A stretch of DNA of 64,000 nucleotides. Source: a virus. The DNA is taken from positions 9,810-73,809 of IMG/VR virus record IMGVR_UViG_3300043571_000313; one strand, 5' to 3'. Under the pieces are notes generated by a model, which was not told the origin of the DNA, made no database searches, and saw only the letters and a program-made list of their open reading frames with translations. The position numbers and the translations under genes were made by a program. Positions within the stretch are counted from its first letter, which is position 1. The number at the start of each line of letters is the position of its first letter. Of the stretch, positions 1 through 64,000 are shown piece by piece.

Positions 1-66
1 GAGGTCGAAGTCTCAAACGCCTGCGGCACCGTCAGCAGTTCCGCTTCGCTCACCGTCAACCCCTGA
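1..66 (+). CDS. 3' end of an Ig-like domain protein (partial)
   Basis: Frame 1 reads EVEVSNACGTVSSSASLTVNP*, matching the typical Ig I-set C-terminal pattern (VxVSNxxGxVxSxxAxLTV); not in the ORF track. Confidence 0.65.
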   Translation, partial: EVEVSNACGTVSSSASLTVNP

Positions 67-106
67 TTTGCCTCGACAAGAGTAACTCATCCTTTGGGGT
101 AATACC

Positions 107-316
107 ATGACTGCGGCCGAACTCAAAGTAATGCTGGAAAACGAGCTTAACCAGCTCACCCAACTTCACGATGGGGCCTCAAAAGAGGCGGCTGTATTGG
201 AAGCCAAGCTCAAGCATGCCGGGCTAAACGCCGCCTTTTTCATGGGGCGCATGAGCCAGCTTCAGCAGACGATCAGCCAAGTGGGAATGATCCAGCCACA
301 ACCACAGCAAGAATGA
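107..316 (+). CDS. hypothetical coiled-coil protein
   Basis: 69-aa ORF, ATGA-coupled to the next gene. Confidence 0.6.
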   Translation: MTAAELKVMLENELNQLTQLHDGASKEAAVLEAKLKHAGLNAAFFMGRMSQLQQTISQVGMIQPQPQQE

Positions 317-930
317 TGCTTTCCGAAAAGTCCTTCATGGTGGTCGACGACTTCTGCCCGGCGATCGACGACGTTCGCAATTCCGCCCTCGCCGCCGGAT
401 TCGGGACATGGCGACCCAGCAAGGGCGAAGTCGGGAGCTCCATCTACGAGGGCATGTGCTTCTGGGGGGATCACAGCTACATGCTGCACTCGCTTTCGCG
501 CGCCGTCGGCAAGCCAGTCTTCCCGAACACGATGTTCTTCCGCGTCACGAACAAGACGACCGAGAAGGCCTACGTGCACAGCGACCGCGAGACGGGTTCG
601 TTTACCTGCGTCGCCTATCTCTCGCAGCACTCCTGCACGAAGAGCGGCACCGGGTTCTTCCGCCACAGGCGCACCGGCCTGGTCGAGATGCCCGCGTTCA
701 ATCAGCTCCGCGACATGGGTGCCAAGGGAGAGAAGCTGAAGCGCGACATGGTTCGCGGATCTAGCCGCGATTGGGAGCAGCTGGACTTCGTGCGCGGCGT
801 TTACAACCGAGCCCTCATTTTTCGAGCACCGCTATTTCACGCGCGCCGCCCGCGCAATGGCATCGGAACGACCGCCGAAGACGGTCGCATTGTCTGGGTG
901 AGCCACTTCGAAGTGGAGGAGATCGCTTAA
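313..930 (+). CDS. 2OG-Fe(II) oxygenase-like protein (DUF6445-like)
   Basis: VVDDF N-terminus, HSD (HxD) motif, SGTGFFRH, YNRALIF, distal FH and R. Confidence 0.7.
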   Translation: MMLSEKSFMVVDDFCPAIDDVRNSALAAGFGTWRPSKGEVGSSIYEGMCFWGDHSYMLHSLSRAVGKPVFPNTMFFRVTNKTTEKAYVHSDRETGSFTCVAYLSQHSCTKSGTGFFRHRRTGLVEMPAFNQLRDMGAKGEKLKRDMVRGSSRDWEQLDFVRGVYNRALIFRAPLFHARRPRNGIGTTAEDGRIVWVSHFEVEEIA

Positions 931-931
931 C

Positions 932-1264
932 ATGGCTGAAGTCTGGGGAGCAGCACTCGGAGCAGCGGTAATCGGCGGCGGCATCACGCTAATCGGCGCC
1001 AACAAGCAGGCGAAAGCCGACGCCGCCGCGCGCGCCGAGAACAGCGCAGCGCAGGCCGAAAGCGAACGCCAGAATTGGGTTCGCTACCTGATGACGCGCG
1101 GCATCACGCCGTCCGCCGACACTCAAACCGGAGTCGTCCCTGGCGCCACGCCGGGAGCTCCGATCAACACCAAGCTGCCGGTCTGGGCCAAGGTGGTGAC
1201 ACCTTCCGTCCCGATGGCTGGAGCGCGGCCGTCCGTGCCGTTCCTCATCAAGAAAGGCGGGTAA
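932..1264 (+). CDS. small internal virion/ejection protein
   Basis: Gly/Ala-rich hydrophobic N-terminus followed by an Ala/Gln helical segment; heads the ejection-protein cluster. Confidence 0.55.
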   Translation: MAEVWGAALGAAVIGGGITLIGANKQAKADAAARAENSAAQAESERQNWVRYLMTRGITPSADTQTGVVPGATPGAPINTKLPVWAKVVTPSVPMAGARPSVPFLIKKGG

Positions 1265-1266
1265 CC

Positions 1267-2928
1267 GTGGACTACGAGACAGTACTTCAGCAGCACCAGA
1301 CGCTATTCCCGGGCGCAGACTACTCGCGCCCCGAGACAGTTGAGGCGTTCAATAAGTGGTGGGGTCAGATCGAGGCGCTTCCTCCGGGCGTGTGGGATGC
1401 CGCCTACAAGCTCATGGCCGAGAAGCCGGACCAGCGCGTCGCGTTCGTTCGCGACTACGGCGCCGATCTGAACAAGTGGCTCGATGGCGTCGTTGGCTGG
1501 TGGAGCGAGAACGGCTCCACTGTAGGCGGAAACATCAACGAGTATGGCACGGAGATCGGCTTGCTCGACGCTCTTGGGTATCAGGTCAACCCTGACGCAG
1601 TCCCGGCGCGCACCCTCGACCCGAACAATCCGAAGGCAGTCGCGCTCGAGCAAGACATTCTCAACACGATCATCAAGGACTACATCAACCCGGACCTTGA
1701 AGCCGACAAGAATCGGCGCGGTGAGGCAGACAAGATCGTCACCGACATCACCGGCGCGCTCGACAATGCGCTGAAGATCAACGACGAGATCCTTTCTGGC
1801 ACCTTCGACTCCAAGGGTTACCTCACCCGCAACCCGGATGTTTCCGCGTGGGCGGCGCAGGCGGTTGCCGGCGGTCAGTATCCCGACCTCGCGAGCGCGG
1901 CGAAGGGGCACTACGACTTGTTTGGGAAGAAGGAGGGCAGGACTTCAACGAACGTCACTCGGCTCCAGCTTGAGAACGAGATGGCTGACGGGACCGCCGC
2001 CAGCCTCGCAAAGTCCGCAGAGAGCGCGGCCAAGATCCGATTGGATGGGCTCGACAAGCGCAAAGAGGAGATGACCGCAGCCCTTGCGGGAATGCAGACA
2101 GATCGCAGCGGTGCGCTCGATGCGCAGACCGCGCAGCTCCGTGACGGTCTTGCCCTGCTGGAGACCGAGCGCAAGGCCGCCCTCGAACAGCTCACCAGTG
2201 CTCGCGTTGCCGCCGCCAACGCGGAAGTTACAGGCATCAATCAGGCGCTCCAGTCAGAGCGTGACCGCATCGTTGGGCGCGCTGCCGAAAAGGGATACAT
2301 CGGCGCGAGCACAATGGAGGATACAGCCTTGGCTCGCGCATCCATGGGCGCACGCCAAGTTGCCGCGCAGACCATGGGCAACGCGCGTGTCGCAAACGCG
2401 ACCGACTCGCGCGGGCTCGGCGACGAAATCGCCGGCACCCGGTTTGCGATCACTGGCAACGACGCAACGTCTCGGCGCGAAATTGCAGATGAAGGTGCGA
2501 CCGGCCGGTTCAATTTGGCTGACTCCATCTCGCAGGGCAGGCTTGGGGTCGCCGATACACTGGCGGGCCAGAAGCAAGATGCGACTGACGCAGGCACGAA
2601 GATGCGCCTCGGCTACTTCGACAACGACTTCACCCGCCGGCTGGGTGCAGCGCTCGTGCCGGTCACAATCGGCACGAACAAACTCTCCCTCCTCGACGCA
2701 TCAGGTCAGGCGGGTTCGACCGGGATGAATCGCGCGCTGAACTTCCTGAACTTTTTCTCCACCGGCGGAACCCCGCCCACGTCTAATCCGACCAACACCG
2801 CCGCGTCTCGAGTCGGCACCGACATGGCCGCCTTCGGCGCCGCGCTCACGAAGGCTGGCTTCAATGTGGGTAACACAGTGGGCTGGGGAAAACCCAAGGT
2901 CGACCCGAGCACCAACAAGGACGCATAA
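1267..2928 (+). CDS. internal virion/ejection protein with an NPDV...HY..GxxEGR module
   Basis: GTG at 1267 just after the previous stop; Ala-rich coiled coil; FDSKGYLTRNPDV...HYDLFGKKEGR motif. Confidence 0.6.
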   Translation: MDYETVLQQHQTLFPGADYSRPETVEAFNKWWGQIEALPPGVWDAAYKLMAEKPDQRVAFVRDYGADLNKWLDGVVGWWSENGSTVGGNINEYGTEIGLLDALGYQVNPDAVPARTLDPNNPKAVALEQDILNTIIKDYINPDLEADKNRRGEADKIVTDITGALDNALKINDEILSGTFDSKGYLTRNPDVSAWAAQAVAGGQYPDLASAAKGHYDLFGKKEGRTSTNVTRLQLENEMADGTAASLAKSAESAAKIRLDGLDKRKEEMTAALAGMQTDRSGALDAQTAQLRDGLALLETERKAALEQLTSARVAAANAEVTGINQALQSERDRIVGRAAEKGYIGASTMEDTALARASMGARQVAAQTMGNARVANATDSRGLGDEIAGTRFAITGNDATSRREIADEGATGRFNLADSISQGRLGVADTLAGQKQDATDAGTKMRLGYFDNDFTRRLGAALVPVTIGTNKLSLLDASGQAGSTGMNRALNFLNFFSTGGTPPTSNPTNTAASRVGTDMAAFGAALTKAGFNVGNTVGWGKPKVDPSTNKDA

Positions 2929-2931
2929 CCC

Positions 2932-4569
2932 ATGGCAACCGGACCACTAGCACTTCTCGGTGATGCAATCGCTTCCGGCACGGGAGACTGGGCCGCGATG
3001 GAGCGTGCGCGGAAGGAGCGCGAGCTCGCGCGGAGCGAGCGCGTTGCTGACGTGGCAGCCGAGCGCCAGTTCCAGACGGGTCGGGATGCCGCGCAGCAGA
3101 CATTCATGACGCAGCAGGCGAATGCGGCGCGCGATTTCGAAAGGAAACAGACGAGTGATGCGCAGGCCCGAGAGGAGCGGCTTTACAATGCGCGCTTCCT
3201 TGACTCGGTGAAGATCGACCTTATCCGGCAGGGGCTACTCGATCCTCGCAACGCCGATAAGGCCGAGGCAATCGCGCTGGCGATGAAGAAAGCTGGGCCT
3301 GAGTACGAGCGCGCGGTTCAAGAGTTGGCCGGATACCGCACCGCCATCCTGCGCGGCGAAATTAGCGTGCCTGGCGTCGAAAGCGTGCTAGAGATGGGGC
3401 CTGAACGCATCTTCGAAGCGCGGGAGATCATGGCTTCTGCGGCAGGCACGCTGGCGACCCGCTCCGATGCCGACCGCACGAACATCGAGCGCGGGCAGGG
3501 CAACGTTGCTGGAATGGTGGCACGCGCCAGTGCTGACCTTACAGCCCTCAGCGGAGAGCGCTCGACGCTCAATGCGGAAATGGCGCGCCTCAATAGCGGG
3601 CAGTTCAGCCCGCAAGAGGCCGAAGAGATTCGGCAGCTGACGATTGCCGAAGCTGCAAAGTCCGGCATCACAGCCAAGAACTTTAACGACCGCAAGAATG
3701 CCGAGGCCGTCGCCGCTGCGCGCCAAAAGGCGATTCAGCAGTTTGTCATGACAAAGGGGTTCGGCATTCAGCAGGCCCTCGTTGAGAACAATCGCCGGTA
3801 CAGCGAGGCCAATGAGGCGCTCGGAATCGCCAGCCGTATCAATCCCGCCATCGCCGGCCGCACGCCTGCTGCGCCAGGCGCACTCGGCGCAGGCGCGGGT
3901 CCAGCCGCCGGCACAGCCTCCCGGCCCGCTCGGCCGGCCGCTGCAACCACGCTCGACGCAAAGACCTTCCTTGATCAGCAAGGTCCAGCCGCCGGTGCTG
4001 CAGCTCCGGCCGGCGCAGCTGCGCCGGCCGCGCTCTCGACTGGTGGTGGCACCCCCGCCGCCGCGCCCGCGAAGCCCGCTGTCGTCGGCGCGAGCGACGA
4101 CGCCACATTCCTCGATGTTGGGGAGCCGACCGCCGGTGCCACCGACTCCTACGGTGGTGTCATTGGCGCCTTGTCCAGCCTGCTTCCAAGCAGGCAGGGC
4201 ATCACGAATGCGATGAACACCCTGGGCAATGCCGTCGCGGGCGCCCCCGTGGCAGCTGCAAGAGTCATGGGGGGAGAGAAGGCCGCCCGCGAGGTTACCG
4301 CTGACATCGATCGGCTTTCGACGGCTATTCGAAAAGGCGGCGTCGTCCCGTCGCGCGATCCGTCGCGCGTGCCACCCGCCCTGCTCCCGAGTCCGGTCAA
4401 CACCTACTCCGATGCGCAGGTGCGCGCCGCCGAGGACGAGATCCTATTGCGCCTGCCGTACTCGGTGCAAGCTGCCGGGATCCGCAGGAAGCGGGCGATG
4501 TCCCCGGAGGTCCCGCAGTCCACTGCTCCATACGGCGCGGGCGCGGTGCCGCCCGTATTCGGCCGCTGA
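2932..4569 (+). CDS. internal virion/ejection protein
   Basis: 545 aa, helical N-terminal half with an Ala/Pro linker; position among virion genes. Confidence 0.55.
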   Translation: MATGPLALLGDAIASGTGDWAAMERARKERELARSERVADVAAERQFQTGRDAAQQTFMTQQANAARDFERKQTSDAQAREERLYNARFLDSVKIDLIRQGLLDPRNADKAEAIALAMKKAGPEYERAVQELAGYRTAILRGEISVPGVESVLEMGPERIFEAREIMASAAGTLATRSDADRTNIERGQGNVAGMVARASADLTALSGERSTLNAEMARLNSGQFSPQEAEEIRQLTIAEAAKSGITAKNFNDRKNAEAVAAARQKAIQQFVMTKGFGIQQALVENNRRYSEANEALGIASRINPAIAGRTPAAPGALGAGAGPAAGTASRPARPAAATTLDAKTFLDQQGPAAGAAAPAGAAAPAALSTGGGTPAAAPAKPAVVGASDDATFLDVGEPTAGATDSYGGVIGALSSLLPSRQGITNAMNTLGNAVAGAPVAAARVMGGEKAAREVTADIDRLSTAIRKGGVVPSRDPSRVPPALLPSPVNTYSDAQVRAAEDEILLRLPYSVQAAGIRRKRAMSPEVPQSTAPYGAGAVPPVFGR

Positions 4570-4578
4570 TATTCCGCC

Positions 4579-5019
4579 ATGCCGTCGCTCAACAAAGTCA
4601 TGCTCATGGGCAATCTCACCCGAGATCCCGAGCTCCGCGTTACCCCCAAGGGCACCGCCATCTGCCAGTTCTCACTGGCCATTAACCGCGAGTTCAAACT
4701 CGAGTCGGGCGAGAAGCGCGACGAGGTTGTCTTCGTTGACGTCGAGGCATGGGGTAAGGCGGGCGAGACCGTCGCGAAGTACCTCACCAAGGGGAAGCCG
4801 CTGTTCGTCGAGGGCCGGCTGAAGCTGGAGCAGTGGGAAGACAAAAAGACCGGCGAGAAGCGCAGCCGCATGAAGGTCGTGCTTGAACAATTTCAGTTCA
4901 TTGGCGTCCGAGAGAACGCAGGCGGTGGCGAGCAGCAGTCCGGCGGCGAACAGCACGCGCCGGCTCCCGCCTCCAAGCCAGCGTCGCAGGACAACCTCGA
5001 TGAGGACATGCCATTCTGA
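4579..5019 (+). CDS. ssb: single-stranded DNA-binding protein
   Basis: NKVMLMGNLTRDPELR OB-fold start, VEGRL, acidic tail ending DEDMPF. Confidence 0.97.
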   Translation: MPSLNKVMLMGNLTRDPELRVTPKGTAICQFSLAINREFKLESGEKRDEVVFVDVEAWGKAGETVAKYLTKGKPLFVEGRLKLEQWEDKKTGEKRSRMKVVLEQFQFIGVRENAGGGEQQSGGEQHAPAPASKPASQDNLDEDMPF

Positions 5020-8000
5020 TGTCTGGCTCAACGAACTCTCTTGTCCAAGGGTACAGGGCGTACCTTGAACGCAGCGGCAAGGTTGACCTCCGCACCGACA
5101 CCGAGCTCACGGTCGAGCTCGGTGACCTCCTGCGCTCAAAGGGCAACGATGCCTTTGATCTGAAGGCGTCGGAGTATCCCGACTTCCGCGAGCAGTACCT
5201 CACAGCCACGCAGTCGACGGATCGGGGTGTGATCGGTGAGGTCGCGGCCGGCGCGCGGCGCGGTGCGCGCAGCCTGGCAGGGACGGCGATGGGTGCCGTC
5301 GCACTCGGCCTCGATGCCGTGGGTGCGAACGAGACCGCGAAGAGTCTGGCCACGAAGGCCGAGGAGTTCGCTTCCGGCGGCGAAGACAATGCGGCCACCG
5401 TCGGCCGGATGAAGGACGTCATAGACGTCGAGGGCGGCGTGCGGTACGCCGCCGGCAAGATCGGCGAGGCGGTTCCGTCCATCGCTGAAGCCCTCGTCAC
5501 TGCCACGATCGGCGCGACGGCTGGCACGGCGGCGGCACCCGGACCCGGCACAGCAGGCGGTGCAGCCGCAGGCTTCATCGGCAAGCAGGCCGTGAAGCAA
5601 ATGATTCGCAAAGGCGTCGCGACACGAATCCTCGGAAAAGATGTTACGGAAGCCGCTCTCGAGACAGCGCTCAAGGATGCTGCCAATGCCACGCTGCGCA
5701 CCGCGTTCGTGAACGAGAGCCGCGCGCTCGCCGCGCGCATGGGTGCCGGCGCCGTCGGCGCGATCAACTCCCTCGGCCTTTCGTCGGGCGAAATCTACAA
5801 CGAGACCGGCGACGTTGCCACGTCGCTCGGTGCTGGCGCCATCGCCGCGATCCCTGACACGATCCTGCCGACCTACATCGTAGGGAAGTTCTTCCGGGGT
5901 GCCGCCAGTGCTGACGACGTGGCGCGAGCGGGCGGTTTCATGAAGCGGCTCGCCACCGAGGCCGCGAAGACCATGCCGATCGAGGCCGGCACCGAAGCAT
6001 TTCAGGAACTCGTCAACATCGCTGCCGTCAAGTTCAACAAGGGCGAGCCAGCCACCCTCGATGCGGCCGACCTCGAGCGCATCAAGGAAGCGGCGGTGGG
6101 TGGATTGGCTGGCGGTTTGGTGGGAGCGCCCATCGCTGCGGCGCCCGCGCCAAACGCCGCCATCGAAGCCCGGCGTGCGGCGGCAACCGGCACGACACCC
6201 CCGCCGCCCGGCACACCTGTTACGCCGCCGCCGCCCCCGGCGCCCAAGACTCCGACGCGCGGCGAGGTTGTGGCGAAGTGGGTCGCGGCTGCGCCAGACC
6301 TACAGGATGCCCGGATCAACGCGCTGCTGCGCGTCACCCGCACCAAGGACGAGGATCAGGAACTCGAAGTCCTGAATGCGCTCGTGTCCCAGCGGCCGCC
6401 GGCCGTCGCCGCCACTGCGACGCCGCCGCCACCCGCTCCTTCGCCCGCATCAACTGCAACCCCTGCGCCGGCCGCATCAAATTGGCTGACCGAACAAATA
6501 GATCGCGATGCTGCGACTGCCGACCGCTTGGGCTGGACTCAGAAGATCGGCGACATGGCGGCACAGCGGATGACGGCTCGCCAGATTCGGGATGCGCTAC
6601 CGTACCGCGAGAACGGCATCGACCAGATGGACGCGATGAGCATTGTGCTTTCCGCTAGGAATAAGCTGAAAATTCCATCGCAGGAAGAGCGAGTAGAATT
6701 TGAGGAATGGATTAAGGCTAGGCAGCAAACCGCTTCCGCGCCTGCCGCAAGCATGGGCACACCACCGGCCGCGCCGGCACCTAGTGCAGTGGGCGCGGCC
6801 GGTGCAACGGTGACGCCGCTGGTGTCGGCACCCACCCCGCCGCCCCCGCCGCCGGTTGTCGCCCCCGCCCCGGCGCCAAAGCCGCCGACGGCCGCCGAGC
6901 TCACTGACCGGATCAACTCCGCGAACCGCCGGTTCGGGACCATCATCAGCCGTGTCCCGACGCTGGACTTTGCGGCGGCGAAGACCGCGCTCGAAGCCAT
7001 CAGCACGTCGCCGACGGACCTCGCGAACGCGGTCCAAAAGTTTGAGGCGTCCGTCGAAACTCTCGAAACGCTCGCAGTCGCCGAGGCTGCGAAGATCGCA
7101 GCGGGCACCGCGCAGAAGCGGCAGGAGGTTGCCACGTCCCGGGCGAAGAACCTTGCCGAAAAGCTGGATGCGCAGGTTGCCGCCGCCGCCGACCGCGCGC
7201 GCAAGCGCGCCGAGAAGAACGCGAAGATTCTGGCGAAGGAAGCCGAGGCGCCTGCGCCTCCCGCACCGGCGCCTCCGGGTTTCCGCTTGGCCACAGATCA
7301 GGAGATGAGCCTGCCTCTTCCATTGGAGGGTCAGTTTGTGCAGACGGCGAGCGGCGTCATATTTCGTGAGGGAGAGCAACCCGTGGGCGAGGCGGTCCAG
7401 CCGGTAAGAGTCGCGGTTTATCAGAAAGGCGAAAGGTTCCTCACGCAGAGACAGTATGAGGCTGAAGACGTCGCTCCGGTGGCGGAACCCGTCGTCACCC
7501 CGACCGTTCCTGCCCCCGCCGATTTACGAGCCGAGCAGGACGAGGCTGAGAGCGAAGATGATGCCGCCGCGACCGAGCAAATGCGCGCCATGGGTCGCTT
7601 CGCCGACGCGCTGCTTGCCAAGCAAGGCAAAAAAGCCGCCGAGGTGGTGCCGCCCCCCACCCCCGCCGACGACCTCAAAACCCGCCTCGATGCCGTGCTC
7701 AACCCTCCTGTCGAGGTGGCGCCGCTGTCGTTCGGCAAGATCGCGGCGATGGATTCGGAGCTGAATACTCAAGGCGCATCAGACAACTCGGGCACGCGCA
7801 CGAAGTCGCGCGTCGCTTACGCAATCCGCGACGATCGCGACACGTCGATCCCGGAGGATCAGCGTCCGGTCTATCTCAAGGGCACCGTCGACTACTCGAA
7901 GGCTGAGGGGCTGCTGCGCGTTGGTCCCGGAGCAACGAAGGGCGTCGGTAAGGCGGTCTTTGCCATGGGTAAGAATCGCGGCAAGCCAGCCGAGCGAACC

Positions 8001-11000
8001 AAGACCATTGAGCCTGGCGGATCGCAACAGGTACTACTTGAGGATCTGGCGAAGGCGGGATTCGTGCCGTACTTGAGGATCGTTTTCGACGGCGAGCCGG
8101 CCGCCATCAGCCGCCACTTCGCCAACATGGCGGAACTGGATGCGGCTATCGCCAAGACCGAGAAGGTGCCCGCTGCCACGACCGCTGTGAATGTGGCTGC
8201 TGGGCGCAGCACCCTGCGCTCTGACATCATCACAACGGGAGACGCGGCAATGACTGTCGCCGAATCCGCGCTCGCCCCCGAGGACGCGGCGAACGAGCAG
8301 TCGCCGGCTGCTGCGCTGGCAGAGGCGATGACAAAGGTGATGGACGGCATGACCACCACCATGCTCGACAGCATCGTTCGCCGCGCCGCGAAGGCGAAGG
8401 CCTCGATCGAGGCGACGATCGAGGGCATGCCTGCATTCGGCCGGGAGCTGCTGAAGAAGGTGATGGTCGAGACCGATGCCACCCCGGCGATGGTTGTTAC
8501 CTACGTTCGAAGCTCACTGCCGGCCGACACTGAGATCCCGGCTGGCCCGGGAACCTTTTCGCTCGATGCCAAGAAGGCCACGACATCGAAGACGACCGCA
8601 GCACCCGCGCTCAAGGGGTTCGACAAGGTGCCGCTGGCGGCGCTCGAAAAGCTGTATGAGGTCATCACCCGCTCGCCCAAGAACCTCGACGGAAACTTCG
8701 ACGGCAAGGAGCTTTCGTCCGGCTGGCTTGATCGACTCAATATCCTGTTCGAGCGGACGGGCATGGCGTCATTCGATGAGTTCGTCGCCACGCTGGACAA
8801 GTTGTCCAAGGCGGCGAAGTCGCCGACCCAGTTCGCGGCTGCGCTCAAGGGCAAGCCGATGTATGAGAGTCAGGAGTTCACCGTCCCGCTCCCGCCGGTC
8901 GGCCACTTCGAGGCGCTGGTGCAGCGTCTCCGCAACAACGGCTTCGATGTCGAGGTGATCCAGCGCGAGCTGGGCATGACGCTCGCCGGCATGTATCGCG
9001 GCGGGAAAATCTTCGTCGCGCTGGAGGACATGGCCAACGCCAACCTCGCCGGTCTTCGGCGCCTGATTCACGAGGCTGGCCACGCGGTCATCGACCAGGA
9101 GTCCATGCAGACGCGCGAGGATCTGCAGCGTGCGGTTGAGAGCACGATGAGCGAGGCCGACAACGGCGCGATCTTCAAGGCGGCGCTGAACGCCGGCAAG
9201 GACTGGGAGGAAATGCTGGTCGACACTACCGCGATCAAGCTGGCCGAGGAAGGCTTCGGCGAGAAGTCAGCCACCATTGCCGAGGCGATCTGGCGGACGG
9301 TGAAGGACGTTTACTACCGGGTGGGCATGGCGATGCTGCGCGCGCTGGGCGTCGATCCGTCGCCGGAAAGTGTCCTTGCGTGGTGGGACAATAACATGCG
9401 GCGCCACCTGGGCGGCGACTTCGACTTCCGATTCACAGACCTCTTCCGCCCACACGTTGAGCGCAACGCCGAGCGCGTCTCCCGCTTCACCATCGCCGAC
9501 GGGCAAGACATTCCCGACCTCCTCGATCCTATCACCGGCCGCGTGACGCAGGCCGAGGTAGTGCCGGACACCGTCGAGGCAGCGGAGTGGAACCTCAAGT
9601 TCATGAAGGATGGCGTGGCCGGCGCGGACATGGACTACACCGAAGCCATGGCGCGGGTCACGGCGGCGGCATGGAACGAGGCGATGCCCGTGATCCAGCG
9701 GCTCAAGGCAGAGCTCCTGCCGGCCGGGACGGATGATCAGTTCTGGGCCATCTTTTCCCCATCGAAGGACACTCCGCAGAAAATCGTTGAGGAGATGGAG
9801 AAGCGGGTGCCCGGCGCAGCGACGGCAAAGGTCGGTGGTGAGAAGATGACCGATGCGATGAACTCTCGCGCGCGTGCGAAAGCGTTCCGCATCATCACCG
9901 GACTTGCTCGAGCAGCCCGCAAGCGCGCGGCCGGCAGCGAAGCAGCCATCACCCGCGAGTCGGACGCGATCGTTGCCAAGGCGGAACAGCTAAACCGTGC
10001 CGACCGCGAGCTCCGCGACGCGACCGCAATGGATGCTGTTTTCAACGACGCGCTGCGCGACCTCATCAAGGAACTCTCGGTCGGCATCGACAGCGGACCC
10101 GACACTGCTTTTGCGGCCGGCAAGCTGGCGGGCGCCATCCGCGAGATCGAGCGGCTGACAGACAAGGACGCGATCCCCGCCGAGTACCAGAACGTTTTCA
10201 AGCGGCTACTCGACAGCGGCGGCGTGTCGGTCTTCGACTACCTGAGCGCCATCGCCCGCCTGAAGCTGCCTCTCGGCAGCATGAAGGTGCCGGACATCAT
10301 GAAGGCGATCAGCGAGAACGCTGCTTCCGACTCCCGCCTTGCTTCGCTCAACGATCAACGCCCCCTCGCCGTCGCGCTCTCCACCCTGGCGCGCAACTCG
10401 ACGCGCGAGATGGACCTCCTTCAACTGCGCTCACTCAAGGACGCTGCCGAATACACTTCGATCCGCGCCGAGCTGGACGAGATCCAAGTAGCCAACGAAA
10501 CCCGCCTCGAGGAAATCGCCAAGGGGATCGACGCCAAGGCCGAGAGTCTGAGTCTGCGGGACCGGCTGAAGCAGGCATACGTTGAGGCACGCCGGGATTT
10601 CAACCGCTCGCGCAAAACAATCCAGCGCCAGCAGGAGTTGGTCATCCAACGCAAGCGCTTTGCCGACGTCATGGAGGAGCGCGCCACGGAGCTATCCCGC
10701 GACGTGGGATCGTTCTCGTTTTGGGAGGCGCACGACGGCGCTCAATACCGGGCGATGACCCGGGGTGACGACGGCAAGTGGACGGCAACCGAGCGCACGC
10801 TGCGCATGGTGGGCGATGAGATTACTGAACAGCACGAGCAGGTTTCGCACGACATGGCGATGAACCGGCTTTGGCTGAACATGCACAAGGATCAGGCTGG
10901 CTCCCGCCTCTATGAAGAGGTGAAGCGCCAGACATGGGAACTCACCAAGCTCGACTTCGCCAAGAACTATGAGGCGGCGACACGCTTCCGCATGGACCGC

Positions 11001-14000
11001 TGGCTGCAGCCGCTCGGCCAGAAGTTCGCCGGCACGGGTGAGCTGGCCGGCACCAAGATCAAGCAGATGCTCATTGCGTGGCAGTCGGTGATGTTTCAGC
11101 ACTCCGACCAGGTGGATGCCGCCGCGCGCCGCTGGACGAAGGCGCTGAAAGATGCGTCGAAGGACGCAGGTTACACGAACGAGAAGCGATTCTTCGACGA
11201 GGTGGTGAACCCCGCCATCTACGCCATCGAGAGTGACCCGGGGCGCGACGAGGCCGGCGCTCTCCGCACCGCGCGCAAGGTGGCGGCCCGCATCATTCCG
11301 CCCGCCTACACCGTCGGGCCGAACTTCAACCTGAAGCTGGAGCGGCTGCTGCGCGCGCACAAGGAGGTGAGCGAACTCATCGTTCAGATCGCCGAGAAAA
11401 ATGGCGTGTATGTGAACGACAGTCGCATGCGCGATCCGCTCACGGGCAAGGCCGGCATGCTGCGGCACGCCATCAAGTACGGCTGGTTCACTTCGACTCG
11501 CAGGCTGCGGGGCGAGGCGGTGCGCATCCTGACCAAAGACATGCACCAGGCCGGGTGGCGCGACGACACCTTCACGGATCTGCCCGAGACTGCCGAACTT
11601 GACAAGCTGGTGGGCAAGCACTTCACGCCGACGATCATCAAAGGATTCGTGGAGCCGTTCGTCCGCAAGCCTGGGCGCGAGGTGTTCTTCGGAGCAAAGG
11701 ATGCCAACGATAAGCCGACCTATGTTTCGCAGCTCACGGCGCAGGAGTTGTGGGAAGGCGCTGGCGGCGACGTGATGAAGTTCATCGACGCGATGTATGA
11801 TCGGACCAACCCGCTCGACAATCGCGACGCGCTGCCCGAGTACCGGCGCTCAATCCTCGCCCGCTTCAATCAGCTCTACACGATGGAGTCGAAGCTGGCC
11901 GCAAAGACGGAGTCGGGCGGCGGACTCGATCACATGACGCAGAAGAGCCATCGCGTGATGGACTCCCGCACCAATGACCTGATCCCGCCTGAGCATTTTC
12001 AGTATGACATTTTCTCTCCCATCGATGCGCGGCGGGCACTGACGGAGGTGGCGTTCCACGCTGCGTTCGGCCGCGACGGCGTCGCGCTGGACAAGGCGAT
12101 GATCGATCTCGACAAGGGGCTCAACCTGTCGGCCGACCGCTACAAGATGATCCCCGAGGGCACGCGCAAAGAGAAGGAGGCCTACGCCAAGGAGCAGGGC
12201 TGGGACTTCAAGAAGCTGGAGCGTGCGGCCGACGATCGCAAAGCAGTCTCGGCCTGGAAGGCGAAACTCGTGAAGCACTTCACCGGCAGCGAAGCCGTGG
12301 TCGGCGACGCGCGCACGATGCTCGAGCTCGCACAGCTGAACGTGGCCCTGCTGCTCAATCAGCCGAAGTCGGCGCTGTGGAATCTCCTCTCCATCCTCGA
12401 GTATCCGCTGGTCTATCGCGGCCTCAACCGCAGCTCAGTCCGCGCCACTGCGACGGCCGCGCGCGTGCTGGCGCGCGAGATCACTGGCTCGTTTCTCAAG
12501 GTGGCCGGCGTGAACCTCACCCAGAAATTCGAGTACGCGAATGAGATCGCTGAGATCGTGGAGCGCAAGGAGACGGAGCGCCTGGACTTCGGCACACTCA
12601 TGGCGGACATCGGGCCGGATGGCCGATTCACTCAGGGCGGTGTAGGTAACACCGTGACGGAGGTGAGCCGTGGCATCCAGACTGCGATGCGAAAGGGGTT
12701 CAAGGGTAACAACGCGCTGTGGGCACCCTTCAACTTCATCAGCCACAAGGCCGACACCGCCATCGCGACGGCCAACGTGCAGGCGTTTGAGATGATGGTG
12801 AAGCGCGCGATCGACTACTTCGAACGCCACCCGGAAGCGCGTGACAACCCCGCGTTCCGGCTCACGTCCGACCACCTCGGGATGTCGGAAGGCTGGTTCT
12901 CTGAGGCTGGCACCTTCGACTACTTCCGCACGCGCGCGATGGAGTACGGGCTTGGATCCCTGGAGGACATCGCCCGCGAAGCGGCCATCGGACGTGACAG
13001 CGGCGGCAAGCTGCTCACCCGCGATCAGGCGCTCGGCGTGGCGATGATGGCGCTCAATGAAATCTCGCTGCATGCCGGCGTGAACTCCCGCCTGATCGAG
13101 ATGATCGACAATCCGATCCTGCGCTTCGGCGGCCTGATGCTGGGCTGGCCCCTGTCGAAGGTGAATCAGATCAACGACGCCTTTAAGGATGCCGATGGCA
13201 AGGCGACGCTGGCCTCGGCGATGCGTGCGGTCGGGATCATGGCGGCGTGGACGCTGCCGGCTGGCCTCGCCTACTCGCTAATGGTCGACGAGTATGACGA
13301 CAAGCTCCTGAACAAGAAGTCGAACCTCCGCAGCATCGACCCCATTGCGATCACGCCGGTCGTCGGCCCGCTGCTGGCGGCGGCTTCCGATTCGGGCAAC
13401 ATCCTCGGCATGCTTGAGCGGCTGGCGCGCGCCGGAACCTACGGTATCGTGGGCGACATGGTGAACTCCTTCACCAACGTCGTCGATCCGTCGAGTGGGC
13501 AGCGTGACTTCGACCTCAACAGCCGCGTGCTGGTCTTCAATCAGTTCGCGAACATCCGCGACGTCTTCCGTAACCTCATCCACCAAGACGGCGAGATGAC
13601 GTACCAGTCCACCGGGCGCCCGCTGATCTCGGCGATGGGTGGCGGCGGCCTACTGCAGGCGATGCAGCTGGTGAACGCCCGTCTTGGCCTGACCAACGCC
13701 GAGGCGGCAGTCACGAATCGGATCAACGTGAACAACTACCTGCGCGCTGCCGGCCGTGCCGTCGACATCGAGCTTCGTGGTGGCACCGCCCGCAGCCTGC
13801 CAACAGCACGCTCCGTCTGGCTGAATCAGATGCAGGTGATGGCGCTCTCCAACGATCGCGTTGGATTCGCCGAGGCGTACCGCAACGCCGTCGACGTGGC
13901 CCGCCGCCAGGGCGAGCCGGACCCCGAGGCCAAGGTGCTCGAAGACTTCAAGTCCCGCCACCCGCTTTCGTCGGTGTTCCGCACCAAGCCCTCCGAGGTG

Positions 14001-14213
14001 GAGATGGGCAAACTCATGTCGACTCTTGACGACACAGGGAAGCAGGCGGTTCAGCAGGCACTCGCCTTGTTCGAATCCTTCACTGAGTTAATCGAGCCGA
14101 ACCCAATCATCCAGCGAATCAAGCAGCAGCAGGCGGCACAAATGCGAGCGGCGCAGCCACTCACCATTGAGCAGCTGCGCCGCCGTGCGGCATCAGGTGT
14201 GATGGGTTACTGA
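5019..14213 (+). CDS. giant polyvalent virion/ejection protein with a zincin-like HExxH domain
   Basis: 3064-aa ORF; Gly/Ala-rich N-terminus, Pro-rich linkers, LIHEAGH...EEMLVD at about 9069. Confidence 0.7.
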   Translation: MSGSTNSLVQGYRAYLERSGKVDLRTDTELTVELGDLLRSKGNDAFDLKASEYPDFREQYLTATQSTDRGVIGEVAAGARRGARSLAGTAMGAVALGLDAVGANETAKSLATKAEEFASGGEDNAATVGRMKDVIDVEGGVRYAAGKIGEAVPSIAEALVTATIGATAGTAAAPGPGTAGGAAAGFIGKQAVKQMIRKGVATRILGKDVTEAALETALKDAANATLRTAFVNESRALAARMGAGAVGAINSLGLSSGEIYNETGDVATSLGAGAIAAIPDTILPTYIVGKFFRGAASADDVARAGGFMKRLATEAAKTMPIEAGTEAFQELVNIAAVKFNKGEPATLDAADLERIKEAAVGGLAGGLVGAPIAAAPAPNAAIEARRAAATGTTPPPPGTPVTPPPPPAPKTPTRGEVVAKWVAAAPDLQDARINALLRVTRTKDEDQELEVLNALVSQRPPAVAATATPPPPAPSPASTATPAPAASNWLTEQIDRDAATADRLGWTQKIGDMAAQRMTARQIRDALPYRENGIDQMDAMSIVLSARNKLKIPSQEERVEFEEWIKARQQTASAPAASMGTPPAAPAPSAVGAAGATVTPLVSAPTPPPPPPVVAPAPAPKPPTAAELTDRINSANRRFGTIISRVPTLDFAAAKTALEAISTSPTDLANAVQKFEASVETLETLAVAEAAKIAAGTAQKRQEVATSRAKNLAEKLDAQVAAAADRARKRAEKNAKILAKEAEAPAPPAPAPPGFRLATDQEMSLPLPLEGQFVQTASGVIFREGEQPVGEAVQPVRVAVYQKGERFLTQRQYEAEDVAPVAEPVVTPTVPAPADLRAEQDEAESEDDAAATEQMRAMGRFADALLAKQGKKAAEVVPPPTPADDLKTRLDAVLNPPVEVAPLSFGKIAAMDSELNTQGASDNSGTRTKSRVAYAIRDDRDTSIPEDQRPVYLKGTVDYSKAEGLLRVGPGATKGVGKAVFAMGKNRGKPAERTKTIEPGGSQQVLLEDLAKAGFVPYLRIVFDGEPAAISRHFANMAELDAAIAKTEKVPAATTAVNVAAGRSTLRSDIITTGDAAMTVAESALAPEDAANEQSPAAALAEAMTKVMDGMTTTMLDSIVRRAAKAKASIEATIEGMPAFGRELLKKVMVETDATPAMVVTYVRSSLPADTEIPAGPGTFSLDAKKATTSKTTAAPALKGFDKVPLAALEKLYEVITRSPKNLDGNFDGKELSSGWLDRLNILFERTGMASFDEFVATLDKLSKAAKSPTQFAAALKGKPMYESQEFTVPLPPVGHFEALVQRLRNNGFDVEVIQRELGMTLAGMYRGGKIFVALEDMANANLAGLRRLIHEAGHAVIDQESMQTREDLQRAVESTMSEADNGAIFKAALNAGKDWEEMLVDTTAIKLAEEGFGEKSATIAEAIWRTVKDVYYRVGMAMLRALGVDPSPESVLAWWDNNMRRHLGGDFDFRFTDLFRPHVERNAERVSRFTIADGQDIPDLLDPITGRVTQAEVVPDTVEAAEWNLKFMKDGVAGADMDYTEAMARVTAAAWNEAMPVIQRLKAELLPAGTDDQFWAIFSPSKDTPQKIVEEMEKRVPGAATAKVGGEKMTDAMNSRARAKAFRIITGLARAARKRAAGSEAAITRESDAIVAKAEQLNRADRELRDATAMDAVFNDALRDLIKELSVGIDSGPDTAFAAGKLAGAIREIERLTDKDAIPAEYQNVFKRLLDSGGVSVFDYLSAIARLKLPLGSMKVPDIMKAISENAASDSRLASLNDQRPLAVALSTLARNSTREMDLLQLRSLKDAAEYTSIRAELDEIQVANETRLEEIAKGIDAKAESLSLRDRLKQAYVEARRDFNRSRKTIQRQQELVIQRKRFADVMEERATELSRDVGSFSFWEAHDGAQYRAMTRGDDGKWTATERTLRMVGDEITEQHEQVSHDMAMNRLWLNMHKDQAGSRLYEEVKRQTWELTKLDFAKNYEAATRFRMDRWLQPLGQKFAGTGELAGTKIKQMLIAWQSVMFQHSDQVDAAARRWTKALKDASKDAGYTNEKRFFDEVVNPAIYAIESDPGRDEAGALRTARKVAARIIPPAYTVGPNFNLKLERLLRAHKEVSELIVQIAEKNGVYVNDSRMRDPLTGKAGMLRHAIKYGWFTSTRRLRGEAVRILTKDMHQAGWRDDTFTDLPETAELDKLVGKHFTPTIIKGFVEPFVRKPGREVFFGAKDANDKPTYVSQLTAQELWEGAGGDVMKFIDAMYDRTNPLDNRDALPEYRRSILARFNQLYTMESKLAAKTESGGGLDHMTQKSHRVMDSRTNDLIPPEHFQYDIFSPIDARRALTEVAFHAAFGRDGVALDKAMIDLDKGLNLSADRYKMIPEGTRKEKEAYAKEQGWDFKKLERAADDRKAVSAWKAKLVKHFTGSEAVVGDARTMLELAQLNVALLLNQPKSALWNLLSILEYPLVYRGLNRSSVRATATAARVLAREITGSFLKVAGVNLTQKFEYANEIAEIVERKETERLDFGTLMADIGPDGRFTQGGVGNTVTEVSRGIQTAMRKGFKGNNALWAPFNFISHKADTAIATANVQAFEMMVKRAIDYFERHPEARDNPAFRLTSDHLGMSEGWFSEAGTFDYFRTRAMEYGLGSLEDIAREAAIGRDSGGKLLTRDQALGVAMMALNEISLHAGVNSRLIEMIDNPILRFGGLMLGWPLSKVNQINDAFKDADGKATLASAMRAVGIMAAWTLPAGLAYSLMVDEYDDKLLNKKSNLRSIDPIAITPVVGPLLAAASDSGNILGMLERLARAGTYGIVGDMVNSFTNVVDPSSGQRDFDLNSRVLVFNQFANIRDVFRNLIHQDGEMTYQSTGRPLISAMGGGGLLQAMQLVNARLGLTNAEAAVTNRINVNNYLRAAGRAVDIELRGGTARSLPTARSVWLNQMQVMALSNDRVGFAEAYRNAVDVARRQGEPDPEAKVLEDFKSRHPLSSVFRTKPSEVEMGKLMSTLDDTGKQAVQQALALFESFTELIEPNPIIQRIKQQQAAQMRAAQPLTIEQLRRRAASGVMGY

Positions 14214-14214
14214 G

Positions 14215-15321
14215 TCAGCGGTGCACGTAGCCCTCGGTTACGGCTTCCGAAGTGCGCGAGTGGCCAAGCAGCCGGCCGATCTGCTCGATGGTCTTACCCG
14301 CCTTCTCCATGCGGGTGGCGAACGAATGGCGCAGGCAGTGGAACGACTTCCCCTCGATGCCGAGGTCGGCTAGTATGCGGGCGTAGTAAACGCTGTGCCG
14401 TGCGCGCCTCGCGGGGTCGAGGGCTATCGCGCGCTCATCAGGGAAGACGTACTTCGGGTCGAGGCATTCAGCCATCATGTCGAAGAAGATTCCGCGCAGC
14501 TCGCCGCCGCCGAGAAGCGGGTCGTCGATCGGCAGCGCCACCCGCGCCCCACTCTTCCGCGTCCAGACGACGATCTCATCGGGCATGATGCTGCCCCACT
14601 CCAGGCACGCGCAGTCCGACAGGCGCAGCCCCGCCCAATAGGACAGCGCCGTCCACCACTTCCACTTGCCGGTCGTGTGCGCCATGATGTGCTTGAACTC
14701 GCGCTCGCTGAACGGCACGCGCCGGACCGGCTCCTTCTGCTCATGCGAAAGATCGTTGAGCCGGACCCTAACCAGCTTTGATGGGTTGCCGGCGTAGTAC
14801 GCCTTCGCCGTGACGAAGTCGAAGAACGATCGGATGGATGCGAGGCGCACGTCCCGGTTGCTGGCCGTCGTCGTGTCCTTCTTGGAGTTTACGAATCCAT
14901 CGAGGTGCTCGAAGGTGAGGCGGGTGACCGGCCACTTCGATGCGTCGTTGGCCTTGACCAGGTGGCGCAGCACGAGCTCTTGCGTGCGCACCGTGTTGGG
15001 CGCGGCGTTCGTCTTGCGCCATACTACCCACTCGGCGATCGCCTGATCGAGCGACACCTTGCGGCCGGCCATGATGGCAGTGAGGGCTTCAGCAGTGAGC
15101 GCACGAGCACGCGCCGCCATCTCCATCTCCAGCACCTTCGACTGCACGACGACCTCGCGCGCCTTCTCGATGGTGGATTGCTTTGTCGATCGCGTGTGCG
15201 ACTTGCCCTGCGCGTCGAGGAACTTGACGTGATAGATGCCCGACTCCTGATCGCGGGTCAGGTGGGCATCGAGTTCGGCTTTGGTTGGCACGCCGTAACC
15301 CATGCCATGTGGTGACTTCAT
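14215..15321 (-). CDS. int: tyrosine recombinase/integrase (non-IntI)
   Basis: Catalytic set GLRLSD (R), TRKSG (K), FHCLRH (HxxR), LGH, EGY; N-terminal arm-binding-like region. Start placed at ATG 15321 (or 15303); the longer track ORF overlaps the upstream gene. Confidence 0.92.
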   Translation of the reverse strand: MKSPHGMGYGVPTKAELDAHLTRDQESGIYHVKFLDAQGKSHTRSTKQSTIEKAREVVVQSKVLEMEMAARARALTAEALTAIMAGRKVSLDQAIAEWVVWRKTNAAPNTVRTQELVLRHLVKANDASKWPVTRLTFEHLDGFVNSKKDTTTASNRDVRLASIRSFFDFVTAKAYYAGNPSKLVRVRLNDLSHEQKEPVRRVPFSEREFKHIMAHTTGKWKWWTALSYWAGLRLSDCACLEWGSIMPDEIVVWTRKSGARVALPIDDPLLGGGELRGIFFDMMAECLDPKYVFPDERAIALDPARRARHSVYYARILADLGIEGKSFHCLRHSFATRMEKAGKTIEQIGRLLGHSRTSEAVTEGYVHR

Positions 15322-15337
15322 TTTGAAGATTAAAATG
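15319..15337. promoter_or_regulatory. candidate operator CATTTT-N7-AAAATG over the integrase start codon
   Basis: CATTTT GAAGATT AAAATG; same geometry as sites at 25851, 45108 and 48223. Confidence 0.5.
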
Positions 15338-15351
15338 TGGGTGCTTGCCCG

Positions 15352-15404
15352 GCCGAACGAGTCGCCGGAGCGGACGCTACGCGCCGCTCGGCTTGGTGTT
15401 CGGC
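15352..15404 (+). mobile_element. attC: integron attC-like site 1 (53 bp)
   Basis: R'' GCCGAAC, 5 nt, L'' GCCGGAGC, GG(A)CGC-TAC-GCG-CC, L' GCTCGGC, 5 nt, R' GTTCGGC; two extrahelical bases at canonical positions. Confidence 0.85.
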
Positions 15405-15727
15405 CGATAGTGTTCCGTCCCGGTGGTTGCAAATCCGTATCGTTTCCCGGTCGGGTCCGGGAGCAGTTGGCAGTTGGCGATGACATCACACACCAGCGTC
15501 CGCTCCGGGTCGCGCATGTGCTTCTGCATCTGCGATAGCATGTCCACGCGCCTTCGATTCCAGTCTGCGGAGTGCGTGAGCTTGCGGCAGTGCTCCACCA
15601 GTTCGTCCTGCATGAGCTTTCCGGTCGGGTCGCCCACGGCAGCGCGAATGTCCGCCAAAAGGCCCAACAAGGCGGTCGAGCCAACAGCCGCCTCGCGTTT
15701 CCGTTTCGTTGCGTTCCGGTTCTTCAT
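15377..15727 (-). CDS. hypothetical protein, antisense cassette ORF 1
   Basis: 116 aa; starts inside attC2 (ATGA overlap) and stops at the apex of attC1. Confidence 0.7.
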   Translation of the reverse strand: MKNRNATKRKREAAVGSTALLGLLADIRAAVGDPTGKLMQDELVEHCRKLTHSADWNRRRVDMLSQMQKHMRDPERTLVCDVIANCQLLPDPTGKRYGFATTGTEHYRPNTKPSGA

Positions 15728-15787
15728 ACACTTTTTCTGTCGGCCACGCCCGCTGTCGGCGGCTGTGGCTCACCTTGGTCGTTCGGC
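15662..15787 (+). mobile_element. attC: integron attC-like site 2 (126 bp)
   Basis: R'' GCCCAAC, AAGGC, L'' GGT(C)GAGC, C(A)ACAGCCGCC ... GGCGGCTGTG, L' GCTCACC, TTGGTC, R' GTTCGGC; bottom-strand extrahelical G and T. Confidence 0.9.
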
Positions 15788-16026
15788 AATCGCATCGCGT
15801 GAGCAATTTCGTGCGCAGAATAATCGCTTGCCCGATCACTGCCACCCCCACCTTCAAGTCCGTGCTTTTTGCAAAAACGATCGTACTCGTAATCAGAAAT
15901 GACCGGACGGCACATCACGTAATATAAATACTGATGCGCTCGCATCGTTAAAAATGGCGAACAAGGCGCCACAGCCAAGCCGGACGGCCGCCCGTCCTTG
16001 GTCGCTTCGGTTTCAGGTGTCTTCAT
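15724..16026 (-). CDS. stand-alone NAD-dependent DNA ligase domain Ia-like protein, antisense cassette ORF 2
   Basis: AHQYLYYVMCRPVISDYEYDRF matches the LigA Ia motif HxYxYY...PxISDxEYD; ATG 16026 overlaps the upstream stop inside attC3. Confidence 0.75.
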   Translation of the reverse strand: MKTPETEATKDGRPSGLAVAPCSPFLTMRAHQYLYYVMCRPVISDYEYDRFCKKHGLEGGGGSDRASDYSAHEIAHAMRLPNDQGEPQPPTAGVADRKSV

Positions 16027-16062
16027 GATTTTTCTCCGGCTGGCTGATCTTTGGAGTTGCTG
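15956..16062 (+). mobile_element. attC: integron attC-like site 3 (107 bp)
   Basis: R'' GGCGAAC, AAGGC, L'' GCCACAGC, C(A)AGCCGGA ... TCCGGCTG, L' GCTGATC, TTTGGA, R' GTTGCTG (degenerate after GTT). Confidence 0.75.
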
Positions 16063-16268
16063 CCAAGCGGCGACTGATTCACCCCACTCCAAAAGGACTG
16101 GTCATTCAGCGCGTTCGCGACAGCCTTACATGCCTCCTCGCGGGTCATGCCTTTTGCGATACAAGCCTCGATGGCTGACTGTGCATCGTCATAAAGCATC
16201 TTGCCCACTTGCGCCGGGGTGAGGCCGCAGATTGTGCTCTGAGTTAGGATGGCTTTTTTCTTTTCCAT
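16023..16268 (-). CDS. hypothetical protein ending inside attC3
   Basis: 81-aa ORF starting 12 bp after the helicase stop. Confidence 0.6.
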   Translation of the reverse strand: MEKKKAILTQSTICGLTPAQVGKMLYDDAQSAIEACIAKGMTREEACKAVANALNDQSFWSGVNQSPLGSNSKDQPAGEKS

Positions 16269-16280
16269 AAGAGGGCAATG

Positions 16281-19200
16281 TTACGCCGCCACCTCGATGA
16301 CTGGCGCGAGGACCGGACGGTTGGCAATGATGAGCTGCTTGCGCAGTTCAATCCACTGCGACTCGCACTCCGACTCAGAGAGGACGTCGCCGTCCTCGGC
16401 CTTGAAGTTGACGATGTGCTCGGCAAGAACCTCGCTCGCGTCGAGGGTCTTGAAGTCCCGAGGCACCCGCTTCCCATGCAGGCACAGCGTCGCGGCATCC
16501 TGCTTCAGCGCGACCCGATCGAACAGCAGTTCCTCGATGGAGTTCTGATGCAGGACGCACCAGATCTTCACCGGCTTCGGCGAGGTCAGACGCCACACTC
16601 GACCCTGTGCCTGGTTGAGCGTGCCATAGCTCCACTCGAGCGAGCCAACGATGAGGTTCGGGCATTGGTCGAAGCTGTGCCCTTGGGCGCACTTGATGCC
16701 CATGAGCATGACCCGAGCGTCGCCCTTCTTGAAGCGGTTCGCCTCGGCCGCATGCAGGTCCGGCCGGACGGTGGAGTCGATGCGGGCAATCGGGATCTTG
16801 GCGTTCGCCAGGCGGGATGCCAGCTCCGACGACTGGCCGACGCGCGCCGACACCACCACGACCTGCTCGCCGCGCTTCAGGCAATCGCGCACCAGCTGCA
16901 GGATGGTGATGGTCTTGTGATTGAAGTTGGATTTGCACATGTCCCTCGTGTAGTCGAGGGACGCTGGCGAGGCGCAGCACCCACGCAGCCGTGACGACTG
17001 GACGCGGGCAATGGTCAGCGCGCTCTTGAACTCGGTCAGGTAGTTGCGCCGCTCCAGCCAGAACTGATACAGCTTCGACTGCTCCTTGCCCATGGCGACG
17101 CGGACGTCGATGACCTCGCACGGCTGCAGGTTCGGGTTGCAATCCTTCTTGCTGATGTAGGCGAGCGTGGGCTTGAGCAGCTTCAGCAGGCGGGCTGGCG
17201 AACTGATGACCGGCGAGTGCTTGGTCCCGGTGTTGCGCCAGCCGCGCTTGCCCCGGGCCTTCGCCTTCCACTGTGCAGTCAGATCCTCCTCGACGGAGAG
17301 GAATGTCGAGTTGAACCGGCCGATCTCGTCGACGGCGTAGGGCCAGGCCGCATTGCGCATCTTGCCCTTGTGCCAGTCTTTCACGCACAGCCATCCCATG
17401 AGGGAGAAGATATTCGAGATGACATTGGGGATCGGTGTCGCCGTGAGGGCGAAGCGATACTTGGGCTGCAGGCGGAACAGGTTCTTTGTTACCTGCGCCT
17501 CTGCGTTACAGTAGAGGTGCGCCTCATCGCAGATGACCATGTCCCACGCATCGCCGTGGGTGGAGGCGACGATCGTGGCGAGCGACGGCAGGCCGATGCA
17601 GCGAATGCCGTGCTTGTTGCCCGCGCCGACGTTGCGGCAGAACTGCTCCTCGACCGGGCGCTTCTCGTCATACTTGAGGTTGAAGCGCTCGCAGAACTTC
17701 TTCTCCGCAACCCGATCCCAGCTTTCGGGAAGATGCTCGAAGCCACCGTTGCTGAAGTAGGCCTGCGGGTAGGTGATGTAGATGCCGGGCGGGAGTTCGC
17801 CGGCGTTGGCATGGAGGATGGCGTACCAATCCTCGGCGCTGAAGAGCTGGAAGACCGGCTCGCCGGGAGCGAAGCGCTGGATCTCGGACACCCACTGCGA
17901 TGCTTGATAGTCGATCTCCTCATCCTCCTCGGTGGAGCGCATCGTACCCTGCGGTGCGATCAGCAGCGTGCGCTTCGGAGACTTGAGGGCGATGAGCGTC
18001 AGGGCGCCGAGCGACTTGCCGGTCCCCGTCTCGGCTGCGACCAGCCCGTAATCCTTGCACGCCATGCGAGCGTAGAAGTCCAGCTGGCCGGGGAAGTAGG
18101 TAAACCCAGCCATCATCTCATTGAACCGCATCGCGTTCTTGTTGCGCTCGAACTGATCGACCTCGACCTCGGCGATCGTCGGGACGAACGGCTTGTCGAA
18201 GAGAGTCCACAGCATGTCCTCGGGGTGCTGCCAGCTCATGCCTTCGGCCGGCCGATCCATGAACCGATGCACGCGGCGGTGATCGTCGGTCACCTCGATG
18301 TAGCGATCCTCGCCGGACAGCCGGCACTCGTGATCCTCGATCTCCGTGGTGTCCTCGTCCTCGTCGTAGTAGATCTTCTTGCGGGTGAACTTCTCCGTGA
18401 AGGTGTAGGTCCCGGTGCGAATCTCGTACCGCTTCCCGACCGTGAGCTTGATGATGCCGGCCTCGTGCGCGGCCTTGCACTTCAGCGCCTCCTCCTCGTC
18501 GGCGTAGGCAACGAGCTCGAAGTCCGTGACCGGCATGATGGGACACGCCATCGAGGCGACCTCAGCCAGGGCGGCGGCGATAGCCTTGCGCGCCTCGGGC
18601 TGGATCGTGTAGATGCCGTCGTTGACGAACTGATGCAGCAGCTTCCGCGTCTCCTTCTCCGTGGTCAGCGTGAGCGGGTGGCACCCATTGATGCGGTGCA
18701 GCCGGACGATCTCGTCGTCCTTGATCTTCACCTGTGCACGGGTGCTCAGGTAGGTGCGAAGCGCGCCGTCCTTGCCGAGGTAGATATTAAACTTCGGCCG
18801 GTCGAGGTGTTCTTCCTTGATGATCTTGGACAGGTTATTCCAGTCGAGGTAAAGCGAGTAGTGCTCAGTGTAGGGTGAGTACCAGTACGGCTGGCCGGAC
18901 ACCTGATGCAGGTTGCTCTTGATCGTGCGTCCGTACTCGAAGAGCTGTTGCTGATCCGGCATGTGGTCCCACACCTTCTGATTGCGCGGCCGGCCGACGA
19001 TGTTGCCGAAGTGCACGATGCCGAGCTCGACATCGCAGTTCTCCCAGATGCCACCGGCGGGGAACCGCTGGTAGAGGTACACCCACGGGTCATCCTGAAT
19101 GCCGAGCTTCTCAATCGTCTTGGCGTTGGAGATGAGGAAGCCGCAGCCGTTGTTCGCGAGCCGCTTCTTGATCATCTGCCACGTCCACTCGGTCGAGTCG

Positions 19201-19652
19201 ATCGTCTCACCATTCGCCAGCTTCCAGCGGATAGCGAACGGCGGGTTCGACACGATGCACGGGAAGCGCAGGTTCGGGAAGATCTCATCCATCACCTCGA
19301 AGGTGTGGACGCAGGACCCGGTGATGCGGTCGACGGGTTTGTCCCAGGTGTTGCGGCCGGTGAGCGAGGTGCGCGCCGCCTCATCCTCATCGGCGAAGCG
19401 CTTGTCGATCTCGGTGCCGTAGTATTGCTGCGCCGAGAGCGCGCGGATCAGGTTGCCGCCGGCGCACTGCGGATCGAAGACGGTGTTGAAGTTGCCGAAC
19501 GGGAGCTGGGCCACGAGGCCTTGGGCAAGCCAAGGCGGTGTTTGATACTGCTGCTGGCCGCCCTGAAGCGCGTGCTTCGCGGAGACGGCTGCGTCGATGA
19601 CTTCCTGGATGTTTTCGTTTTCGATCCCGGAGCGTGCGTCGGTGATGTTCAT
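16281..19652 (-). CDS. N6-adenine methyltransferase fused to SNF2-family helicase (DarB-like)
   Basis: YQTP, FDPQCAGG (motif I), SNPPF (motif IV); AETGTGKS Walker A, DEAH, ALTATP, QAQGRVWR. Confidence 0.88.
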   Translation of the reverse strand: MNITDARSGIENENIQEVIDAAVSAKHALQGGQQQYQTPPWLAQGLVAQLPFGNFNTVFDPQCAGGNLIRALSAQQYYGTEIDKRFADEDEAARTSLTGRNTWDKPVDRITGSCVHTFEVMDEIFPNLRFPCIVSNPPFAIRWKLANGETIDSTEWTWQMIKKRLANNGCGFLISNAKTIEKLGIQDDPWVYLYQRFPAGGIWENCDVELGIVHFGNIVGRPRNQKVWDHMPDQQQLFEYGRTIKSNLHQVSGQPYWYSPYTEHYSLYLDWNNLSKIIKEEHLDRPKFNIYLGKDGALRTYLSTRAQVKIKDDEIVRLHRINGCHPLTLTTEKETRKLLHQFVNDGIYTIQPEARKAIAAALAEVASMACPIMPVTDFELVAYADEEEALKCKAAHEAGIIKLTVGKRYEIRTGTYTFTEKFTRKKIYYDEDEDTTEIEDHECRLSGEDRYIEVTDDHRRVHRFMDRPAEGMSWQHPEDMLWTLFDKPFVPTIAEVEVDQFERNKNAMRFNEMMAGFTYFPGQLDFYARMACKDYGLVAAETGTGKSLGALTLIALKSPKRTLLIAPQGTMRSTEEDEEIDYQASQWVSEIQRFAPGEPVFQLFSAEDWYAILHANAGELPPGIYITYPQAYFSNGGFEHLPESWDRVAEKKFCERFNLKYDEKRPVEEQFCRNVGAGNKHGIRCIGLPSLATIVASTHGDAWDMVICDEAHLYCNAEAQVTKNLFRLQPKYRFALTATPIPNVISNIFSLMGWLCVKDWHKGKMRNAAWPYAVDEIGRFNSTFLSVEEDLTAQWKAKARGKRGWRNTGTKHSPVISSPARLLKLLKPTLAYISKKDCNPNLQPCEVIDVRVAMGKEQSKLYQFWLERRNYLTEFKSALTIARVQSSRLRGCCASPASLDYTRDMCKSNFNHKTITILQLVRDCLKRGEQVVVVSARVGQSSELASRLANAKIPIARIDSTVRPDLHAAEANRFKKGDARVMLMGIKCAQGHSFDQCPNLIVGSLEWSYGTLNQAQGRVWRLTSPKPVKIWCVLHQNSIEELLFDRVALKQDAATLCLHGKRVPRDFKTLDASEVLAEHIVNFKAEDGDVLSESECESQWIELRKQLIIANRPVLAPVIEVAA

Positions 19653-19666
19653 GGAGTGAAAGAGGT

Positions 19667-19698
19667 GGCAGCCCCACGCTCACTCTCGTGGGGCTGCC
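19667..19698 (-). terminator. strong intergenic hairpin (terminator or processing site)
   Basis: GGCAGCCCCACG-8 nt-CGTGGGGCTGCC, perfect 12-bp stem; only a weak U-tract. Confidence 0.45.
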
Positions 19699-19753
19699 GG
19701 TTCTCATGTCTGCGCACTGCGCAGAAATTGTTACTGTTTAGTTGAGGTTACAT

Positions 19754-21109
19754 TCAAGACATTTCCGCTCGGCAATTACCGGCTGCGAAGGCGGACCAGC
19801 GGGTCACGGAGCAAATGATCTGACTGAAGCTGGATACTTCCACGCCCTGCCCCATCGCCTCGCCTGCGGTTGTCTTCGATTCGCCGAGGTCGTATCCATC
19901 CGGCAATGCCATGATGAGCTTGACCTCCGTGATCGTAAGCCAGCGATACCTGTCGGAATCATTCGGGTGCACGACGACAGGGTTGTCGCCCTGCCCTGCG
20001 AAGTACCTCTTCTTGATCGTGCCGATGGTGCGGTCAGTGTAGTGGATAAGCTGAGACGCGAAGCCGTTGCCCTTTGTCGTCTGCTTTTGCCAGTGGTCGA
20101 AGAGCCAGCGCTTCGTCGGCGTCTTGCGATCAAACCACTCGCATGCGGGATCATCCGGCTTGAGCAGGTAGTCCGACAGGCAGGCGGCGCTGGTCTGCGG
20201 CTCGGGCCAGCGAACCGAATCGAACGACGTCGCCACCATGACAGCGCGCTTGCGCTGGGTGATGGCGCCATAGTCGGTTGCGTTGATGACCTTCCAGTCG
20301 ACGACGTACCCCATCCGGCGCAGCGCATGCCGTGCGATCCAGCCTGCGCCAGAGTCGAGCCACGCCGGAACCTCCTCGATGACGACCGTGTGCGGATTGA
20401 AGACATCCACTGCACGCAGCGTCCAGAAGGTCATGTCCCCCAGCTCGTGCGCCTCGGGCACGAGGGTCTTGTCGACCTTCGTGTTCGTGCCATCGTTCCG
20501 CCGGATCTTCGAGAACGGCTCGCATGGGATGCCGGCATGGAGGAGGCCCACCGGCCCGATCATCCTCGCAGCATCCTCAATGCGGGCATCGGCGATGTCG
20601 GAGTTCATCATGTGCCCGCCGTGGTTGGCGTCATGGATGTTCGCGTAGTCCGTATTCCATTCGACCGCCGCCCTCGTCTCGAAGCCCGCAGCCTTGGCGG
20701 CCTGACTGAGCAGGCCGGCTCCGACAAACAGGCCGACGGCGACAGATGTGGCGACGCGCGCCGCCACATTGGCGAGCGTGCGGGCCGGCGTTATGGTGAT
20801 CGTGTGCATCGTCATCCTCACGGCGATGCGCTCGGTGTTGGGGAACACCTTGGCGAGATCCGCCGTGCTGATGTCGATGATCGGGTGCGCGCCGTCGCCG
20901 CGATCCCGGCCGGACACAGTGCGGTCCTGGGCGACGGCATTGCCGAACGCCTCGAGGGTGACCTTGCCCACCTCGAAACGTGCGGAGAACTTCGTGCCTG
21001 GGAGGAAGCCGGCCTCGCCGAGGCGCTTGCCTTCGATCCAAACGCGGGGCTTGCCGCGAGACTGACCGAGCTTCAGCTCGGTGTCATACTGGAAGGGTTG
21101 GTTTGTCAT
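19754..21109 (-). CDS. DNA (cytosine-5)-methyltransferase with N-terminal AbrB/SymE-like domain
   Basis: LFVGAG (motif I), GIPCEPFS (catalytic PC), IEEVP, QRKRA, RWLTITEV; N-terminal PRVWIEGKRLGEAGFLPG. Confidence 0.88.
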   Translation of the reverse strand: MTNQPFQYDTELKLGQSRGKPRVWIEGKRLGEAGFLPGTKFSARFEVGKVTLEAFGNAVAQDRTVSGRDRGDGAHPIIDISTADLAKVFPNTERIAVRMTMHTITITPARTLANVAARVATSVAVGLFVGAGLLSQAAKAAGFETRAAVEWNTDYANIHDANHGGHMMNSDIADARIEDAARMIGPVGLLHAGIPCEPFSKIRRNDGTNTKVDKTLVPEAHELGDMTFWTLRAVDVFNPHTVVIEEVPAWLDSGAGWIARHALRRMGYVVDWKVINATDYGAITQRKRAVMVATSFDSVRWPEPQTSAACLSDYLLKPDDPACEWFDRKTPTKRWLFDHWQKQTTKGNGFASQLIHYTDRTIGTIKKRYFAGQGDNPVVVHPNDSDRYRWLTITEVKLIMALPDGYDLGESKTTAGEAMGQGVEVSSFSQIICSVTRWSAFAAGNCRAEMS

Positions 21110-21115
21110 GATGGG

Positions 21116-21763
21116 TCACTTCTTCAGCACGTCGGCGATCGACGTGAGCACGGTGGCGAGTTCCTGACGCACGATGCGGCGGACGTCCGCCTCGGTAATA
21201 CCCTTCGCCTTGGGTTGGGCAGCCAGCTTGCGCAGCTGGGCGGTGATGATGGACATGGGATCGCTGGACTCCGACTCGTCTTCGTCATTCGCCTCGTCGA
21301 GGACCGTGGCGCCAGGGTTCGGGCCGCCGGGAATGGCGTGCGTTTCGATGGCGGCGGGAGGGAAGTCCACCAACACTTCCGGCGCTGGCGTCGGAGCGAC
21401 AGGCTTGGGTGCGGCGGGCCTTGGGGCGGCGGGCTCGAGGACACGGGGCGCAGCGGGGCGAGGCGCCGGGGTGGCAGCGGCCGGCGTCGTTGCGGCCTGC
21501 CCCTTCGGGATGACCGGCAGCTTCCCCCAGTCGAGCCCCTTCGCGATCTCGGTGAGCTCGTCGACGAGGGCGATGCGATCCTCGAATGGGACGGTCGCGT
21601 CGTTGATATAGTCGGCCAGCTTCTTGCCGGTCTTGTTCACGACGAACAGCGTGATGCGCTGCATGACATCGGTTTCACGGTGCGGCTGGAGCTGCCGGAA
21701 GAGCGCCGCATTGCGGGCGTTCAGGTCAGACTGCGTGACGGGTGTGGCGGTGGCGGTGGACAT
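21116..21763 (-). CDS. hypothetical protein with Pro-rich linker
   Basis: 215 aa, phage-like codon usage. Confidence 0.65.
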   Translation of the reverse strand: MSTATATPVTQSDLNARNAALFRQLQPHRETDVMQRITLFVVNKTGKKLADYINDATVPFEDRIALVDELTEIAKGLDWGKLPVIPKGQAATTPAAATPAPRPAAPRVLEPAAPRPAAPKPVAPTPAPEVLVDFPPAAIETHAIPGGPNPGATVLDEANDEDESESSDPMSIITAQLRKLAAQPKAKGITEADVRRIVRQELATVLTSIADVLKK

Positions 21764-21806
21764 GATGCTTATGGATATGAGTTACAGTTGCGGACGGAGA
21801 GGAATG

Positions 21807-22160
21807 TCAGAGGCCGAGAGAACGAAGCTGATCGGCCGGGTCTTCGGCGGGAGTGATGCGGTGGTGGTTTAGATTTTTTTTGCGCTTCGCGTGCATGGGT
21901 TTCAGGCAGCTGTTTCCCCAGCTGCCCTTGGTGGTGCCGTCGGGCATGGTGTGTCCGTCCGGGCAGAAGCGGAAGCCGAGGTCCTTGAGGTGCTGGCGCA
22001 GCGGAATGTTGTCGTTGCCCGACAAGGCAGGTCCGCAGTACCAGATCCAGTCCCGGTCCATGAAGCAGTGATCGACCAGGGACGGCGCGCGCTCGCTGAG
22101 TTCTTGCATCACCTCGTCAGCGGAGCGCAGCTGACGGATGGGATTGTTGAGTTTGACCAT
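21807..22160 (-). CDS. hypothetical protein
   Basis: 117 aa, tight operon packing. Confidence 0.6.
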   Translation of the reverse strand: MVKLNNPIRQLRSADEVMQELSERAPSLVDHCFMDRDWIWYCGPALSGNDNIPLRQHLKDLGFRFCPDGHTMPDGTTKGSWGNSCLKPMHAKRKKNLNHHRITPAEDPADQLRSLGL

Positions 22161-22169
22161 GAGAAAATA

Positions 22170-23213
22170 TTATTGACTGCTCTTGCCTCGGATCTCGCCG
22201 AGAGTCTTCGGCGTCCAGTGGAAATCCAACTCGCCGTTGTTCGCGATGATCTCGGTGATGCTGATGTAACCCAACTCGCCACCGTCGCCGAAGAGGTCGG
22301 CAAGTCCGAATGCCTGGTCCTGCTGCGCCAGCATGTCCTTCTCCGTGATGTACCAGTTGGCCGATCCGCCGGCGAAGTAGTGGAGGTGAGCGACGGCGGC
22401 GTCGCCCTGCCGGTCCGTCTCGCCTGTCTTCGGCATGCCGCTGACCACTGCGGCGAGCTCAATCATCTTGTCGAAGAAGAACTCGCGCTCCTCGCCGCGC
22501 ATCGCATCGCGCACAGTCAGGAGTTGGGCGCCTCCGATGAAACCCTTCAAGAGCTTGAGCGCATCGAATGCGTTTGCCGACTTGTCCGGCGGCGAAGTCG
22601 GCGGCGCTGCGCTGAGTCCATCCCTGAGCGCAGCCACCACCAGCTTCGCCTTGTCCATCGGCAGCCGCAGGAACTCGAGATCGGGCAGCACGCCGACGAG
22701 CAGCGCCGTGGGCACGAGCTCGGGGCGGGTGATGGACTGCGCCACCGTCTCTGCCCACAGCTCAACGAGCTTGGTCTTGTAGTCGCGATCGGGATGCGGG
22801 TGCCATGTGATGATGACCTCCTGATGCTCGCGCAGCAGGCCGGCATGACGGGAGGAGAACTGGCCGTGCGGTGTCGGCGTGATCTTTCCTTCGACGGACA
22901 TCACGAAGTCGGCGGCGTGCCCGACCTCATGCCAGATGATGCGCATGACGCCAGGGCTGTTGGCATCCATGTCCAGCGGGACGACGACGCGCGGCGGTCT
23001 GTGGGAGAACAGGCCGGCCACGCCGACCGGGATGTCGCAGCCCTGGGCCTGGATGATTGGGATGCCGTAGGCCTTGAGCCAGTCGAAGGGCGCGGCGATG
23101 GCGCCCGTGGCTTGGATGATGGCGCCGCCGATGCGGCCGCCCGCCTTGCCGATCTGATCGGTCGGGTCGGGCACGTTGGCGAAGAGTTCGCAGAGGAGTT
23201 CGGTTCCGTTCAT
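22170..23213 (-). CDS. HExxH metallopeptidase-like domain fused to DUF2958-like domain
   Basis: IWHEVGH...ELWAE; C-terminal HLHYF...WYITE...AFGLADL...ELGYISITEI. Confidence 0.65.
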   Translation of the reverse strand: MNGTELLCELFANVPDPTDQIGKAGGRIGGAIIQATGAIAAPFDWLKAYGIPIIQAQGCDIPVGVAGLFSHRPPRVVVPLDMDANSPGVMRIIWHEVGHAADFVMSVEGKITPTPHGQFSSRHAGLLREHQEVIITWHPHPDRDYKTKLVELWAETVAQSITRPELVPTALLVGVLPDLEFLRLPMDKAKLVVAALRDGLSAAPPTSPPDKSANAFDALKLLKGFIGGAQLLTVRDAMRGEEREFFFDKMIELAAVVSGMPKTGETDRQGDAAVAHLHYFAGGSANWYITEKDMLAQQDQAFGLADLFGDGGELGYISITEIIANNGELDFHWTPKTLGEIRGKSSQ

Positions 23214-23222
23214 GATTTTGGG

Positions 23223-23426
23223 TTAGTCTCGGACGATTCGGGGTAAGTCTTTGTCTCTCGGGAATTCTTCCGGGCCTTCGCTGACCCACCCGATCCCGAC
23301 CCACTGCTTGACGATGCCGTCATCGACGATCTTCGTGAAGCGCTTCTCATTGCCGGCGACCATGGCAACACTGGAGCACTCTCTTGCGTGGATGGTTTTG
23401 GATGTGGATGTGGGTTTTCTTTTCAT
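23223..23426 (-). CDS. hypothetical protein
   Basis: MKRKPTS... ATGA-coupled to the upstream gene; KQWVGIGWV motif. Confidence 0.6.
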   Translation of the reverse strand: MKRKPTSTSKTIHARECSSVAMVAGNEKRFTKIVDDGIVKQWVGIGWVSEGPEEFPRDKDLPRIVRD

Positions 23427-24397
23427 GCGGCCTCCTTTGATTGGGCGATGATGCGATTGATCCAGTCCTGCCAGTCGGTGATGCCGGCAGCAGTGAAGTC
23501 GTCGCGTTTGATGTAGCTGGTCGGGGTGAGTGCGATGAGTCGGTCGATCTGCTCGGCGGGAAGCAGTCCCTTCTCCCTGATGTAGTCCGTCATGGCACCG
23601 GGCTTGGGTGTCGCACCGCGCATGCCCTTCACGCGCCGACGCCAGAGTCCTTCGATCAGCGGCACACCCTCGCCTCTCGGCCAGCTGCGTTCTTCTGCCT
23701 TGTCGAGGTGGCGCTGGCGGGTGCGCGCCTCTATGATGACGATGCCGGCGAGCTGACGCTCGGGCAATTCGTCCACCTCCCATGGCTTCATCGCCGGGCA
23801 GAAGTAACAGGATGACTTCGGCGGGACGATGAGTCCGGCCGCATCGATCTCGGTGATGCAGCGGGCCAGGTTCCAGCCCCACTCCTGCAGCGGGAAGACC
23901 AGCTTGACCAGGCTCGCGTCCTCCTCTTGCACGGCGAACGTGCTGCATCGCTTAGTGCGGCGGTGCTCATGCGGCGAGTCCTCGAAGCCAACGGCCTTGG
24001 TCACCAGTTCGCCCGCCGCCCATGCGTCAATGGCTGGCTGCCACGACGCAATGAACTTGGCCTGCGGTGCGATCTTCCACTTCTGCGAGCAGCTGTGCCC
24101 ACCGTAGGCGAGGGACGGGAGCGTCACGTTGGTCAGGCAGTTCTCCTCGATGGTGTAGTAGTGCGGCCAGTGCTTGTAGTTCTGCGGTTCGTACCGCACG
24201 ACGGTGACTTGTGGGAAGCCGACGAACTCCAGCCACTCATTGATGATGGCGAGGTAGGCGTAGGTCTTCTGCCGTTCGGCTCCGACGTCGGCGAAGATGA
24301 TGAGGTCAGGCCGGATGCCACGCTGCCAGTATCCGACGAGCATGGCGGTGCTGTCCCGGCCCATGCCGTAACACACAACGAGAGGTGACTTTGCCAT
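23423..24397 (-). CDS. PAPS reductase-like / adenine nucleotide alpha-hydrolase protein
   Basis: VVCYGMGRDSTAML PP-loop-like motif, FADVGAE, CSQKWK, PPKSSCYFCP. Confidence 0.75.
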   Translation of the reverse strand: MAKSPLVVCYGMGRDSTAMLVGYWQRGIRPDLIIFADVGAERQKTYAYLAIINEWLEFVGFPQVTVVRYEPQNYKHWPHYYTIEENCLTNVTLPSLAYGGHSCSQKWKIAPQAKFIASWQPAIDAWAAGELVTKAVGFEDSPHEHRRTKRCSTFAVQEEDASLVKLVFPLQEWGWNLARCITEIDAAGLIVPPKSSCYFCPAMKPWEVDELPERQLAGIVIIEARTRQRHLDKAEERSWPRGEGVPLIEGLWRRRVKGMRGATPKPGAMTDYIREKGLLPAEQIDRLIALTPTSYIKRDDFTAAGITDWQDWINRIIAQSKEAA

Positions 24398-24699
24398 TAG
24401 ATTATTGTGATCCCGGGTAGATTGCCCTGTTCGCACAGGACGCCATGGATCATACAGCCCATGGGGGGTGCGGTTTGGGCCAGCATAATCAGGGTTAGTG
24501 GCATGCCCATGGCGGCGAAACTTTTTGCCATGTCGTCGTCCAACTCTTCCTTGAGCTGCGCCCACTTCACCGGGCCGAGCAGCACGCGCTGCGGCTTCAT
24601 GCCGATCACCTTCGCAAGGTCGATGGCGTAGGCGATGCGGCTGATGATGGTCGTGCCGGGCATTACCGGGCGGACGGTGGCGACGGGCCAGGAGCTCAT
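24397..24699 (-). CDS. hypothetical protein
   Basis: TAATG and ATGA coupling on both sides. Confidence 0.55.
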   Translation of the reverse strand: MSSWPVATVRPVMPGTTIISRIAYAIDLAKVIGMKPQRVLLGPVKWAQLKEELDDDMAKSFAAMGMPLTLIMLAQTAPPMGCMIHGVLCEQGNLPGITII

Positions 24700-25226
24700 G
24701 GCGCACCGCCTTTCAGTGCCCGCACGACGGACGCCAGCATAACCTTCTGCATCTCGGGGTCTTTGAGGTAGAGGCCCATTTCCAGCTGAACCCGGATCTT
24801 GCGCAGAGTGTCACGCATCACTGGCGCAGCAGCGACGAGGTGCGCACGTTCCGGCGGGCCGTCGCGCATGACGCAGATGATCTCGCCTTTCAGTAGCCAC
24901 CAATTCCCCTTGTCGGTGTCGGACACAAGGATCTCGGCGTCGTTGGTGACGATGTAGCGGTGGTCGTGGAACGTGTGCTTTCCTCCGTGCTCGGGGCATG
25001 GCATCACCTTCCATCTGCCGATCTCCTCTTGAACAGGAAGCGGCTCGATGATGTCCGTCGTCGTGCCGTACTTATACAGCGTGAGCACAGCCTCGGCGGG
25101 GCAGTAGCCATGCGAGTCGGCCGGCTCACCCTCGTCACGGTGCGGGCCTTCGAGGACGACGGCCATGGTGATGCGGTCCTTGTTGGCGATCTCGGTCGCC
25201 TGCTTGATGGCTTCAGTGCGTGTCAT
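24696..25226 (-). CDS. hypothetical protein
   Basis: 176 aa; AHLVAAAPVM motif common in phage small proteins. Confidence 0.6.
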   Translation of the reverse strand: MTRTEAIKQATEIANKDRITMAVVLEGPHRDEGEPADSHGYCPAEAVLTLYKYGTTTDIIEPLPVQEEIGRWKVMPCPEHGGKHTFHDHRYIVTNDAEILVSDTDKGNWWLLKGEIICVMRDGPPERAHLVAAAPVMRDTLRKIRVQLEMGLYLKDPEMQKVMLASVVRALKGGAP

Positions 25227-25822
25227 GTGGCAACATCTTCCTTTCGTTTGTCGTCGAGCACCTTCGCGCCAGCGGCCTCGGCCTGCTCACGGGTGAAGGG
25301 TCCGTCGAAGATCAGGTACGATTTGCTCTCGAGCAGGAGTGCCCGGTCTCGGGCCAGCGTGACGGCGCGGGTGTGCCAGAGCTCGCCGTGCGTGCTTGCC
25401 CCAGCGGTACGAAACTTATCCTTGTTCGCAGCGTAGAAGGCGTCGCACCGATCTCGGATCGGCTTGGCTTCCGGCTTCGCCAGCCATGCGTCCACGCCTT
25501 TCATGTAGGAGGGTGGGTTCATCGCCTGACGCACGGCGCTGAACAACTCGTCGTCGGAGAACAGATCCGGGAAGGCGATGGCGACCAGCACCCAGTCGCA
25601 GTCCTCCTCGTACCAGCCCGGCCCCGCCCAGGTGCCGAGCGCATCGAGCGGCTTCGGCATGCGGGCCAGCGCCTCATCGCTGATGTGGAAGCCGCCATGC
25701 GAAGCGGTGGTATAGAACGTGACGCCGGGTCCGTACTCGGTGGCGGATTGCGCCGGACCCCATGGTGTCTCGGGTGCGGGCGGATGGCTGTGCCCTGAGA
25801 AGGGCGTGGTTGTGCGGTTCAT
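25223..25822 (-). CDS. DUF7007-like protein
   Basis: TPWG...TASHGGF...WYEEDCDW signature. Confidence 0.7.
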   Translation of the reverse strand: MNRTTTPFSGHSHPPAPETPWGPAQSATEYGPGVTFYTTASHGGFHISDEALARMPKPLDALGTWAGPGWYEEDCDWVLVAIAFPDLFSDDELFSAVRQAMNPPSYMKGVDAWLAKPEAKPIRDRCDAFYAANKDKFRTAGASTHGELWHTRAVTLARDRALLLESKSYLIFDGPFTREQAEAAGAKVLDDKRKEDVAT

Positions 25823-25849
25823 GTGAGTTGTTGCTTCATAATGTGGGTA

Positions 25850-25870
25850 ACATTTTAGAATCTAAAATGT
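25850..25870. promoter_or_regulatory. perfect palindromic operator candidate
   Basis: ACATTTTAGA-A-TCTAAAATGT in an AT-rich intergenic gap. Confidence 0.65.
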
Positions 25871-25900
25871 CGAGTGGAAATCAGGCGTTTGGCGGTTATG

Positions 25901-26242
25901 TTACTCGACTTCCTCCACCCAAGCGGCGGCGAACTTGGGGTCGGCGGCGGCGGCGGCTTCGACGGCCCGCTGAGATGCCTCGCCGAGCGCCTGCTCGCCC
26001 TCGCCTAGCCATTCGATAAGCTCGGCCGGGGCGGGGAAGGAACTGGCGGTGCGACGAGTGCGCTCGCCCTCCCACAGGCTGCATCGCTCGATGCGGGCGA
26101 TGTAACGCTCGCTTTGGGTGCGGTAAATCTCGACCGTCGTCCAGCGGGTCGAGTTGTGATCCCTGTTGGAGCCAACGGCGATCCTCTCGCCTGTGAAAAC
26201 GATGGGGGGTAGGCCATCGCGCTTGATCGTGATCTTGTTCAT
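25901..26242 (-). CDS. hypothetical protein (EXLDI-like beta domain)
   Basis: MNKITIKRDG..IVFTGERI...EIYRTQSERYI. Confidence 0.55.
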   Translation of the reverse strand: MNKITIKRDGLPPIVFTGERIAVGSNRDHNSTRWTTVEIYRTQSERYIARIERCSLWEGERTRRTASSFPAPAELIEWLGEGEQALGEASQRAVEAAAAADPKFAAAWVEEVE

Positions 26243-26480
26243 GTCTGTGTGTGTGCCGCTGTCGTCGGTCGCGTGCGTCACCGGAGCAGACGGGTTTCGG
26301 TCTGCCAGCGATTGCTCATTGGATACGAGAAGGGCCACGCTTGCGGCGCGGCCTGGGTTGAGGGGTGGCTGGCGATTGGAGGACGGCGATGTAGCGGCAG
26401 CTACAATGCGGGCGAAGGGATCGCATCGCTGCGATCTGATCCGCGTTCAGCGGCTTTGGTTTTGTCATTGGGATTGCGCT

Positions 26481-26702
26481 TCAGTCATCACGGTACGGCA
26501 GCCGCAGACGCGGCGACTCAACGACGGCGAGCGCCGGATCGTTGAGGGCTGGCGTCGTGCGGCCGTACTTGGCACCGCTGCGCTGACGCAGCAGGCGTGC
26601 CTTGGCCTGGTGCCAGGTGCGGGCCTCGCCGCGCCGGACCATGAGGTCGGCGGCGCGATCGAGGGGCATGTCACGAGGTATGGGGCGGAAGCCGGTGTTC
26701 AT
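26481..26702 (-). CDS. hypothetical protein
   Basis: ATGA-coupled small ORF. Confidence 0.45.
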   Translation of the reverse strand: MNTGFRPIPRDMPLDRAADLMVRRGEARTWHQAKARLLRQRSGAKYGRTTPALNDPALAVVESPRLRLPYRDD

Positions 26703-26896
26703 ATGGCACCCCCTTTCTTGCTAAAAACCTGACCGCCTAGCGATTTGGCTAGACGTTGGGCATCGCGCTTTGCGTTGCGTCCGCAGAAGTATCCGCAAGG
26801 GCGTCCCGTGCGGTGGGTGGCGACCCAGTATTTCCTTTGGTCGTTGTTCAAGAGGCACTTCCTTCGGCGCGGGCCTTGGTCGATGGCGGTGTTCAT
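26699..26896 (-). CDS. hypothetical protein
   Basis: ATGA-coupled small ORF. Confidence 0.5.
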   Translation of the reverse strand: MNTAIDQGPRRRKCLLNNDQRKYWVATHRTGRPCGYFCGRNAKRDAQRLAKSLGGQVFSKKGGAI

Positions 26897-27090
26897 GTGG
26901 CGGTGTCGTCCTCACTCGGTTCGACGTAGGCAAAGCACCCGCACTCAGGGCACTCGCCAGCCGGAACAATTCCTCCGACGTCGAGCCGTTCGGCGAGGCG
27001 GTGGATCTCGTGCAGGGTCTTGCCCAGTTCACGATACGGGCCGCTCCAATCGCAGTCATCGCAGCGGCATTCGGTAGTGTCACTTGTCAT
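26893..27090 (-). CDS. small zinc-ribbon protein
   Basis: CDDCDW...GECPECG. Confidence 0.6.
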   Translation of the reverse strand: MTSDTTECRCDDCDWSGPYRELGKTLHEIHRLAERLDVGGIVPAGECPECGCFAYVEPSEDDTAT

Positions 27091-27427
27091 GGTCGAGATC
27101 TCCACGCCGAGCGAGCTCGGCCATGAGCAGCAGGCCGAAGGCGCGGGCGTTCTGGGCTTTGTAGTAACAGCGGGGCCTTGGCCTGATGTCGTAATGAAAG
27201 CGAAGAAGGTCCGGCCACCATGCGCCCGATGCACTGGCCTTCGCCGGCTTGAAGTAGCGCAAGAATGCGTCGCGCATCTGAACATTGATGCCCCAATCTT
27301 CAGGGGAGGCTGAGTCGATAGCGGTGCAGGCATAGTAATGCTCCCGCGTGACGATATACCCGGCGGCGAGCGTGAAGACCGCAGCCATCTCGGCGCGCTG
27401 GCGTTTGGTTCTTGGAGTCGGCTTCAT
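27080..27427 (-). CDS. hypothetical protein
   Basis: 115 aa within the early operon. Confidence 0.55.
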   Translation of the reverse strand: MKPTPRTKRQRAEMAAVFTLAAGYIVTREHYYACTAIDSASPEDWGINVQMRDAFLRYFKPAKASASGAWWPDLLRFHYDIRPRPRCYYKAQNARAFGLLLMAELARRGDLDHDK

Positions 27428-27428
27428 G

Positions 27429-27617
27429 TCAGGAGTGCTCCTCGTAGGCGCAGATCAGGCAGACCTTGCGGCCACCGGACAGCGTGGTTGCGGGACGACT
27501 GAGGCACTTCGGGCAGAGCGGAGATGCCTGCGGCTTGGGTGCACGGCGGCGGGTCAGGTAGCCGACGAGCAGGATGCCGGCGGCGATCGCGACTGCGATG
27601 ATGATGGCGGTGTTCAC
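27429..27617 (-). CDS. small membrane-anchored zinc-finger protein
   Basis: N-terminal TM helix, CPKC...CLIC; GTG start overlapping the upstream stop. Confidence 0.55.
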   Translation of the reverse strand: MNTAIIIAVAIAAGILLVGYLTRRRAPKPQASPLCPKCLSRPATTLSGGRKVCLICAYEEHS

Positions 27618-27886
27618 TTAACGCCCTCCTTCGGTGGTTGAGTTTTCTTCGGGTAAAGAACGGCGTGTGCTTTCGCCAACGCCTCCTTGCTCAGGCACGC
27701 GCCGACCCACATGTCGGTCATGCGGTATGCGTGCCTGGTGAAATTGATGTCGCCCATGACCACGCGCAGCGCAGCGACGGCGTCGTCGCGCTCCTTCTCG
27801 AGCTCCTCGAGGCGGTCGGCGACGATGTCCGCCGTGGCTGGCGACATGAGGGTGCGCAGTAATGCGCGGTTCAGTTTTTGAATCAC
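27614..27886 (-). CDS. hypothetical protein
   Basis: GTGA overlap; ADRLEELEKERD coiled coil. Confidence 0.55.
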   Translation of the reverse strand: MIQKLNRALLRTLMSPATADIVADRLEELEKERDDAVAALRVVMGDINFTRHAYRMTDMWVGACLSKEALAKAHAVLYPKKTQPPKEGVK

Positions 27887-28593
27887 GCTGCCACCTCCTT
27901 CACGTCCGCCGCGGCGACTGCCTTCGCCTTGCCACCAAGGAAGCGAACGTGCCGCCACTCGGTCGGTGCGACGTAGTCATAGTATTCGTCGAGCTGCTTC
28001 ACCGGGAAGCCGGCTGCCTTCCACGCCTCGAAGTATTCATTGCGGGTGCTGCGGATCAGGTCGCCATTGCGTGCCTCGAGGATGAGCATGGCGCGCGCCT
28101 CGTCTTCATCGCGGGCAACGCAGCCCCAGTAGCAACCAGAGCTGGAATTCATCGTCTCCCAGTCGTCGCGCCACGCCTTCCACTCAGGCCCCTTGTATGT
28201 CGAGAGCGTGACGTACTCCGAGTGCCGGCGACAATACATGACCTGCTCGGCCTTCAACTCATCGAGGGTGATGGCCCACTGCATCGGATCACTGATCGGG
28301 CGATCCCGCTTCTTGCCGTGCTGGCGCACGAGCTTCGCCATGAGCGCACCCATGCCGATGAACGCATCGGGGGTGCAGTGCTCGCCATCGGCGCTGCATC
28401 CGTAGTAGAGGAGCGCGCCATCCTCTTTGACTTCGGACTTGGTGGCTTGGAAGCGGAGCTTCAGGAACGGCAGGTTGTTGTTGTAGAGCTTCGCGACCGC
28501 GATGTTCAGATGCGTGACGACGTAGTCGCCGCGCACGTCCTGACTGATGTGATAGATCAGCCGGCCGGGCTTGATCGGATGGGTTGGTTTCAT
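27883..28593 (-). CDS. hypothetical protein
   Basis: Start MKPTHPI at ATGA overlap; ends KEVAA. Confidence 0.6.
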   Translation of the reverse strand: MKPTHPIKPGRLIYHISQDVRGDYVVTHLNIAVAKLYNNNLPFLKLRFQATKSEVKEDGALLYYGCSADGEHCTPDAFIGMGALMAKLVRQHGKKRDRPISDPMQWAITLDELKAEQVMYCRRHSEYVTLSTYKGPEWKAWRDDWETMNSSSGCYWGCVARDEDEARAMLILEARNGDLIRSTRNEYFEAWKAAGFPVKQLDEYYDYVAPTEWRHVRFLGGKAKAVAAADVKEVAA

Positions 28594-28844
28594 GAGAGAG
28601 TGAGATCGGGTTGGGGATTGGGTGGCGTCACGATCCGCAGCATCCCCATCCGACGGAGCCAGCAGCGGCGGGCGCGCGGCGTGTCGTTGAGGATGTGCGG
28701 TCGGCGGGTGGCGTACCGTTGCTGGCGCACGTAGCCCCGGGCGAAGATCTCGCACCGGGACCACGTCGCCGGCCCGAAGATCAGCTCGGCCTCACGCCAT
28801 GGCGTAGTGACCAGCACGATACTCGGGCGGTTGCCTGCGGGCAT
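28590..28844 (-). CDS. hypothetical protein
   Basis: Fills the operon gap. Confidence 0.45.
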   Translation of the reverse strand: MPAGNRPSIVLVTTPWREAELIFGPATWSRCEIFARGYVRQQRYATRRPHILNDTPRARRCWLRRMGMLRIVTPPNPQPDLTLS

Positions 28845-28847
28845 GGG

Positions 28848-29294
28848 TTACTTGCGGGACTCAGCCTTGGCGATCAGCTCGGCGTGGATTTTCTCCACGG
28901 CGCGGAGCGTTTCGACGTAGCGCTGGATGTGGGAAAGGGTTCCTAGATCGATTATCGACCAGCCGTCGTCATTGATGGTGACTGCGGCTGCGATCTGCCC
29001 TCCATGGAGCTTGTCCACGCGGATCATGGTCTGCCCCAGCGTGGCGAAAGCACCACCGCTATACTCATAGCCCGATTCGTGCGAGCCGTGGTACGGAATG
29101 CCACGAGGCAGGCCACGGCAGCCGAAGCCATCGTCGCCAGTGCCGACGCCGAGGGCGTAGTTCATTTCCTCGGCGAACAGGTTGGCGACAGGTGAATCGG
29201 ATTCGTCATCAAACTCATCCGTGAAGCCGAGATCCTTGAACAGGTGGGCGTACTCACGCGCCACCGTCACTTGCATATAGCAGCGGTCTCCCAT
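28848..29294 (-). CDS. hypothetical protein
   Basis: 148 aa, MGDRCYM start. Confidence 0.6.
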   Translation of the reverse strand: MGDRCYMQVTVAREYAHLFKDLGFTDEFDDESDSPVANLFAEEMNYALGVGTGDDGFGCRGLPRGIPYHGSHESGYEYSGGAFATLGQTMIRVDKLHGGQIAAAVTINDDGWSIIDLGTLSHIQRYVETLRAVEKIHAELIAKAESRK

Positions 29295-29374
29295 TGTAGT
29301 GTGTGGTTGAGGGTTGTGTTTTACGTTTCAAAGTGGGCGTGTTGCCCATAGGTGGAGGTAACAAGCACGCTGAA

Positions 29375-29473
29375 TCAGTCGTGCTCGGGGTCCTTCGCTA
29401 TCCGGCAGATCGCGACGATGAGGGCCGACGCGATCAGCAGCGCGAGGCCGCCGAGGGTGAGGAGGGTTGTCAT
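29375..29473 (-). CDS. small membrane protein (32 aa)
   Basis: MTTLLTLGGLALLIASALIVAICRIAKDPEHD, ATGA-coupled. Confidence 0.45.
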   Translation of the reverse strand: MTTLLTLGGLALLIASALIVAICRIAKDPEHD

Positions 29474-29877
29474 GGGGAGGGAGGGATGCCGAGCGCACGC
29501 TTGATGTCGCGATCGGTGGTGATGAAGACCTTGTCGTCGGAGAGGCGCTTGATGAGGAACGCTTTTCCCAGTGCCCTGGCGCGGTAGCCGTGCAGCACGT
29601 AGCTGTCGCGGCCGAGCGTGAACACCTGGGTCAGGTGCGCTTCGGTGAGGCCGAGGAACCGATACGATTGCTTGAGATAGGCCTGCTCCTTGGTCACGGC
29701 CACGCCCTCCGGGCTGATGACACGGACCTCCAGCTTGTAGGTGGCGTTCATCAGGGTGAAGGAGGCGTTGCACGCCTCGAGTTCGACGCCGTGCTTAAGG
29801 CCGACGGCCTTGAGTGCGGCGTTAATGTCCGGCCGCAGCGCGGCGAGGAGATCCTTTGATATGGTGGATGGGTTCAT
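29470..29877 (-). CDS. hypothetical protein
   Basis: LRPDINAALKAVGLKHGV motif typical of phage early proteins. Confidence 0.6.
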   Translation of the reverse strand: MNPSTISKDLLAALRPDINAALKAVGLKHGVELEACNASFTLMNATYKLEVRVISPEGVAVTKEQAYLKQSYRFLGLTEAHLTQVFTLGRDSYVLHGYRARALGKAFLIKRLSDDKVFITTDRDIKRALGIPPSP

Positions 29878-30143
29878 GGCGGGGAAATCCAAGCTGATCC
29901 GGGCGTACGGAGGGTCACATGCCCCTCGATGGTGCAGATGACGGCGAAATCCGACACCCTCCGGCCTTTGCGATCCGCTGGCGCGAGGCGGCGAAAGGCC
30001 TCATCCTGTGCATCTGCCTGCGCCTGTGACGCGAATTGCCTGGTCATATAGGCCACGTAGTAGTTGCGGGAGTGGCGACGTGAGCACCGATCGAATGGAT
30101 CGAGCTGCTCGTCAGGGTAGCGCAGGAGGATGGTGTATTTCAT
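29874..30143 (-). CDS. hypothetical protein
   Basis: MKYTILLRYPD start. Confidence 0.55.
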   Translation of the reverse strand: MKYTILLRYPDEQLDPFDRCSRRHSRNYYVAYMTRQFASQAQADAQDEAFRRLAPADRKGRRVSDFAVICTIEGHVTLRTPGSAWISPP

Positions 30144-30167
30144 GGGAAAGTCAGTCTTCCACCCGGG

Positions 30168-30476
30168 CTACGATGCATCGTCGACTTTGTCTTCCCATCG
30201 TGCTTCAATGCGCGAATGCATTGAGGCATTCCCGGGTGACAACAGGCGAATACTGGCCCCAGCGGGCACCACATAGGAGTCTTCGCCACCGGCGGATCTC
30301 CAATAGAACTCGACGGCCCTCGCTAAGGTTACCGGCTCGTTTGAGAGCCATACGTGCTCCGTTGTGCCATCAGCACGGGAGAAGAAGCGATTGAGTTTGG
30401 ACGAATCAACAATGGACTCGACTGGTAGATGGTGACGGGATGACGGAATAATGACTGTTTTCATGAGATGTGTCAT
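30168..30476 (-). CDS. hypothetical protein (lower GC)
   Basis: ATGA-coupled, more AT-rich codons than neighbours. Confidence 0.5.
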   Translation of the reverse strand: MTHLMKTVIIPSSRHHLPVESIVDSSKLNRFFSRADGTTEHVWLSNEPVTLARAVEFYWRSAGGEDSYVVPAGASIRLLSPGNASMHSRIEARWEDKVDDAS

Positions 30477-30775
30477 GGCACGGCCTCCCACCCGAAGGGT
30501 TTGCATACGAAGCGGAGGTAACGGTCGGGGACGCCGGTGATGATGACCTCATCGCCGACGGAGAGCGACGGCATGCGCATGCCAAGCAGTGACATCAGCT
30601 CACTGCCATCGACGGCATTGAACTGGCGGAAGACCCAGCGCAGCAAGGCGCCGGTGTCGAGGGAGGTCACGCTGGTCATCTGCTCATTGCGGATGGTCAG
30701 CGACGAGTAGCGATAGGGCTGCGCAGCCTGCGGGTTGTGGTCCAGCTGGCGGATCGTGATGGTGATGGTGTCCAT
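30473..30775 (-). CDS. hypothetical protein (YodL-like SLSVGD motif)
   Basis: VFRQFN...MPSLSVGDEV...CKPFGW. Confidence 0.55.
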   Translation of the reverse strand: MDTITITIRQLDHNPQAAQPYRYSSLTIRNEQMTSVTSLDTGALLRWVFRQFNAVDGSELMSLLGMRMPSLSVGDEVIITGVPDRYLRFVCKPFGWEAVP

Positions 30776-30784
30776 GGGAAAGTG

Positions 30785-31234
30785 TCAGTCTTCCACCCGG
30801 CGGATGTACCAGGCGCCGCCGGAGCGGAGTGATTCGTAACGCGATGAGCCAAGGATGCTCGAGATGAGGAGCAAGTCCTCGATGAAGTTGCCGCCGTCGT
30901 TGGGCGGGTTGGGATACGGCACCCAGCCAGCGGACGGGGACCGCAGCGGCGGCGGGGCAAGGCGGTGCGGCAGCTTGCACGGCACGACGTGGATGCCGTG
31001 CACCTTGGCCACGATGCGGCCACGGTAGGCGAACTCGTCGCCGTCCTTGATGGCGTCCGAGCATTGGCGCAGATCGTAGAGGCAGCCCAGCGCGTCGCCG
31101 TTCCAGCGGCGCGGGATGATGGGTTCGCCCTCGTCGGAGCGGGTGAAGAGGAGCGTGTCCTCCTCGTCTGCCTCGAGATCGGGGATGTTGACGTAAAGGC
31201 CGCTATTGTAAGCGGTGATTTTCCAGGTGGTCAT
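30785..31234 (-). CDS. hypothetical protein
   Basis: MTTWKITAY start after TTTCCC. Confidence 0.55.
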   Translation of the reverse strand: MTTWKITAYNSGLYVNIPDLEADEEDTLLFTRSDEGEPIIPRRWNGDALGCLYDLRQCSDAIKDGDEFAYRGRIVAKVHGIHVVPCKLPHRLAPPPLRSPSAGWVPYPNPPNDGGNFIEDLLLISSILGSSRYESLRSGGAWYIRRVED

Positions 31235-31244
31235 GGGAAATAGT

Positions 31245-31456
31245 CGCGCCGTGGGCCGCACGGCGCGCATTGGACTGTGGGTTGTGATCAGGCAGCGGTG
31301 AGGCCGCCCATAAACTCGCCGTGATGAGTGTCCGCCCGTGCTCGACGGGCATAGCGGCGACTGGCGGCGGCTTCCGCCAGTCCCCATGGACACTCGCCTT
31401 AAAGATTTCGGGTGGCATCGAGGTGGCTTCTGCCCCACCTGCCTCTTGGCCCACCC
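31245..31456 (-). ncRNA. candidate structured RNA (two three-way junctions plus two hairpins)
   Basis: Perfect stems GAGTGTCC/GGACACTC, GCCCGT/ACGGGC, GACTGGCGG/CCGCCAGTC, GGGTGG/CCACCC, AGGTGG/CCACCT, CGCGCCGTG/CACGGCGCG fill a 230-bp intergenic gap. Confidence 0.55.
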
Positions 31457-31465
31457 AGCAAAGTC

Positions 31466-31657
31466 TCAGGTCGAATGCAGACCGCACCGGCGGCGCGGCT
31501 TAAATCCAAGGATGTCCGCCACGCTGGCGGCCGGGCGGGCTACGGGCTTCGGAGGCGGCGTGCGATCCTCGATAGTGACGGAGCGCGGGGCGTAGCCGTA
31601 GCGCTGTTCATGTTTGCGGGCCGAGGCCTGCTCCCAGATCTGATTTAGTTGGCTCAT
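31466..31657 (-). CDS. hypothetical protein
   Basis: MSQLNQIWEQ start. Confidence 0.45.
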   Translation of the reverse strand: MSQLNQIWEQASARKHEQRYGYAPRSVTIEDRTPPPKPVARPAASVADILGFKPRRRCGLHST

Positions 31658-31673
31658 GGCAATAGAGTTGAGG

Positions 31674-31958
31674 TTACACTTTCGAAAAGGAATGCCGCAC
31701 CGTCGTGGGCGCATGCACCCAGTTGCCCGGCGTCATCAGCTGCGGCGCTGACATCAGGCGGTGGTCGCCCTTCAGGCGATGCTTGGACATGACGCGAAAG
31801 GCCTCGCCCTTCCGCATGTGAAAGCGCCCACCGTCCAAGGCCGCAGGCAGGAACGAAACCGGCCGGGGGCGCACGGCCACGGCCACCCGACCAAGCTGCC
31901 CCAGGGCATCCGCCGGCAGATGCCACTTGCTCAGACCCCGGCGAGCGTCCGCGCTCAT
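31674..31958 (-). CDS. hypothetical protein
   Basis: ATGA-coupled to 31955..32254. Confidence 0.45.
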   Translation of the reverse strand: MSADARRGLSKWHLPADALGQLGRVAVAVRPRPVSFLPAALDGGRFHMRKGEAFRVMSKHRLKGDHRLMSAPQLMTPGNWVHAPTTVRHSFSKV

Positions 31959-32254
31959 GCCCATAGAGCCGGGCGATCGCGCGGCTCGAGATAGCCATTG
32001 GCGAAGAGCCATTCGGCCACCGGAGCGGGCAGGGTCAGGTCGTCACCGTAGGCGAACACGATCTCCTGCCCGGCAAATTCAGGGAACACCTCGACAAAAC
32101 GCGCACCGTTCGCACGGTCGCGGAAAGCGGCAAACACGCCCTTGCGCTTGACCACCGTGAAGCCGATTTCGCGCTTGCGCACGTCCCGGCGCCACTCACA
32201 GACCCGCTCGCGCAGCTTGTCGCACACGAGCGTCACCGTCAGTTTGGATTTCAT
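31955..32254 (-). CDS. hypothetical protein
   Basis: 99 aa; ATG 5 nt after the hammerhead cleavage site. Confidence 0.6.
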   Translation of the reverse strand: MKSKLTVTLVCDKLRERVCEWRRDVRKREIGFTVVKRKGVFAAFRDRANGARFVEVFPEFAGQEIVFAYGDDLTLPAPVAEWLFANGYLEPRDRPALWA

Positions 32255-32322
32255 ACCGATACGCGCCGGCCCCCGTGGACCGCGCGGCGTTTCGCTGGGA
32301 TTTCACCAGCTCATCAGTCGGT
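32255..32322 (-). ncRNA. hammerhead ribozyme, type I
   Basis: Minus strand: ACCGA-CUGAUGA-GCUGG(UGAAAUC)CCAGC-GAAACG...CGUA^UCGGU; all conserved core nucleotides and stems I-III present; GUA cleavage between 32260 and 32259. Confidence 0.9.
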
Positions 32323-32340
32323 TCGAGTCATCTCCTACCC

Positions 32341-32940
32341 TCACGCCTTCGAGGCAATCGCCGCATAGGCAGCACGCACCTGCGCGGCATGCGACGTCGC
32401 CTTCGGCTTTTCGCCGTGCGTCTTCTGGAACGTCAGCTTGGTCGTGGTCTTGGCCGCGCCCACACGAACCGTGTAGGCCACCAAGTCACCGCCGTTGTCC
32501 ATCGCCTCATCGCAATACATGGCCTTGTTCGCCATCAGATCCGCCTTGCGCGCATCTGCGGTCTTTTTGACCGAAGCGCGCTGGCTGTCCGTCAGGCGGA
32601 CATACTTGCCCGGCTGGTAACCCTCGGGAATCGCCGCGCCATGCGCGGTCGCCTTCAGGATCACAACCATGTGCGCCAACGTCGCCACCGGCAGCAGTGA
32701 GACGAACGCCTTGCGGGCTTCCGTCGCGTGGAACTGGGTCAACTGAACCCGCGAGTCCGCGAGATCCAGCTCACTGAGCTCCGAACCGGCGTCCGCCTCA
32801 GCGGCAGCATCTTTCGCCAACTCTTCGGCCAACACCGTGTCATCCTCCAGAATGTCGAGCAGCTTCGCGCTGGCCTCGTCATTCGAGATCAAACCCTTGT
32901 CCAACTGCGCCACGATGTCATTCTTGATCGAGTTATTCAT
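32341..32940 (-). CDS. hypothetical protein, first gene of the leftward early arm
   Basis: MNNSIKNDIV..., 199 aa with an acidic N-terminal half. Confidence 0.65.
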   Translation of the reverse strand: MNNSIKNDIVAQLDKGLISNDEASAKLLDILEDDTVLAEELAKDAAAEADAGSELSELDLADSRVQLTQFHATEARKAFVSLLPVATLAHMVVILKATAHGAAIPEGYQPGKYVRLTDSQRASVKKTADARKADLMANKAMYCDEAMDNGGDLVAYTVRVGAAKTTTKLTFQKTHGEKPKATSHAAQVRAAYAAIASKA

Positions 32941-33443
32941 GAGAAACTCGGTTCCGTCCTGCGGGGTCCGATTGGTCGCTGGCCTGAAGAGGCTTCGCGG
33001 GATCGGGTGCCCCACTATCGGGATACCGATACGCCATTTTTCACGCGCCCCGCTGTAAACCATTTCGCTTGCGACATTTGAACGGCCGTCCGCCACTTCG
33101 CCCCACTACTTTAAGTGCATTCGTGCGCTGCGGCCGAGTTCGATCCGCGTCATGCGACCCACGTAAAAAAATCCGCCGTCGAGCTAAGATTCCATCAGGT
33201 GTGATCCACGCGCCGTCGGTTGCGGTATCGTGGGATTGTAAGTCCCCTTATTGCAACCCATATGCGCTAGCTTGTTCCGGTAGCCCCCCGGCAGTCTCTC
33301 GCGGCTGACTGCTGCCTCGTGCCGGGCGAGTCGCGAACCGGTCGAGCGTTGCTCTAGACCGTCGGACTGCTAACCCTGACACCAGCAGCAACTTGCTGAC
33401 TATCAGTGACCTAACCTAGGCAGAGGTAACAGCAAAATCCGAT

Positions 33444-33461
33444 ATACCCCCCCGGGGGTAT
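33444..33461. other. C/G-run palindrome, candidate packaging/terminus signal
   Basis: ATACCCCC-CC-GGGGGTAT in the largest non-coding gap at a strand switch. Confidence 0.3.
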
Positions 33462-33469
33462 TCGGGGTT

Positions 33470-33498
33470 TCGACCTGGCCGCCTTCCCCGTATATAAT
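33470..33498 (+). promoter_or_regulatory. sigma70-like promoter candidate
   Basis: TCGACC-N17-TATAAT. Confidence 0.4.
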
Positions 33499-33579
33499 CC
33501 CCTCCCTCTGAACTTTCGGGCCTGGCTCGCGTGGGTGGATTCAGGCCTATTTTTCTAGGTCCATTCAGGCCTATTTCTC

Positions 33580-33977
33580 TTTTTTACAATTTGTCTCATG
33601 GGATAATTTTCCCATGAGACCACTTCCCATGAGACTGCTCGGTTTTTTACACGTTGTCTCATGGTCTCATGGGATGGGGTATTGTATAATACCCCTCCCA
33701 TGAGACCATGAGACTGTGGAAAACCGGGTGAGACCGGGTTCAGGACGGCCGTTTCGCGCCAGCTTCCGTGCCTTTAGGATTAAAAAGACCCCCCTCTTCT
33801 GCGCGCAGACCGGCTGTTTCGATCCGACAGGCCTTAAATCGCAAAGGACGGCGTTTAAATCGGTCTCATGGGAAACGCATTTTTTATCCCATGAGACCAT
33901 TTCCCATGAGACCACTTTTTACATTTCGTTTTTTACACTTTGTCTCATGGCATTCCCGTGAGACAAATTGTAAAAAA
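33580..33977. repeat. iteron-like CCATGAGAC/GTCTCATGG array, probable replication origin
   Basis: About 12 copies in both orientations; 24-bp terminal inverted repeats (1 mismatch); central 59-bp hairpin 33656-33714; TTTTTACA tracts. Confidence 0.7.
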
Positions 33978-34294
33978 ACACCCTCTTTCGTTGCCCACGG
34001 TTTGAGGTTGCCATCTCGAGGCCGGTTTGCCGGCATCGGGGCGTGAGCTTGGCGCTTCTACTCCTCGTTTTGCAGAGCCGGCTGGCGTGGGCGCAGGTTC
34101 CTGAGCGCGCTTCGGCGCCTAGGGCGGTGCTTATCGCGCTGCGGGACATGCAGTTTCGGGGATTCCGCCGATGAACCGGCGTGGCTTTATCCGAAACCTG
34201 CTGGCGGGTGGCGCGGTGGCGGCCGTTGCGCCGAAAGAGGCGATCGACGAGGCGGTCGGTCCGGATGATTGCCCGTTCTGAACGTATTTTACAC

Positions 34295-34642
34295 ATGAGC
34301 AGCGACACGCCACTGACGGATGCGGAGTACGTCACGACCTACGACGGCGGGGACCACCCGCATTGGGCAACAGCGGTGCGACATGGGCCGTATGCTGGCT
34401 ATTGCTACACTCAGGAGGCGGCAGACCACCTGACCAAAATGCTCAACGAACGTATCACTCTCGAACGCCGCGTCAGCCAGCTAGAGGCCCAACTTGCCGA
34501 GGCGCGCAAGGATTCGGAGCGGTTGGCTAAAGCTGACCGGCTCGCGCTCTACGACGGGAAGGATGGGCACCGCGAGTGGTGGAGCGGAGGGACGTGGCTC
34601 TATCCAGGTGATGAGATCATACAACTAGACGCGAAACCATGA
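34295..34642 (+). CDS. hypothetical protein
   Basis: MSSDTPLTDA start and ARKDSERL motif typical of phage small proteins. Confidence 0.6.
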   Translation: MSSDTPLTDAEYVTTYDGGDHPHWATAVRHGPYAGYCYTQEAADHLTKMLNERITLERRVSQLEAQLAEARKDSERLAKADRLALYDGKDGHREWWSGGTWLYPGDEIIQLDAKP

Positions 34643-34920
34643 GCCCACAACGCAAAGCCAAGAAGCCCGCGAGGATTAACGGGGAAATCAAGCAGTCCAT
34701 GATGCCGATACGGGACAATCGTGGCATGACGATTCGTTTTGAGGATCGCCCCAAGTATCTACAACTCCCCATCGACAACCCTGACGCGCTGGTTGAGCAG
34801 GTGGCCAACGACATGGCGGCCTATGGCCGTAGTGGACAGTATCTGTTGACATGGGAGGATATTGCCCGCGCCGCCCTGCGCTCCCTCGGTGTGCCGATTA
34901 AGGGAGGGAAAAAACCATGA
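34639..34920 (+). CDS. hypothetical protein
   Basis: ATGA-coupled. Confidence 0.55.
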   Translation: MSPQRKAKKPARINGEIKQSMMPIRDNRGMTIRFEDRPKYLQLPIDNPDALVEQVANDMAAYGRSGQYLLTWEDIARAALRSLGVPIKGGKKP

Positions 34921-35432
34921 GCACGCAACCAAGCGAGCACGCGCAGCGGGCATCGAAAGCATTAGACGGTGGCGACATCGAGGCGCACATCATCGACCAT
35001 CACGCGATCGCTCCCGCCGTGGCCGAGCGGGACCGGCGAATTGCCGAGTTAGAGGCGCGTATCGCCAAGCAAAACGCGATCATTGACCGGCTGAACCACT
35101 GCGGATCCGACACCGAGCGGATCGAGTGGCTGGAGCGTATGTGCTTTGACCTCACCGAATCAAAAGGGCGATGGTGCGTCTCGGACTTTATCGTCGAGAG
35201 GGCGCACTACGGCAAGACCGTGCGAGAGGCGGTCGACGCGGTGGGCCGGGTCACGGATTGCCCGGGTCAAATAATCACGGCGCACTGGATGCAGACCGCG
35301 CGCTCCACTGCGATGTACAGCGAGGCCTACCTCGCCGCCTTGAACGAAATCATGGCCGGAAAAGCCAATTTTTACACTTTGTCTCATGGGAAAATATCCC
35401 GTGAGACTGCCGGGCTCCGGGGAGCCCCATGA
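34917..35432 (+). CDS. hypothetical protein
   Basis: DTERIEWLE...TVREAVDA motif. Confidence 0.55.
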   Translation: MSTQPSEHAQRASKALDGGDIEAHIIDHHAIAPAVAERDRRIAELEARIAKQNAIIDRLNHCGSDTERIEWLERMCFDLTESKGRWCVSDFIVERAHYGKTVREAVDAVGRVTDCPGQIITAHWMQTARSTAMYSEAYLAALNEIMAGKANFYTLSHGKISRETAGLRGAP

Positions 35433-35803
35433 GATCGACCCCACGTCATTTACGTGAGTGGCTGGCGGTCCTGCACTATAACGGGGACCAGGTGACGTGG
35501 CGCACATGGTGGAAGATGCTGCGCGGGGCAGTGTCCATGGTCGCCCGGCCGCTGCCCCGGGCCGTCTGGCGTAACCGGGCGCGGACGTGCGCGCGGTGCC
35601 CCCTCTTCGACCGCGAGTTGCGGCGCTGCGCCGGGCCGTGGGTGCAGGGCAAGCCTACCGGGTGCGGGTGCTACCTCGTTTGGATGATCCGCGTGCCGGC
35701 GCCTTACCCTGCGGGGTGCTGGGCGAAGCAGTTCTTGGCGCCTGAGACGGGGCTGGGCTGGCCGGCTTACCCATCGGCAACGCCGAGGAGTCCAGGATCT
35801 TGA
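35429..35803 (+). CDS. Cys-rich hypothetical protein
   Basis: RARTCARCP...C...GCGCYL; 3' end overlaps a convergent ORF. Confidence 0.5.
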   Translation: MRSTPRHLREWLAVLHYNGDQVTWRTWWKMLRGAVSMVARPLPRAVWRNRARTCARCPLFDRELRRCAGPWVQGKPTGCGCYLVWMIRVPAPYPAGCWAKQFLAPETGLGWPAYPSATPRSPGS

Positions 35804-35993
35804 ATGCGATCCACTTCTCCCCCTCGATGGTCTCATAACTGGAGAACCGGGTCTTCACTCGATGCAGGGTGTCCCTCTGCATGATCGTCCAGTCGTAGTG
35901 CAGCGCTGGATCAAGCGGAGGGCTATTCTCGTCCATCAAGTTGGAGTACGGCACGAACAGGTACTCGCCGCGAACGAAGGTATTGGTGCTCAC
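35655..35993 (-). CDS. hypothetical protein
   Basis: GTG start; convergent overlap of about 150 bp. Confidence 0.45.
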   Translation of the reverse strand: MSTNTFVRGEYLFVPYSNLMDENSPPLDPALHYDWTIMQRDTLHRVKTRFSSYETIEGEKWIAFKILDSSALPMGKPASPAPSQAPRTASPSTPQGKAPARGSSKRGSTRTR

Positions 35994-36024
35994 GGCTTAT
36001 CCTCCGGGTGCATCTCTTCGATTT

Positions 36025-36216
36025 TCAGGGTTCATGATGGGTTTGGTTGTTCCGAGCCGCCAGCACCGCCAGCAGGTTCAGCCGGATCGTCTTGAGCGCG
36101 GCCCGCTGGATCTTCTCACGGATGGCGTTCGGCACGCCGCGCGCCGCCTTGAGCCGTGCGGCCGCAATGTCAGGGGTGATGGTCGGGAAGAGCTCCCGGG
36201 CTTCGCGTGCGTTCAC
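36025..36216 (-). CDS. hypothetical protein
   Basis: GTGA-coupled. Confidence 0.5.
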   Translation of the reverse strand: MNAREARELFPTITPDIAAARLKAARGVPNAIREKIQRAALKTIRLNLLAVLAARNNQTHHEP

Positions 36217-36413
36217 GTCGCCACCTCCTTCCGCCGAATCTCGAGTCCGGCCAGATGCTCCATGACCTTGAGGTGATGCAGCTCCGGCTCGAAGCCGACC
36301 TTGGCCGCAATCAACCCGTATTTGTAGGTGACTTTCGCCAGCCGTTCGTGGGCCTGCGCGAGACTTTCACGGAGGGTGGCGTTCTCGGCCTGCAGTTTTT
36401 GGAGTGAGTCCAT
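36213..36413 (-). CDS. hypothetical protein
   Basis: MDSLQKLQAEN start. Confidence 0.55.
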   Translation of the reverse strand: MDSLQKLQAENATLRESLAQAHERLAKVTYKYGLIAAKVGFEPELHHLKVMEHLAGLEIRRKEVAT

Positions 36414-36417
36414 GGCG

Positions 36418-36660
36418 TCAGAGGTGGCGGGTGAAGTAGAGTTCCATGAGGCGCTGCATGACCCGAATCCCGAGCGACTGCGGCAGGGTGGCGTGCAGCT
36501 TTTCAGCGAGCGCGTCACCCTCGTATTTGATGGTGTGGCTCATCGCCGTCAGGTTGACCTGCCCGCTGGGTGCCGCCCGGTTCAACTCCGACAGCGGCTC
36601 CTCGATGCGGATGACGACCGGCTCGCTGTTGTCAGCGCGGTGGATGGAGAGGGTTGTCAC
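36418..36660 (-). CDS. hypothetical protein
   Basis: GTGA-coupled. Confidence 0.5.
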   Translation of the reverse strand: MTTLSIHRADNSEPVVIRIEEPLSELNRAAPSGQVNLTAMSHTIKYEGDALAEKLHATLPQSLGIRVMQRLMELYFTRHL

Positions 36661-37286
36661 GACGCGCCATCCTTCTTCCCGTCATTGCCCTCGAGCACCG
36701 CGCGCTCCTTCACGAGATCGCGGTTGAGCGCGGCGTCGCTGGTGAATTTCTCCGGGTAGCGCGCCTGGAGCTTTTGGATATTGACCGTGGCGCACGCCTC
36801 CAGCGTCGAGTCGGCGGCATGTGCGAGCTCCGAGAGCACGCACACGATGTCGCGCACCCTCAGCTGATAGTTTTCCTCCATCGAGCCCAGTCGCATCGTT
36901 TCCAGCCCGATCAGGCTGGCCGACTCCTTCATGAGTTCGAACGCGAGCGACTTGAGATCCGCATGCCGGTTGAAGGGCGCCCACGCAGTCGAGAACTCCT
37001 CCATGTCATTCGTGCCGACAAGGCCTGCCAGCCGCCAGCCGAACGCCCGACAGATCAGCGGCACGTACCACAGCGCATCGCCGATCTCCTCGCGGAAATT
37101 CACGAGGTCGACCGGCTTGCCGTAGGCGTGCTGCTTCTTCATCACGTCGACCAGCTCGGCCGCTTCGGTGCAGAGGCCCATGATCGCATGGATCATGTCA
37201 TGCTCACGAGCCTGCAGCGAATGCACGGCGGCGTGGACGGGGGCCGTGCGGAGCGCGGCTTGTTCGTATTCAGAGAACGTATTCAT
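36657..37286 (-). CDS. MazG-like nucleotide pyrophosphohydrolase
   Basis: YEQAALRT, GLCTEAAEL, EEIGDALWY, NIQKLQARYPEKF. Confidence 0.85.
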   Translation of the reverse strand: MNTFSEYEQAALRTAPVHAAVHSLQAREHDMIHAIMGLCTEAAELVDVMKKQHAYGKPVDLVNFREEIGDALWYVPLICRAFGWRLAGLVGTNDMEEFSTAWAPFNRHADLKSLAFELMKESASLIGLETMRLGSMEENYQLRVRDIVCVLSELAHAADSTLEACATVNIQKLQARYPEKFTSDAALNRDLVKERAVLEGNDGKKDGAS

Positions 37287-37288
37287 TG

Positions 37289-37525
37289 TCAGATTACACT
37301 GGCGGATTCCTTGCGGGTGCGCTTCAGGGAAGCGCGGGTTGATGTGGGCTCCTGGAGTTCCAGGAGAATGTGCAACGCGGCCTTGGCGGCTGCGATCTGG
37401 CGAATGGCGGCGACTTCCTTCAGCTTCCCGGCCGCCACCCATTTGGGATACGCGCGCTCACGCATCGCGATCTCCCGCTTGAGGTCCATGACCACGTCCT
37501 CGAAGGTGACCTCGACTTCGATCAT
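37289..37525 (-). CDS. hypothetical protein
   Basis: REIAMRERAYPKWVAAGK, a recurrent phage motif. Confidence 0.65.
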   Translation of the reverse strand: MIEVEVTFEDVVMDLKREIAMRERAYPKWVAAGKLKEVAAIRQIAAAKAALHILLELQEPTSTRASLKRTRKESASVI

Positions 37526-37740
37526 GGCTCAGTCGGTTGTGGTTGCGGTGCCTTCACCGGCGAGGTCAGGTCGATCGGCTGTGGCGCGAATAGTTTCTGC
37601 CGGTGCTTCCGGCTTCGGCGGTTGCGCTCCCGACCGAAGAACATCGGCCGGCCGATCACATTCTTTTTGATGGCGACATTCGCGCGGTGATCTGCCCTTT
37701 CGGCGGCGGACCCGAGTTTGACCTTTTGTTGTTTGCTCAT
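37522..37740 (-). CDS. basic hypothetical protein
   Basis: ATGA-coupled to the downstream gene; overlapped by the 37529..37918 ORF. Confidence 0.45.
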   Translation of the reverse strand: MSKQQKVKLGSAAERADHRANVAIKKNVIGRPMFFGRERNRRSRKHRQKLFAPQPIDLTSPVKAPQPQPTEP

Positions 37741-37918
37741 GGATGGGTGAATTATTGAGTGTGTCGGTGAGTGCCATCGGCACCCAGGCGAAGTAGTCCC
37801 ATCCGGCCGGCGCCGCCATGCGCAGCTTCGAGAGCTCGAGCTCGATGTGGGACCACTCGACCGACGCTATATAGATGCCGTACTCAAATGGTGTCACTGC
37901 GTGGATTCTGAATTTCAT
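37529..37918 (-). CDS. hypothetical protein
   Basis: ATGA-coupled to the helicase; 3' half overlaps another frame. Confidence 0.4.
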   Translation of the reverse strand: MKFRIHAVTPFEYGIYIASVEWSHIELELSKLRMAAPAGWDYFAWVPMALTDTLNNSPIHEQTTKGQTRVRRRKGRSPRECRHQKECDRPADVLRSGAQPPKPEAPAETIRATADRPDLAGEGTATTTD

Positions 37919-39558
37919 GCCGTCTCCCTTAGTTTGGTTTTGGCAAGCTCGTCACCGAGCGCCGTGCGCCGCCACCGCTTGTCCTCAAGTTGTTCGACGA
38001 TCCCGTCATCAATCATGCGCTTCTGCCAGCGGGCCATGGTCGGCTTGCTGACGCCGCAGCCCTCGGCGGCCGCGCGCCAGATCATTGCACAAGGTTCACC
38101 CTCGGTCGCCTGCTCCGGGTAATAGACGATCAGCACGTCCGCAGTGTAGGCCTCGCCGTAACTGCCGGTGTTCTTCTTCGCCTTGTTTCCCTCCCGCACC
38201 GGCTCTTCGGCATCCGGCTTGCGGCCCTCCCAGAAGATGACCGGGAAATTGCTCTTCCGGCCTTCGATGCGAATGACCTCATTCGAGTGCTGGGCTGGAA
38301 TCTTCGTGGTGATTTCCCAGCGCACGACGCCATCACCATTGCCCGGGACCTCGATCGCGACGCCGGCCCGCTTGCCGCGCTTCGCCAGCACGATATTGAA
38401 CCGGCCCTCGTCCTCGCTCGGCTTGATTGTGACAACCGCGCGCGCCCAGTTCACCAGCTCGGCGCTCCCAGCCGCGTCGTACATGAACTCGCTCCACTTC
38501 TTGTCGGGGACGTTCTTCCCAGTGACCGGCTTTGGCGTGTGATGCACGACCATGAAAGCGAACTTCTCCTCGCGGTTCACGACGTTCAGCCCCTTGCGCA
38601 GGAACCGCCCAATCTCGGCCGCGTCCGCGATGTCGCAGCCGGCGTAGGAGTGAAGTGGGTTCAGCCACACGAGATCCGGCGCTACCTGCTGCCCGACCAT
38701 GCGAAGCCACGCGATGAACTCCTCGCCTGACTTCTCCCGCTGGCGCAGGAATACGACGTTCTTATTGACCTGCTCAATATCGGCTGCGGTCAGCTTCATC
38801 TTGTAGTAGATCGAGTACAGCACCTCCGCAATGTCGCCGTCGGAATCCTCAGCCTGAATGATCAGCGACTTGATCGGCTTGCGGGTATGGATGCCGAGGA
38901 ACGACCGGCCGAGCGCGGCGCATACGGCCCACTGGACACTGAATGAACTCTTGCCCATACCCGACGATGATACGACCAACGCGCTGTCGCCCCGCCCGAT
39001 GTAGCGACCGCGTCCGAGCAGCATGGATTCATCGTCGTCTGGCAGCAGCTCGAATTCACCTGCCCCCTTGGGCTTCGTATTGTTCACGCCGCCGTTCTGC
39101 AGCTGCTCCACCCGACTGCGGATCGAGCCAAGGAACTCGTCCATCTGACCGCTGTAGTCGTAGCAGTCCTCCACCGCGCGCGTGAGCGTCTTGATGGTGT
39201 CGCGCAACTTCGCCATCTCGCCGACCTTGTCGATGAAGTAGCGGGCTTGGGCGGTGGTCGGGATGCGGTCGCTGACCTGGGTGAGGTACGCATAGCCTCC
39301 GACCTGATCCAGCTTCTTCGCCGCCTTCAGCTCTTCTGCCACTACCGACACATCGACCGGCGCTTGCCGGTGGAACAGGTCGAGGATGCACCCGAAGATC
39401 TCGCCGTTCTTCGGCTCATAGAACGAGTGCGGCGTGATGCGCTGGTCGATACACCGCGAAATTGTCTCAGCGCCGTCGAGCAGGCATGTGGAGAGAAGGT
39501 GCTCCTCGGCCTCGATGCTGTGCGGCAATGACCGCCCGATGTTGGAGGTCGTGGCCAT
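37915..39558 (-). CDS. replicative helicase: DnaB N-terminal domain + RepA/AAA_25 ATPase + C-terminal wHTH
   Basis: LPHSIEAEE...VGGYAYL (DnaB_N); SSGMGKS Walker A, QAED, VVHHTPK, AAGSAEL. Confidence 0.85.
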   Translation of the reverse strand: MATTSNIGRSLPHSIEAEEHLLSTCLLDGAETISRCIDQRITPHSFYEPKNGEIFGCILDLFHRQAPVDVSVVAEELKAAKKLDQVGGYAYLTQVSDRIPTTAQARYFIDKVGEMAKLRDTIKTLTRAVEDCYDYSGQMDEFLGSIRSRVEQLQNGGVNNTKPKGAGEFELLPDDDESMLLGRGRYIGRGDSALVVSSSGMGKSSFSVQWAVCAALGRSFLGIHTRKPIKSLIIQAEDSDGDIAEVLYSIYYKMKLTAADIEQVNKNVVFLRQREKSGEEFIAWLRMVGQQVAPDLVWLNPLHSYAGCDIADAAEIGRFLRKGLNVVNREEKFAFMVVHHTPKPVTGKNVPDKKWSEFMYDAAGSAELVNWARAVVTIKPSEDEGRFNIVLAKRGKRAGVAIEVPGNGDGVVRWEITTKIPAQHSNEVIRIEGRKSNFPVIFWEGRKPDAEEPVREGNKAKKNTGSYGEAYTADVLIVYYPEQATEGEPCAMIWRAAAEGCGVSKPTMARWQKRMIDDGIVEQLEDKRWRRTALGDELAKTKLRETA

Positions 39559-41354
39559 TAGTTATTCCCTCCGAAGATGGTGCTCAAGTCCTCGATCTGC
39601 TCGTCAGCCGACGGCAGCGGTGCCGGATCAAAGAGGCTCCGCGCGCGGGTGCCTGCGCCCGCCATCTCGTCCACGTCCATGCTCAACTGAGAGGCGATCT
39701 CCTGCAGCTCGGACTGGACCTGCTCTGCCTCTCGCTTCTTTTCCTTCCGGCGCTGCTCCCATTCGGTGAACTTCTCGCGCTGCCGGCGCGTCGCCTCTTC
39801 CTTGGTGAAGCCTATCGCATCCACGCCGATCTTGCGGAAGAAATTCAACTGCCTGATCGTGCACAGCCCCTTGCGGTGCCGGTCCATGATGCGATTGATG
39901 ATCGCGTGGGCGTGGCCCCAGCAGGTAACAGCTTTCACGTTGACGCCGTTTGATTCCAAAATGTGCGCCTGCTTGGGGCTCACCGGCGCGCTGTCGTGGG
40001 CCGTCTCGGGCTCGTAGTCCGCGAGATCGACGTCGCCCAAGCTCGTCGCAATCGCGAGCGGGTCGATCACCTGGGACTTTTTGCGAGCGTTCTTCCTCAC
40101 CTCGTCCTCAAGTTTCTTGAGGAGGTCGCGTTCGGCCTGCGCCTCGGCCTCGATGAGGTCGCCCTCCTTGCCGTCCATGAGTTCCTTGATCCGGTCGTCC
40201 TTCGTGACCAGCGAAGCGGGCGTGCACAGGTCGTGCTTCTCGTAGAGCCAGAGAAAATCCAGCACCTTTACGTGCGGTTTCGATGAGGCGCGGATCAGTT
40301 CGACTCGCTCGAGCGCATTGGCCGCAGCATTGAGCTGCTGGACGATTTCTCCGATGGGGCGAGTGCCCCGGCCGATGATTTGGCAGTAGAGGGAGCGAAT
40401 TTTTGTCGGCCGCAGGCAGACGACGTTGCGGATCGTGTCGTCATCGTAGCCCTCGGTCAGCACGGCCATGTTGGTGAGCGCCTGAAACTCGCCGCGCTTG
40501 TGCCGCGCGACCCGCTCCGTCCGATCAGGGCAAAGTTTCTTGTCGCCGCAGACCCAGTCCGCCGAAACGCCGCACTTCGTCAGCGCCGCCGCCATGATTT
40601 GAGCCGTCTCGACCGACGGCAGGAAGATCAACACCTTCTCTTTCGCGACTTCGGCGCGAATCGCCTCGGCAATCGCGTCCATGAACGGGACCAATCGCTC
40701 TCCGACCTGTCCCCGGTCGAGATCGGCTCCGTCGGCGGTCTGTTTTGTCTTCACGCCGCTCAAGTCGATCTTGATTGGCATGGTCTTGACGATCGGACGC
40801 ACGAGCCAGCCGTCGCGAACTGCCTTGAGCAGCCCATAATCGTAGGCGACGCGCTGATAAAACTCGCCGAGAGCGCGTTTGTCGCCGCGATCGGCGGTTG
40901 CGGTCACCCCGACGACCTTCGCGCCGCCGGCCACGAAGTGCTGCAGCACTTTTTGGTATCCGGCGGCGAGCGATCGGTGCGCTTCGTCCACCACGACGAC
41001 CGAAAAATGATTTTTCGGCCAGGACGATAGGCGGAAATCGCCCTGCAACGTCTGCACCGACCCAACGACTACCTTCTCGAAGCGCGATGCGTAGCTTCCG
41101 GCCTTCTCTTTGCCTGCTCTGAGCCCCGTCGTGCGCTGAAACTTGTCGATCGCCTGATCAATCAGCTCATCTGTGTGCGCCAGAATCAAAACTCGCCCGC
41201 CCTTTTCCACTTCCTGCGCCGCGAGCAGCGAAAACACGACCGTCTTGCCACAACCCGTGGCCATGCACACGAGCTGATGCTTGATTCCATCGTCAAGCCA
41301 CCCCTCGCGGAGGGATTCGATGGACTCAATCTGATATGGGCGGGCGGAAATCAT
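39558..41354 (-). CDS. superfamily 2 DEAH-box helicase
   Basis: RPYQ, MATGCGKT, DEAH, TAT, LTEGYD, QIIGRGTR. Confidence 0.92.
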   Translation of the reverse strand: MISARPYQIESIESLREGWLDDGIKHQLVCMATGCGKTVVFSLLAAQEVEKGGRVLILAHTDELIDQAIDKFQRTTGLRAGKEKAGSYASRFEKVVVGSVQTLQGDFRLSSWPKNHFSVVVVDEAHRSLAAGYQKVLQHFVAGGAKVVGVTATADRGDKRALGEFYQRVAYDYGLLKAVRDGWLVRPIVKTMPIKIDLSGVKTKQTADGADLDRGQVGERLVPFMDAIAEAIRAEVAKEKVLIFLPSVETAQIMAAALTKCGVSADWVCGDKKLCPDRTERVARHKRGEFQALTNMAVLTEGYDDDTIRNVVCLRPTKIRSLYCQIIGRGTRPIGEIVQQLNAAANALERVELIRASSKPHVKVLDFLWLYEKHDLCTPASLVTKDDRIKELMDGKEGDLIEAEAQAERDLLKKLEDEVRKNARKKSQVIDPLAIATSLGDVDLADYEPETAHDSAPVSPKQAHILESNGVNVKAVTCWGHAHAIINRIMDRHRKGLCTIRQLNFFRKIGVDAIGFTKEEATRRQREKFTEWEQRRKEKKREAEQVQSELQEIASQLSMDVDEMAGAGTRARSLFDPAPLPSADEQIEDLSTIFGGNN

Positions 41355-41493
41355 TCAGAAAAGGGCAGAGAGGTCTTCAGGCTCGGTGCGGGTGCGTCCG
41401 CAGGAGCGGCAGGTTGGGGTGATAGGGGTTGCGCGGCCGAAGCGATGCCAGCAAATGCCGCAGACGAGGCCGCGATCTGGCTCGGGCCGAAAA

Positions 41494-41943
41494 TCAGGAT
41501 ATGGCTCGGACGGCGATTGCGATTCGAGGGTCGGTGCCCCTCCGCTTGTGGACGTTGAGATCGTCGATCTGGCTGTCGTCCTCCCAGAGCTTGAGCTCGG
41601 TGAGCGTGTCGAGGATGAGTTTGAGGCTGTTGTCGACGTCGGGGCGCTTGCCATGGTGAATCTCGAATCGAGGGTCGCTGAGTTTGTCGGCGTGCTTCGC
41701 GGCCTGCTCCTCCGTGAACGGGAAGACGAACTTGACTGAGACGTGCAGCGGGCCGATGAGCGGGGTGAAAAACTTGCGGTGGGCGACGTACTCGGCCCCG
41801 GTCCAGAGCTGGATGCAGCGCTTCACGCGCCGCTTTTCCGCCTTAACCGCGACCTTCGTATAGAAGGAGCGCGACTTGAAGTTCACGCCCTTCTGTTGGG
41901 CCGTGATCGTTGCGGGCTCTCCGGGGATGAGCAGCGAGATCAT
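41494..41943 (-). CDS. rusA: RusA-family Holliday junction resolvase
   Basis: KRPDVDNSLKLILDTL...WEDDSQI. Confidence 0.88.
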   Translation of the reverse strand: MISLLIPGEPATITAQQKGVNFKSRSFYTKVAVKAEKRRVKRCIQLWTGAEYVAHRKFFTPLIGPLHVSVKFVFPFTEEQAAKHADKLSDPRFEIHHGKRPDVDNSLKLILDTLTELKLWEDDSQIDDLNVHKRRGTDPRIAIAVRAIS

Positions 41944-43139
41944 TTGAACAGCAGCTTCTTGACCTTCGGCCGCGTGATAAGGTGACCCATCGAGCGCTTG
42001 ATCCAGCTTTGCGCGGTCTCGACCTCCTCCTTCGTGCTCTTCCGCTGCATCTCGCCTTCCTCGACGAGCACGTCCTCGGCGTCGCTCACCGACATCGCGA
42101 GCGTCTTCCACGCAAGATCGTCCGCGTCGTCCTCGGTGCAGCCGGTGAGCTCCATGATTTTCTTGGAGATGAAGGCGTGCGCGACTTTTGGGTGGGTGAC
42201 CTTGCGCCGGCCATCTTCCTCGACGACTCGGGCCAGCGTGCCGTCCGAAAGTACGACGTCGCCCTCGGTGGCGACGCGCGCCTTGAACTGCTCCAGGATT
42301 TTTTCGATCGGGCCGGCGATCGCGCGCCCGCGTTGGGCGAGGTCGCCGAGTTGCCGCAAAACGGGGGTTACATTAAGGGCCTTGAGGTCAATTTCAGACA
42401 GGATCTTTTTCATTTCGATGAACTCGGCTTCGATTGCTGGGCAGAAAGTGATGCACGGGCACAGGCGGCACTGGCTGTATCCAGATTCCAACGTCAGCCA
42501 CGCATCGAGGGCTTCGTTGACCTTCTTTTCCAGGAAGCCGGCCATTACATCGAGGTCATCGACCTCGGCTTCCGTGGTCTGGTCCTCGGCCTCGCGCTGA
42601 CGGATGCGGATTTTTCCGCGCTTGAGCGTCGGGTAGGCAAACTTCAGGAGCGTGGCGTAGCCGGCGAGCTGCCAGTTTTCCTCGGCGTGGTCGACCTCGC
42701 CGGGTCCGCTCTTATTGTCGTCGATGGCGAACTCCACCGCCTGCGCGTCCATGGAATACACGTCTATCTGGCCGGTGAGGATGAATCGCTCAAACTCGAT
42801 CGTGAACCGCTTCTCCACAAAGATCGCGTGATCCTGCGGTATGTCGGCAGTCACGCTGGAGATGAACCACTCCACCGAGCGCAAGTCCCACTCGGCCGGC
42901 TCCCAGCCGCGCCCGAGCGCCGGCTTCTCAAGTCCATCCGGCGCGACGGCGCCGAATTCCATTACGAGCCTGCGGGCGCACTGGTGGTGAATCCAGTTGC
43001 CGCGCCACGTCATTTCATCGCCGCCAACCTCGAACTCCATGGTGGAGTCGTTGAGTTTGCGTTCGAGGGTGCGTGATCCTGGGCAGGAAAGGAGTCGGCC
43101 GAGACTGCTGCAGCGAATCGTTGGCTTTGGTGCTGTCAT
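41940..43139 (-). CDS. PD-(D/E)XK exonuclease (Cas4/DUF2800-like)
   Basis: CPGS, EKRF, GQID, DDNKSG, QLAGYA, CxxCPCxxxCP. Confidence 0.8.
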   Translation of the reverse strand: MTAPKPTIRCSSLGRLLSCPGSRTLERKLNDSTMEFEVGGDEMTWRGNWIHHQCARRLVMEFGAVAPDGLEKPALGRGWEPAEWDLRSVEWFISSVTADIPQDHAIFVEKRFTIEFERFILTGQIDVYSMDAQAVEFAIDDNKSGPGEVDHAEENWQLAGYATLLKFAYPTLKRGKIRIRQREAEDQTTEAEVDDLDVMAGFLEKKVNEALDAWLTLESGYSQCRLCPCITFCPAIEAEFIEMKKILSEIDLKALNVTPVLRQLGDLAQRGRAIAGPIEKILEQFKARVATEGDVVLSDGTLARVVEEDGRRKVTHPKVAHAFISKKIMELTGCTEDDADDLAWKTLAMSVSDAEDVLVEEGEMQRKSTKEEVETAQSWIKRSMGHLITRPKVKKLLFK

Positions 43140-43360
43140 TCTTCGGGAGGGAGATAGAGGTTGAGGAGCCGGTCGCCTACGTCATCGAGAGTGGCGTACA
43201 TCGCCTTGATCTTCTGTGCGGCTTCCGGGTGCATGGCGCTTTCGTGGGAGAGGTAGGCGATTGAATCCTGCAGGCGCTCGGCTCCGTGCTTGAGCCAAGT
43301 GCCCACGAGGATCGCCTCCTCAACTGTCAGCGGGACGGTTTTTCGGCTGGTCGTCGGCAT
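43136..43360 (-). CDS. hypothetical protein
   Basis: ATGA-coupled to the exonuclease. Confidence 0.5.
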   Translation of the reverse strand: MPTTSRKTVPLTVEEAILVGTWLKHGAERLQDSIAYLSHESAMHPEAAQKIKAMYATLDDVGDRLLNLYLPPEE

Positions 43361-43679
43361 TGTATCGCGGTTCCACGGTCCAGACCCGATCGTCATCGGC
43401 GTTGGCTGCCAGCACCCGCTTCACGAACGGGTGATCGTTCACGACGCTGTCGCGAAGCGTTGCGATGAATAGCTCCGTCCGCTCGATCGCATACTGCGCG
43501 CGGCGCGCGGCGTAGGTGGTCGGATACTTGTCGCACTCCCGGTCGATCATGAACTTCGTCGGTTCAGCGCCCGGGGTCGGGAGGAGCACGCCATCCGGCT
43601 TGGCGTGCTCGCTCTTCTCCATAACGCACGGCACGCCGCCGCGCAGTACGATATAGTAACTATAGCTGCGGCGTGACAT
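43320..43679 (-). CDS. hypothetical protein
   Basis: 119 aa within the operon. Confidence 0.55.
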   Translation of the reverse strand: MSRRSYSYYIVLRGGVPCVMEKSEHAKPDGVLLPTPGAEPTKFMIDRECDKYPTTYAARRAQYAIERTELFIATLRDSVVNDHPFVKRVLAANADDDRVWTVEPRYNADDQPKNRPADS

Positions 43680-43690
43680 GGTGCAGCGGG

Positions 43691-44737
43691 TTAGGAAGCC
43701 TGCGTGAACGACACGAGGATTTTGACTTTCGCACCGCTGGGTAGCGCGCGCTCCTCAATCACGGCGTCGATGATCGCGCCGTTCGCCGGCACTTGCTCCA
43801 TTGCTCCGTCAAACAGGGCGTCGCCCATCAGTTCGCCGGTGAGTGTGACGGTGCACACGGGTCCGACCACCCCACCCGCCTTGCGCGCCTGCTTCTCGGT
43901 GACATTGGTGATCTCGCAGCGCAGGGTCTTTGCGGCCGGGATCGCAGTCTCGGTCGGTGGGACTTCGGCGGCTGGAGCCGGCGCCGCAGGAGCGGGATCG
44001 GCGGGCTTCGCCGGCTCCACGGTCTTCGCCGGTTCAGTGGCATCGACGGTCTTCTCGGCTTCCCTGCGCGCGCCGGACACGCCCTTGCTGCGGCGCTGGA
44101 CGACCGGCTGCTGTTCCGGCTCGACGGCCGGCGGCGTGGGCGCGCCTTCGGGCGCGGCCTGAATCTCGATCACTTCGTCCGAGGTCTGGAAGCCCATCAG
44201 CAACTCGGGCGCGTACATGCGCGTCCACCACGTCGCCGCACGATACTGGAGCATGAGCTCGGGCATCGTCTTCCACTTCGATCCCTTCTTGTCGATCCAG
44301 CCTTCGAGGCGGGCGATCTCCATGGTGACGGTCGTGCCCTTGCAAAGGAAGCCGTCCACCCGGGCCGTCGCCTGCGCGAAGAAGCCCCATGTCTCCTTCC
44401 CCTTCTCGCCGACCTCGACGAACCGCAGCGGCGTGAACCGGCCGCACGCATTGATCGAGGCGATGTTAAACGTCGAGCGAAACGCGGGGCGACCGTAGAT
44501 GATGTCAAGATTCTGCATCACCATGAGCGGCGAGGCGCCCATGCGGTTCGACATTTCCAGCGCGATGATGACGTTCGCGTCGTGGTTCTTGAACACGTCC
44601 GGCACCAGATTCGAGCTCGCGAACATTTTCGCGACACGCTGAATATGGGCGAACTTCGTGGCATCCTCGTAACCGAGGGAAAGCTGGCTCGACTGGGAGC
44701 CTGCGGAGGGGACGATCTGGGTAGTTGTATCACTCAT
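43691..44737 (-). CDS. RecT-like ssDNA annealing protein
   Basis: SNLVP, MVMQNL, SKWKTMPELMLQYRAA...APELLMG; near the exonuclease. Confidence 0.8.
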   Translation of the reverse strand: MSDTTTQIVPSAGSQSSQLSLGYEDATKFAHIQRVAKMFASSNLVPDVFKNHDANVIIALEMSNRMGASPLMVMQNLDIIYGRPAFRSTFNIASINACGRFTPLRFVEVGEKGKETWGFFAQATARVDGFLCKGTTVTMEIARLEGWIDKKGSKWKTMPELMLQYRAATWWTRMYAPELLMGFQTSDEVIEIQAAPEGAPTPPAVEPEQQPVVQRRSKGVSGARREAEKTVDATEPAKTVEPAKPADPAPAAPAPAAEVPPTETAIPAAKTLRCEITNVTEKQARKAGGVVGPVCTVTLTGELMGDALFDGAMEQVPANGAIIDAVIEERALPSGAKVKILVSFTQAS

Positions 44738-44746
44738 GGCGGAAGA

Positions 44747-45022
44747 TCAGGTGCCGGCGACGATGTGACACTCGGTCACGGCGCCCGGCGGGTTGTTGGC
44801 GGGATCCATAAAGGTATCCAGCTTTCGAATACTGTAGTAGGAATCGCCGCGAATGATGCGCGGCTGGAGAAGTTCACGGCCCGGCATCGCTGCATCGTCA
44901 CGCCACGAGCGGAACGCCGAGCGCGAGATGCCGAGATAGGACGCAGCGGCTTCGACTCCGTAGAGGTAGCCGCGAAGCGCTTGCTTTCGAATACGCCTGG
45001 GAGTTTTAATATCAGCGCTCAT
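44747..45022 (-). CDS. HTH DNA-binding protein (excisionase/Cro-like)
   Basis: GVEAAASYLGISRSAFRSW; first gene of the leftward operon. Confidence 0.7.
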   Translation of the reverse strand: MSADIKTPRRIRKQALRGYLYGVEAAASYLGISRSAFRSWRDDAAMPGRELLQPRIIRGDSYYSIRKLDTFMDPANNPPGAVTECHIVAGT

Positions 45023-45098
45023 GGTGCGGCGGGAAATGGAGTAATATGGCAGAGGAAGGACCAACCCATGCCACCAGTGCAAGAAGAAAACACCGTAG

Positions 45099-45126
45099 TT
45101 GACTAATCATTTTAATATGTAAAAGC
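45099..45126. promoter_or_regulatory. divergent promoter/operator region
   Basis: TTGACT-N3-CATTTT-N7-AAAAGC, AT-rich, between divergent HTH genes. Confidence 0.55.
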
Positions 45127-45146
45127 GGTGAGCTATCCCGCCGCGA

Positions 45147-45527
45147 ATGAGAAAGACTCCCTGGAAGCTATTGCACGATCATCCCCCTGCCTTGGTGCGT
45201 CTTTGCGCGCGTCGCAGGGTGCGAGGCAAGACCGTCAGGGCGCTCTCCCTTCAGGAAATCGCACTCGCCGCGGGGCTGCCGCTTGCCCGCGTGCAGGTGA
45301 TTTCACAGTCCGTCGATTGGGAGGGTATCTCCATCCCTGAAGCCGAGCGGTTCGTCGCCGGCTGCGGCTTCGATCCGCTCAACGGGCAAGACCGCAACCG
45401 CCAGTCAGCCTATCGCCGCGCATGCCAGAAGACACCGAGCAAGTTCGCGTTCCTGAAACGCAGTCCGTGGTGGACCACGGAGTTCCTTCCGCTGATCGAA
45501 CGCCTTCGGTCCCGCAAGGTATCCTGA
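45147..45527 (+). CDS. putative HTH regulator
   Basis: LSLQEIALAAGLPLARVQVISQ. Confidence 0.55.
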   Translation: MRKTPWKLLHDHPPALVRLCARRRVRGKTVRALSLQEIALAAGLPLARVQVISQSVDWEGISIPEAERFVAGCGFDPLNGQDRNRQSAYRRACQKTPSKFAFLKRSPWWTTEFLPLIERLRSRKVS

Positions 45528-45570
45528 AAAAAGCCGCCCCTCGACCCAGCCCATTTGACGTAAACCTACT

Positions 45571-46524
45571 GTGCAGGAAGGACACGAAGTTCCGCAAGCT
45601 GCAGGCGAGGGAAGCGCAGCTGGCCAACCGAAAGGTGCCGAGCCGCAGCCAAGTGAGCGCGGCGTGGGCGAAGGTGGTGAAAGCTTATTGGGACTGGGCG
45701 AACCTGGAGGTAGCGGAGCTCTACACGAAGCAGGACTTGGAGGAGGTAAGAGCGCAGATGCGGAAGCGGAAATTGTTTCTGCAGAAGACGGCGACGGCGA
45801 ACCTGATTCACCGGCTCCGGCAAACCCTGGGCGGAAGGTTTCGGAAACTGGCCATTCCGACCGTCGCGCTCTCACCGATGCCCAAATCGTTCGGGCCCTC
45901 GAGCTCTGCAACTACGACTTCACCCTTGCCGGAAAAGTCCTCGGGACAACCGGCGAGCGGCTGAGGATCCGCGCCAAGAAAAGCGCCAAGCTGGCCGCGC
46001 TACTCGACCGAACACCCGGCGCGCCGCCCGCCCCGACCGATATGGTTTACCGGAAGCCGCCGGCCGAGCCGCCGGTGATCGCCGAGAACACGGCGCTTGG
46101 TGAGCAGCTGCTCAAGGTGAACCGCGAGATCCTGCGCAATGGCCTGGAGAAAGCCGGCATCCAGAAGTCGACCATTGAAAAGCTGCGCGCGTTCGACGGT
46201 TTTGCACCCAACGCTGGCGAGTTCCTGATCTCTGCTCTCGATCTGACCCACCGCTCGATGGTGTTCCTGTCCGTTCACCTCCTCGAAGAGGCCCAGCGCA
46301 TCAAGACGGACTACCTCGACGACGAAACCCTCGAGCACGAATACAAGATTCAGTGGCAGAGCGCCTACAACGACATCGTTGAGCAGATCGGCAAGTGCTA
46401 CGACCGCACTCTCACTGGCACGCAGGCGATGGCGAAGATGATCGGGACCGATCAGCCGGACAAAAAGAAGAAAAAGCCCGGGTTCAAAGAGCTGAAGCGG
46501 GTCGAACCTACCAAGAATGGTTAA
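45571..46524 (+). CDS. putative terminase small subunit (start uncertain)
   Basis: Fis-like HTH (IVRALELCNYDFTLAGKVLG), basic C-terminus; overlaps the terL start. Confidence 0.55.
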   Translation: MQEGHEVPQAAGEGSAAGQPKGAEPQPSERGVGEGGESLLGLGEPGGSGALHEAGLGGGKSADAEAEIVSAEDGDGEPDSPAPANPGRKVSETGHSDRRALTDAQIVRALELCNYDFTLAGKVLGTTGERLRIRAKKSAKLAALLDRTPGAPPAPTDMVYRKPPAEPPVIAENTALGEQLLKVNREILRNGLEKAGIQKSTIEKLRAFDGFAPNAGEFLISALDLTHRSMVFLSVHLLEEAQRIKTDYLDDETLEHEYKIQWQSAYNDIVEQIGKCYDRTLTGTQAMAKMIGTDQPDKKKKKPGFKELKRVEPTKNG

Positions 46525-48217
46525 GTTACACCCCCAAGTATTCGAAGAGCTGGGCAAAAAGCTTCGCGAGGTTGAGCCACCGCCGCCCTCAAAGAAGAAA
46601 CGCGGCCGCGCAAGCGATGATGACGGCTGGTCGCCACTACTGACCCCCAAGCAGCAGGAGGCATTCGATTCGCCGGCCCGGTACATCCTGGCCGATGGCG
46701 AAAAAGGGTCGGGGAAAACGATTGGCCTGCTGCACAAGATGGTGCGCCACTGCTACGAGAACGAGAACGCTCTCGGGCTGATTCTCGTGCGCGTGAAGTC
46801 CATGGCGACCAAGGGTGGCGCGTGGGACAAGTTGATCGGGCACATTCTGCCCAGGTGGAAGGAGGGTAACATCGAGCCTCCGTTCACCGAGCGCGGCGGA
46901 AAGCTGGTCCCGAACCCCAAGGCCGGGCAGCGCATCGATGAAGGACTCGGGCTGGAGTATTCAGACGTCAAGTACGACTCCCAGCACAACGAATATATCT
47001 GGGTGGAGAACCGCCACGGCGGCTGGTCGATGATCGTTTTGGTGTCCGCGCCGCACGCGAACCAGCTGCGTGACCGGATGCGCGGCTATGAGCCATCGAT
47101 CGCACTCGTCGACGAGCTCACGTCCTGCGACTCCATCGAGTACCTGCGCGCCGTCGCCATCCAGATCGGCCGCCGCGAAGGCATCGAGGGTCCTCAGCAG
47201 TATATGGCGGCCTGCAATCCTGAAGGTCCGTCCCATTGGGTGCACAAAACATGGTTCGAAGAGGCTTACGACCCGGTCGCCGACCGATGGGACCTAGATT
47301 ACCACCGAATCCACGTCCCCGTCGCAGACAACCGGGTTAATCTGCCGGCCGGCTACATCGAAAACCTTGAGAAGCTCTACAAAAACGACCCAGTCGAAGC
47401 CGCACGCATGCTTCGCGGTGAGTGGATCGACCGCCCAAGCGGAGAAGCCCTGTTTCGTGACGTATTCGTGGCCGGAATTCACATTCGACCGCCCCTTCCG
47501 ACCATAGAACGCATCTATCCCGAGCCAAACTTTCCCATCATCATCGGTATGGACCCCGGCTCGGTGAACAACGCCTTCATTTTCATGCAGTGGGTGCTGC
47601 ATGAAGGCGCGATGCGTTGGGTGGTTTTCGACGAGATGGTCTATGTTCAGCGGCGCATTCCCTACCCGATCCTCGTGCCTGCATTTCTGCGCCGGCTCAA
47701 GTTTTGGAACGACTTCACCTTCGGTAGGAACGTCGATGGGCCACGGAAACGCTTCCCTGTGGTGTATTGCTCAGACAATTCGGCGTTCAATCAATTCCGT
47801 GCCACTGGCGGAAGCTACGATGTTCTGGATTTCGAGAAGATCGCGAACGACCGGGCAGAAGGCCGCACCCCACTACATCAGCAGCTCGGCCTGGCGCGCA
47901 TGAAGGTGGTTGCGGCACCAAAGTTTCAGGGTTCGGTGCGGGCGCGTACCCGCCTGGTTATGGATCTGCTTGGCTCAGAGAACCTGATCATCTCTGCCGG
48001 GTGCCTGCATACGATCAACATGTTCAATAAGCTCGAGTCGGAGCCCCAAAAGCAGAACAGCCCATTCGATCCCGATCTTGCGATGACGCCACGGCGCTCG
48101 ATCCATGTCCACCCCTACGATGCGATGTGCAACCCAATCCTTACGTCGACGATCTCGCCGCAGCTGCTCACCCCACCCCCCGAGGGATCGCAAGAACTCT
48201 TTACCATCGGCTCTTGA
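46517..48217 (+). CDS. terL: terminase large subunit
   Basis: GEKGSGKT Walker A, LVDE Walker B, ACNP, LRGEW, IGMDPG nuclease motif, HPYDA. Confidence 0.92.
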   Translation: MVKLHPQVFEELGKKLREVEPPPPSKKKRGRASDDDGWSPLLTPKQQEAFDSPARYILADGEKGSGKTIGLLHKMVRHCYENENALGLILVRVKSMATKGGAWDKLIGHILPRWKEGNIEPPFTERGGKLVPNPKAGQRIDEGLGLEYSDVKYDSQHNEYIWVENRHGGWSMIVLVSAPHANQLRDRMRGYEPSIALVDELTSCDSIEYLRAVAIQIGRREGIEGPQQYMAACNPEGPSHWVHKTWFEEAYDPVADRWDLDYHRIHVPVADNRVNLPAGYIENLEKLYKNDPVEAARMLRGEWIDRPSGEALFRDVFVAGIHIRPPLPTIERIYPEPNFPIIIGMDPGSVNNAFIFMQWVLHEGAMRWVVFDEMVYVQRRIPYPILVPAFLRRLKFWNDFTFGRNVDGPRKRFPVVYCSDNSAFNQFRATGGSYDVLDFEKIANDRAEGRTPLHQQLGLARMKVVAAPKFQGSVRARTRLVMDLLGSENLIISAGCLHTINMFNKLESEPQKQNSPFDPDLAMTPRRSIHVHPYDAMCNPILTSTISPQLLTPPPEGSQELFTIGS

Positions 48218-48241
48218 CTCTACATTTTGTTACACAAAAAG
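48214..48241 (+). promoter_or_regulatory. promoter/operator candidate
   Basis: TTGACT-N3-CATTTT-N7-AAAAAG, same layout as 45099. Confidence 0.5.
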
Positions 48242-48261
48242 GCGGGCAACACCTCATCACC

Positions 48262-48549
48262 ATGGATTATCCGAAACCGCAGCGCCTCTCGATCGACCTT
48301 GAGCGAAACGAAGACCTAGCCCGGATCGTCGCCGACGTGGAGCCGGGCGAAACCCTGCGCGCCACCCTCCTCGTTGTTCACACCTCTGACAAGACCCTCG
48401 AAGTCGAGGTGCAAGAGGTCGATGCGCCCGAAGGCGTCGAGGTTGAGGACGTCGAGGAAGTCGATGATGAGGGTGAGGATGAGGTTGAGAGTGCAGGCGG
48501 CGCCTACGATTCCCCGGCGATGAAAGTGATGCGTGGAAACAAAGGCTAA
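48262..48549 (+). CDS. acidic hypothetical protein
   Basis: MDYPKPQ start, Glu/Asp-rich tail. Confidence 0.6.
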   Translation: MDYPKPQRLSIDLERNEDLARIVADVEPGETLRATLLVVHTSDKTLEVEVQEVDAPEGVEVEDVEEVDDEGEDEVESAGGAYDSPAMKVMRGNKG

Positions 48550-49036
48550 TTTTGGGCCAATCCTGCCCAACCGAAAATCGCGGTTCACCACGCCGGCCAG
48601 CCTGCGGATCGACCTCCACTATGCCCGCATCGGAGTCATTGCACGCTGGGACTGGGAACGATTCACGCGCCTTGCTCTCTTCCTCAATTACACGCCCGAG
48701 GAAATGGCTTCGCTCATCTGCCTCCAGCACTCGCACCTCCATGGCATCCGCGAGCGAAACATTTTCCCAGGTCCAGCGGCGCTGCTGCTGACCCTCGTCG
48801 AAGCGCAGGTGCTCAAGGGCATCTCCTACGACATCATCTCCAACCCGCTACCAAATGATTCACCGCAAAGTCCTCGAAAAGACGGGGTGCACGACGGCCC
48901 GCCTGAAGCAGATCTTCACGGCAACGGAGGGGGCCGACCTGAAAATCAGGAAGCGGTTCGAGGACCGGATCATGTCCCGAATCACGGACGGGGTGCAGGC
49001 GGGATTGAAAGGGGCGCCGATCTGGCAGGCGGTTGA
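48533..49036 (+). CDS. hypothetical protein (HTH-like), 3' end overlaps portal
   Basis: GTG start; TPEEMASLI...FPGPAALLL. Confidence 0.5.
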   Translation: METKANFGPILPNRKSRFTTPASLRIDLHYARIGVIARWDWERFTRLALFLNYTPEEMASLICLQHSHLHGIRERNIFPGPAALLLTLVEAQVLKGISYDIISNPLPNDSPQSPRKDGVHDGPPEADLHGNGGGRPENQEAVRGPDHVPNHGRGAGGIERGADLAGG

Positions 49037-51143
49037 CATCGCATGGGACTCGACGCCCATCCAGAAGCAGACGATTCCGCTCCTGCTTTGGGCTCAAGGC
49101 AAGATCACCGATGGCGGTTTGGTTGAGCAGCTGAAAAAGTTGCAATGCGCAACGGAGTTTGTGCGCAACATCGAGGTGAAGGACTCGGAAGGGAAAGTCA
49201 CAGGCAGCGAAATGAAGATCGACGTTCCGCGCCTCTACGAAATGTCGATCAACCTGATCCGATCGTACATCACCCGCCGGCTCGCGTCGCAGACTGCGCG
49301 TTTCTCAAATCTTTGGCCGTACTTCCGCTATGAGCCACGCGGCGTGGACCTAGTTTCCAAGCTGCGTGCCGATTCGCTGTCGGAGCGCATGGATGTGATG
49401 GCCAATCATTACAACTACCGGCATTTTTTCCCGCAGACGTTCCGGCATCAATTCCTCTATTCGCGGTCGGTCGTTTTCCCGCGTTGCGCATGGGACCAGG
49501 TGAAGTCCTGGCGTGCGAAAGACATCACGCAGCCAGTGGACAAGCTCGAGCTCGAGTCTTACGTCGAGCGCGAGGGGATCGACTTTACCGCGCCCCATGT
49601 GTCTCGCGTTTTCTGGGACCGATCGGCGCCGTTGGCGAACATCAACACCGACACCGGCCCGAGCTACATCGGTTATTGGGACGTGGTCCCGTACCGCTCG
49701 ATCAAGTCCGGCGAGTATTGGAACTGCGACGCCATCTCCGTTGGCTCTGAACTGACCGAATTGGTCGACCGATACAGCGGGTTCTTCACGCAGTATTTCG
49801 ACCCCAAAATCCTGAAGTGGCCGGATCTAACGGCCGATCCAACGTCCACGAATGACCGTCGCCGCAATGTTGGGAAGTATGCTGCGGTCGACGATGACAA
49901 GGGGTGCCTGCAGACTCAGTATTTCGAAAAGATTAACCCCAAGCACGAAAGCATCGCCGACCTCAATGTCGACGTGTGGGTGCGACTCGGCGTCGCTGGA
50001 GACAACACAGTAGTCGCAGGCGAGTTCCTGACTTCTCTCCCGGCGTGCTACGGCGGCCTTAACGAAAACGATGACCGTGAGATCAATGCGTCGATGGCGA
50101 CGGAACTGATGTCGTTCCAAGACCAGCTGACCAACATTTTCAGCCAGATGCTCATGAACATCCGGGCTGGCATGCTGCAAATCTGGGCGATCGACAAGGA
50201 CGCGCTGGAGCCGGAAATGATCGAGTACGTGAAAAACACGCTGAAGTCGAAAGACTACTACGTGGAACCGAAGGCGTTCTTCTACTCGGGAGAGAAGCTG
50301 CGGAATCTCGGCGTTACGAACCCGACCGACAACGGCCGCGCGTTCCTGAGCATCATCCAGGCAAACATACAGACCACAATCGCCGAGTCGATGAAGGCGG
50401 CGATGGCAGTCCTGCAGATGGCGGACAAGCTGCTAATGTTCTCGCCAAACGAATCGGCCCAGCCAAATCCCCGCGAGGTCGCAGCCCGCGAGATCACGGA
50501 AATCTCCACCTCGACCGACGCAATCAAGACGTTCGTGTCTGACGGCATCGACGAGCAGCGTGCCGCGATCAAAAGAATGTGCTACGAGTCGCTGGTCTGC
50601 GAGTCGAACGATACCATGAAGCTGCAGGTGATGGATCGCTACACCGCCGCAACGGTGCGCGAAGCTGGCTTCGAGGTGAAGGGTACGTGGCGGGATGGAG
50701 AGATCCTCCCGCTCAAGACGCCTATCTATGGACAGGTCCATAACCTTGTTTACGACTACTACTACGACTCGCGCGACGGCGGCGACCGGCCAGTGAACTC
50801 GCAGGGCGCGAACGTCATGGCGACACTGCTCGGCCAGTTCATGCAGGTCGAGTCGATCGCCAAGGCGTTCGGAAAAAAGCGCCTGTTTGAGTGGGCAAAC
50901 GAGATCGCCCGCATGTCGGGGGCGCCGACCGATCTCAAGCTGGAGCTCGACGAAAACGAGCCCGAAAGCATTTCCACCGACAGCGAGCTCGCCGACCGAA
51001 TCGCCAAGATAGAGGCGTTCCTTGGCGAGATTCAGAAGATGCTCTCTCCGCAGCCTGCGCAGCCCGCGCAGCCTGCGCAGCCCGCCGGCCCCCCGCCGGC
51101 CGATGGCACCGCCGCGCCCCCCGCCGCGCTCGCTGCTGCCTGA
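48855..51143 (+). CDS. portal protein (putative)
   Basis: 762 aa after terL; P22-like size, AAREI (TAxE-like) motif, Gln/Pro tail. Confidence 0.7.
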   Translation: MIHRKVLEKTGCTTARLKQIFTATEGADLKIRKRFEDRIMSRITDGVQAGLKGAPIWQAVDIAWDSTPIQKQTIPLLLWAQGKITDGGLVEQLKKLQCATEFVRNIEVKDSEGKVTGSEMKIDVPRLYEMSINLIRSYITRRLASQTARFSNLWPYFRYEPRGVDLVSKLRADSLSERMDVMANHYNYRHFFPQTFRHQFLYSRSVVFPRCAWDQVKSWRAKDITQPVDKLELESYVEREGIDFTAPHVSRVFWDRSAPLANINTDTGPSYIGYWDVVPYRSIKSGEYWNCDAISVGSELTELVDRYSGFFTQYFDPKILKWPDLTADPTSTNDRRRNVGKYAAVDDDKGCLQTQYFEKINPKHESIADLNVDVWVRLGVAGDNTVVAGEFLTSLPACYGGLNENDDREINASMATELMSFQDQLTNIFSQMLMNIRAGMLQIWAIDKDALEPEMIEYVKNTLKSKDYYVEPKAFFYSGEKLRNLGVTNPTDNGRAFLSIIQANIQTTIAESMKAAMAVLQMADKLLMFSPNESAQPNPREVAAREITEISTSTDAIKTFVSDGIDEQRAAIKRMCYESLVCESNDTMKLQVMDRYTAATVREAGFEVKGTWRDGEILPLKTPIYGQVHNLVYDYYYDSRDGGDRPVNSQGANVMATLLGQFMQVESIAKAFGKKRLFEWANEIARMSGAPTDLKLELDENEPESISTDSELADRIAKIEAFLGEIQKMLSPQPAQPAQPAQPAGPPPADGTAAPPAALAAA

Positions 51144-51149
51144 TAGTTT

Positions 51150-52559
51150 ATGTCCACCCCCGCCGACACCACCACGCCGCCGGCTTCCGCGCCGGCAGCT
51201 CCCGCAGGTAACGCAAGTCCTGCTGCCGAAGAAACCGATCCGACGCTACGGCTGCTGTTCGACGCCGCCGAGAGCGAGAAGCCAGATCCCAGCGCCAGCA
51301 CCGACGTTCTCGTAGGCAAGTCGCTGATTCAGACTATTGACGAGCCGGCGGGAGAACCACCTCCTGCGCCGCCAAAGCCGGAAGACAAAAAGCCCGCAGC
51401 CGACGCGCCGCCGAAGCCGGAAGACAAGCCCATCAAGATTCGCCGCACGGCGAAGCAGGAGCCGCCTGCGCCGCCGCCCCCGCCGCCCGCACCCAAGGAT
51501 GAACCGAGGCCAAAGGAGAAGTCGGAGTACGAGAAATTCGAGGAGACGTTGATCGACGAAGAGCGCGACCAGCTTGATGTCGCCCGCTTTGCCGAGTCAA
51601 AAGATCCGGGCAAGTACAAGGGATTAGCCTCAAGGACACTGACGTTTCTCAAGGCGCATCAGGAATACCTTGAAAAGAATCCCCAAGCAACGGAGCCGGA
51701 CAGCGAAGCCGCCGAAAAGTATCAGGAGTGGCTCGGGAAGAACACCATCACATTGCCGCCGCGCGAAATGCGCATGCTCGAGCGCGAGATGATCGCCGAG
51801 GTGACCCGCGAGAAGGTCGCGAAAGAGACTGACTCAAAGCTCAGTGAAATCCATGATGAGAATTTCAGGCGCGACAAGGAGCCTGAGATTCGGCGCGAGG
51901 TCGATGATTTCTTCAACAAGACCGCGCAAGCCGCGATCCCACCGGAGTTCGCTGCCATGGCACGCGAGAAGGGAATTGAGGAAGCGAAGAAAGCATTTCC
52001 CACCGAGTTCCGCGTCGCCTCCGAGGTGCTGACCGAGACGGCTGGCGAAGTCGAAGAATTCCGCCGGCTCACGACCATTAACCCGCGCACCGGCCGGCCG
52101 CTCGCCGCCTACGACCCGAACAGCCCGAAGCACGCCAAGATTGTTGCCTTCATCCGTGAGCAATGCGACTGGTTCAAAAATGGCGTACCTGGCGAGAATG
52201 AAGACCAGCGCACTGCGCGCGTCCGCGCTCAGAATCAGGGAGGCAAGCAATTCCTCACGCGCGACGAGTATTACTCGATGTCGATCGACCAGCGCGGCCC
52301 GTACTGGACGTTCACGCCCGAGCAGGTAGTCGCGATGCAAACCGAAGTCGCCAAGAGGCGGATCTCAGATCGGGTGAAGCAAGAATACTCGATGCGCGAA
52401 TCCGAGGGCTGGGTCCGTCGACCGGCTCAGTCGGCAGCTCCCGAGCAACGGCCGGCCGGCGCCCCGCCTGCCCCTCGTCCCTCACCCATGCCGGGCGGAT
52501 CTCCTGCGCCCGAGCTACCTGATCGCACCTTCGAACTGCTCGTCGGCGGCGCGTTGTGA
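51150..52559 (+). CDS. scaffolding protein (putative)
   Basis: Pro-rich N-terminus, charged helical body; between portal and capsid. Confidence 0.55.
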   Translation: MSTPADTTTPPASAPAAPAGNASPAAEETDPTLRLLFDAAESEKPDPSASTDVLVGKSLIQTIDEPAGEPPPAPPKPEDKKPAADAPPKPEDKPIKIRRTAKQEPPAPPPPPPAPKDEPRPKEKSEYEKFEETLIDEERDQLDVARFAESKDPGKYKGLASRTLTFLKAHQEYLEKNPQATEPDSEAAEKYQEWLGKNTITLPPREMRMLEREMIAEVTREKVAKETDSKLSEIHDENFRRDKEPEIRREVDDFFNKTAQAAIPPEFAAMAREKGIEEAKKAFPTEFRVASEVLTETAGEVEEFRRLTTINPRTGRPLAAYDPNSPKHAKIVAFIREQCDWFKNGVPGENEDQRTARVRAQNQGGKQFLTRDEYYSMSIDQRGPYWTFTPEQVVAMQTEVAKRRISDRVKQEYSMRESEGWVRRPAQSAAPEQRPAGAPPAPRPSPMPGGSPAPELPDRTFELLVGGAL

Positions 52560-53455
52560 TCCAGCGCATCCCATCGGTGATGGAGCAGGGCATCAACGCC
52601 CGCTTCATCACCCATGCCGATTGTACGACCCGAAACTACAATTCAGGGATGGCAGTGGTTGGAGGCAAGACGTACCTCGCCACACGGTACTTCAACCGTG
52701 CGGCATGGCGCTGCGACATCGTCATCAATGAGCTTAACGGAATGGAGGCGAAGCCGGTTACTCAGCTCAAGCTGCCGCGCGCGCACGGGCGCGAGTGGCA
52801 CGAGGATGCCCGCCTGTTTTGGCACGCAGGGAAACTTTACTGCGCCTACACCGAGGGCCAATACTGGATGCGGCCATGGGTGGCGGTGCAGAAGCTCGCC
52901 GTGCTGCGTGAAGACTGGAGCGTAGAGCGCGTCGTCACGATCGGCTTTGGTGAGAACAGCGTCGGCCAGGAGAAAAACTGGCAGTTCTTTTCGCACAATG
53001 GGCACCTCCACTTCGTCTATTCGATCGCACCGACTCATTGCGTTGTCGCGCTCGACGACGATTACATGGTCATTGGGGCGCACCAGACTGAAAGCGGGCT
53101 CAAGCTCCCGCTGCGCGGCGGAACCCCGCCGCGCAGGTTCGGTGATTGTTACTTCACCTTCCCTCACTTCCACGTTGAGCACGAGGGCCACGCCCGCCGC
53201 TACGCATTCTCCGCGCTCACCTTCGAAGCGAAGCCACCGTTCCGAGTTGAGGGGGTGACGGAGCCGCTGATCTGGGGGAGCGAGCACGATGGCGTGATCC
53301 TTAACGCCGCGTACCCACACTGGAATCCGCTCGTCGTCTTTCCCTGCGGCGCCCTCCTCGACGGTGACACATGGATGGTCAGCGCTGGGGTGAACGACTC
53401 GTTCGATGCCCTCTTCTTCATCGACAATGACGACCTCAAATTCCTCTCCGCGTAA
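52556..53455 (+). CDS. five-bladed beta-propeller glycoside hydrolase-like protein
   Basis: YNSG, EDARLF, EKNW, LRGGTP, VVFPCGA...SAGVND. Confidence 0.75.
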   Translation: MIQRIPSVMEQGINARFITHADCTTRNYNSGMAVVGGKTYLATRYFNRAAWRCDIVINELNGMEAKPVTQLKLPRAHGREWHEDARLFWHAGKLYCAYTEGQYWMRPWVAVQKLAVLREDWSVERVVTIGFGENSVGQEKNWQFFSHNGHLHFVYSIAPTHCVVALDDDYMVIGAHQTESGLKLPLRGGTPPRRFGDCYFTFPHFHVEHEGHARRYAFSALTFEAKPPFRVEGVTEPLIWGSEHDGVILNAAYPHWNPLVVFPCGALLDGDTWMVSAGVNDSFDALFFIDNDDLKFLSA

Positions 53456-54125
53456 CGACTATGGAACGGTGCATCAGCTGCGCTTCCAGCTCAGTCTGGA
53501 TTGGCTCGCGCCGCACCTCGGGCCAAAGGTGCGCTTGCTTGAGCTTGGCGGCACGTCGCCATTCTCAAGCATGATAATTCCGCGCGTCGGAGGCTATCAC
53601 GGAGCGCCAGAAGACCTGCGCGGCAAGATCCAGCGGGAGGGCGAGCTTTATGACCTCGTGCTTTGCATGGAGGTGATCGAGCACATCGCCGACACGGACG
53701 GCCTGCACACCGAATGGCAGGGCGACGGCGCGCGGAACATGCTGCGTGAGACATTCCGCGTGTTGAAGCCTGGTGGGCTGCTGTTCCTCACGACGCCAAA
53801 CGCCGCCAGCATTACAGCGATTCATCATGCACTGCAGCTGGGGCCACCAATGATCTACCGCCCTCACGTCCGCGAGTATGCACCGTATGAGCTCGATGTG
53901 CTGGTACGCGCCGCCGGCTTCGTGATTGAGCGCCGCGAGACGATCGACACCTGGCGAAATGCTATAACTCCACGTCGCCACACTGACATAAAAAACTTCA
54001 TATACCAGGCAGGATTCCCGTCAGAATTGCGCGGCGAGGACATATTCCTGCTCGCCCGCAGGCCCATTTTAGAATCAGAGAAACCCCACGATCCCATTTT
54101 AGAATCGGCGAAAGTAGGCCCATAA
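53427..54125 (+). CDS. class I SAM-dependent methyltransferase
   Basis: LLELGG, YDLVLCMEVIEH, RVLKPGGLLFLTTPN, HVREY. Confidence 0.85.
   Translation: MTTSNSSPRNDYGTVHQLRFQLSLDWLAPHLGPKVRLLELGGTSPFSSMIIPRVGGYHGAPEDLRGKIQREGELYDLVLCMEVIEHIADTDGLHTEWQGDGARNMLRETFRVLKPGGLLFLTTPNAASITAIHHALQLGPPMIYRPHVREYAPYELDVLVRAAGFVIERRETIDTWRNAITPRRHTDIKNFIYQAGFPSELRGEDIFLLARRPILESEKPHDPILESAKVGP
54063..54106 (+). repeat. 14-bp direct repeat CCCATTTTAGAATC (30-bp period) upstream of the capsid gene
   Basis: 54063-54076 and 54093-54106; shares 12 nt with the 25851 palindrome. Confidence 0.75.
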
Positions 54126-54228
54126 ACGGCACTTCGCCACAAAATAGCCTAAATTCGCAGGATTCAGGCAGCGGCATGGCCCGGCGTGTTACCTGTTGAG
54201 CGCTGTAACAACAACGTTCACCACACCC

Positions 54229-56115
54229 ATGCGAGCCTTCCTTAATTCCCGTCTGTTTGCCGCCATTGCCCTGGGCGTGGCGTTCCTTGTCGGCCTGACT
54301 ACCTCCCTCAGTGCAGGCATCCAGCCTGCGCTTATGTATGCCGCCGCGACTTATCTCGCCTTTAATGGCGCGGCACTGTTTGCGAGTGCCTTCAACTTCG
54401 ATCATCGCTGGTATAATCTCGCGCCTGCCTGTCTGCCGCGAGTTGTGTCCGTCTCTTCGGCTTGCGGCTGCACACTCACCGCAACCTCGATCAAGGGACT
54501 GACGCCCAATGAAATGGCGTCGCTCGCCAATAAGGAGATCGACCTTGCCCGCGTCATCCTGAATGCCGCAGAGGCGAAGGTTCTTGGCGTGCAGGAGAAC
54601 GGTCTCGCGACTTTCCTGCGGTCCACGATCAAGGACATCAAGCCGAAGCTGAACACCTCGAAGATCGACGAACAGTCGATCATCCTGCCGTACATCCAGC
54701 GCACGCAGCGCTCGTACATCAACGCCAACTACTTCACGATCGAGGCTGGCGTTGCTACGACCGGCGCCGGCACTGGCGTGATCCCGGCTTCGTCCTGGGA
54801 TCTTACGCTTAACCTTGGCGCCTCGTGGCTCAAGACCGACCTCGCGCAGATCGAGCGGTACTTCAAGCCGGGCAACACTCTCATCGTTCTCACTTGGGAT
54901 TCCACTTCTGCAAAGAACGCGAAGACCCTTGTGTTCACCATCACCGCTGCGGTCAACGCGGATGCCGGTGGCACCGCTAAGGCGAAGGTCTCAGTCGTCC
55001 CCAACATCACGGATGTCGGCTTCCTCGCTCTAGCCAACGACGCGGCCGGTCGCGGTCGGTATCGCCCGACCTTCGGCGTCGCCCAGACCGGCGCCAACGA
55101 CATCTCTGACCGTGAGTCTTGGTGCCATGAGCCCCCGGCTGACCTGAGCCGGAAGATCCTCGTCAACTGGATTCAGACCACCCGTACGAGCCGGTGCGTC
55201 GACGAGACCTACCTCCGCATCCTCGATCAGATCATGAAGGGGAAGGTCAACCCCTACCAGCAAGGCTTCGTTTGGTCCCCGCTCGCCGAGCAGAACAAGC
55301 GCAAGGCGATGCTCGAGGAGAACGACTGGATGCGCTCTGTGTTCTTCGGCCAGGCGATCAACGAGAAGCAGACGCCTGAAACCTACGACCAGCTCCCGAC
55401 CATCACCGACGTAGCGGACACGAACTGCCCGCTCGAATACAAGGCCCGCGCGCTCGGGTTCTTCCAGATCCTCACGGACTGCAATCGAGTGGTTGACCTC
55501 AACGGTGGCGCGCTGGACTTGGATTACATTTTCCAGCAGCTCTACTACCTGATGCGCAATCGGCAGGCCGATGGCGACAAGATCTCCGTGATCGACTCGC
55601 TGACCGACCGCTATACCGCCGCGAAGATCTACGACGCGATGAGCCGCTACTACCGCGTACGGTACAACGTCGAGACGGTGCGCCACGCCAAGATCGGCGA
55701 GAAGATCACCCATGAGGGTACGATCATGTTCAACTACAACCTCTACGACATCCCCGAGGTTGGCATCCAGTGGGCCGTGTTCCATGATCCGTTCTTCGAC
55801 GACCACCTCTCGGCCTTCCCGGCCACGGTGAGCGGCGTGAACTTCAAGGCTCGTGGCCGGAACCTCTGGTTTCTGGACTTCTCGGACATGGTCATCGGCA
55901 TCGGCAAAACGATGTCGGTGCGCCGGAAAACGCCGGATGAAGCGACCAACTCGCTTTACAACTGCGTGATCACGGCGAACCACAAGGAGTTCAACCTCCG
56001 CTCGCAGAAGTGGACCGCGATGCTGGATCGCCCGCAGCGCCACCTGATCATCCACAACTTCAGCGACGCCTGCCCAACGGTCACCGCGCAAAGCGACTGC
56101 TCCGCGATCAGCTAA
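54229..56115 (+). CDS. major capsid protein (putative) with hydrophobic N-terminal leader
   Basis: Strong codon bias, position, NWIQTTRTS and EENDWMRSVFFGQ HK97-like backbone pattern. Confidence 0.7.
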   Translation: MRAFLNSRLFAAIALGVAFLVGLTTSLSAGIQPALMYAAATYLAFNGAALFASAFNFDHRWYNLAPACLPRVVSVSSACGCTLTATSIKGLTPNEMASLANKEIDLARVILNAAEAKVLGVQENGLATFLRSTIKDIKPKLNTSKIDEQSIILPYIQRTQRSYINANYFTIEAGVATTGAGTGVIPASSWDLTLNLGASWLKTDLAQIERYFKPGNTLIVLTWDSTSAKNAKTLVFTITAAVNADAGGTAKAKVSVVPNITDVGFLALANDAAGRGRYRPTFGVAQTGANDISDRESWCHEPPADLSRKILVNWIQTTRTSRCVDETYLRILDQIMKGKVNPYQQGFVWSPLAEQNKRKAMLEENDWMRSVFFGQAINEKQTPETYDQLPTITDVADTNCPLEYKARALGFFQILTDCNRVVDLNGGALDLDYIFQQLYYLMRNRQADGDKISVIDSLTDRYTAAKIYDAMSRYYRVRYNVETVRHAKIGEKITHEGTIMFNYNLYDIPEVGIQWAVFHDPFFDDHLSAFPATVSGVNFKARGRNLWFLDFSDMVIGIGKTMSVRRKTPDEATNSLYNCVITANHKEFNLRSQKWTAMLDRPQRHLIIHNFSDACPTVTAQSDCSAIS

Positions 56116-56139
56116 CCCACGGTCTGAGGCCACGCCGAC

Positions 56140-56565
56140 ATGCGCTTCTTCAAGACCTCCAACGCAAGCCGCCAGTACCGCACCGGCGGCTTGCTTGTTA
56201 CTTTCGAACCAGTCGAAAATGTCGGCGGAACCTGGTCCGGGCTGCTGGCGGTGGAGGTTGACTCCATCGCCAGCCAGATCGCGGCGGCCGGCTTCACGCA
56301 GATCACCGAGATCACGGAAGCTGAATACGACGATCTAAAAAAAAAGCCAGCGACGCCCAACTCCTCATTTCGCGACTCAGCGCCCCGAGCCCCAACATCC
56401 AGCCCGCAGCTAACCGTTGCGGATCGTGCGGCTCCGGTCCCTACATCCTCAAGCAGTAAATCGCCAACGCCCGCGAAGCCCACGGCCACGCTCACGACCG
56501 GAGCGATCGACGTTCCTGATGAGCTGGCTACGATGGCGCCCGCCGGCAAGCCCCGCCGCCGGTGA
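56140..56565 (+). CDS. hypothetical virion protein
   Basis: Immediately after the capsid gene. Confidence 0.55.
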   Translation: MRFFKTSNASRQYRTGGLLVTFEPVENVGGTWSGLLAVEVDSIASQIAAAGFTQITEITEAEYDDLKKKPATPNSSFRDSAPRAPTSSPQLTVADRAAPVPTSSSSKSPTPAKPTATLTTGAIDVPDELATMAPAGKPRRR

Positions 56566-57200
56566 CATGGAGAGACTTTAAGGATCTGGTGCTCTCGTTT
56601 ATGCCTGTGCATAGTCGCAGGGAGGGCATTCGCGTGTTGATCAATCAGTACATTAGAGCTGCCGTAGCTGACTTGCAGTTAGTTATACCAGCCATTCAGC
56701 CTAAGACGACGAGAGTTTTGACCCCAGCACACTTTGTGGCGAGTGGCCTAGCTGCGCGCGCAAGGCTCCCGGCTGGCGTAACTATCAACGACGTTTTCTC
56801 AAGGGATTCAGATGAGCCTGCTGCGCGCATAGAGCACCGCGTTGCAGATTCTCCGTCGGAGCTATATCTAATCCTAAATGCTGTACCGCATGAAGGCATT
56901 AGATGGGTCCACTTTGATGCGCCTCTAGGTGTCCTCACTGTCGCACCAAGCCCGATAGAATCTAACTATGAGGTCGTGGTTTCCTGGCATGGTGGAGTAG
57001 GTTCGTACGATGACAGCGATGACGTACCGTTCACCGAAAGGCATGCGGAAGCAGTGTCCGAGTTTGTGCTTTCTCGGCTTGCTCGATCCGTAGAAAAAGA
57101 CTTGGCCCTGTCGCAAAGTCACGAGGGAAGCTATCGCTGGCTCAAAAGACTGATCTATCTCAGGCACAAAGAGGAGGCGGTTCTCCCTGATCAAAGATGA
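56562..57200 (+). CDS. head-tail adaptor (putative), atypical codon usage
   Basis: MTWRDFKDLV...YIRAAVADL, DDVPF..HAEAV; position. Confidence 0.55.
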   Translation: MTWRDFKDLVLSFMPVHSRREGIRVLINQYIRAAVADLQLVIPAIQPKTTRVLTPAHFVASGLAARARLPAGVTINDVFSRDSDEPAARIEHRVADSPSELYLILNAVPHEGIRWVHFDAPLGVLTVAPSPIESNYEVVVSWHGGVGSYDDSDDVPFTERHAEAVSEFVLSRLARSVEKDLALSQSHEGSYRWLKRLIYLRHKEEAVLPDQR

Positions 57201-57556
57201 TCATCCCGCGCTTCAATTTCAACCGGCTCGTCATCGGCGACACCATCTTGCTTGCCGTTGCCGTCAAGCGCGACGGAGCTCCCCTCACCCTGACGGGCAG
57301 CACGGTGTTTTTCACTGTCAAGGATTCGGCGGATCAGTCCGACGATGATGCGTATTTGGCCTACAAGACCGGCGACGGTATCACTCAGTCGGGGTCAACC
57401 GCCGAGGTTCACGTCCCGTTCGGCGTCACTGATGAATGGCCAACCGACGTGGATTTGGTGGCAGACATCCAAGTTCTTACCGCGACCGGCGAGCTGTTTA
57501 CAGCTGCGATAGGCACCCTTCGATTCCGCCAGCACGTAACCCGTCGAACCTCATGA
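57197..57556 (+). CDS. BppU-like structural protein
   Basis: GDT..L....PLTLTGSTVFFTVK...DIQV pattern. Confidence 0.55.
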   Translation: MIIPRFNFNRLVIGDTILLAVAVKRDGAPLTLTGSTVFFTVKDSADQSDDDAYLAYKTGDGITQSGSTAEVHVPFGVTDEWPTDVDLVADIQVLTATGELFTAAIGTLRFRQHVTRRTS

Positions 57557-57702
57557 TCACCGCGATAGTCACTCTTGAGTCGCCAATTTCCGCTTCACTG
57601 AAAGTTCAGAGCGACCGCGACCTCACTCCTCCCGGCCTGTTCGCATTCGACGGCCGCCCGCTGCTCACTTTCCGCAACGCCCAAATCGCCGCCTTCGAAT
57701 GA
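57553..57702 (+). CDS. hypothetical protein
   Basis: ATGA-coupled on both sides. Confidence 0.45.
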   Translation: MITAIVTLESPISASLKVQSDRDLTPPGLFAFDGRPLLTFRNAQIAAFE

Positions 57703-57971
57703 AACTCGACGCCTTCACCAACCGAGGGACTTTCGTGAATGGCGACCGACTTGTCGGTCATCGCGGAACTACGCCCGGCAGCGAGAGCTCTTGGACAAAG
57801 GAAGTCATTCTCGCGTCGATCAACTCGCTCACGAAAGTGACCTTCCCCGCGAACAGCGCCGCGTCCGGCGCGCTCGGCCAGATCGCGTACTCGAACGGCG
57901 TACTCGCCATCTTCGTCGGCGAGCCAAGCGGCCCGAACTGGGTTTTCTTAAACGTGTTCGAACGTGACTGA
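57699..57971 (+). CDS. small tail-associated protein
   Basis: PANSAASGALGQIAY motif seen in tail fibres. Confidence 0.5.
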   Translation: MKLDAFTNRGTFVNGDRLVGHRGTTPGSESSWTKEVILASINSLTKVTFPANSAASGALGQIAYSNGVLAIFVGEPSGPNWVFLNVFERD

Positions 57972-57985
57972 GCACGACCATCACT

Positions 57986-58240
57986 ATGCCGAAATCACCT
58001 GCATGGCAGCGATCTGAAGGGAAAGACCCGAAGGGCGGCCTCAATGCCAGGGGCCGCGCAGCTTACAACCGCGCGAATCCCGGGAAGCCCGGCCTCAAGC
58101 CGCCGCAACCCGAGGGTGGGCCGCGCCGCGACTCGTTTTGCGCCCGGATGGAAGGAATGAAAAAGAAGCTCACCAGCGCAAAGACGGCGCGCGACCCGAA
58201 CAGCCGCATCAACTTGTCGCTCCGTGCATGGAAATGTTAA
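57986..58240 (+). CDS. DUF6321-like conserved phage protein
   Basis: AWQRSEGKDPKGGLN...SFCARM...DPNSRINLSLRAWKC. Confidence 0.8.
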   Translation: MPKSPAWQRSEGKDPKGGLNARGRAAYNRANPGKPGLKPPQPEGGPRRDSFCARMEGMKKKLTSAKTARDPNSRINLSLRAWKC

Positions 58241-58241
58241 A

Positions 58242-60653
58242 ATGAAACTGATCTCCACACTTCTCCTCGTTGCTCTCTCTGCCGCAACCGCGCACGCCGC
58301 CGCTTGGGATCTGCGCATGATCCAGTACGACGCGAGCAACCGCTCGCGCGAGGTTGTCATCGCGCCAGCACCGAACAGCCTGCTCGGATTCAGCGGCACC
58401 AAGGGCCTAGTCAACATCACGGCGGGCGCGAACATCACGATCTCTGGGAATCAGATTTCGGCGACGGGCGGCGGCGGCGGCGGCGACGTCCCCTCAACCC
58501 GGACCATTTCGACGACGGCACCCTTGCAAGGCGGCGGCGATTTGTCGGCAAACCGAACCATCTCTCTCGCAAATACGGCAGTCACGCCTGGCGCTTACAC
58601 CAACGCGAACATTACCGTGGACGCGCAAGGGCGGATCACGCTGGCGGCGAATGGAGTCGGCGGCGGCGGGATTGGTGGCAACTTCACGGCTGTCGGGAAT
58701 ATCCTGTCGTCGTCGGGAAACCTGACCCTCCAGAGCGCCAATGCTCAGAATATCGTCCTATCCCCAACCGGCGCATCTGAGACACGGGTTGTGGGGACGG
58801 CAAACGTAACGGGCGACCTTCTTGTGGGCGGCGCAGCCAGCTTTGCCACCGTCAACGCAACTGCGGTAAGCATCGGCAACATCACGGGCGCAACCGATGA
58901 CTACATGATCCTTATCGGCAATGCCTCAACCACGCGATTCAACAAAGGTGTACTTAACGTCGGGGCAAACATGACCCGAACGAAGGTCGGGAACACCGTC
59001 ACGCTGGATTCCATATCAGGTGGCGGCGGATCGGTCCCAAACGGAATGGCGCTGTTGTGGCCCACGGCGGATCTTGGCTCAGTCACCGCCGGATTCTTCG
59101 CGTCGGGCGAATACGGCACGTCCGGCCCCGACACGCTTGGCTCCCGAACTGTGGTCGTGAAGTCGTTGGGCACGGTGGTGACTCCAAGTGCAAGCCCACC
59201 CCCGGGACAAGTTTTGTCTGGCACGGTCGTCAACTTCAGTTCGGGAACGCCAAGTCTGACCAACTTCCGCTCCACCACGAATGGCACGGACCCGAGCTAC
59301 ACCGTCGGCACGGCGGGGAACAGTGTAACGGTCATCGCCAACACCACCATCGAAGTAGTCGCCAACAAGCAGGGATGGATTACGTCACCCGTGGGTTCGT
59401 TCGCGTACACTATCGACTCCATCCCGACGCTTTCTTCGGCTGTGCTCCAAGGGAGCGGCACGGGCATCTTGCTCGGCTGGCCTGAGAACGTCAGCTATGG
59501 CGCGGGCGGCACGGGCGGCTACGCTTTGACCGCTTCCGGCGGCGCCGTCACGGTAACTGGCGTTTCAGGCACGGGCACGAATAGCCACACGCTCACGGCT
59601 AATCGCACGATCACGAATGACGAGACGGTTACGCTCGCCTATACTCAGCCGGGCAACGGCGCGGAAGACTCGGCATTGCAGGACGTGGTGACGTTCAGTG
59701 GCTTCTCGGTCAACGTGGCAGGTGGGCCGGCTCCGGGTGGCGGCGGAACTGAATTTGTCACCGCGTCCACGCTCGGAACGGCGCGGACGGATGGCGGCAA
59801 CTACTACACGGGCTTTAGGTTCACCGTTGGTAATACCAATATCAAGGTGACCGATCTGGGCAGATACACAATTACGGGCTCTACCCAGACGCACCAGATT
59901 TACCTCGCGGGCCTAACAGGAGCGTCGGTAGCGGACGCAAATATAAACACGACAGGCGTTACGTCGAACGGGTTTAAATTTGTGCCTATAACGCCGAGGA
60001 CGCTGCTTGCCAATTCAACGTACTGGCTGCTGGTGCAGGAGTTCACCGGGGGTGATACGTTCTACGGTGACAACACTGCGGTCACGACGACCGGCGTAGC
60101 CTCCGTATCTAACAGTGCGTACGTCTTCCCCTTTGGCGCAACTCCTACAGTCAATGGGGGCGCAAACCTCTCTTACGGTCCCGTGACATTCAAGTATGTT
60201 TCGTCAAGCGGCTCATGGAGCTACGTTGGGGAAACTGGGTTTGACTTGGTTGATTCCAACCTAACGCCGACCAATATCGTTTGGCAGGATATAACGCTGG
60301 GAACCGGCAACGCCACGCATCTCGGAGTACATATCGCTGCGGTCAGCTTTCCCGGCACAATTCGGCTTATCCTCTATAGCAACGGTGGTACGAAATTGGT
60401 TGAAGGGCTCAGTCCCACAATCAGCACGACGGGCTGGCACAACATCCCAATCACGGCAACTGCTGTAACAGCAGGAACGTACAAGATCGCATACATTGGC
60501 ACAGACAATGATGCGCTTGACGTGTCTATTCTAACGGCAAGCGGCACTTTGTATTACGGGCCTGCAACTCCATTTACCGCGCCTTCGACCCTCCCTTCTC
60601 CGGGCGGCAATACGACCAGCAGAAGGATCGGGACTCGGGTATGGGTTGAATGA
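58242..60653 (+). CDS. tail-fibre-like protein with Sec-type signal peptide
   Basis: MKLISTLLLVALSAATAHA; LQGGGDLSANRT and TPGAYTNANITVDAQGRIT fibre motifs; Fn3-associated and SwmB-like beta domains. Confidence 0.7.
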   Translation: MKLISTLLLVALSAATAHAAAWDLRMIQYDASNRSREVVIAPAPNSLLGFSGTKGLVNITAGANITISGNQISATGGGGGGDVPSTRTISTTAPLQGGGDLSANRTISLANTAVTPGAYTNANITVDAQGRITLAANGVGGGGIGGNFTAVGNILSSSGNLTLQSANAQNIVLSPTGASETRVVGTANVTGDLLVGGAASFATVNATAVSIGNITGATDDYMILIGNASTTRFNKGVLNVGANMTRTKVGNTVTLDSISGGGGSVPNGMALLWPTADLGSVTAGFFASGEYGTSGPDTLGSRTVVVKSLGTVVTPSASPPPGQVLSGTVVNFSSGTPSLTNFRSTTNGTDPSYTVGTAGNSVTVIANTTIEVVANKQGWITSPVGSFAYTIDSIPTLSSAVLQGSGTGILLGWPENVSYGAGGTGGYALTASGGAVTVTGVSGTGTNSHTLTANRTITNDETVTLAYTQPGNGAEDSALQDVVTFSGFSVNVAGGPAPGGGGTEFVTASTLGTARTDGGNYYTGFRFTVGNTNIKVTDLGRYTITGSTQTHQIYLAGLTGASVADANINTTGVTSNGFKFVPITPRTLLANSTYWLLVQEFTGGDTFYGDNTAVTTTGVASVSNSAYVFPFGATPTVNGGANLSYGPVTFKYVSSSGSWSYVGETGFDLVDSNLTPTNIVWQDITLGTGNATHLGVHIAAVSFPGTIRLILYSNGGTKLVEGLSPTISTTGWHNIPITATAVTAGTYKIAYIGTDNDALDVSILTASGTLYYGPATPFTAPSTLPSPGGNTTSRRIGTRVWVE

Positions 60654-60670
60654 GCTACTTCGCTACCAAG

Positions 60671-63600
60671 ATGAAAATCAAATCTCTACTCTCTTTCGCG
60701 AGCCTTCTCTTCTCGGCCTCCCTCTTGATCGCTGCGCCCTATGCGCCGGGATCGCGCAAGCCACTTCCGGCGGCGTGGGTGCCAAACACGGCGGGGGGAA
60801 CTGGAGTCACCGGCGGAATCCCAACGCGCACAGTAGGAGTCACGTTGTATCCAAGCGGGAATACCGACGATAGAGCGGCTGACATCTATGCGGCTGTCGC
60901 TGCTGCCGGTTCAGGTCAGGCAATCCGCCTATCAGCCGGAACGTATTACGTTTCAGGACTCAACTTAGGCACCAGCCTGAACAACAAGACGATCAAAGGT
61001 GACGGTGGAGAGTCGACTCGCATCATTCTTACAGGCCCAAGCGGATTTTCGGTGCGTGGCGCTGAATTTTACGGAGCGGAGTATTCTCCTGGCGACTACG
61101 GTAATGTTGTGAGTGGTGTCAGCCGCGGATCGACGACCGTTGTTGTGGACAACGCAGCTACATTTACCGTTGGCAGGATGATTCGGTTCACCGTCAGAAA
61201 CGACAACACCCTGCCGACGATGTCGGTTCAGGGTTACGATCTGCTGAAGGGCCAAAATGTGATCTGCACCGCCGTCAATACCGCGACCAACCAAGTGACT
61301 TTTTCTCCTGCATTGTATCAGAATTACACCACCTACGTTGGCGGCACGCCTTTACAAATGAAGTGGGCGCTGACTAATCGCAACATTCCCGAAGTCAGCT
61401 ACGCAGGCGTCGAAGACATTTTTATCGAAGTCGCTGCGGCTACACCCCAGAAGGTGTTTCAACTGATTGGGGCCACTAATTCCTGGCTGAAGGGAATCAC
61501 GATACGGAATATCCAGAATTACGGCATCTCCATCGGAGACAGCGCCAAGGTCCAGGTTCTCGGTTGCCGACTCGATACGATGAAGGGCAACTGGATTTCG
61601 CCAAACCACGCAGGTCTGGAGATGGGCGCATGTTCTGCCATGCTCATCGAGAATAACACAATCAACCGCTGCTTTCCGGCATTCGAGATTCAGGGAAGCT
61701 ACTTTTCCGGGTCGGTCGTTGCTTACAACTTCTTTTATGATTCGGGGTCGAATGAGGCTGGGTATCCCTATGTCAATTTTAACGCATCTCACGGGGCCGG
61801 AACATTTGGTAACCTTTATGAAGGAAATGTAGCCCCAGGAATCGTTTTTGACAGCTACTTTGGCGGATCGGACGCGGAAACGATATACCGCAATATGTTT
61901 CACGCCACCGGCCCCAAATCTGTAGAGGCAGCGTTTTCATTTGTTGCCGGTCGATTCAGCCGCGACCACGAATTTGTAGGCAACGTTAACGGTGACATCA
62001 GATTTGTCGGCGGGAACGATGGCGTCGCGCTCGGCAATGCCTCCGCGTTTGGCGCTGGAAACTTGGGCGAAGCGAACAACCTGGCTGGCGATCCTCAGGT
62101 TGACCTTCTGCTCACTGGCACGGTGACTCGCATCAGCGATTCGCTGGCTACGGTACTGCTCCCATCGCTCGGGCAAATGGAACTAAACCAATGGCCAATC
62201 ACGATGACGTGGGAAGCGCAAACCGTTGGAGGAACTCCCGTCCTTGAGGGCCGAAGAAATTGGCTGCACGTTCTCGGGCTCAACCAGTCCACTTTGGTTG
62301 CGACAGTTGGTGATGGTCCTGGGAATAACCAGACCACCCTGATCCCTCCAACAGGCACCACCGTGCGACTGTGGACCGGCGCAAACGGCTATCGCGAACT
62401 GGATCTTGCGGTCGCCGCTACTACCCTGAGATTGGGAAACAACTATGTGTTCCACGGAGGTATTCCGTCGGCCGAGGCGCTTGGCACGACTACTCTGCCC
62501 AATTCCCTGTATCTGGCATCTGCGCCTTCTTTTCTATCGGGCTACACGTTTCCGCCATTTAACCCGACAGCCGCGACTCCGAATCGTTCGTTCTCCGCGA
62601 TTCCTGCTGGTGCTTTGTGGGTCAACACGGAGCCTTCACGCATCATTTCGGCTTACGTCACGCCGCTGGGCAATCGGCTCAAGCTCACGATGAGCGAAGC
62701 GACCCCTGTTGGCGCGGGTGGCGGCGACGGGCTTTCATTTGCAAGCAACCCATCAGGCGGGGCCGTGACGCTTACATTCAACGCAGGCGAGTCCACTTCA
62801 ACGGAGAAAGTTTATACGAGCAGCAGAACAATCTACGACAACGAGACTCTACCAGAACTTATCTACATGCAGCCCGGCAACGGGCTGGAAGACGCATCTG
62901 GAAACGACGTATATTCAACGTGGGGAATTCAGGTAAATAGCCTCTCGGATGCCACGACAGGCGGTGAGTGGATTTCTTCGGCGGCTGTAGCAGATGTCAC
63001 GGGTGGGACTGTCACCTACGGCGCCTACAAGGCTTACCGCAGCCGCGTGACGCTTGCCACGGGGCGTTCCATTAACCGCTTTCGCATCTACACCACCGGC
63101 CATTTGTACGACGCCAACGAGCAGATCGCAGTTCACAACAGCGCCGGGGTGCTCGTAGCTCGTGGGACCGCGACCGCCTCGGCGTCGCTTACTCCCCACT
63201 ACATTTACGGAAATCTGCCAGAGACTTATCTCCCGGCGGGCAACTATTGGCTTTCCATTCACCACACCAGTAACGGCGGGAGCCAAGAGCTTCAGCTACC
63301 TTACAAGACGGGAACAGGAATTGGCGTCGGGTGGTTTACGGAAAACCCTCCCTTGTGGCCTGCAACTATCACGGGAAATCTGAACCTCGCTACTACTGTG
63401 TACGACAACAACGGAGGCTTTGCGTTTGCCATTCGGGCCTTGGATGACGGAAGCGTAGTCTTCGCTCCGCAGTTCTCGCCATCTCCAGGCACCTACGCAT
63501 CGGCGCAGACGGTCACGATCACGTCTGGCACGCCCCCGACCGTGACTTTTTACTACACCATCGACGGGTCCGATCCGACTCCAAGTAGCACGCTCTACAC

Positions 63601-64000
63601 TGGGCCGGTCCTTTTGCCCGGTACTACGACCGTGCTGAAGGCTATCGGCGTGAAAGCCGGACTTGCCACGAGTTCCGTGACCAGCGGGACGTACACGATT
63701 AGCGCCCCTCCGACGGCGCCCGCCGCGCCCACCGCTCTTGTGGCAAACGCTGCGAGTTCGACGCAGATCAACCTGACATGGACCGATAACTCAAGCAACG
63801 AGACCGGCTTTCGCATTGAGCGTAAAATTGGAGCGGGGACATGGGGAGCAATAACGACCGTGGCGGTAAACGTTACGAACTACAGCAACATCGAACTCAC
63901 ACCCGCCACGACATACGACTACCGCGTGTACGCCGTGAATGGCGTAGGTGACTCGACGGTAAGCAACACCGCGACGGCTACAACCCCTGCGGGCGGTGGA
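60671..64000 (+). CDS. pectate-lyase-like beta-helix/Fn3 protein with signal peptide (depolymerase/tailspike-like; runs off the window)
   Basis: Absent from the ORF track, consistent with no stop before the window end; frame checked at the start, several internal points and the end. MKIKSLLSFASLLFSASLLIA; IYAAVAAAGSGQAIRLSAGTY; YYTIDGSDPT; Fn3 LTWTDNSSNETGFRIER...YRVYAVN. Confidence 0.8.
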   Translation, partial: MKIKSLLSFASLLFSASLLIAAPYAPGSRKPLPAAWVPNTAGGTGVTGGIPTRTVGVTLYPSGNTDDRAADIYAAVAAAGSGQAIRLSAGTYYVSGLNLGTSLNNKTIKGDGGESTRIILTGPSGFSVRGAEFYGAEYSPGDYGNVVSGVSRGSTTVVVDNAATFTVGRMIRFTVRNDNTLPTMSVQGYDLLKGQNVICTAVNTATNQVTFSPALYQNYTTYVGGTPLQMKWALTNRNIPEVSYAGVEDIFIEVAAATPQKVFQLIGATNSWLKGITIRNIQNYGISIGDSAKVQVLGCRLDTMKGNWISPNHAGLEMGACSAMLIENNTINRCFPAFEIQGSYFSGSVVAYNFFYDSGSNEAGYPYVNFNASHGAGTFGNLYEGNVAPGIVFDSYFGGSDAETIYRNMFHATGPKSVEAAFSFVAGRFSRDHEFVGNVNGDIRFVGGNDGVALGNASAFGAGNLGEANNLAGDPQVDLLLTGTVTRISDSLATVLLPSLGQMELNQWPITMTWEAQTVGGTPVLEGRRNWLHVLGLNQSTLVATVGDGPGNNQTTLIPPTGTTVRLWTGANGYRELDLAVAATTLRLGNNYVFHGGIPSAEALGTTTLPNSLYLASAPSFLSGYTFPPFNPTAATPNRSFSAIPAGALWVNTEPSRIISAYVTPLGNRLKLTMSEATPVGAGGGDGLSFASNPSGGAVTLTFNAGESTSTEKVYTSSRTIYDNETLPELIYMQPGNGLEDASGNDVYSTWGIQVNSLSDATTGGEWISSAAVADVTGGTVTYGAYKAYRSRVTLATGRSINRFRIYTTGHLYDANEQIAVHNSAGVLVARGTATASASLTPHYIYGNLPETYLPAGNYWLSIHHTSNGGSQELQLPYKTGTGIGVGWFTENPPLWPATITGNLNLATTVYDNNGGFAFAIRALDDGSVVFAPQFSPSPGTYASAQTVTITSGTPPTVTFYYTIDGSDPTPSSTLYTGPVLLPGTTTVLKAIGVKAGLATSSVTSGTYTISAPPTAPAAPTALVANAASSTQINLTWTDNSSNETGFRIERKIGAGTWGAITTVAVNVTNYSNIELTPATTYDYRVYAVNGVGDSTVSNTATATTPAGGG

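Follow-up and report, generated by a model that had tools for sequence, protein, structure and literature searches.

A probable cluster of integron attC sites with antisense gene cassettes in a lake phage genome

The window analyzed here, a stretch of 64,000 nucleotides from the complete, terminally redundant 73.8-kb genome of a lake-water phage, contains three successive sites with the architecture of integron attC sites, located between a phage-type tyrosine integrase and a helicase. Very probably these are genuine attC sites that make up a small CALIN in the phage, with cassettes moved by an integron integrase (IntI) in trans and with the adjacent integrase uninvolved. The features of the region are listed below, with the attC sites and cassettes given on the attC top strand.

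14215..15321, minus strand: phage-type tyrosine integrase (368 aa; PF00589 at 46.9 bits, phrog_1 at 1.5e-32)
15352..15404, plus strand: attC site 1 (53 nt, 3-nt loop; R' = GTTCGGC at 15398-15404, crossover after G15398)
15377..15727, minus strand: o116 (116 aa, on the attC bottom strand; start in the site 2 loop, stop in the site 1 loop)
15399..15781, plus strand: cassette A (383 bp, the o116 body and its own attC, site 2)
15662..15787, plus strand: attC site 2 (126 nt; R' = GTTCGGC at 15781-15787)
15724..16026, minus strand: o100 (start in the loop of site 3 at 16026 or else at Met29 (15942), the starting point of many homologues)
15782..16056, plus strand: cassette B (275 bp, the o100 body and its own attC, site 3)
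15956..16062, plus strand: attC site 3 (107 nt; R' = GTTGCTG at 16056-16062)
16023..16268, minus strand: o81 (orphan ORF that flanks the array and draws the tail beyond its Asn codon from site 3)
16281..19652, minus strand: SNF2-type helicase with a methyltransferase-like N-terminus (PF00176, PF00271, phrog_62)

On the plus strand, all three sites share the same anatomy, consisting of an R'' box ending in AAC, a 5-nt spacer, an L'' arm, a variable loop, L', a spacer of 5-6 nt, and an R' box starting with GTT. The L'' arm is made up of 3 bp, an extra base, 6 bp, an extra A, and a further stem, so that 6 bp separate the two extra bases, which occupy positions 16 and 23 from R'' in the attCaadA7 numbering. 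The R boxes of sites 1, 2, and 3 are GCCGAAC/GTTCGGC, GCCCAAC/GTTCGGC, and GGCGAAC/GTTGCTG, respectively; with C or G as its fourth base, R' matches the GTTRRRY consensus imperfectly. The crossover G residues at 15398, 15781, and 16056 delimit the cassettes of 383 and 275 bp. A preliminary description of this DNA had proposed three directly oriented sites of this kind, and all the features it described are present where it had placed them.

According to our geometry scanner, site 1 forms 12 of 13 L-box pairs and 7 of 7 R-box pairs, site 2 forms 13/13 and 6/7, and site 3 forms 11/13 and, with its own adjacent R', only 3/7. A better partner for the R'' of site 3 is the R' of site 2 (6/7), at which the cassette of site 3 begins. 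Such a hybrid R box, in which R'' prefers the preceding R', is clear in site 3 and in site c of the related locus L002 and neutral or absent in three other sites, a suggestive pattern. In attCaadA7, dG16 and dT23 are unpaired (Nivina et al. 2016, PMC5027507), and the bottom strand of site 2 carries an unpaired G and T at exactly these two positions. The phage sites further resemble attCaadA7 in their bottom-strand R' (RYYYAAC), their unpaired central spacer, and their variable terminal structure. In contrast to attCaadA7, sites 2 and 3 have long loops of 47-71 nt that contain a stop/start junction of two genes, and the bottom strand is coding.

The sites are not a product of chance. The geometry scanner, applied to both strands of the whole 73.8-kb genome, found these three sites alone, all on one strand, while 100 dinucleotide shuffles gave on average 0.47 sites with at least 11 of 13 L-box pairs, 0.04 with at least 12, and none with 13. 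A covariance model run over the whole window with its filters off returned no sites beyond the three. Our covariance model, R1, was trained on phage sites only, and pairing in its training set is partly built in, since these sites were picked by our own scanner; it scored site 2 at 90 bits, site 3 at 72 bits, and site 1, which had been left out of the training set, at 47.3 bits. The free energy of the single-stranded DNA fold is significant for site 1 only (z = -4.2), marginal for site 2, and not significant for site 3. Because long loops make energy a poor test, we relied on geometry and comparison, which supply the evidence for sites 2 and 3. Across eight phage sites, all chosen by the pairing-based scanner, 11 of the 13 pairs of the L helix change on both sides with 92% of cells paired, as compared with at most 37.5% in slid controls of the whole structure. 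Furthermore, the homologue of site 1 in the related locus L001 lies at the same position and shows compensatory changes in its stem. The assignment to the attC class is based on scanner geometry, with R1 as a stand-in for the curated IntegronFinder/HattCI models; Rfam holds no attC family.

The cassette ORFs all lie on the minus strand, and thus on the attC bottom strand, an orientation supported by GC3 and homologues and different from the canonical top-strand layout of integron cassettes. The longest ORF is antisense to attC in nine of ten phage cassettes, but in only 6 of 62 cassettes of bacterial arrays, the other 56 being sense. For o116 (GC3 of 0.79, 229 homologues), the 41 viral loci with homologues have antisense attC sites on their flanks, and all 64 attC matches around the homologues are antisense to the gene. 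Each site of the window spans a junction between co-directional genes, with stop/start overlaps and ribosome-binding sites located in the loops. More specifically, site 2 holds the ATGA overlap of o100 and o116 at 15724-15727, and site 3 holds that of o81 and o100 at 16023-16026.

The protein families record the position of the attC boundary. Similarity within the o116 family stops exactly at 'RPN', the Asn codon of the R' box, and the tails diverge beyond it. Alignment of the o100 family shows a conserved core that runs up to L(A/P)N, again the R' Asn codon, and one homologue, P0241, is 96% identical to o100 up to this codon and carries a different tail after it. The AAC is in frame at 29 of 32 sites. 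In the phage cassettes, unlike bacterial ones, the ORF is on the bottom strand, begins within the loop of the cassette's own attC or shortly after it, and exits at the in-frame Asn codon (AA|C); each ORF is completed by a few codons and a stop from the next attC. As for possible functions, Pfam, PHROG, and NCBIfam gave none for o116 or o81, and o100 resembles the Ia domain of NAD-dependent DNA ligase with a score below the gathering threshold (PF22745, E = 2e-5). Against 1.84 billion representatives, o81 had one match besides its own sequence, a repeat protein. R1 found no match between 16063 and 16400, so there is no attC on the helicase side of o81, and o81 is not a complete cassette.

Natural variants show that content at this locus changes with breaks in the R' box. 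The stretch itself is present in 24 lake metagenomes. In contigs from two lake metagenome runs, X6 and X8, cassette A is precisely absent, with a joint from 15397 to 15781 that has site 1 as its left and site 2 as its right breakpoint; the seven letters GTTCGGC fit either side. This is the excision joint (G15398 to 15782) that the preliminary description had predicted, found here in assembled contigs. Taken alone, the joint would formally also admit a short-homology deletion between the similar 13-nt ends. A second case is strain L113, whose 93% identity spans the integrase and site 1. It diverges inside R' after GTTC and then continues into a different cassette, in which a further antisense ORF takes the same tail from site 1. 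The other match of the metagenome pattern scan, L112, was a chance 21-nt match. Three different states are thus found beside site 1 among near-identical strains, in keeping with the earlier suggestion that the sites delimit cassettes that are gained and lost; as these variants come from assembled contigs, they give presence or absence bounded at R' and not the direction of the event. The assembled contigs of four metagenome runs, which cannot show rare forms, contained no 15397 to 16056 joint and no circle junction. Together, the 383-bp joint, the L113 divergence, and the end of protein homology at the AAC codon point to a recombination crossover at the G|TT of R'.

In the mechanism that we propose, the minus strand would act as the recombinogenic bottom strand and would fold in vivo, as single-stranded DNA, into an R box, an unpaired spacer, and an L box with positions 16 and 23 unpaired. 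An integron integrase provided in trans would cut R' (top strand G|TT, bottom strand AA|C), and recombination between two attC sites would insert, excise, or swap cassettes. The enzyme could be supplied by the host, probably from an integron of the Verrucomicrobiota type, or by a co-resident element with its own IntI, such as G194 (described below). Since the ORF lies on the bottom strand, exits at an in-frame Asn, and takes its tail from the next attC, any cassette would fit into the leftward operon that runs from the helicase to the integrase, and the cassette ORFs may be translated by coupling through their ATGA overlaps.

The helicase is a backbone gene that bounds a variable region, as relatives keep the order of helicase, variable gap of 0-4.5 kb, and integrase. 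The integrase family holds this position in relatives with and without attC, and site 1 has kept its place directly upstream of the integrase in G000 as well as in G001. The relatives were obtained from an alignment query; scanning viral contigs with the single integrase protein gave nothing, and a blastn search of positions 14000-17000 against 50,697 phage records found no match. A tblastn search with the helicase gave one weak match. Nine contigs carry an identical integrase. As site 1 precedes it in transcription, the integrase gene itself was considered as a cassette, a reading that we rejected. Relatives that lack attC have the gene at this same place, and the R'' of site 1 forms only 3/7 pairs with the GTT found at the far end of the gene.

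The preliminary description had offered two explanations for the pairing of an integrase with an array, namely that the phage borrows an IntI or that its own recombinase processes attC. The latter would represent a new integron-like system in which the non-IntI integrase of the phage recombines the sites and site 1 serves as the equivalent of attI/attP. Several observations are compatible with it. The gene starts (15321) only 30 bp from site 1 and is divergent to the attC top strand, as intI is, an arrangement kept in L001; there is almost no non-coding room for an attP nearby, because the integrase stop abuts the stop of a giant ORF; and the complete genome encodes no IntI, the best match to the IntI model TIGR02249 being the phage integrase itself (25-35 bits, against a cut-off of 265). 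The divergence noted earlier holds only relative to the attC top strand, as the integrase is co-directional with the cassette ORFs. The absence of the IntI insertion, which had also been noted, is borne out: the integrase scores 34.8 bits against the same cut-off, and its alignment with P0098 and with the IntI of the bacterial genome G010 has gaps at the IntI-specific extra segments, including the KYP...W.W motif. The proposed arm-binding-like N-terminus found no family match, and only PF00589 and a weak SAM-like domain were detected.

In its other aspects, the evidence separates the integrase from the array, and we regard recombination of the sites by this enzyme as very improbable. Seven complete relatives have the same integrase family without any attC. 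In relative G002, arrays lie downstream of the integrase and upstream of the helicase rather than at the integrase 5' end, and in G003 they also occur at other positions. G199, a phage record estimated to be complete, has an array of the same type including an o116 cassette, but no PF00589 match and no tyrosine recombinase. In G194, an IMG/VR record of 56.8 kb, a nine-site array adjoins a true IntI that scores 280.5 bits and contains the IntI signature motif. Moreover, the phage enzyme lacks the IntI insertions that contact the unpaired bases. The integrase resembles lambda-type phage integrases (phrog_1, PF00589), which are not known to use attC sites; unlike a lambda-type integrase with its attP, no attP was identified here, and the structured sites alongside it are attC. 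The data thus do not support a meaningful pairing of integrase and array, and the integrase is probably a bystander that serves ordinary phage functions. Borrowing of an IntI fits the data, with no IntI in the genome, an array without tyrosine recombinase in G199, and one with an IntI in G194. Judged on sequence comparisons, an IntI in trans is the likeliest enzyme, and because the complete genome has none of its own, the array is a CALIN and not a complete integron.

As an alternative, the hairpins could act mainly as RNA elements that couple translation or stabilize mRNA where genes adjoin, with a convergent likeness to attC and with strain differences arising by homologous or short-homology recombination. 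The location of the sites at junctions of co-directional genes and the overlaps and ribosome-binding sites in their loops would suit such a role, as would the fixed reading frame through the sites and the sequence identity between the mRNA and the folding strand. However, convergence would have to yield the AAC/GTT ends, the 5-6-nt spacers, the unpaired positions 16 and 23, and an L box nearly identical in sequence to that of bacterial attC sites that adjoin IntI. It would also have to accommodate breakpoints within the 7-nt R' box in three independent comparisons and two otherwise unrelated viral genomes with one cassette alone in common. An RNA role is compatible with recombination and does not replace it, and as a full explanation it seems to us even less probable than action of the phage integrase. 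Least probable of all is that the sites are decayed, inactive relics of a bacterial chromosomal integron fragment acquired once by illegitimate recombination: such fragments are reported from Vibrio phages (PMC9892861) and the GC content of o100 and o81 is atypical (54%, the value of cassette B, vs 62% genome-wide), but the ORFs are antisense to attC, unlike those of 56 of 62 cassettes in bacterial arrays, the locus varies among near-identical strains, and the stems are intact with compensatory changes.

Integron recombination by an IntI in trans, the reading we prefer, is connected to bacteria by the attC type itself, which occurs elsewhere in association with IntI. In the Verrucomicrobia MAG G010, R1 matches an attC that some 930 bp separate from a true IntI (390 bits) in a divergent layout, and in other genomes of Verrucomicrobiota it finds arrays in which 10-15 sites are densely packed. 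Phage and bacterial attC sites have a nearly identical L box (GAGCCAAC paired with GGCTCAGC). The sedentary chromosomal integrons of Verrucomicrobiota (G010 contig C335, G109, G091) have the same attC geometry, cassettes of 270-830 bp, and sites that score 45-63 bits with R1. They differ from the phage array in having IntI in cis, a top-strand ORF followed by attC in 56 of 62 cassettes, and R boxes of GCCTAAC/GTTAGGC instead of GCCGAAC/GTTCGGC. R1 matched 23 of 151 Verrucomicrobiota genomes, as compared with 8 of 151 in another phylum. This higher rate and the MAG binning of integrase relatives suggest a link with Verrucomicrobiota. The complete integron of G194 is like the phage array in attC type and antisense ORFs and has an o116-family cassette (82% amino-acid identity), the only gene it has in common with the window phage, which, unlike G194, lacks a true IntI beside its array. 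G194 is called viral by IMG/VR and CheckV, while its ten largest ORFs include no structural phage gene in PHROG.

Integrons are viewed as bacterial gene-capture devices, and it is only recently that attC clusters were described in phages, as rare curiosities. In the present case, wild populations exhibit exchange whose breakpoints coincide with the predicted crossover, and one cassette is found in otherwise unrelated viral genomes. What appears to be new is that the ORFs occupy the bottom strand and begin inside or close to attC loops, and that crossovers keep to a fixed frame. The inverted, frame-locked cassette design suits polycistronic phage operons. It might represent a distinct, phage-adapted form of integron, with an antisense cassette pool common to unrelated lake phages, loop starts, a crossover inside an in-frame Asn codon, and drop-in to operons with coupled translation, moved by IntI that is in some cases phage-borne (G194); for this wider proposal, we see the case for and against as evenly poised. 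If true, integron recombination would offer phages a plug-and-play route to accessory and counter-defence genes, and a second, antisense cassette format would exist that current cassette annotation would mis-call. The array also offers a concrete way to test how recombination depends on the orientation of attC with respect to transcription.

CALINs, in which attC sites are clustered but no IntI is encoded, have already been published for phages, and IntI1 was shown there to recombine phage attC sites (Qi et al. 2023, PMC9892861). The array described here differs from these in its systematic bottom-strand ORFs, its starts in or near attC loops, and its fixed crossover frame, as well as in the gain, loss, or replacement of cassettes among natural strains of uncultured lake phages, for which a search of phage records yielded no relative. 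It resembles them in combining attC arrays and cassettes with no IntI, and also in its DNA methyltransferase cargo, which in this case is carried by relative G002, whose cassettes include N6_N4_Mtase and MT-A70 DNA methyltransferases, plausible anti-restriction genes.

The virus record is a single contig of 73,809 bp with direct terminal repeats and a GC content of 62%, and is estimated to be complete. The phage occurs in lake-water metagenomes, and no relative of it was found among 50,697 deposited phage genomes. The locus under study is a leftward operon with the following members:

16281-19652, minus strand, SNF2 helicase with a methyltransferase-like N-terminus
16023-16268, minus strand, o81, small ORF
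15724-16026, minus strand, o100, small ORF
15377-15727, minus strand, o116, small ORF
14215-15321, minus strand, tyrosine integrase

Stop against stop, the integrase gene lies 1 bp from a convergent ORF of 3064 aa (5019-14213), which is kept beside the integrase across the phage group and gave no match in a Pfam search.

Three attC sites lie on the plus strand of this operon (site 1, 15352-15404; site 2, 15662-15787; site 3, 15956-16062), each made up of an R'' ending in AAC, a 5-nt spacer, an L'' arm, a loop, L', a 5-6-nt spacer and an R' starting with GTT. The L'' arm consists in all three of 3 bp, an extra base, 6 bp, an extra A and further stem. Counted from R'', the unpaired bases fall at bottom-strand positions 16 and 23, like the published dG16 and dT23 of attCaadA7 (PMC5027507), and in site 2 the bases themselves are likewise G and T. 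A scanner written for exactly this geometry and run over both strands of the whole genome returned these three sites and no others, while 100 dinucleotide shuffles gave 0.47, 0.04 and 0 sites at three stringencies (at least 11, at least 12, and all 13 of the L-box pairs). The three attC-like sites of the preliminary description are thus real, and its cassette lengths of 383 bp (cassette A, 15399-15781) and 275 bp (cassette B, 15782-16056) and the 30 bp to the integrase start hold as given.

The integrase has many metagenomic relatives, and an alignment query built on it fetched 36 viral loci. Gene order is conserved in integrase-bearing loci: first the helicase, then a gap of about 0 to 4.5 kb, the integrase and the convergent giant ORF. 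In three relatives, the scanner found the same kind of site: one in L001, positioned like site 1 and with compensatory stem changes; several in L002; and one in the fetched locus L034, whose whole record (G003) holds three by model search. An alignment of eight sites (A3), with 11 of 13 L-helix pairs altered on both sides, was the source of a covariance model, R1. Outside its training set, R1 matched the L001 site, further L002 sites and, at 47 bits, site 1; across the window with filters off, its only matches were sites 1, 2 and 3. In the record of L002 (G002, a complete 72-kb phage), the sites form two groups, six of them downstream of the integrase and another three to four on the upstream side of the helicase. 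Each site straddles the junction of two co-directional genes, and two of the cassettes encode DNA methyltransferases. A second PF00589 tyrosine recombinase lies far from these arrays (G002:C1:21776-22240). The short stretch that separates the integrase start from site 1 (15322-15351; L001 5327-5380) holds a TTGA..TAAAATGT motif common to both phages, which may be an integrase promoter or binding site.

Scanning the integrase alignment against one genome per species yielded six MAG contigs, of which three bear a Verrucomicrobia label. One such MAG (G010) encodes a true IntI on the minus strand (390 bits on the IntI model TIGR02249, cut-off 265), with an R1 match on the plus strand about 930 bp from its 5' end, the textbook integron layout; the L box of this attC is nearly the same as in the phage sites. 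R1 matched 23 of 151 genomes sampled from Verrucomicrobiota, with dense arrays of 10-15 sites, and 8 of 151 from the phylum of another MAG, at lower scores. Because of these matches beside IntI, the L box and the phylum match rates, the phage sites are, by sequence, members of the attC class, with their closest likeness to the sites of Verrucomicrobiota. Assigning the phage itself a Verrucomicrobiota host is a weak conclusion.

The cassettes differ in orientation. Of 62 cassettes in bacterial arrays, 56 have their longest ORF in the sense of the attC top strand (orientation checked on G010); of 10 phage cassettes, 9 have it antisense. Phage cassette ORFs start in, or just after, their own attC loop, cross the cassette boundary at R' and stop inside the next attC; AAC is read in frame as Asn in 29 of the 32 unambiguous sites, where one third would be expected. 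Stop and start overlap as ATGA at 15724-15727 and 16023-16026, and o100 has an alternative start at an internal Met just outside site 3. The attC bottom strand would double as the mRNA-sense strand. The hairpin would then sit beside the start codon that follows, and would be opened when the upstream ORF is translated through the R'-L' arm; we infer translational coupling through the attC hairpin. Since 383 bp shifts the frame by the exact o100/o116 offset, once cassette A is lost, o100 runs on into site 1 in the frame of o116.

Three independent lines of sequence comparison indicate that the cassettes move, with the breakpoint in R' in all of them. When contigs (not raw reads) of four lake metagenomes were compared with 14000-17500, one contig each in runs X6 and X8 joined 15397 to 15781, skipping 383 bp; this is the excision joint that had been predicted, and seven letters (GTTCGGC) fit either side of it. 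Coverage of cassette A was almost nil in X8, and both forms were present in X6. Furthermore, a metagenome contig (L113) matches the window at 93% identity across the integrase and site 1 as far as GTTC within R', where the two part; beyond this point it has an antisense ORF of its own, of 122 aa, and a further attC. The six-residue tail of this ORF, encoded by site 1, is the same as that of o116, a natural example of tail-sharing. Finally, the 229 homologues of o116 have a core identity of 70-90%; likeness ends at 'RPN', which is the in-frame reading of the R' box, and beyond it the tails are unrelated. In the o100 family, likeness ends likewise at 'L(A/P)N' with differing tails, one member matching at 96% identity as far as this motif and differing past it. 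In at least two X6 contigs, the match at 15370-15404 is confined to the right half of site 1 and the sequence to either side is unrelated. Depth there reaches 18.7, while the flanks have about 8.6; this attC arm may occur in other contexts as well.

In 41 viral loci with o116 relatives, R1 gave 64 matches, every one antisense to the o116 relative, and the largest array had nine sites. Among these records, G194 (56.8 kb, 92% complete, an IMG/VR viral contig) shares only the o116 cassette with the window phage and encodes an IntI of its own:

L073 5231-6241 (G194:C1:16128-17138), true integron integrase adjoining a nine-site attC array

This IntI scores 280.5 bits, has the IntI signature motif and faces the array in the canonical divergent layout. 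The array ORFs run toward intI, and the contig also has an ORF of 5176 aa and, besides the IntI, an integrase of phage type.

The recombinase adjoining site 1 is, judged from its sequence, not an IntI: it scores 34.8 bits against the cut-off of 265 and, aligned with two true IntIs, shows gaps where their specific segments stand, which bears out the reported lack of the IntI-specific insertion. No IntI was found in the whole phage genome. That the phage's own integrase acts on the sites has a small probability; site 1 is kept next to the integrase in both the window phage and G001, and the attP of the window phage was not located. Among about 36 records with this integrase family, four (plus one weak match) carry attC, not always adjoining the integrase, and seven complete relatives showed none. 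The family is thus not coupled to attC, and the pairing of array and phage integrase, singled out at first as unusual, seems incidental. Another record estimated complete (G199) has an attC array but no PF00589 match, and IntI1 recombines phage attC sites (PMC9892861). Given these points and G194, the enzyme acting on the window sites would be an IntI supplied in trans.

Clusters of attC without IntI have been described in phages (Qi et al. 2023, PMC9892861), so attC in a phage is by itself nothing new. Antisense cassettes of this kind were not described in the literature searched. The antisense, frame-locked format, its spread across unrelated lake phages, its use by an IntI-bearing viral contig (G194) and the contig-level evidence, direct in kind, of cassette exchange among wild strains apparently go beyond the descriptions found.

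The small cassette proteins have features of their own. Residues 19-50 of o116 (15578-15673) form a 32-residue N-terminal stretch, 94-97% identical in dozens of otherwise different proteins of 74-174 aa, of which the attC arm encodes the first few residues only; it looks like a common N-terminal module joined to varied C-terminal parts. Apart from itself, o81 matched only P0270 (737 aa), in which the 31-residue stretch at o81 residues 25-55 is repeated seven times. The o100 family comprises proteins of 55-75 aa similar to domain Ia (NAD-binding) of NAD-dependent DNA ligase, standing alone without the rest of the ligase and with an invariant GGGGSDR motif.

Follow-up and report, generated by a model that had tools for sequence, protein, structure and literature searches.

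Integrons are bacterial platforms in which gene cassettes are expressed from one promoter and the genes are placed on the top strand of the attC sites. In the integrons of the 'inverted integrase' group the intI gene is inverted, the genes being still on the attC top strand. In phages, host-takeover and anti-defence functions are usually encoded by early genes. Phage-borne integrons and CALINs have been described, and some of their attC sites proved active with IntI1 (Qi et al. 2023, PMC9892861), so that the presence of attC sites in a phage is not new in itself; the phage attC clusters recently reported were described as carriers only (PMC9892861). Two further phage systems act as functional analogues. 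The PeSL elements of T4-type phages accompany small non-essential genes in hyperplastic regions, where recombination deletes, inserts and circularises genes (Arbiol et al. 2010, PMC2839356; PMC4122927), and in the SAS/ESAS repeats of Cluster K mycobacteriophages some of the extended elements consist of inverted repeats placed around a variable spacer (Pope et al. 2011, PMC3203893).

We have analysed a stretch of 64,000 nucleotides (the window), which corresponds to bases 9810–73809 of an IMG/VR virus record that measures 73,809 bases and has direct repeats at its termini. The locus described here carries an array of attC-type sites in which bottom-strand genes pass through the sites in one constant phase and overlap, stop with start, at the apex of the site. 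A search of the published literature returned no report of arrays combining these three properties.

Results

Gene content of the interval between helicase and integrase

On the minus strand a gene for a fusion of SNF2 helicase and N6-methyltransferase is followed by ORF A, ORF B, ORF C and the gene for a tyrosine integrase, in that order (Table 1). No close relatives of ORF A could be found, the protein search returning only the query itself and one match to a repeat protein. ORF B is a member of a family of small phage proteins that is widespread and shows a motif resembling domain Ia of NAD ligases (relative P0001, 96%). The third-position GC of both ORFs (0.61 and 0.53) is foreign with respect to the value of about 0.8 seen genome-wide. 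Homologues of ORF C with 72–89% identity are present in many viral and metagenome contigs, and its substitutions with respect to a related phage contig (L005) are distributed 11/4/43 over codon positions 1/2/3; judged by these sequence data ORF C is a real gene, coding on the minus strand and under purifying selection, even if a search of the protein Atlas gave no useful match to it. The viral contigs yielded no close loci for the integrase, ORF A or ORF B, and no DNA match was obtained from the phage collection.

Table 1. Genes and attC-type sites of the interval and its borders (window positions).
Feature	Position	Strand	Remarks
Tyrosine integrase, phage type	14215..15321	-	IntI-specific insertion absent
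attC-type site 1	15347-15406	-	60 nt, minimal form; 56.5 bits
ORF C	15727 to 15377	-	116 aa; conserved LLGLLADIRAAVGDPTGKLMQDELVEHC domain
attC-type site 2	15657-15789	-	133 nt; 46.7 bits, E 2.5e-11; outside R1 seed
ORF B	16026 to 15724	-	100 aa; GC3 0.53
attC-type site 3	15951-16063	-	113 nt, degenerate; 23.2 bits, E 1.8e-4; outside R1 seed
ORF A	16268 to 16023	-	81 aa; GC3 0.61
SNF2 helicase/N6-methyltransferase fusion	16281..19652	-	upstream border of variable interval

The integrase reaches only 34.8 bits against TIGR02249, for which the cut-off is 265, and its alignment shows a gap at the place where IntI proteins carry the segment KYP.A...W.W..FP. This integrase is not an IntI and the locus does not qualify as a complete integron; no IntI was found anywhere in the 73.8-kb phage. 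Its gene occupies, with respect to the polarity of the attC-type sites, the position that intI has in canonical integrons, and 1 nt separates its stop codon from that of a convergent gene of 3064 aa. No promoter-like site was seen in positions 13500–20500 and no terminator-like call was made among the three sites, site 1 having no T run after it. Thus, the sites meet the definition neither of an intrinsic terminator nor of a PeSL-like cassette.

Three hairpin sites at the gene junctions

A covariance model (R1) was built from a seed of nine homologous hairpins, to which the window contributed positions 15346–15408 only, and was run over the whole window with the filters off. Three matches were obtained, all of them on the minus strand, which is that of the genes, and the next best match scored 16.9 bits. 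In the whole 73.8-kb phage R1 finds these three sites only. The R''/R' boxes, read on the plus strand, are GCCGAAC/GTTCGGC in site 1, GCCCAAC/GTTCGGC in site 2 and the degenerate GGCGAAC/GTTGCTG in site 3.

Site 1 is closed by an outer stem (CGGCCGAAC/GTTCGGCCG) and continues through 5-nt unpaired spacers and a bulged inner stem to an apex of 3 nt, ending 26 nt before the start of the integrase gene. The preliminary description had located a TAG in the apex of the first hairpin, and the stop of ORF C is indeed placed there (15377–15379, in the hairpin 15350–15406, with DNA fold z-scores of −3.6 and −4.4). No start codon is found inside this site. In site 2 the 5' arm is the tail of ORF B, the apex carries the ATGA at 15724–15727, and ORF C has its first ~22 codons in the 3' arm, where the R box GTTGGGCC is read as the codons for LLGL; the fold, which contains a long-range stem with a bulged T, has a z-score of −2.5 with respect to shuffled sequences. 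Site 3 is built in the same manner from the tail of ORF A (5' arm), an apex with GGAG, a spacer and the ATGA at 16023–16026, and the first ~24 codons of ORF B (3' arm), with a fold no better than that of shuffles (z-score −0.7). Both ATGA overlaps (tcat on the plus strand) had been pointed out from the letters alone, and both are confirmed to lie in the apical variable part of their sites. A direct repeat (D1, 15657–84 and 15951–78) is the 3' R-box region that sites 2 and 3 have in common. On its upstream side ORF A has no attC-type site. With three sites within 720 nt and no IntI, the array fits the definition of a CALIN.

An initial reading in which the junctions had no structure, taken from narrow folds (15715–15800 and 16010–16080) without excess stability, was superseded by the R1 matches and by wider folds; the narrow folds had shown no excess structure because their windows cut off the far arms. 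Simple counts are of little help at this locus. GTTCGGC occurs 19 times in the window against 17.6 expected, which is uninformative, the pairwise similarity among the three junctions is modest (p 0.01–0.14), and the 14 occurrences of AAC-N(1-2)-CCAAR, against 5 expected, may be explained by codon usage.

Structure and covariation of the hairpin family

The alignment of nine elements revealed a consensus in which the outer stem (CC.AAC / GTT.GG) is invariant and is followed by an internal loop and an inner stem of 13 bp, with an apex insert that varies from 0 to ~70 nt. The 3' arm of the model strand has two conserved single-base bulges, and in eight of the nine seeds the first is a T. Judged by placement alone, and leaving aside base identity and spacing relative to the canonical T and G, the bulges would fit the attC bottom strand as set by the canonical integrons L035 and L135 (see below). 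The paired cells of alignment A6 amount to 96.9% and double compensatory changes are seen in 11 of 18 pairs; none of 500 shuffles reached the observed value, and partners slid out of register gave 26–41% paired cells. All 13 pairs of the inner stem covary. When the family is extended to 54 elements (alignment A7) the paired fraction is 94.6%, with 219 double changes, and the inner helix contains ~7 cells of G-U type against 215 double changes. The AAC/GTT of the outer boxes is kept in 50–54 of the 54 members and never covaries.

Inverted R''/R' boxes with conserved AAC/GTT, stems conserved as structure, an unpaired spacer and a variable apex are among the features by which an attC site is recognised, and all of these are present in this family. 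The near absence of wobble pairs, together with the invariant R stem, is better accommodated by a DNA site with a sequence-specific box than by a structure that acts as RNA only. The pattern points to predicted Watson-Crick pairing on both strands combined with a putative sequence-specific R box, as in attC. Rfam contains no attC family, and the search against it matched nothing else.

Members of the family adjoin integron integrases

R1 matches were found beside IntI genes in three bacterial genomes (L035, L135 and L136) as well as in the related phage contig L005 (G403), and the polarity of the sites relative to IntI is the same at every one of these loci. The most extensive case is that of L035, a Panacagrimonas MAG with an IntI of 473 bits, where 9–11 R1 sites are found with E-values of 1e-8 to 1e-12, each of them placed, as in canonical integrons, where an opposite-strand cassette gene has its 3' end. 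In L135 (genome G195) R1 matches lie beside an IntI of 490 bits, and in L136 (Zoogloea) beside a truncated one. The phage contig, of 56.8 kb and 92% complete, encodes an IntI that scores 280.5 bits against the cut-off of 265 and has the KYP..W.W..FP insertion; upstream of it nine R1 sites are seen, with genes on the model strand that include a homologue of ORF C.

Members of the family are thus cassette boundaries that adjoin an integron integrase, which is what is demanded of an attC site. As R1 also matches the cassette ends beside true IntI genes, the three sites of the window are, on this homology, members of the attC family, and it is their bottom strand that is read. In the canonical integrons the model strand proves to be the bottom strand of attC, and therefore ORFs A–C lie on that strand. 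Both the attC identity of the sites and this inverted disposition of the genes had been proposed before any homologue was at hand, and they stand.

Genes enter the sites in a fixed reading frame

All three ORFs of the window read the crossover GTT (15398, 15781 and 16056) as an in-frame Asn codon, in the contexts ..RPN-TKPSGA-stop, ..LPN-DQGEP.. and ..GSN-SKDQP.., as the preliminary description had stated. Its warning that three frames could agree by chance was addressed with the 54 elements of the family. For each of them the longest open frame upstream was taken, and those with 40 or more open codons (47 elements) were counted. The AAC is in frame 0 in 37 of these, in frame 1 in 7 and in frame 2 in 3. 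Collapsed to 40 upstream protein families the figures are 30/7/3 (binomial p 8.5e-8 against 1/3), so that the agreement goes beyond chance. Four of the ten exceptions to frame 0 come from a bacterial integron with other-strand genes and serve as a small internal control. The GTT of the 3' side has no preferred phase in the downstream gene.

In the phage loci all R1 matches but one are on the gene strand. The upstream stop is inside the site in nearly all of the frame-0 cases, and the downstream ATG in most. In L011, a frame other than 0 stays open or leads to fusion with the next gene, and the frame bias may be a by-product of selection for a stop in the apex rather than an adaptation. Strand, frame and stop/start position, tabulated over the homologous arrays, agree with a reading of the sites as gene connectors.

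Variable neighbours, shared boundaries

The neighbours of the ORF C homologues are unrelated to one another. The DNA similarity between these homologues and the window ends just past GGCC(C/G)AAC (the ..RPN codons), and the tails that follow the AAC have from 4 to 29 residues, with at least five of them unrelated. Those of the window, L002 and L045 follow the pattern N-[TS][KE][LP]S[DG] and appear related by descent, not swapped. Proteins with a different C-terminal domain (L007–L011) end in ..WPN and enter a hairpin closed by CCGAAC/GTTCGG. In L011 at least five elements are found, one per gene junction, and the apex of each consists of the upstream TGA, an RBS of AAGGAG type and the next ATG. 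L043 contains two copies of 134 nt, 99% identical from the AAC onward, at the two sides of an other-strand gene.

A second group of relatives, found through the helicase, is syntenic with the window and keeps the order of helicase, integrase and large convergent gene. The interval between helicase and integrase in these relatives (L112–L122) measures 0 to about 1100 nt and contains small ORFs. In the closest of them, L112, whose integrase is 63% identical, there is one different ORF, zinc-ribbon-like, that ends ..SPN-AELTGAKRPV-stop inside a hairpin homologous to site 1. Homologues of the site 1 hairpin with compensatory changes are seen in L112 and in L123, a bacterial Mu-like prophage that carries two elements (..TPN-AELTGA.. 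and ..GPN-TQLTGA..). Thus, the hairpin proximal to the integrase gene is shared by the window and L112 downstream of different genes. The swapping of short C-terminal tails anticipated for these cassettes is borne out by this hairpin and by the unrelated tails of the ORF C homologues. The boundaries of homology cluster at the AAC and are not spread along the repeat.

A cassette-like indel in lake metagenomes

GTTCGGC at 15398–15404 and at 15781–15787 bounds a cassette-like indel (15398..15780) that comprises the body of ORF C and site 2. One contig of the lake metagenome run X6 passes directly from 15397 to 15781, skipping 383 nt, with seven shared letters (GTTCGGC) at the joint. By its sequence the joined form leaves ORF B in frame, ending ..LPN-TKPSGA-stop, as would be expected of the frame-preserving excision that had been foreseen. 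The joint rests on a single contig of depth 2, the short side of which (23+7 nt) has the length of the assembler's k-1 overlap. In the runs X7 and X10 contigs start precisely at 15781. In X6 a further contig ends at 15404, and the loose ends 15370/15404 may be one chance match of 35 nt and are not counted as evidence; the ends at 15714 and 16090 in the same run are off the cassette boundaries and remain unexplained. The X6 joint could equally have arisen if the 13/14-nt repeats CTTGGT(C)GTTCGGC had recombined through their short homology.

In the L035 integron the first cassette, proximal to attI, consists of a gene that resembles ORF C, lies on the bottom strand, ends GGCCCAAC-GCCTAA and is read as ..WPN-A-stop. 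From its predicted coding sequence, this would be the outcome expected if a cassette of phage type had been captured at attI. The observation is consistent with traffic of cassettes between phage and host and does not prove it.

Discussion

A proposed role of the attC sites as frame-locked gene connectors

The interpretation put forward in the preliminary description is supported by the homologous arrays, with the acting recombinase and an exchange at G/TT (the slash marks the crossover) remaining inferred. In the arrangement proposed here, the interval between helicase and integrase of a temperate lake phage contains three attC sites of integron type, with bottom-strand genes running through them. 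The 5' arm of a site encodes the last residues of the upstream protein, entered through the AAC of the R box as Asn; the variable apex carries the stop of the upstream gene, the RBS and the start of the next gene; and the 3' arm encodes the first ~20 residues of the next protein. The crossover (G/TT on the top strand, AA/C on the coding strand) would have a fixed codon phase across the cassette pool, and because of this phase any recombination between two sites would remove, add or reorder a gene body with the coupled operon left intact and only a short tail exchanged. That an integron integrase, of the host or of a co-infecting phage, or else the adjacent phage integrase catalyses the exchange at the R box is inferred, as is the selection of the frame standard for its modularity.

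We consider it probable, although far from settled, that the attC sites are frame-locked, recombinogenic gene connectors of this kind, since direct recombination data are lacking and both the action of a recombinase and the mobility of the cassettes are inferred. An exchange specific to G/TT cannot be distinguished at present from short-homology recombination, and the support for recombination by IntI is only indirect, residing in the deletion joint and in the AAC boundaries, from which it is inferred. A wider proposal, that phages and bacterial integrons of freshwater Proteobacteria share one frame-locked cassette pool in which any cassette would fit any position of a translationally coupled phage early operon, given an AA/C that is always an Asn codon and an attC that brings its own stop, RBS and start, is tentative and would at present be accepted by us with somewhat more doubt than belief.

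The element of interest is that the recombination site is itself coding in a fixed phase: one protein takes its tail from the site, the following protein takes its head from it, and their stop and start codons overlap there. Provided that the sites are active, they would constitute a natural standard-interface system for the assembly of polycistronic operons. Phage early genes, possibly including counter-defence genes, could then be reshuffled on demand in the manner of an integron, and cassettes could pass between the phage and a host integron, with early genes gained, lost and traded.

Alternative explanations

The hairpins could instead be mRNA structures for translational coupling or insulation, in which the RBS and start of the next gene are sequestered and become opened by the ribosome that finishes the upstream ORF, the repeats recombining only incidentally, by homology or microhomology, without a site-specific recombinase. 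The grouping of stop, RBS and start in the apex (L011 and sites 2 and 3 of the window) is what such a device would require, and the stop falls in the apex only with frame 0, which would explain the frame rule without recourse to modularity. In addition, the deletion is flanked by the 13/14-nt direct repeats, and the PeSL repeats of T4-type phages are known to shuffle genes by recombination (PMC2839356). We nevertheless hold this to be an unlikely account of the whole. G-U pairs are nearly absent from the inner helix and the AAC/GTT never covaries, which suggests recognition of its sequence; the same family forms cassette ends beside IntI, where it is on the non-coding strand; site 1 has no start codon to be controlled; and the boundaries of homology concentrate at the AAC. 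A hairpin in the RNA may also be relevant to coupling within the connector arrangement, and effects of attC on the translation of cassettes are cited in PMC8946536.

Another possibility is that the array is a fossil, whose cassettes, now fixed, were at some time acquired from an integron or descend from one carried by a phage, as in L005, the in-frame arrangement being a survival from the ancestral pool. The lack of an IntI in the phage, the degenerate site 3, the absence of a distal site at ORF A and the foreign GC3 of ORFs A and B would all be natural in a decaying array. However, sites 1 and 2 score 47–57 bits with their stems intact, and the lake populations are polymorphic for presence and absence, with breakpoints exactly at R boxes in three of four runs, so that fixation appears quite unlikely to us.

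The proposal that site 1 is all or part of the attP of the adjacent integrase, with the mosaic boundaries produced by Int-mediated attP x attP exchange between co-infecting phages, takes account of the fact that no other non-coding space adjoins the integrase gene and that hairpin and integrase are conserved together in L112, but it is very improbable given that like hairpins are found far from any integrase (L011) and beside IntI (L005, L035), that the 39-nt spacing of the R boxes is unsuited to a double-stranded core site and that the search for a prophage junction came back empty. No homologue of the integrase at E<=1e-25 was present in the 401 genomes covered, and an 81-nt hairpin query gave weak matches of 20–40 nt in 29 GC-rich genomes of the 401, one of which is in G296 and supports no conclusion here; the exact junction and core patterns were absent from the viral contigs.

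Comparison with known systems

Among the described systems, the PeSL of T4-type phages (PMC2839356; PMC4122927) resemble the locus in that repeated stem-loops flank small genes, but they are intergenic units of promoter and terminator, whereas the elements of the window showed no promoter-like site, are translated and are homologous to attC. The SAS/ESAS of Cluster K mycobacteriophages (PMC3203893) are likewise tied to the translation starts of some genes; unlike the sites of the window, the SAS is a 13-bp motif upstream of starts, without a link to an integrase or to the upstream frame and with no sequence relation to them. PeSL (PMC2839356) and SAS/ESAS (PMC3203893) are functional analogues only.

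The likeness to integron attC sites (PMC8946536) is much closer and extends to the R''/R' boxes with AAC...GTT, the unpaired spacers, the inner stems conserved as structure and not as sequence, the variable apex and, as far as placement alone goes, the single-base bulges on one arm. At the level of the array, sites of 60–133 nt with one gene between neighbours, and homologous sites adjoining IntI, are as in integron cassette arrays, and the absence of an IntI from the array is as in a CALIN. The array departs from integrons in that its genes occupy the bottom strand of attC and continue through the sites, in the use of the crossover triplet as a fixed in-frame Asn codon, and in the stop/start overlap at the apex, all within one coupled operon transcribed toward the integrase; the recombinase that adjoins it is, moreover, an Int of phage type. 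With the 'inverted integrase' group it shares genes and integrase gene that point the same way, but in the window attC and integrase gene keep their canonical relative polarity, and the genes are the part found on the other strand. The integron of L035 stands nearest, with the same attC family, the same polarity of the sites with respect to the integrase gene and a first cassette that is bottom-strand, ORF C-like and ends PN-A-stop; the genes of its other cassettes are on the top strand, point away from intI and stop short of the site or at it, and its integrase, unlike that of the window, is a true IntI.

Insertions between the helicase and integrase genes

The interval separating the helicase gene from the gene for the phage-type tyrosine integrase (Int) is an insertion hot spot in the phage group to which the window belongs. 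In the window and its syntenic relatives (L112–L122) it holds small ORFs that total 0, about 150, about 330, 960 or about 1100 nt, depending on the relative. Contigs from the lake metagenome run X6 end at two positions in this interval, and the depth falls across ORF B, suggesting additional population variants that do not match the cassette boundaries.

The GC3 values of ORF A (0.61) and ORF B (0.53) lie below those of ORF C, Int and the helicase (0.79–0.88), which suggests that these two ORFs were recently acquired from lower-GC sources. ORF B is a member of a widespread family of phage proteins of 55–130 aa, of unknown role, in which the domain-Ia motif known from NAD-dependent DNA ligase (HQYLYY..P..SD.EYD..C...GGGGSD) makes up nearly the whole protein. 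Residues 25–55 of ORF A match a motif present seven times in P0030, a 737-aa protein of the representative library. Elsewhere in the window, a hammerhead ribozyme had been proposed; when the complete window was compared with Rfam, no family passed the gathering thresholds.

Coordinates of the features discussed
Feature	Sequence	Coordinates	Strand
ORF A	window	16023-16268	minus
ORF B	window	15724-16026	minus
Helicase-integrase interval	window	16281-15321	
Contig ends, run X6	window	15714; 16090	
Proposed hammerhead ribozyme	window	32253-32322	
Repeat-flanked gene locus	L043	498-1340	
DUF6602 gene locus	L129 (G195:C10)	1949-3267	
ORF C-like gene	L035 (CAXBFJ010000001.1)	5904-6328	bottom
IntI gene	L005 (IMGVR_UViG_3300013800_000011)	6231-7241	

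Related cassettes and integrons

At L043, an ORF C homologue is immediately followed by a pair of 134-nt direct repeats that are 99% identical and each include a 111-nt attC-type hairpin. Between them, in the opposite orientation, lies a gene for a 192-aa protein with a signal peptide. At L129, a DUF6602 gene lies on the opposite strand between two matches to the attC covariance model, adjoined by an IS transposase; this locus, away from the IntI contig of the same bacterial genome, looks like an isolated cassette or small CALIN.

A canonical chromosomal integron in a Panacagrimonas MAG (L035) carries an ORF C-like gene with a LLGLLADIRAAVGDPTG domain, directed towards intI and placed in the cassette nearest to attI/intI. 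The ORF C family is also found just before the integrase gene in the window, and a functional link of this family to recombination is possible.

The integrase encoded on the phage contig of L005 (56.8 kb, 92% complete) is a true integron integrase: it matches TIGR02249 with 280.5 bits and has the IntI-specific insertion. Nine attC-model matches lie upstream of its gene. This phage therefore bears an integron that is complete and whose genes are encoded on the bottom strand.

Follow-up and report, generated by a model that had tools for sequence, protein, structure and literature searches.

The locus lies in a phage record that is complete at 73,809 bp with direct terminal repeats, and the window analyzed here, by which we mean the whole 64,000-nt stretch of DNA, comprises most of that record. 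The phage is present in many lake-water metagenomes; no RNA runs with its sequence are listed. From approximately position 33000 a row of genes with the usual GC3 signal runs leftwards on the − strand, and upstream of this row are ~1.8 kb without convincing open reading frames (ORFs). The first-pass annotation termed the row an early polycistron, a plausible name for small orphan genes that follow one another on one strand after a 1.8-kb ORF-poor stretch. The first two of these genes, which we refer to as gene 1 and gene 2, are separated by an 86-nt gap, the sum of an 18-nt spacer and a 68-nt ribozyme. The features discussed below are as follows.

33023..33034, − strand: exact but core-less 12-mer GCGUA^UCGGUAU in the likely gene-1 leader, 770 nt upstream of its copy at the cut site
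32341..32940, − strand: gene 1, 199 aa from AUG 32940, the likeliest start (GC3 0.81, compared with 0.67 in a 52-codon extension)
32323..32340, − strand: 18-nt spacer between the gene-1 UGA and stem I
32320..32339, − strand: competing hairpin GGU..GAG/CUC..ACC, the minimum-free-energy (MFE) fold in 104-nt and 211-nt contexts
32332..32335, − strand: GGAG, Shine–Dalgarno (SD)-like in sequence, 9 nt from the base of stem I; would remain on the 5' product
32318..32322, − strand: stem I 5' strand ACCGA, which pairs with 32259-32255 in the MFE fold and aligns to the stem I columns of covariance models R1 and R2
32311..32317, − strand: core strand C3-A9, CUGAUGA in sequence; the family columns are invariant except N7
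32294..32310, − strand: stem II hairpin GCUGG/UGAAAUC/CCAGC with closing pair G10.1-C11.1 and strands 32310-32306 paired with 32298-32294 (pair probabilities at least 0.99; covaries in the family)
32291..32293, − strand: core G12 A13 A14, invariant in family alignments A1 and A4
32261..32290, − strand: stem III hairpin of 30 nt, from A15.1 (32290) to U16.1 (32261) in the MFE fold
32259..32260, − strand: predicted cut at the GUA triplet, A17 (32260) / U1.1 (32259), by the hammerhead rule
32255..32259, − strand: stem I 3' strand UCGGU, the would-be 5-nt leader of the 3' product (sequence, MFE fold, R1)
31955..32254, − strand: gene 2, a 99-aa orphan protein whose AUG lies 5 nt past the predicted cut (GC1/2/3 0.68/0.45/0.77)

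The longest ORF of gene 1 encodes 251 aa from GUG 33096 and ends with a UGA stop 18 nt before stem I. Given that GC3 and GC2 shift after the first 52 codons, from 0.67 and 0.54 to 0.81 and 0.43, AUG 32940 is the more likely start. No homologue of gene 1 was found besides itself. Gene 2 is, judged from aligned protein sequences, a real gene with AUG 32254 as its first possible start: two homologues (P0002 and P0003, 60–66% identity) begin at the same Met, no possible start lies upstream of this AUG, and P0002 and P0003 do not share its later in-frame GUG codons. An AlphaFold2 model of gene 2 has a pLDDT of 57 and is too uncertain to serve as a structure-search query.

Searches of Pfam and PHROG with ten flanking proteins, including gene 2, yielded no family match, and Pfam recognized almost nothing among the large genes of the phage. 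A blastn search of the locus against the phage GenBank collection gave no match, and the large terminase reaches at best 26–32% identity in this collection, from which we conclude that the phage has no cultured relative. No relatives of gene 1, gene 2, or the helicase were found in IMG/VR, JGI metagenomes, and GTDB genomes, and a DNA pattern of the ribozyme's own arms had no match in metagenomes. Four lake-water DNA runs contained only identical pieces of the contig, such that they hold no natural variation for a test of pairing. In one lake-water run, a contig of 1,440 nt aligns to the window only at 32289-32323 (35 nt covering the core and stem II, with 4 differences); its sequence probably represents the hammerhead of another phage from the same habitat. 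Two small genes elsewhere in the window, on the − strand, have a near-identical 20-nt leader, GGGTGGAAGACTGAC(AC)TTTCCC, right before ATG (30776-30800 and 30144-30168).

The type I hammerhead between gene 1 and gene 2

The RNA read from 32322 to 32255 on the − strand has all invariant core bases, three paired helices adjacent to the core, a GUA triplet, and the topology of a type I hammerhead, which follows from the strand order with stem I open and stems II and III capped. The core-flanking pairs 1.1–2.1, 10.1–11.1, and 15.1–16.1 are U-A, G-C, and A-U, respectively, the standard pairs that the rules of Perreault et al. (PMC3088659) demand. Stem III consists of 12 pairs with two single-base bulges, and its length falls inside the family range of ~10–140 nt. 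Features outside the core that characterize the family are also kept, including loop II UGAAAU, ACC/GGU in stem I, GGUA after the cut, an A after stem I, and an A before stem I that is conserved in at least 90% of the class. In hammerheads generally, fast cleavage at low Mg2+ requires a tertiary contact between stem I and loop II. The core, the helices, the topology, and the family-model scores given below confirm, at the level of sequence, that 32322-32255 is a hammerhead ribozyme, and it would be expected to cleave itself. The first-pass annotation had described a complete type I hammerhead at 32255-32322, and every part and coordinate it gave proved correct on the − strand.

The cut is placed between 32260 and 32259 by the rule that hammerheads cleave 3' of H17. 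Adenine is the residue at H17 in 15 of the 92 unique relatives and cytosine in 74 of them, among the matches listed. The same position had been proposed earlier, together with a 3' product beginning UCGGU-AUG, and it agrees with the hammerhead rule; the AUG occupies 32254-32252. The earlier reading that the cut would separate an upstream GGAG from gene 2 also holds, with GGAG at 32335-32332, 5' of the ribozyme, and no such motif between the cut and the AUG. The 86-nt gap contains no other SD-like motif.

We searched the window with a general descriptor composed of a 5-bp stem I, CUGAUGA, a stem II of at least 4 bp, GAAA, a stem III of at least 4 bp, and UH, and obtained a single match; dinucleotide-preserving shuffles gave none (0 of 300). 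Searching the whole window with Rfam 15 at gathering thresholds gave no match. A check with Infernal and the Rfam hammerhead models had been suggested in the first-pass annotation, and it did not recover the element, as none of these models (RF00163, RF00008, RF02275-7, RF03152) reaches its gathering threshold; the best hit of a lenient search is Hammerhead_3 (RF00008, type III) with 16.1 bits, compared with a gathering score of 48.5. The best model relative scores 18.7–19.9 bits in Rfam, likewise below gathering, and 12 loci rich in clear hammerheads gave 0 hammerhead matches in an Rfam search at gathering thresholds. Given that clear relatives fail in the same way, we regard the miss as a property of the models and not of the element. 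The models of Rfam clan CL00010 (RF00163, type I, and RF00008, type III) and RF03152 (RAGATH-1) describe the same core and three-helix junction; however, the element and its relatives score far below gathering, and the phage type I class is not captured by them.

Relatives in other phages and their placement

We scanned IMG/VR with a pattern composed of the core and loop II of the element with the bases of stem II left free, which matched at least 119 phage loci. Complete type I hammerheads with stems I and III account for 119 of the 124 matches listed. A covariance model built from 38 pattern matches, with the window left out (R1), scores the element at 55.3 bits (E 2e-15), and the next best score in the whole phage genome is 10.4 bits. 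Applied to 52 loci, R1 recovered 99 hammerheads among the matches listed, many of which are extra copies on the same contigs. In the 93 distinct rows, again among the matches listed, 96.7% of cells pair, compared with 26–36% when the partners are slid, and compensatory changes on both sides are present at 13 of the 15 pairs in the same rows. Because the search pattern was derived from the window, R1 is partly circular, and we therefore built a second model (R2) from only the 34 copies that do not match the pattern, which have other loops and N7 variants. R2 scores the element at 49.6 bits (E 2.9e-12) with the next match at 10.6 bits, and by both models the element is the sole match in the 73.8-kb phage genome.

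Members of the class reside in gene gaps, often as arrays, with 10 copies at locus L113, 7 at L008, and 6 at L106. Arrays of 5–10 hammerheads with approximately one per small gene are found at L113:5975-12700, L008:539-4553, L106:5949-9170, and L016:6026-10571, and neighbors within an array have near-identical cut-site arms. The loci of the loop II UGAAAU type I class in phage contigs, at least 119 in number, are designated L002–L120. One of these contigs has a Twister-P5 ribozyme (L056:1649-1699; 48.4 bits, above gathering) ~1 kb upstream of its type I hammerhead. In another (L005:7106-7387, − strand) the hammerhead is located 55 nt downstream of a match to an alphaproteobacterial-type tmRNA that is cut by the contig end; this locus belongs to a subfamily with stem I AAUGUCA that includes ~50 of the listed loci, which are near-identical to one another.

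The usual placement of the class is defined on both sides of the ribozyme. An upstream stop codon, mostly UAA, is located 0–2 nt before stem I in 47 of the 92 unique relatives, and an SD motif with a start codon follows within ~100 nt of the cut in 65 of the 92; in these 65 the start usually follows the cut by 13–45 nt or more, with a median distance of 38 nt and a shortest distance of 13 nt (all counts among the matches listed). The element departs from this placement, with a stop 18 nt before stem I and an SD-less AUG 5 nt after the cut. The placement rule is a habit of the class and not a requirement for catalysis. Some relatives appeared to have short distances from cut to start; these were artefacts of crude ORF calls, and the real, SD-led starts are located further on. 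From its sequence, the element is an additional case of the phage gene-gap hammerheads described since 2011, with an unusual placement.

Predicted folds and proposed consequences of cleavage

In an 81-nt stretch the MFE fold is exactly the hammerhead three-way junction; stem I is slightly extended in this fold, by pairs that include the U and G of the AUG. In the 104-nt context of the gap, nearest-neighbor folding instead places the competing hairpin 1.5 kcal/mol below the active fold (−36.6 vs. −35.1 kcal/mol), and the pair probability of stem I is ~0.13. This hairpin starts 1 nt past the gene-1 stop codon and hides both the GGAG and the ACC of stem I; as a structure predicted to be slightly more stable than the active fold, it could have a role as a switch. 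In a 900-nt precursor the hammerhead fold is 5.8 kcal/mol above the MFE, which counts against the reading of an active ribozyme, as do the two bulges of stem III and the competing fold. Once released, the 3' product is predicted to begin with 20 nt that are almost free of pairing.

The motif, its family membership, and the gene geometry are established here; from these, and largely by analogy, we infer that the RNA is cleaved in vivo, what chemical ends result, and how translation and stability are affected. We posit, with a probability of approximately three in four, that the element is a competent type I hammerhead whose cut after A32260 insulates a nearly leaderless gene-2 message from gene 1. 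The ribozyme would be transcribed within the leftward operon of small genes, fold to the three-way junction, and cut itself after A32260, a step that we suggest by analogy with tested prophage hammerheads, given that clustered prophage hammerheads cleave both in vitro and in Escherichia coli (PMC3088659). The 5' product would consist of the gene-1 RNA with the ribozyme as a structured 3' end carrying a 2',3'-cyclic phosphate, and the 3' product would carry gene 2 and the later cistrons with a 5'-hydroxyl and UCGGU alone before the AUG. With the RNA cut and the partner strand of stem I lost, the start region would be unstructured, and ribosomes would read gene 2 from an almost leaderless message that has no SD motif and whose stability and translation are no longer tied to gene 1, a natural "insulator". 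In E. coli, an mRNA that a hammerhead has trimmed to a 2-nt leader is translated (PMC5101355), and downstream expression increases 2- to 10-fold with the ribozyme insulator RiboJ (PMC6206723). We are cautious in one respect, namely that a leader of 5 nt makes the message neither fully leaderless nor SD-led, such that efficient translation is not assured. The absence of an SD motif before gene 2 is not remarkable in itself, because only approximately one-third of the operon's genes have one.

The unusual geometry and the competing hairpin allow other readings to be considered. The ribozyme might act as an OFF switch that splits a ribosome binding site: the fold of the uncut RNA would bring the GGAG within ~9–12 nt of the AUG in space, so that gene 2 would be translated from uncut RNA only and cutting would silence it, with ribosomes that terminate on gene 1 melting the hairpin 32339-32320 and thereby triggering the cut. 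A hairpin likewise brings the SD near the start codon in gene 38 of phage T4. In favor of this reading are a sole SD-like motif in the gap 9 nt from stem I with the AUG directly after stem I, a nearly isoenergetic competing hairpin 1 nt past the gene-1 stop, and a start closer to the cut than in any of the 92 relatives among the matches listed, of which 0 combine such a short distance with the lack of an SD motif. We nevertheless consider it unlikely, given that gene 2 may need no SD motif when only approximately one-third of the operon's genes have one, that a GGAG would arise by chance in an 18-nt spacer approximately 1 time in 10 by our estimate, that the U and G of the AUG are themselves paired in the stem I extension of the hammerhead fold, and that natural hammerheads usually cut in seconds to minutes and would leave little uncut RNA. 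The competing fold, the bulged stem III, and the presence of only one copy in the genome could also be taken as signs of an inactive look-alike or a decaying relic that does not cut at useful rates in the cell and serves only as a structured spacer or 3'-end stabilizer, and Perreault et al. (PMC3088659) do list inactive hammerhead-like sequences. Their inactive cases, however, deviate in the core, whereas the core of the element has no deviation; the retention of loop II UGAAAU, of the A that precedes stem I, and of GGUA downstream of the cut, all family traits that lie beyond the core, and the lack of a full descriptor match in all 300 shuffled windows also argue against decay, which we regard as highly improbable.

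The upstream 12-mer raises the possibility that one core makes two cuts. One exact copy of the cut-site sequence is present 770 nt upstream, on the same strand and within the probable 5' leader of gene 1. The window contains no further copy, even when one mismatch is allowed (0.14 matches expected), and no other 12-nt direct repeat within 1.6 kb is perfect; for a pre-named 12-mer within that distance we estimate a chance of ~1 in 1,000 to 1 in 10,000. The core would then also cut at 33030/33029 in a type III hammerhead fold in which gene 1 forms a very large loop I, and pairing with the upstream copy would lengthen stem III to 6 contiguous pairs. The two cuts would free a 770-nt gene-1 RNA with matching ends, which the ribozyme itself or an RtcB-type ligase could join into a circle. 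Neither inspection of the sequence nor R1 or R2 revealed a remnant of a hammerhead core beside the upstream copy. This copy is locked in its own 6-bp hairpin (UAUCGG/CCGAUA), the two strands of the native stem III are covalently linked as a local hairpin, and the alternative pairing, when forced, is ~9 kcal/mol above the native hammerhead and ~14 kcal/mol above the MFE. Substrate-like sites are not enriched in the operon (23 matches vs. 18.9 expected), an exact core-less copy is present in only 1 of the 92 relatives among the matches listed, where the 12-mer includes an SD-like run, and spliced or circular products of clustered hammerheads were sought by Perreault et al. (PMC3088659) and none were found. 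On balance a second cut is very doubtful. In a wider formulation, to which we give a small probability, the ribozyme would be the hinge of a two-state switch and perhaps also a two-site cutter that excises a circularizable gene-1 RNA with matching ends: the GGAG would be either hidden in the competing hairpin or, by the ribozyme in its folded state before the cut, placed beside the AUG; whether the RNA folds or cuts would depend on ribosomes that terminate on gene 1, and the cut would yield the nearly leaderless 5'-OH message of gene 2.

Comparison with known systems

Hammerheads of type I are characteristic of bacteria and phages (PMC13725137). The closest parallels to the element are the prophage clusters of Perreault et al. 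2011 (PMC3088659), including the ardA triple of Agrobacterium tumefaciens and the cluster of Azorhizobium caulinodans, which have a canonical core and an intergenic position in a polycistronic phage transcript, as is the case here; the role proposed for them, the cutting of long messages to gene-length pieces, could be shared. In contrast to these clusters, the element is a single copy and not part of an array, its AUG is SD-less and only 5 nt from the cut, and the stop codon that abuts stem I in the clusters is 18 nt away. The HHphage hammerhead of the haloarchaeal viruses HF1/HF2 precedes the first ORF of an early polycistron by 13 nt, with a 5' end mapped at the cut (PMC3088659), and thus resembles the element in lying just before an ORF of an early-type polycistron. 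It differs in having a core variant, a need for high salt, a position before the first ORF, and an archaeal host, whereas the element has an entirely canonical core and a position between ORF 1 and ORF 2.

Fungal RNA viruses have type I hammerheads before ORFs, and that of PtFV1 cuts 7 nt before the start of ORF2 (PMC13725137). As in the phage, the ribozyme fills the gap between ORFs and the cut is a few nucleotides before the next start; unlike the phage element, these hammerheads belong to eukaryotic RNA viruses and are without the usual loop–loop contacts. A link between cleavage and translation initiation has been proposed for them with eukaryotic ribosomes (PMC13725137). If the phage hammerhead is active, it would resemble RiboJ insulators (PMC6206723) in removing the upstream context and allowing a 5'-OH message to be expressed independently, although RiboJ has a hairpin and an SD motif downstream of the cut and here almost nothing precedes the AUG.

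The curated thresholds of Rfam 15 miss a large class of phage type I hammerheads, and such elements are therefore lost in routine annotation. Phage gene-gap hammerheads have been known since 2011, and reviews still list their function as open (PMC6765202); the element described here is a simple test case for that role. Its value for such a test is that it is the sole ribozyme in its genome and is located between two defined genes, and because the cut is so near the start codon, a reporter should directly reveal any effect on translation.
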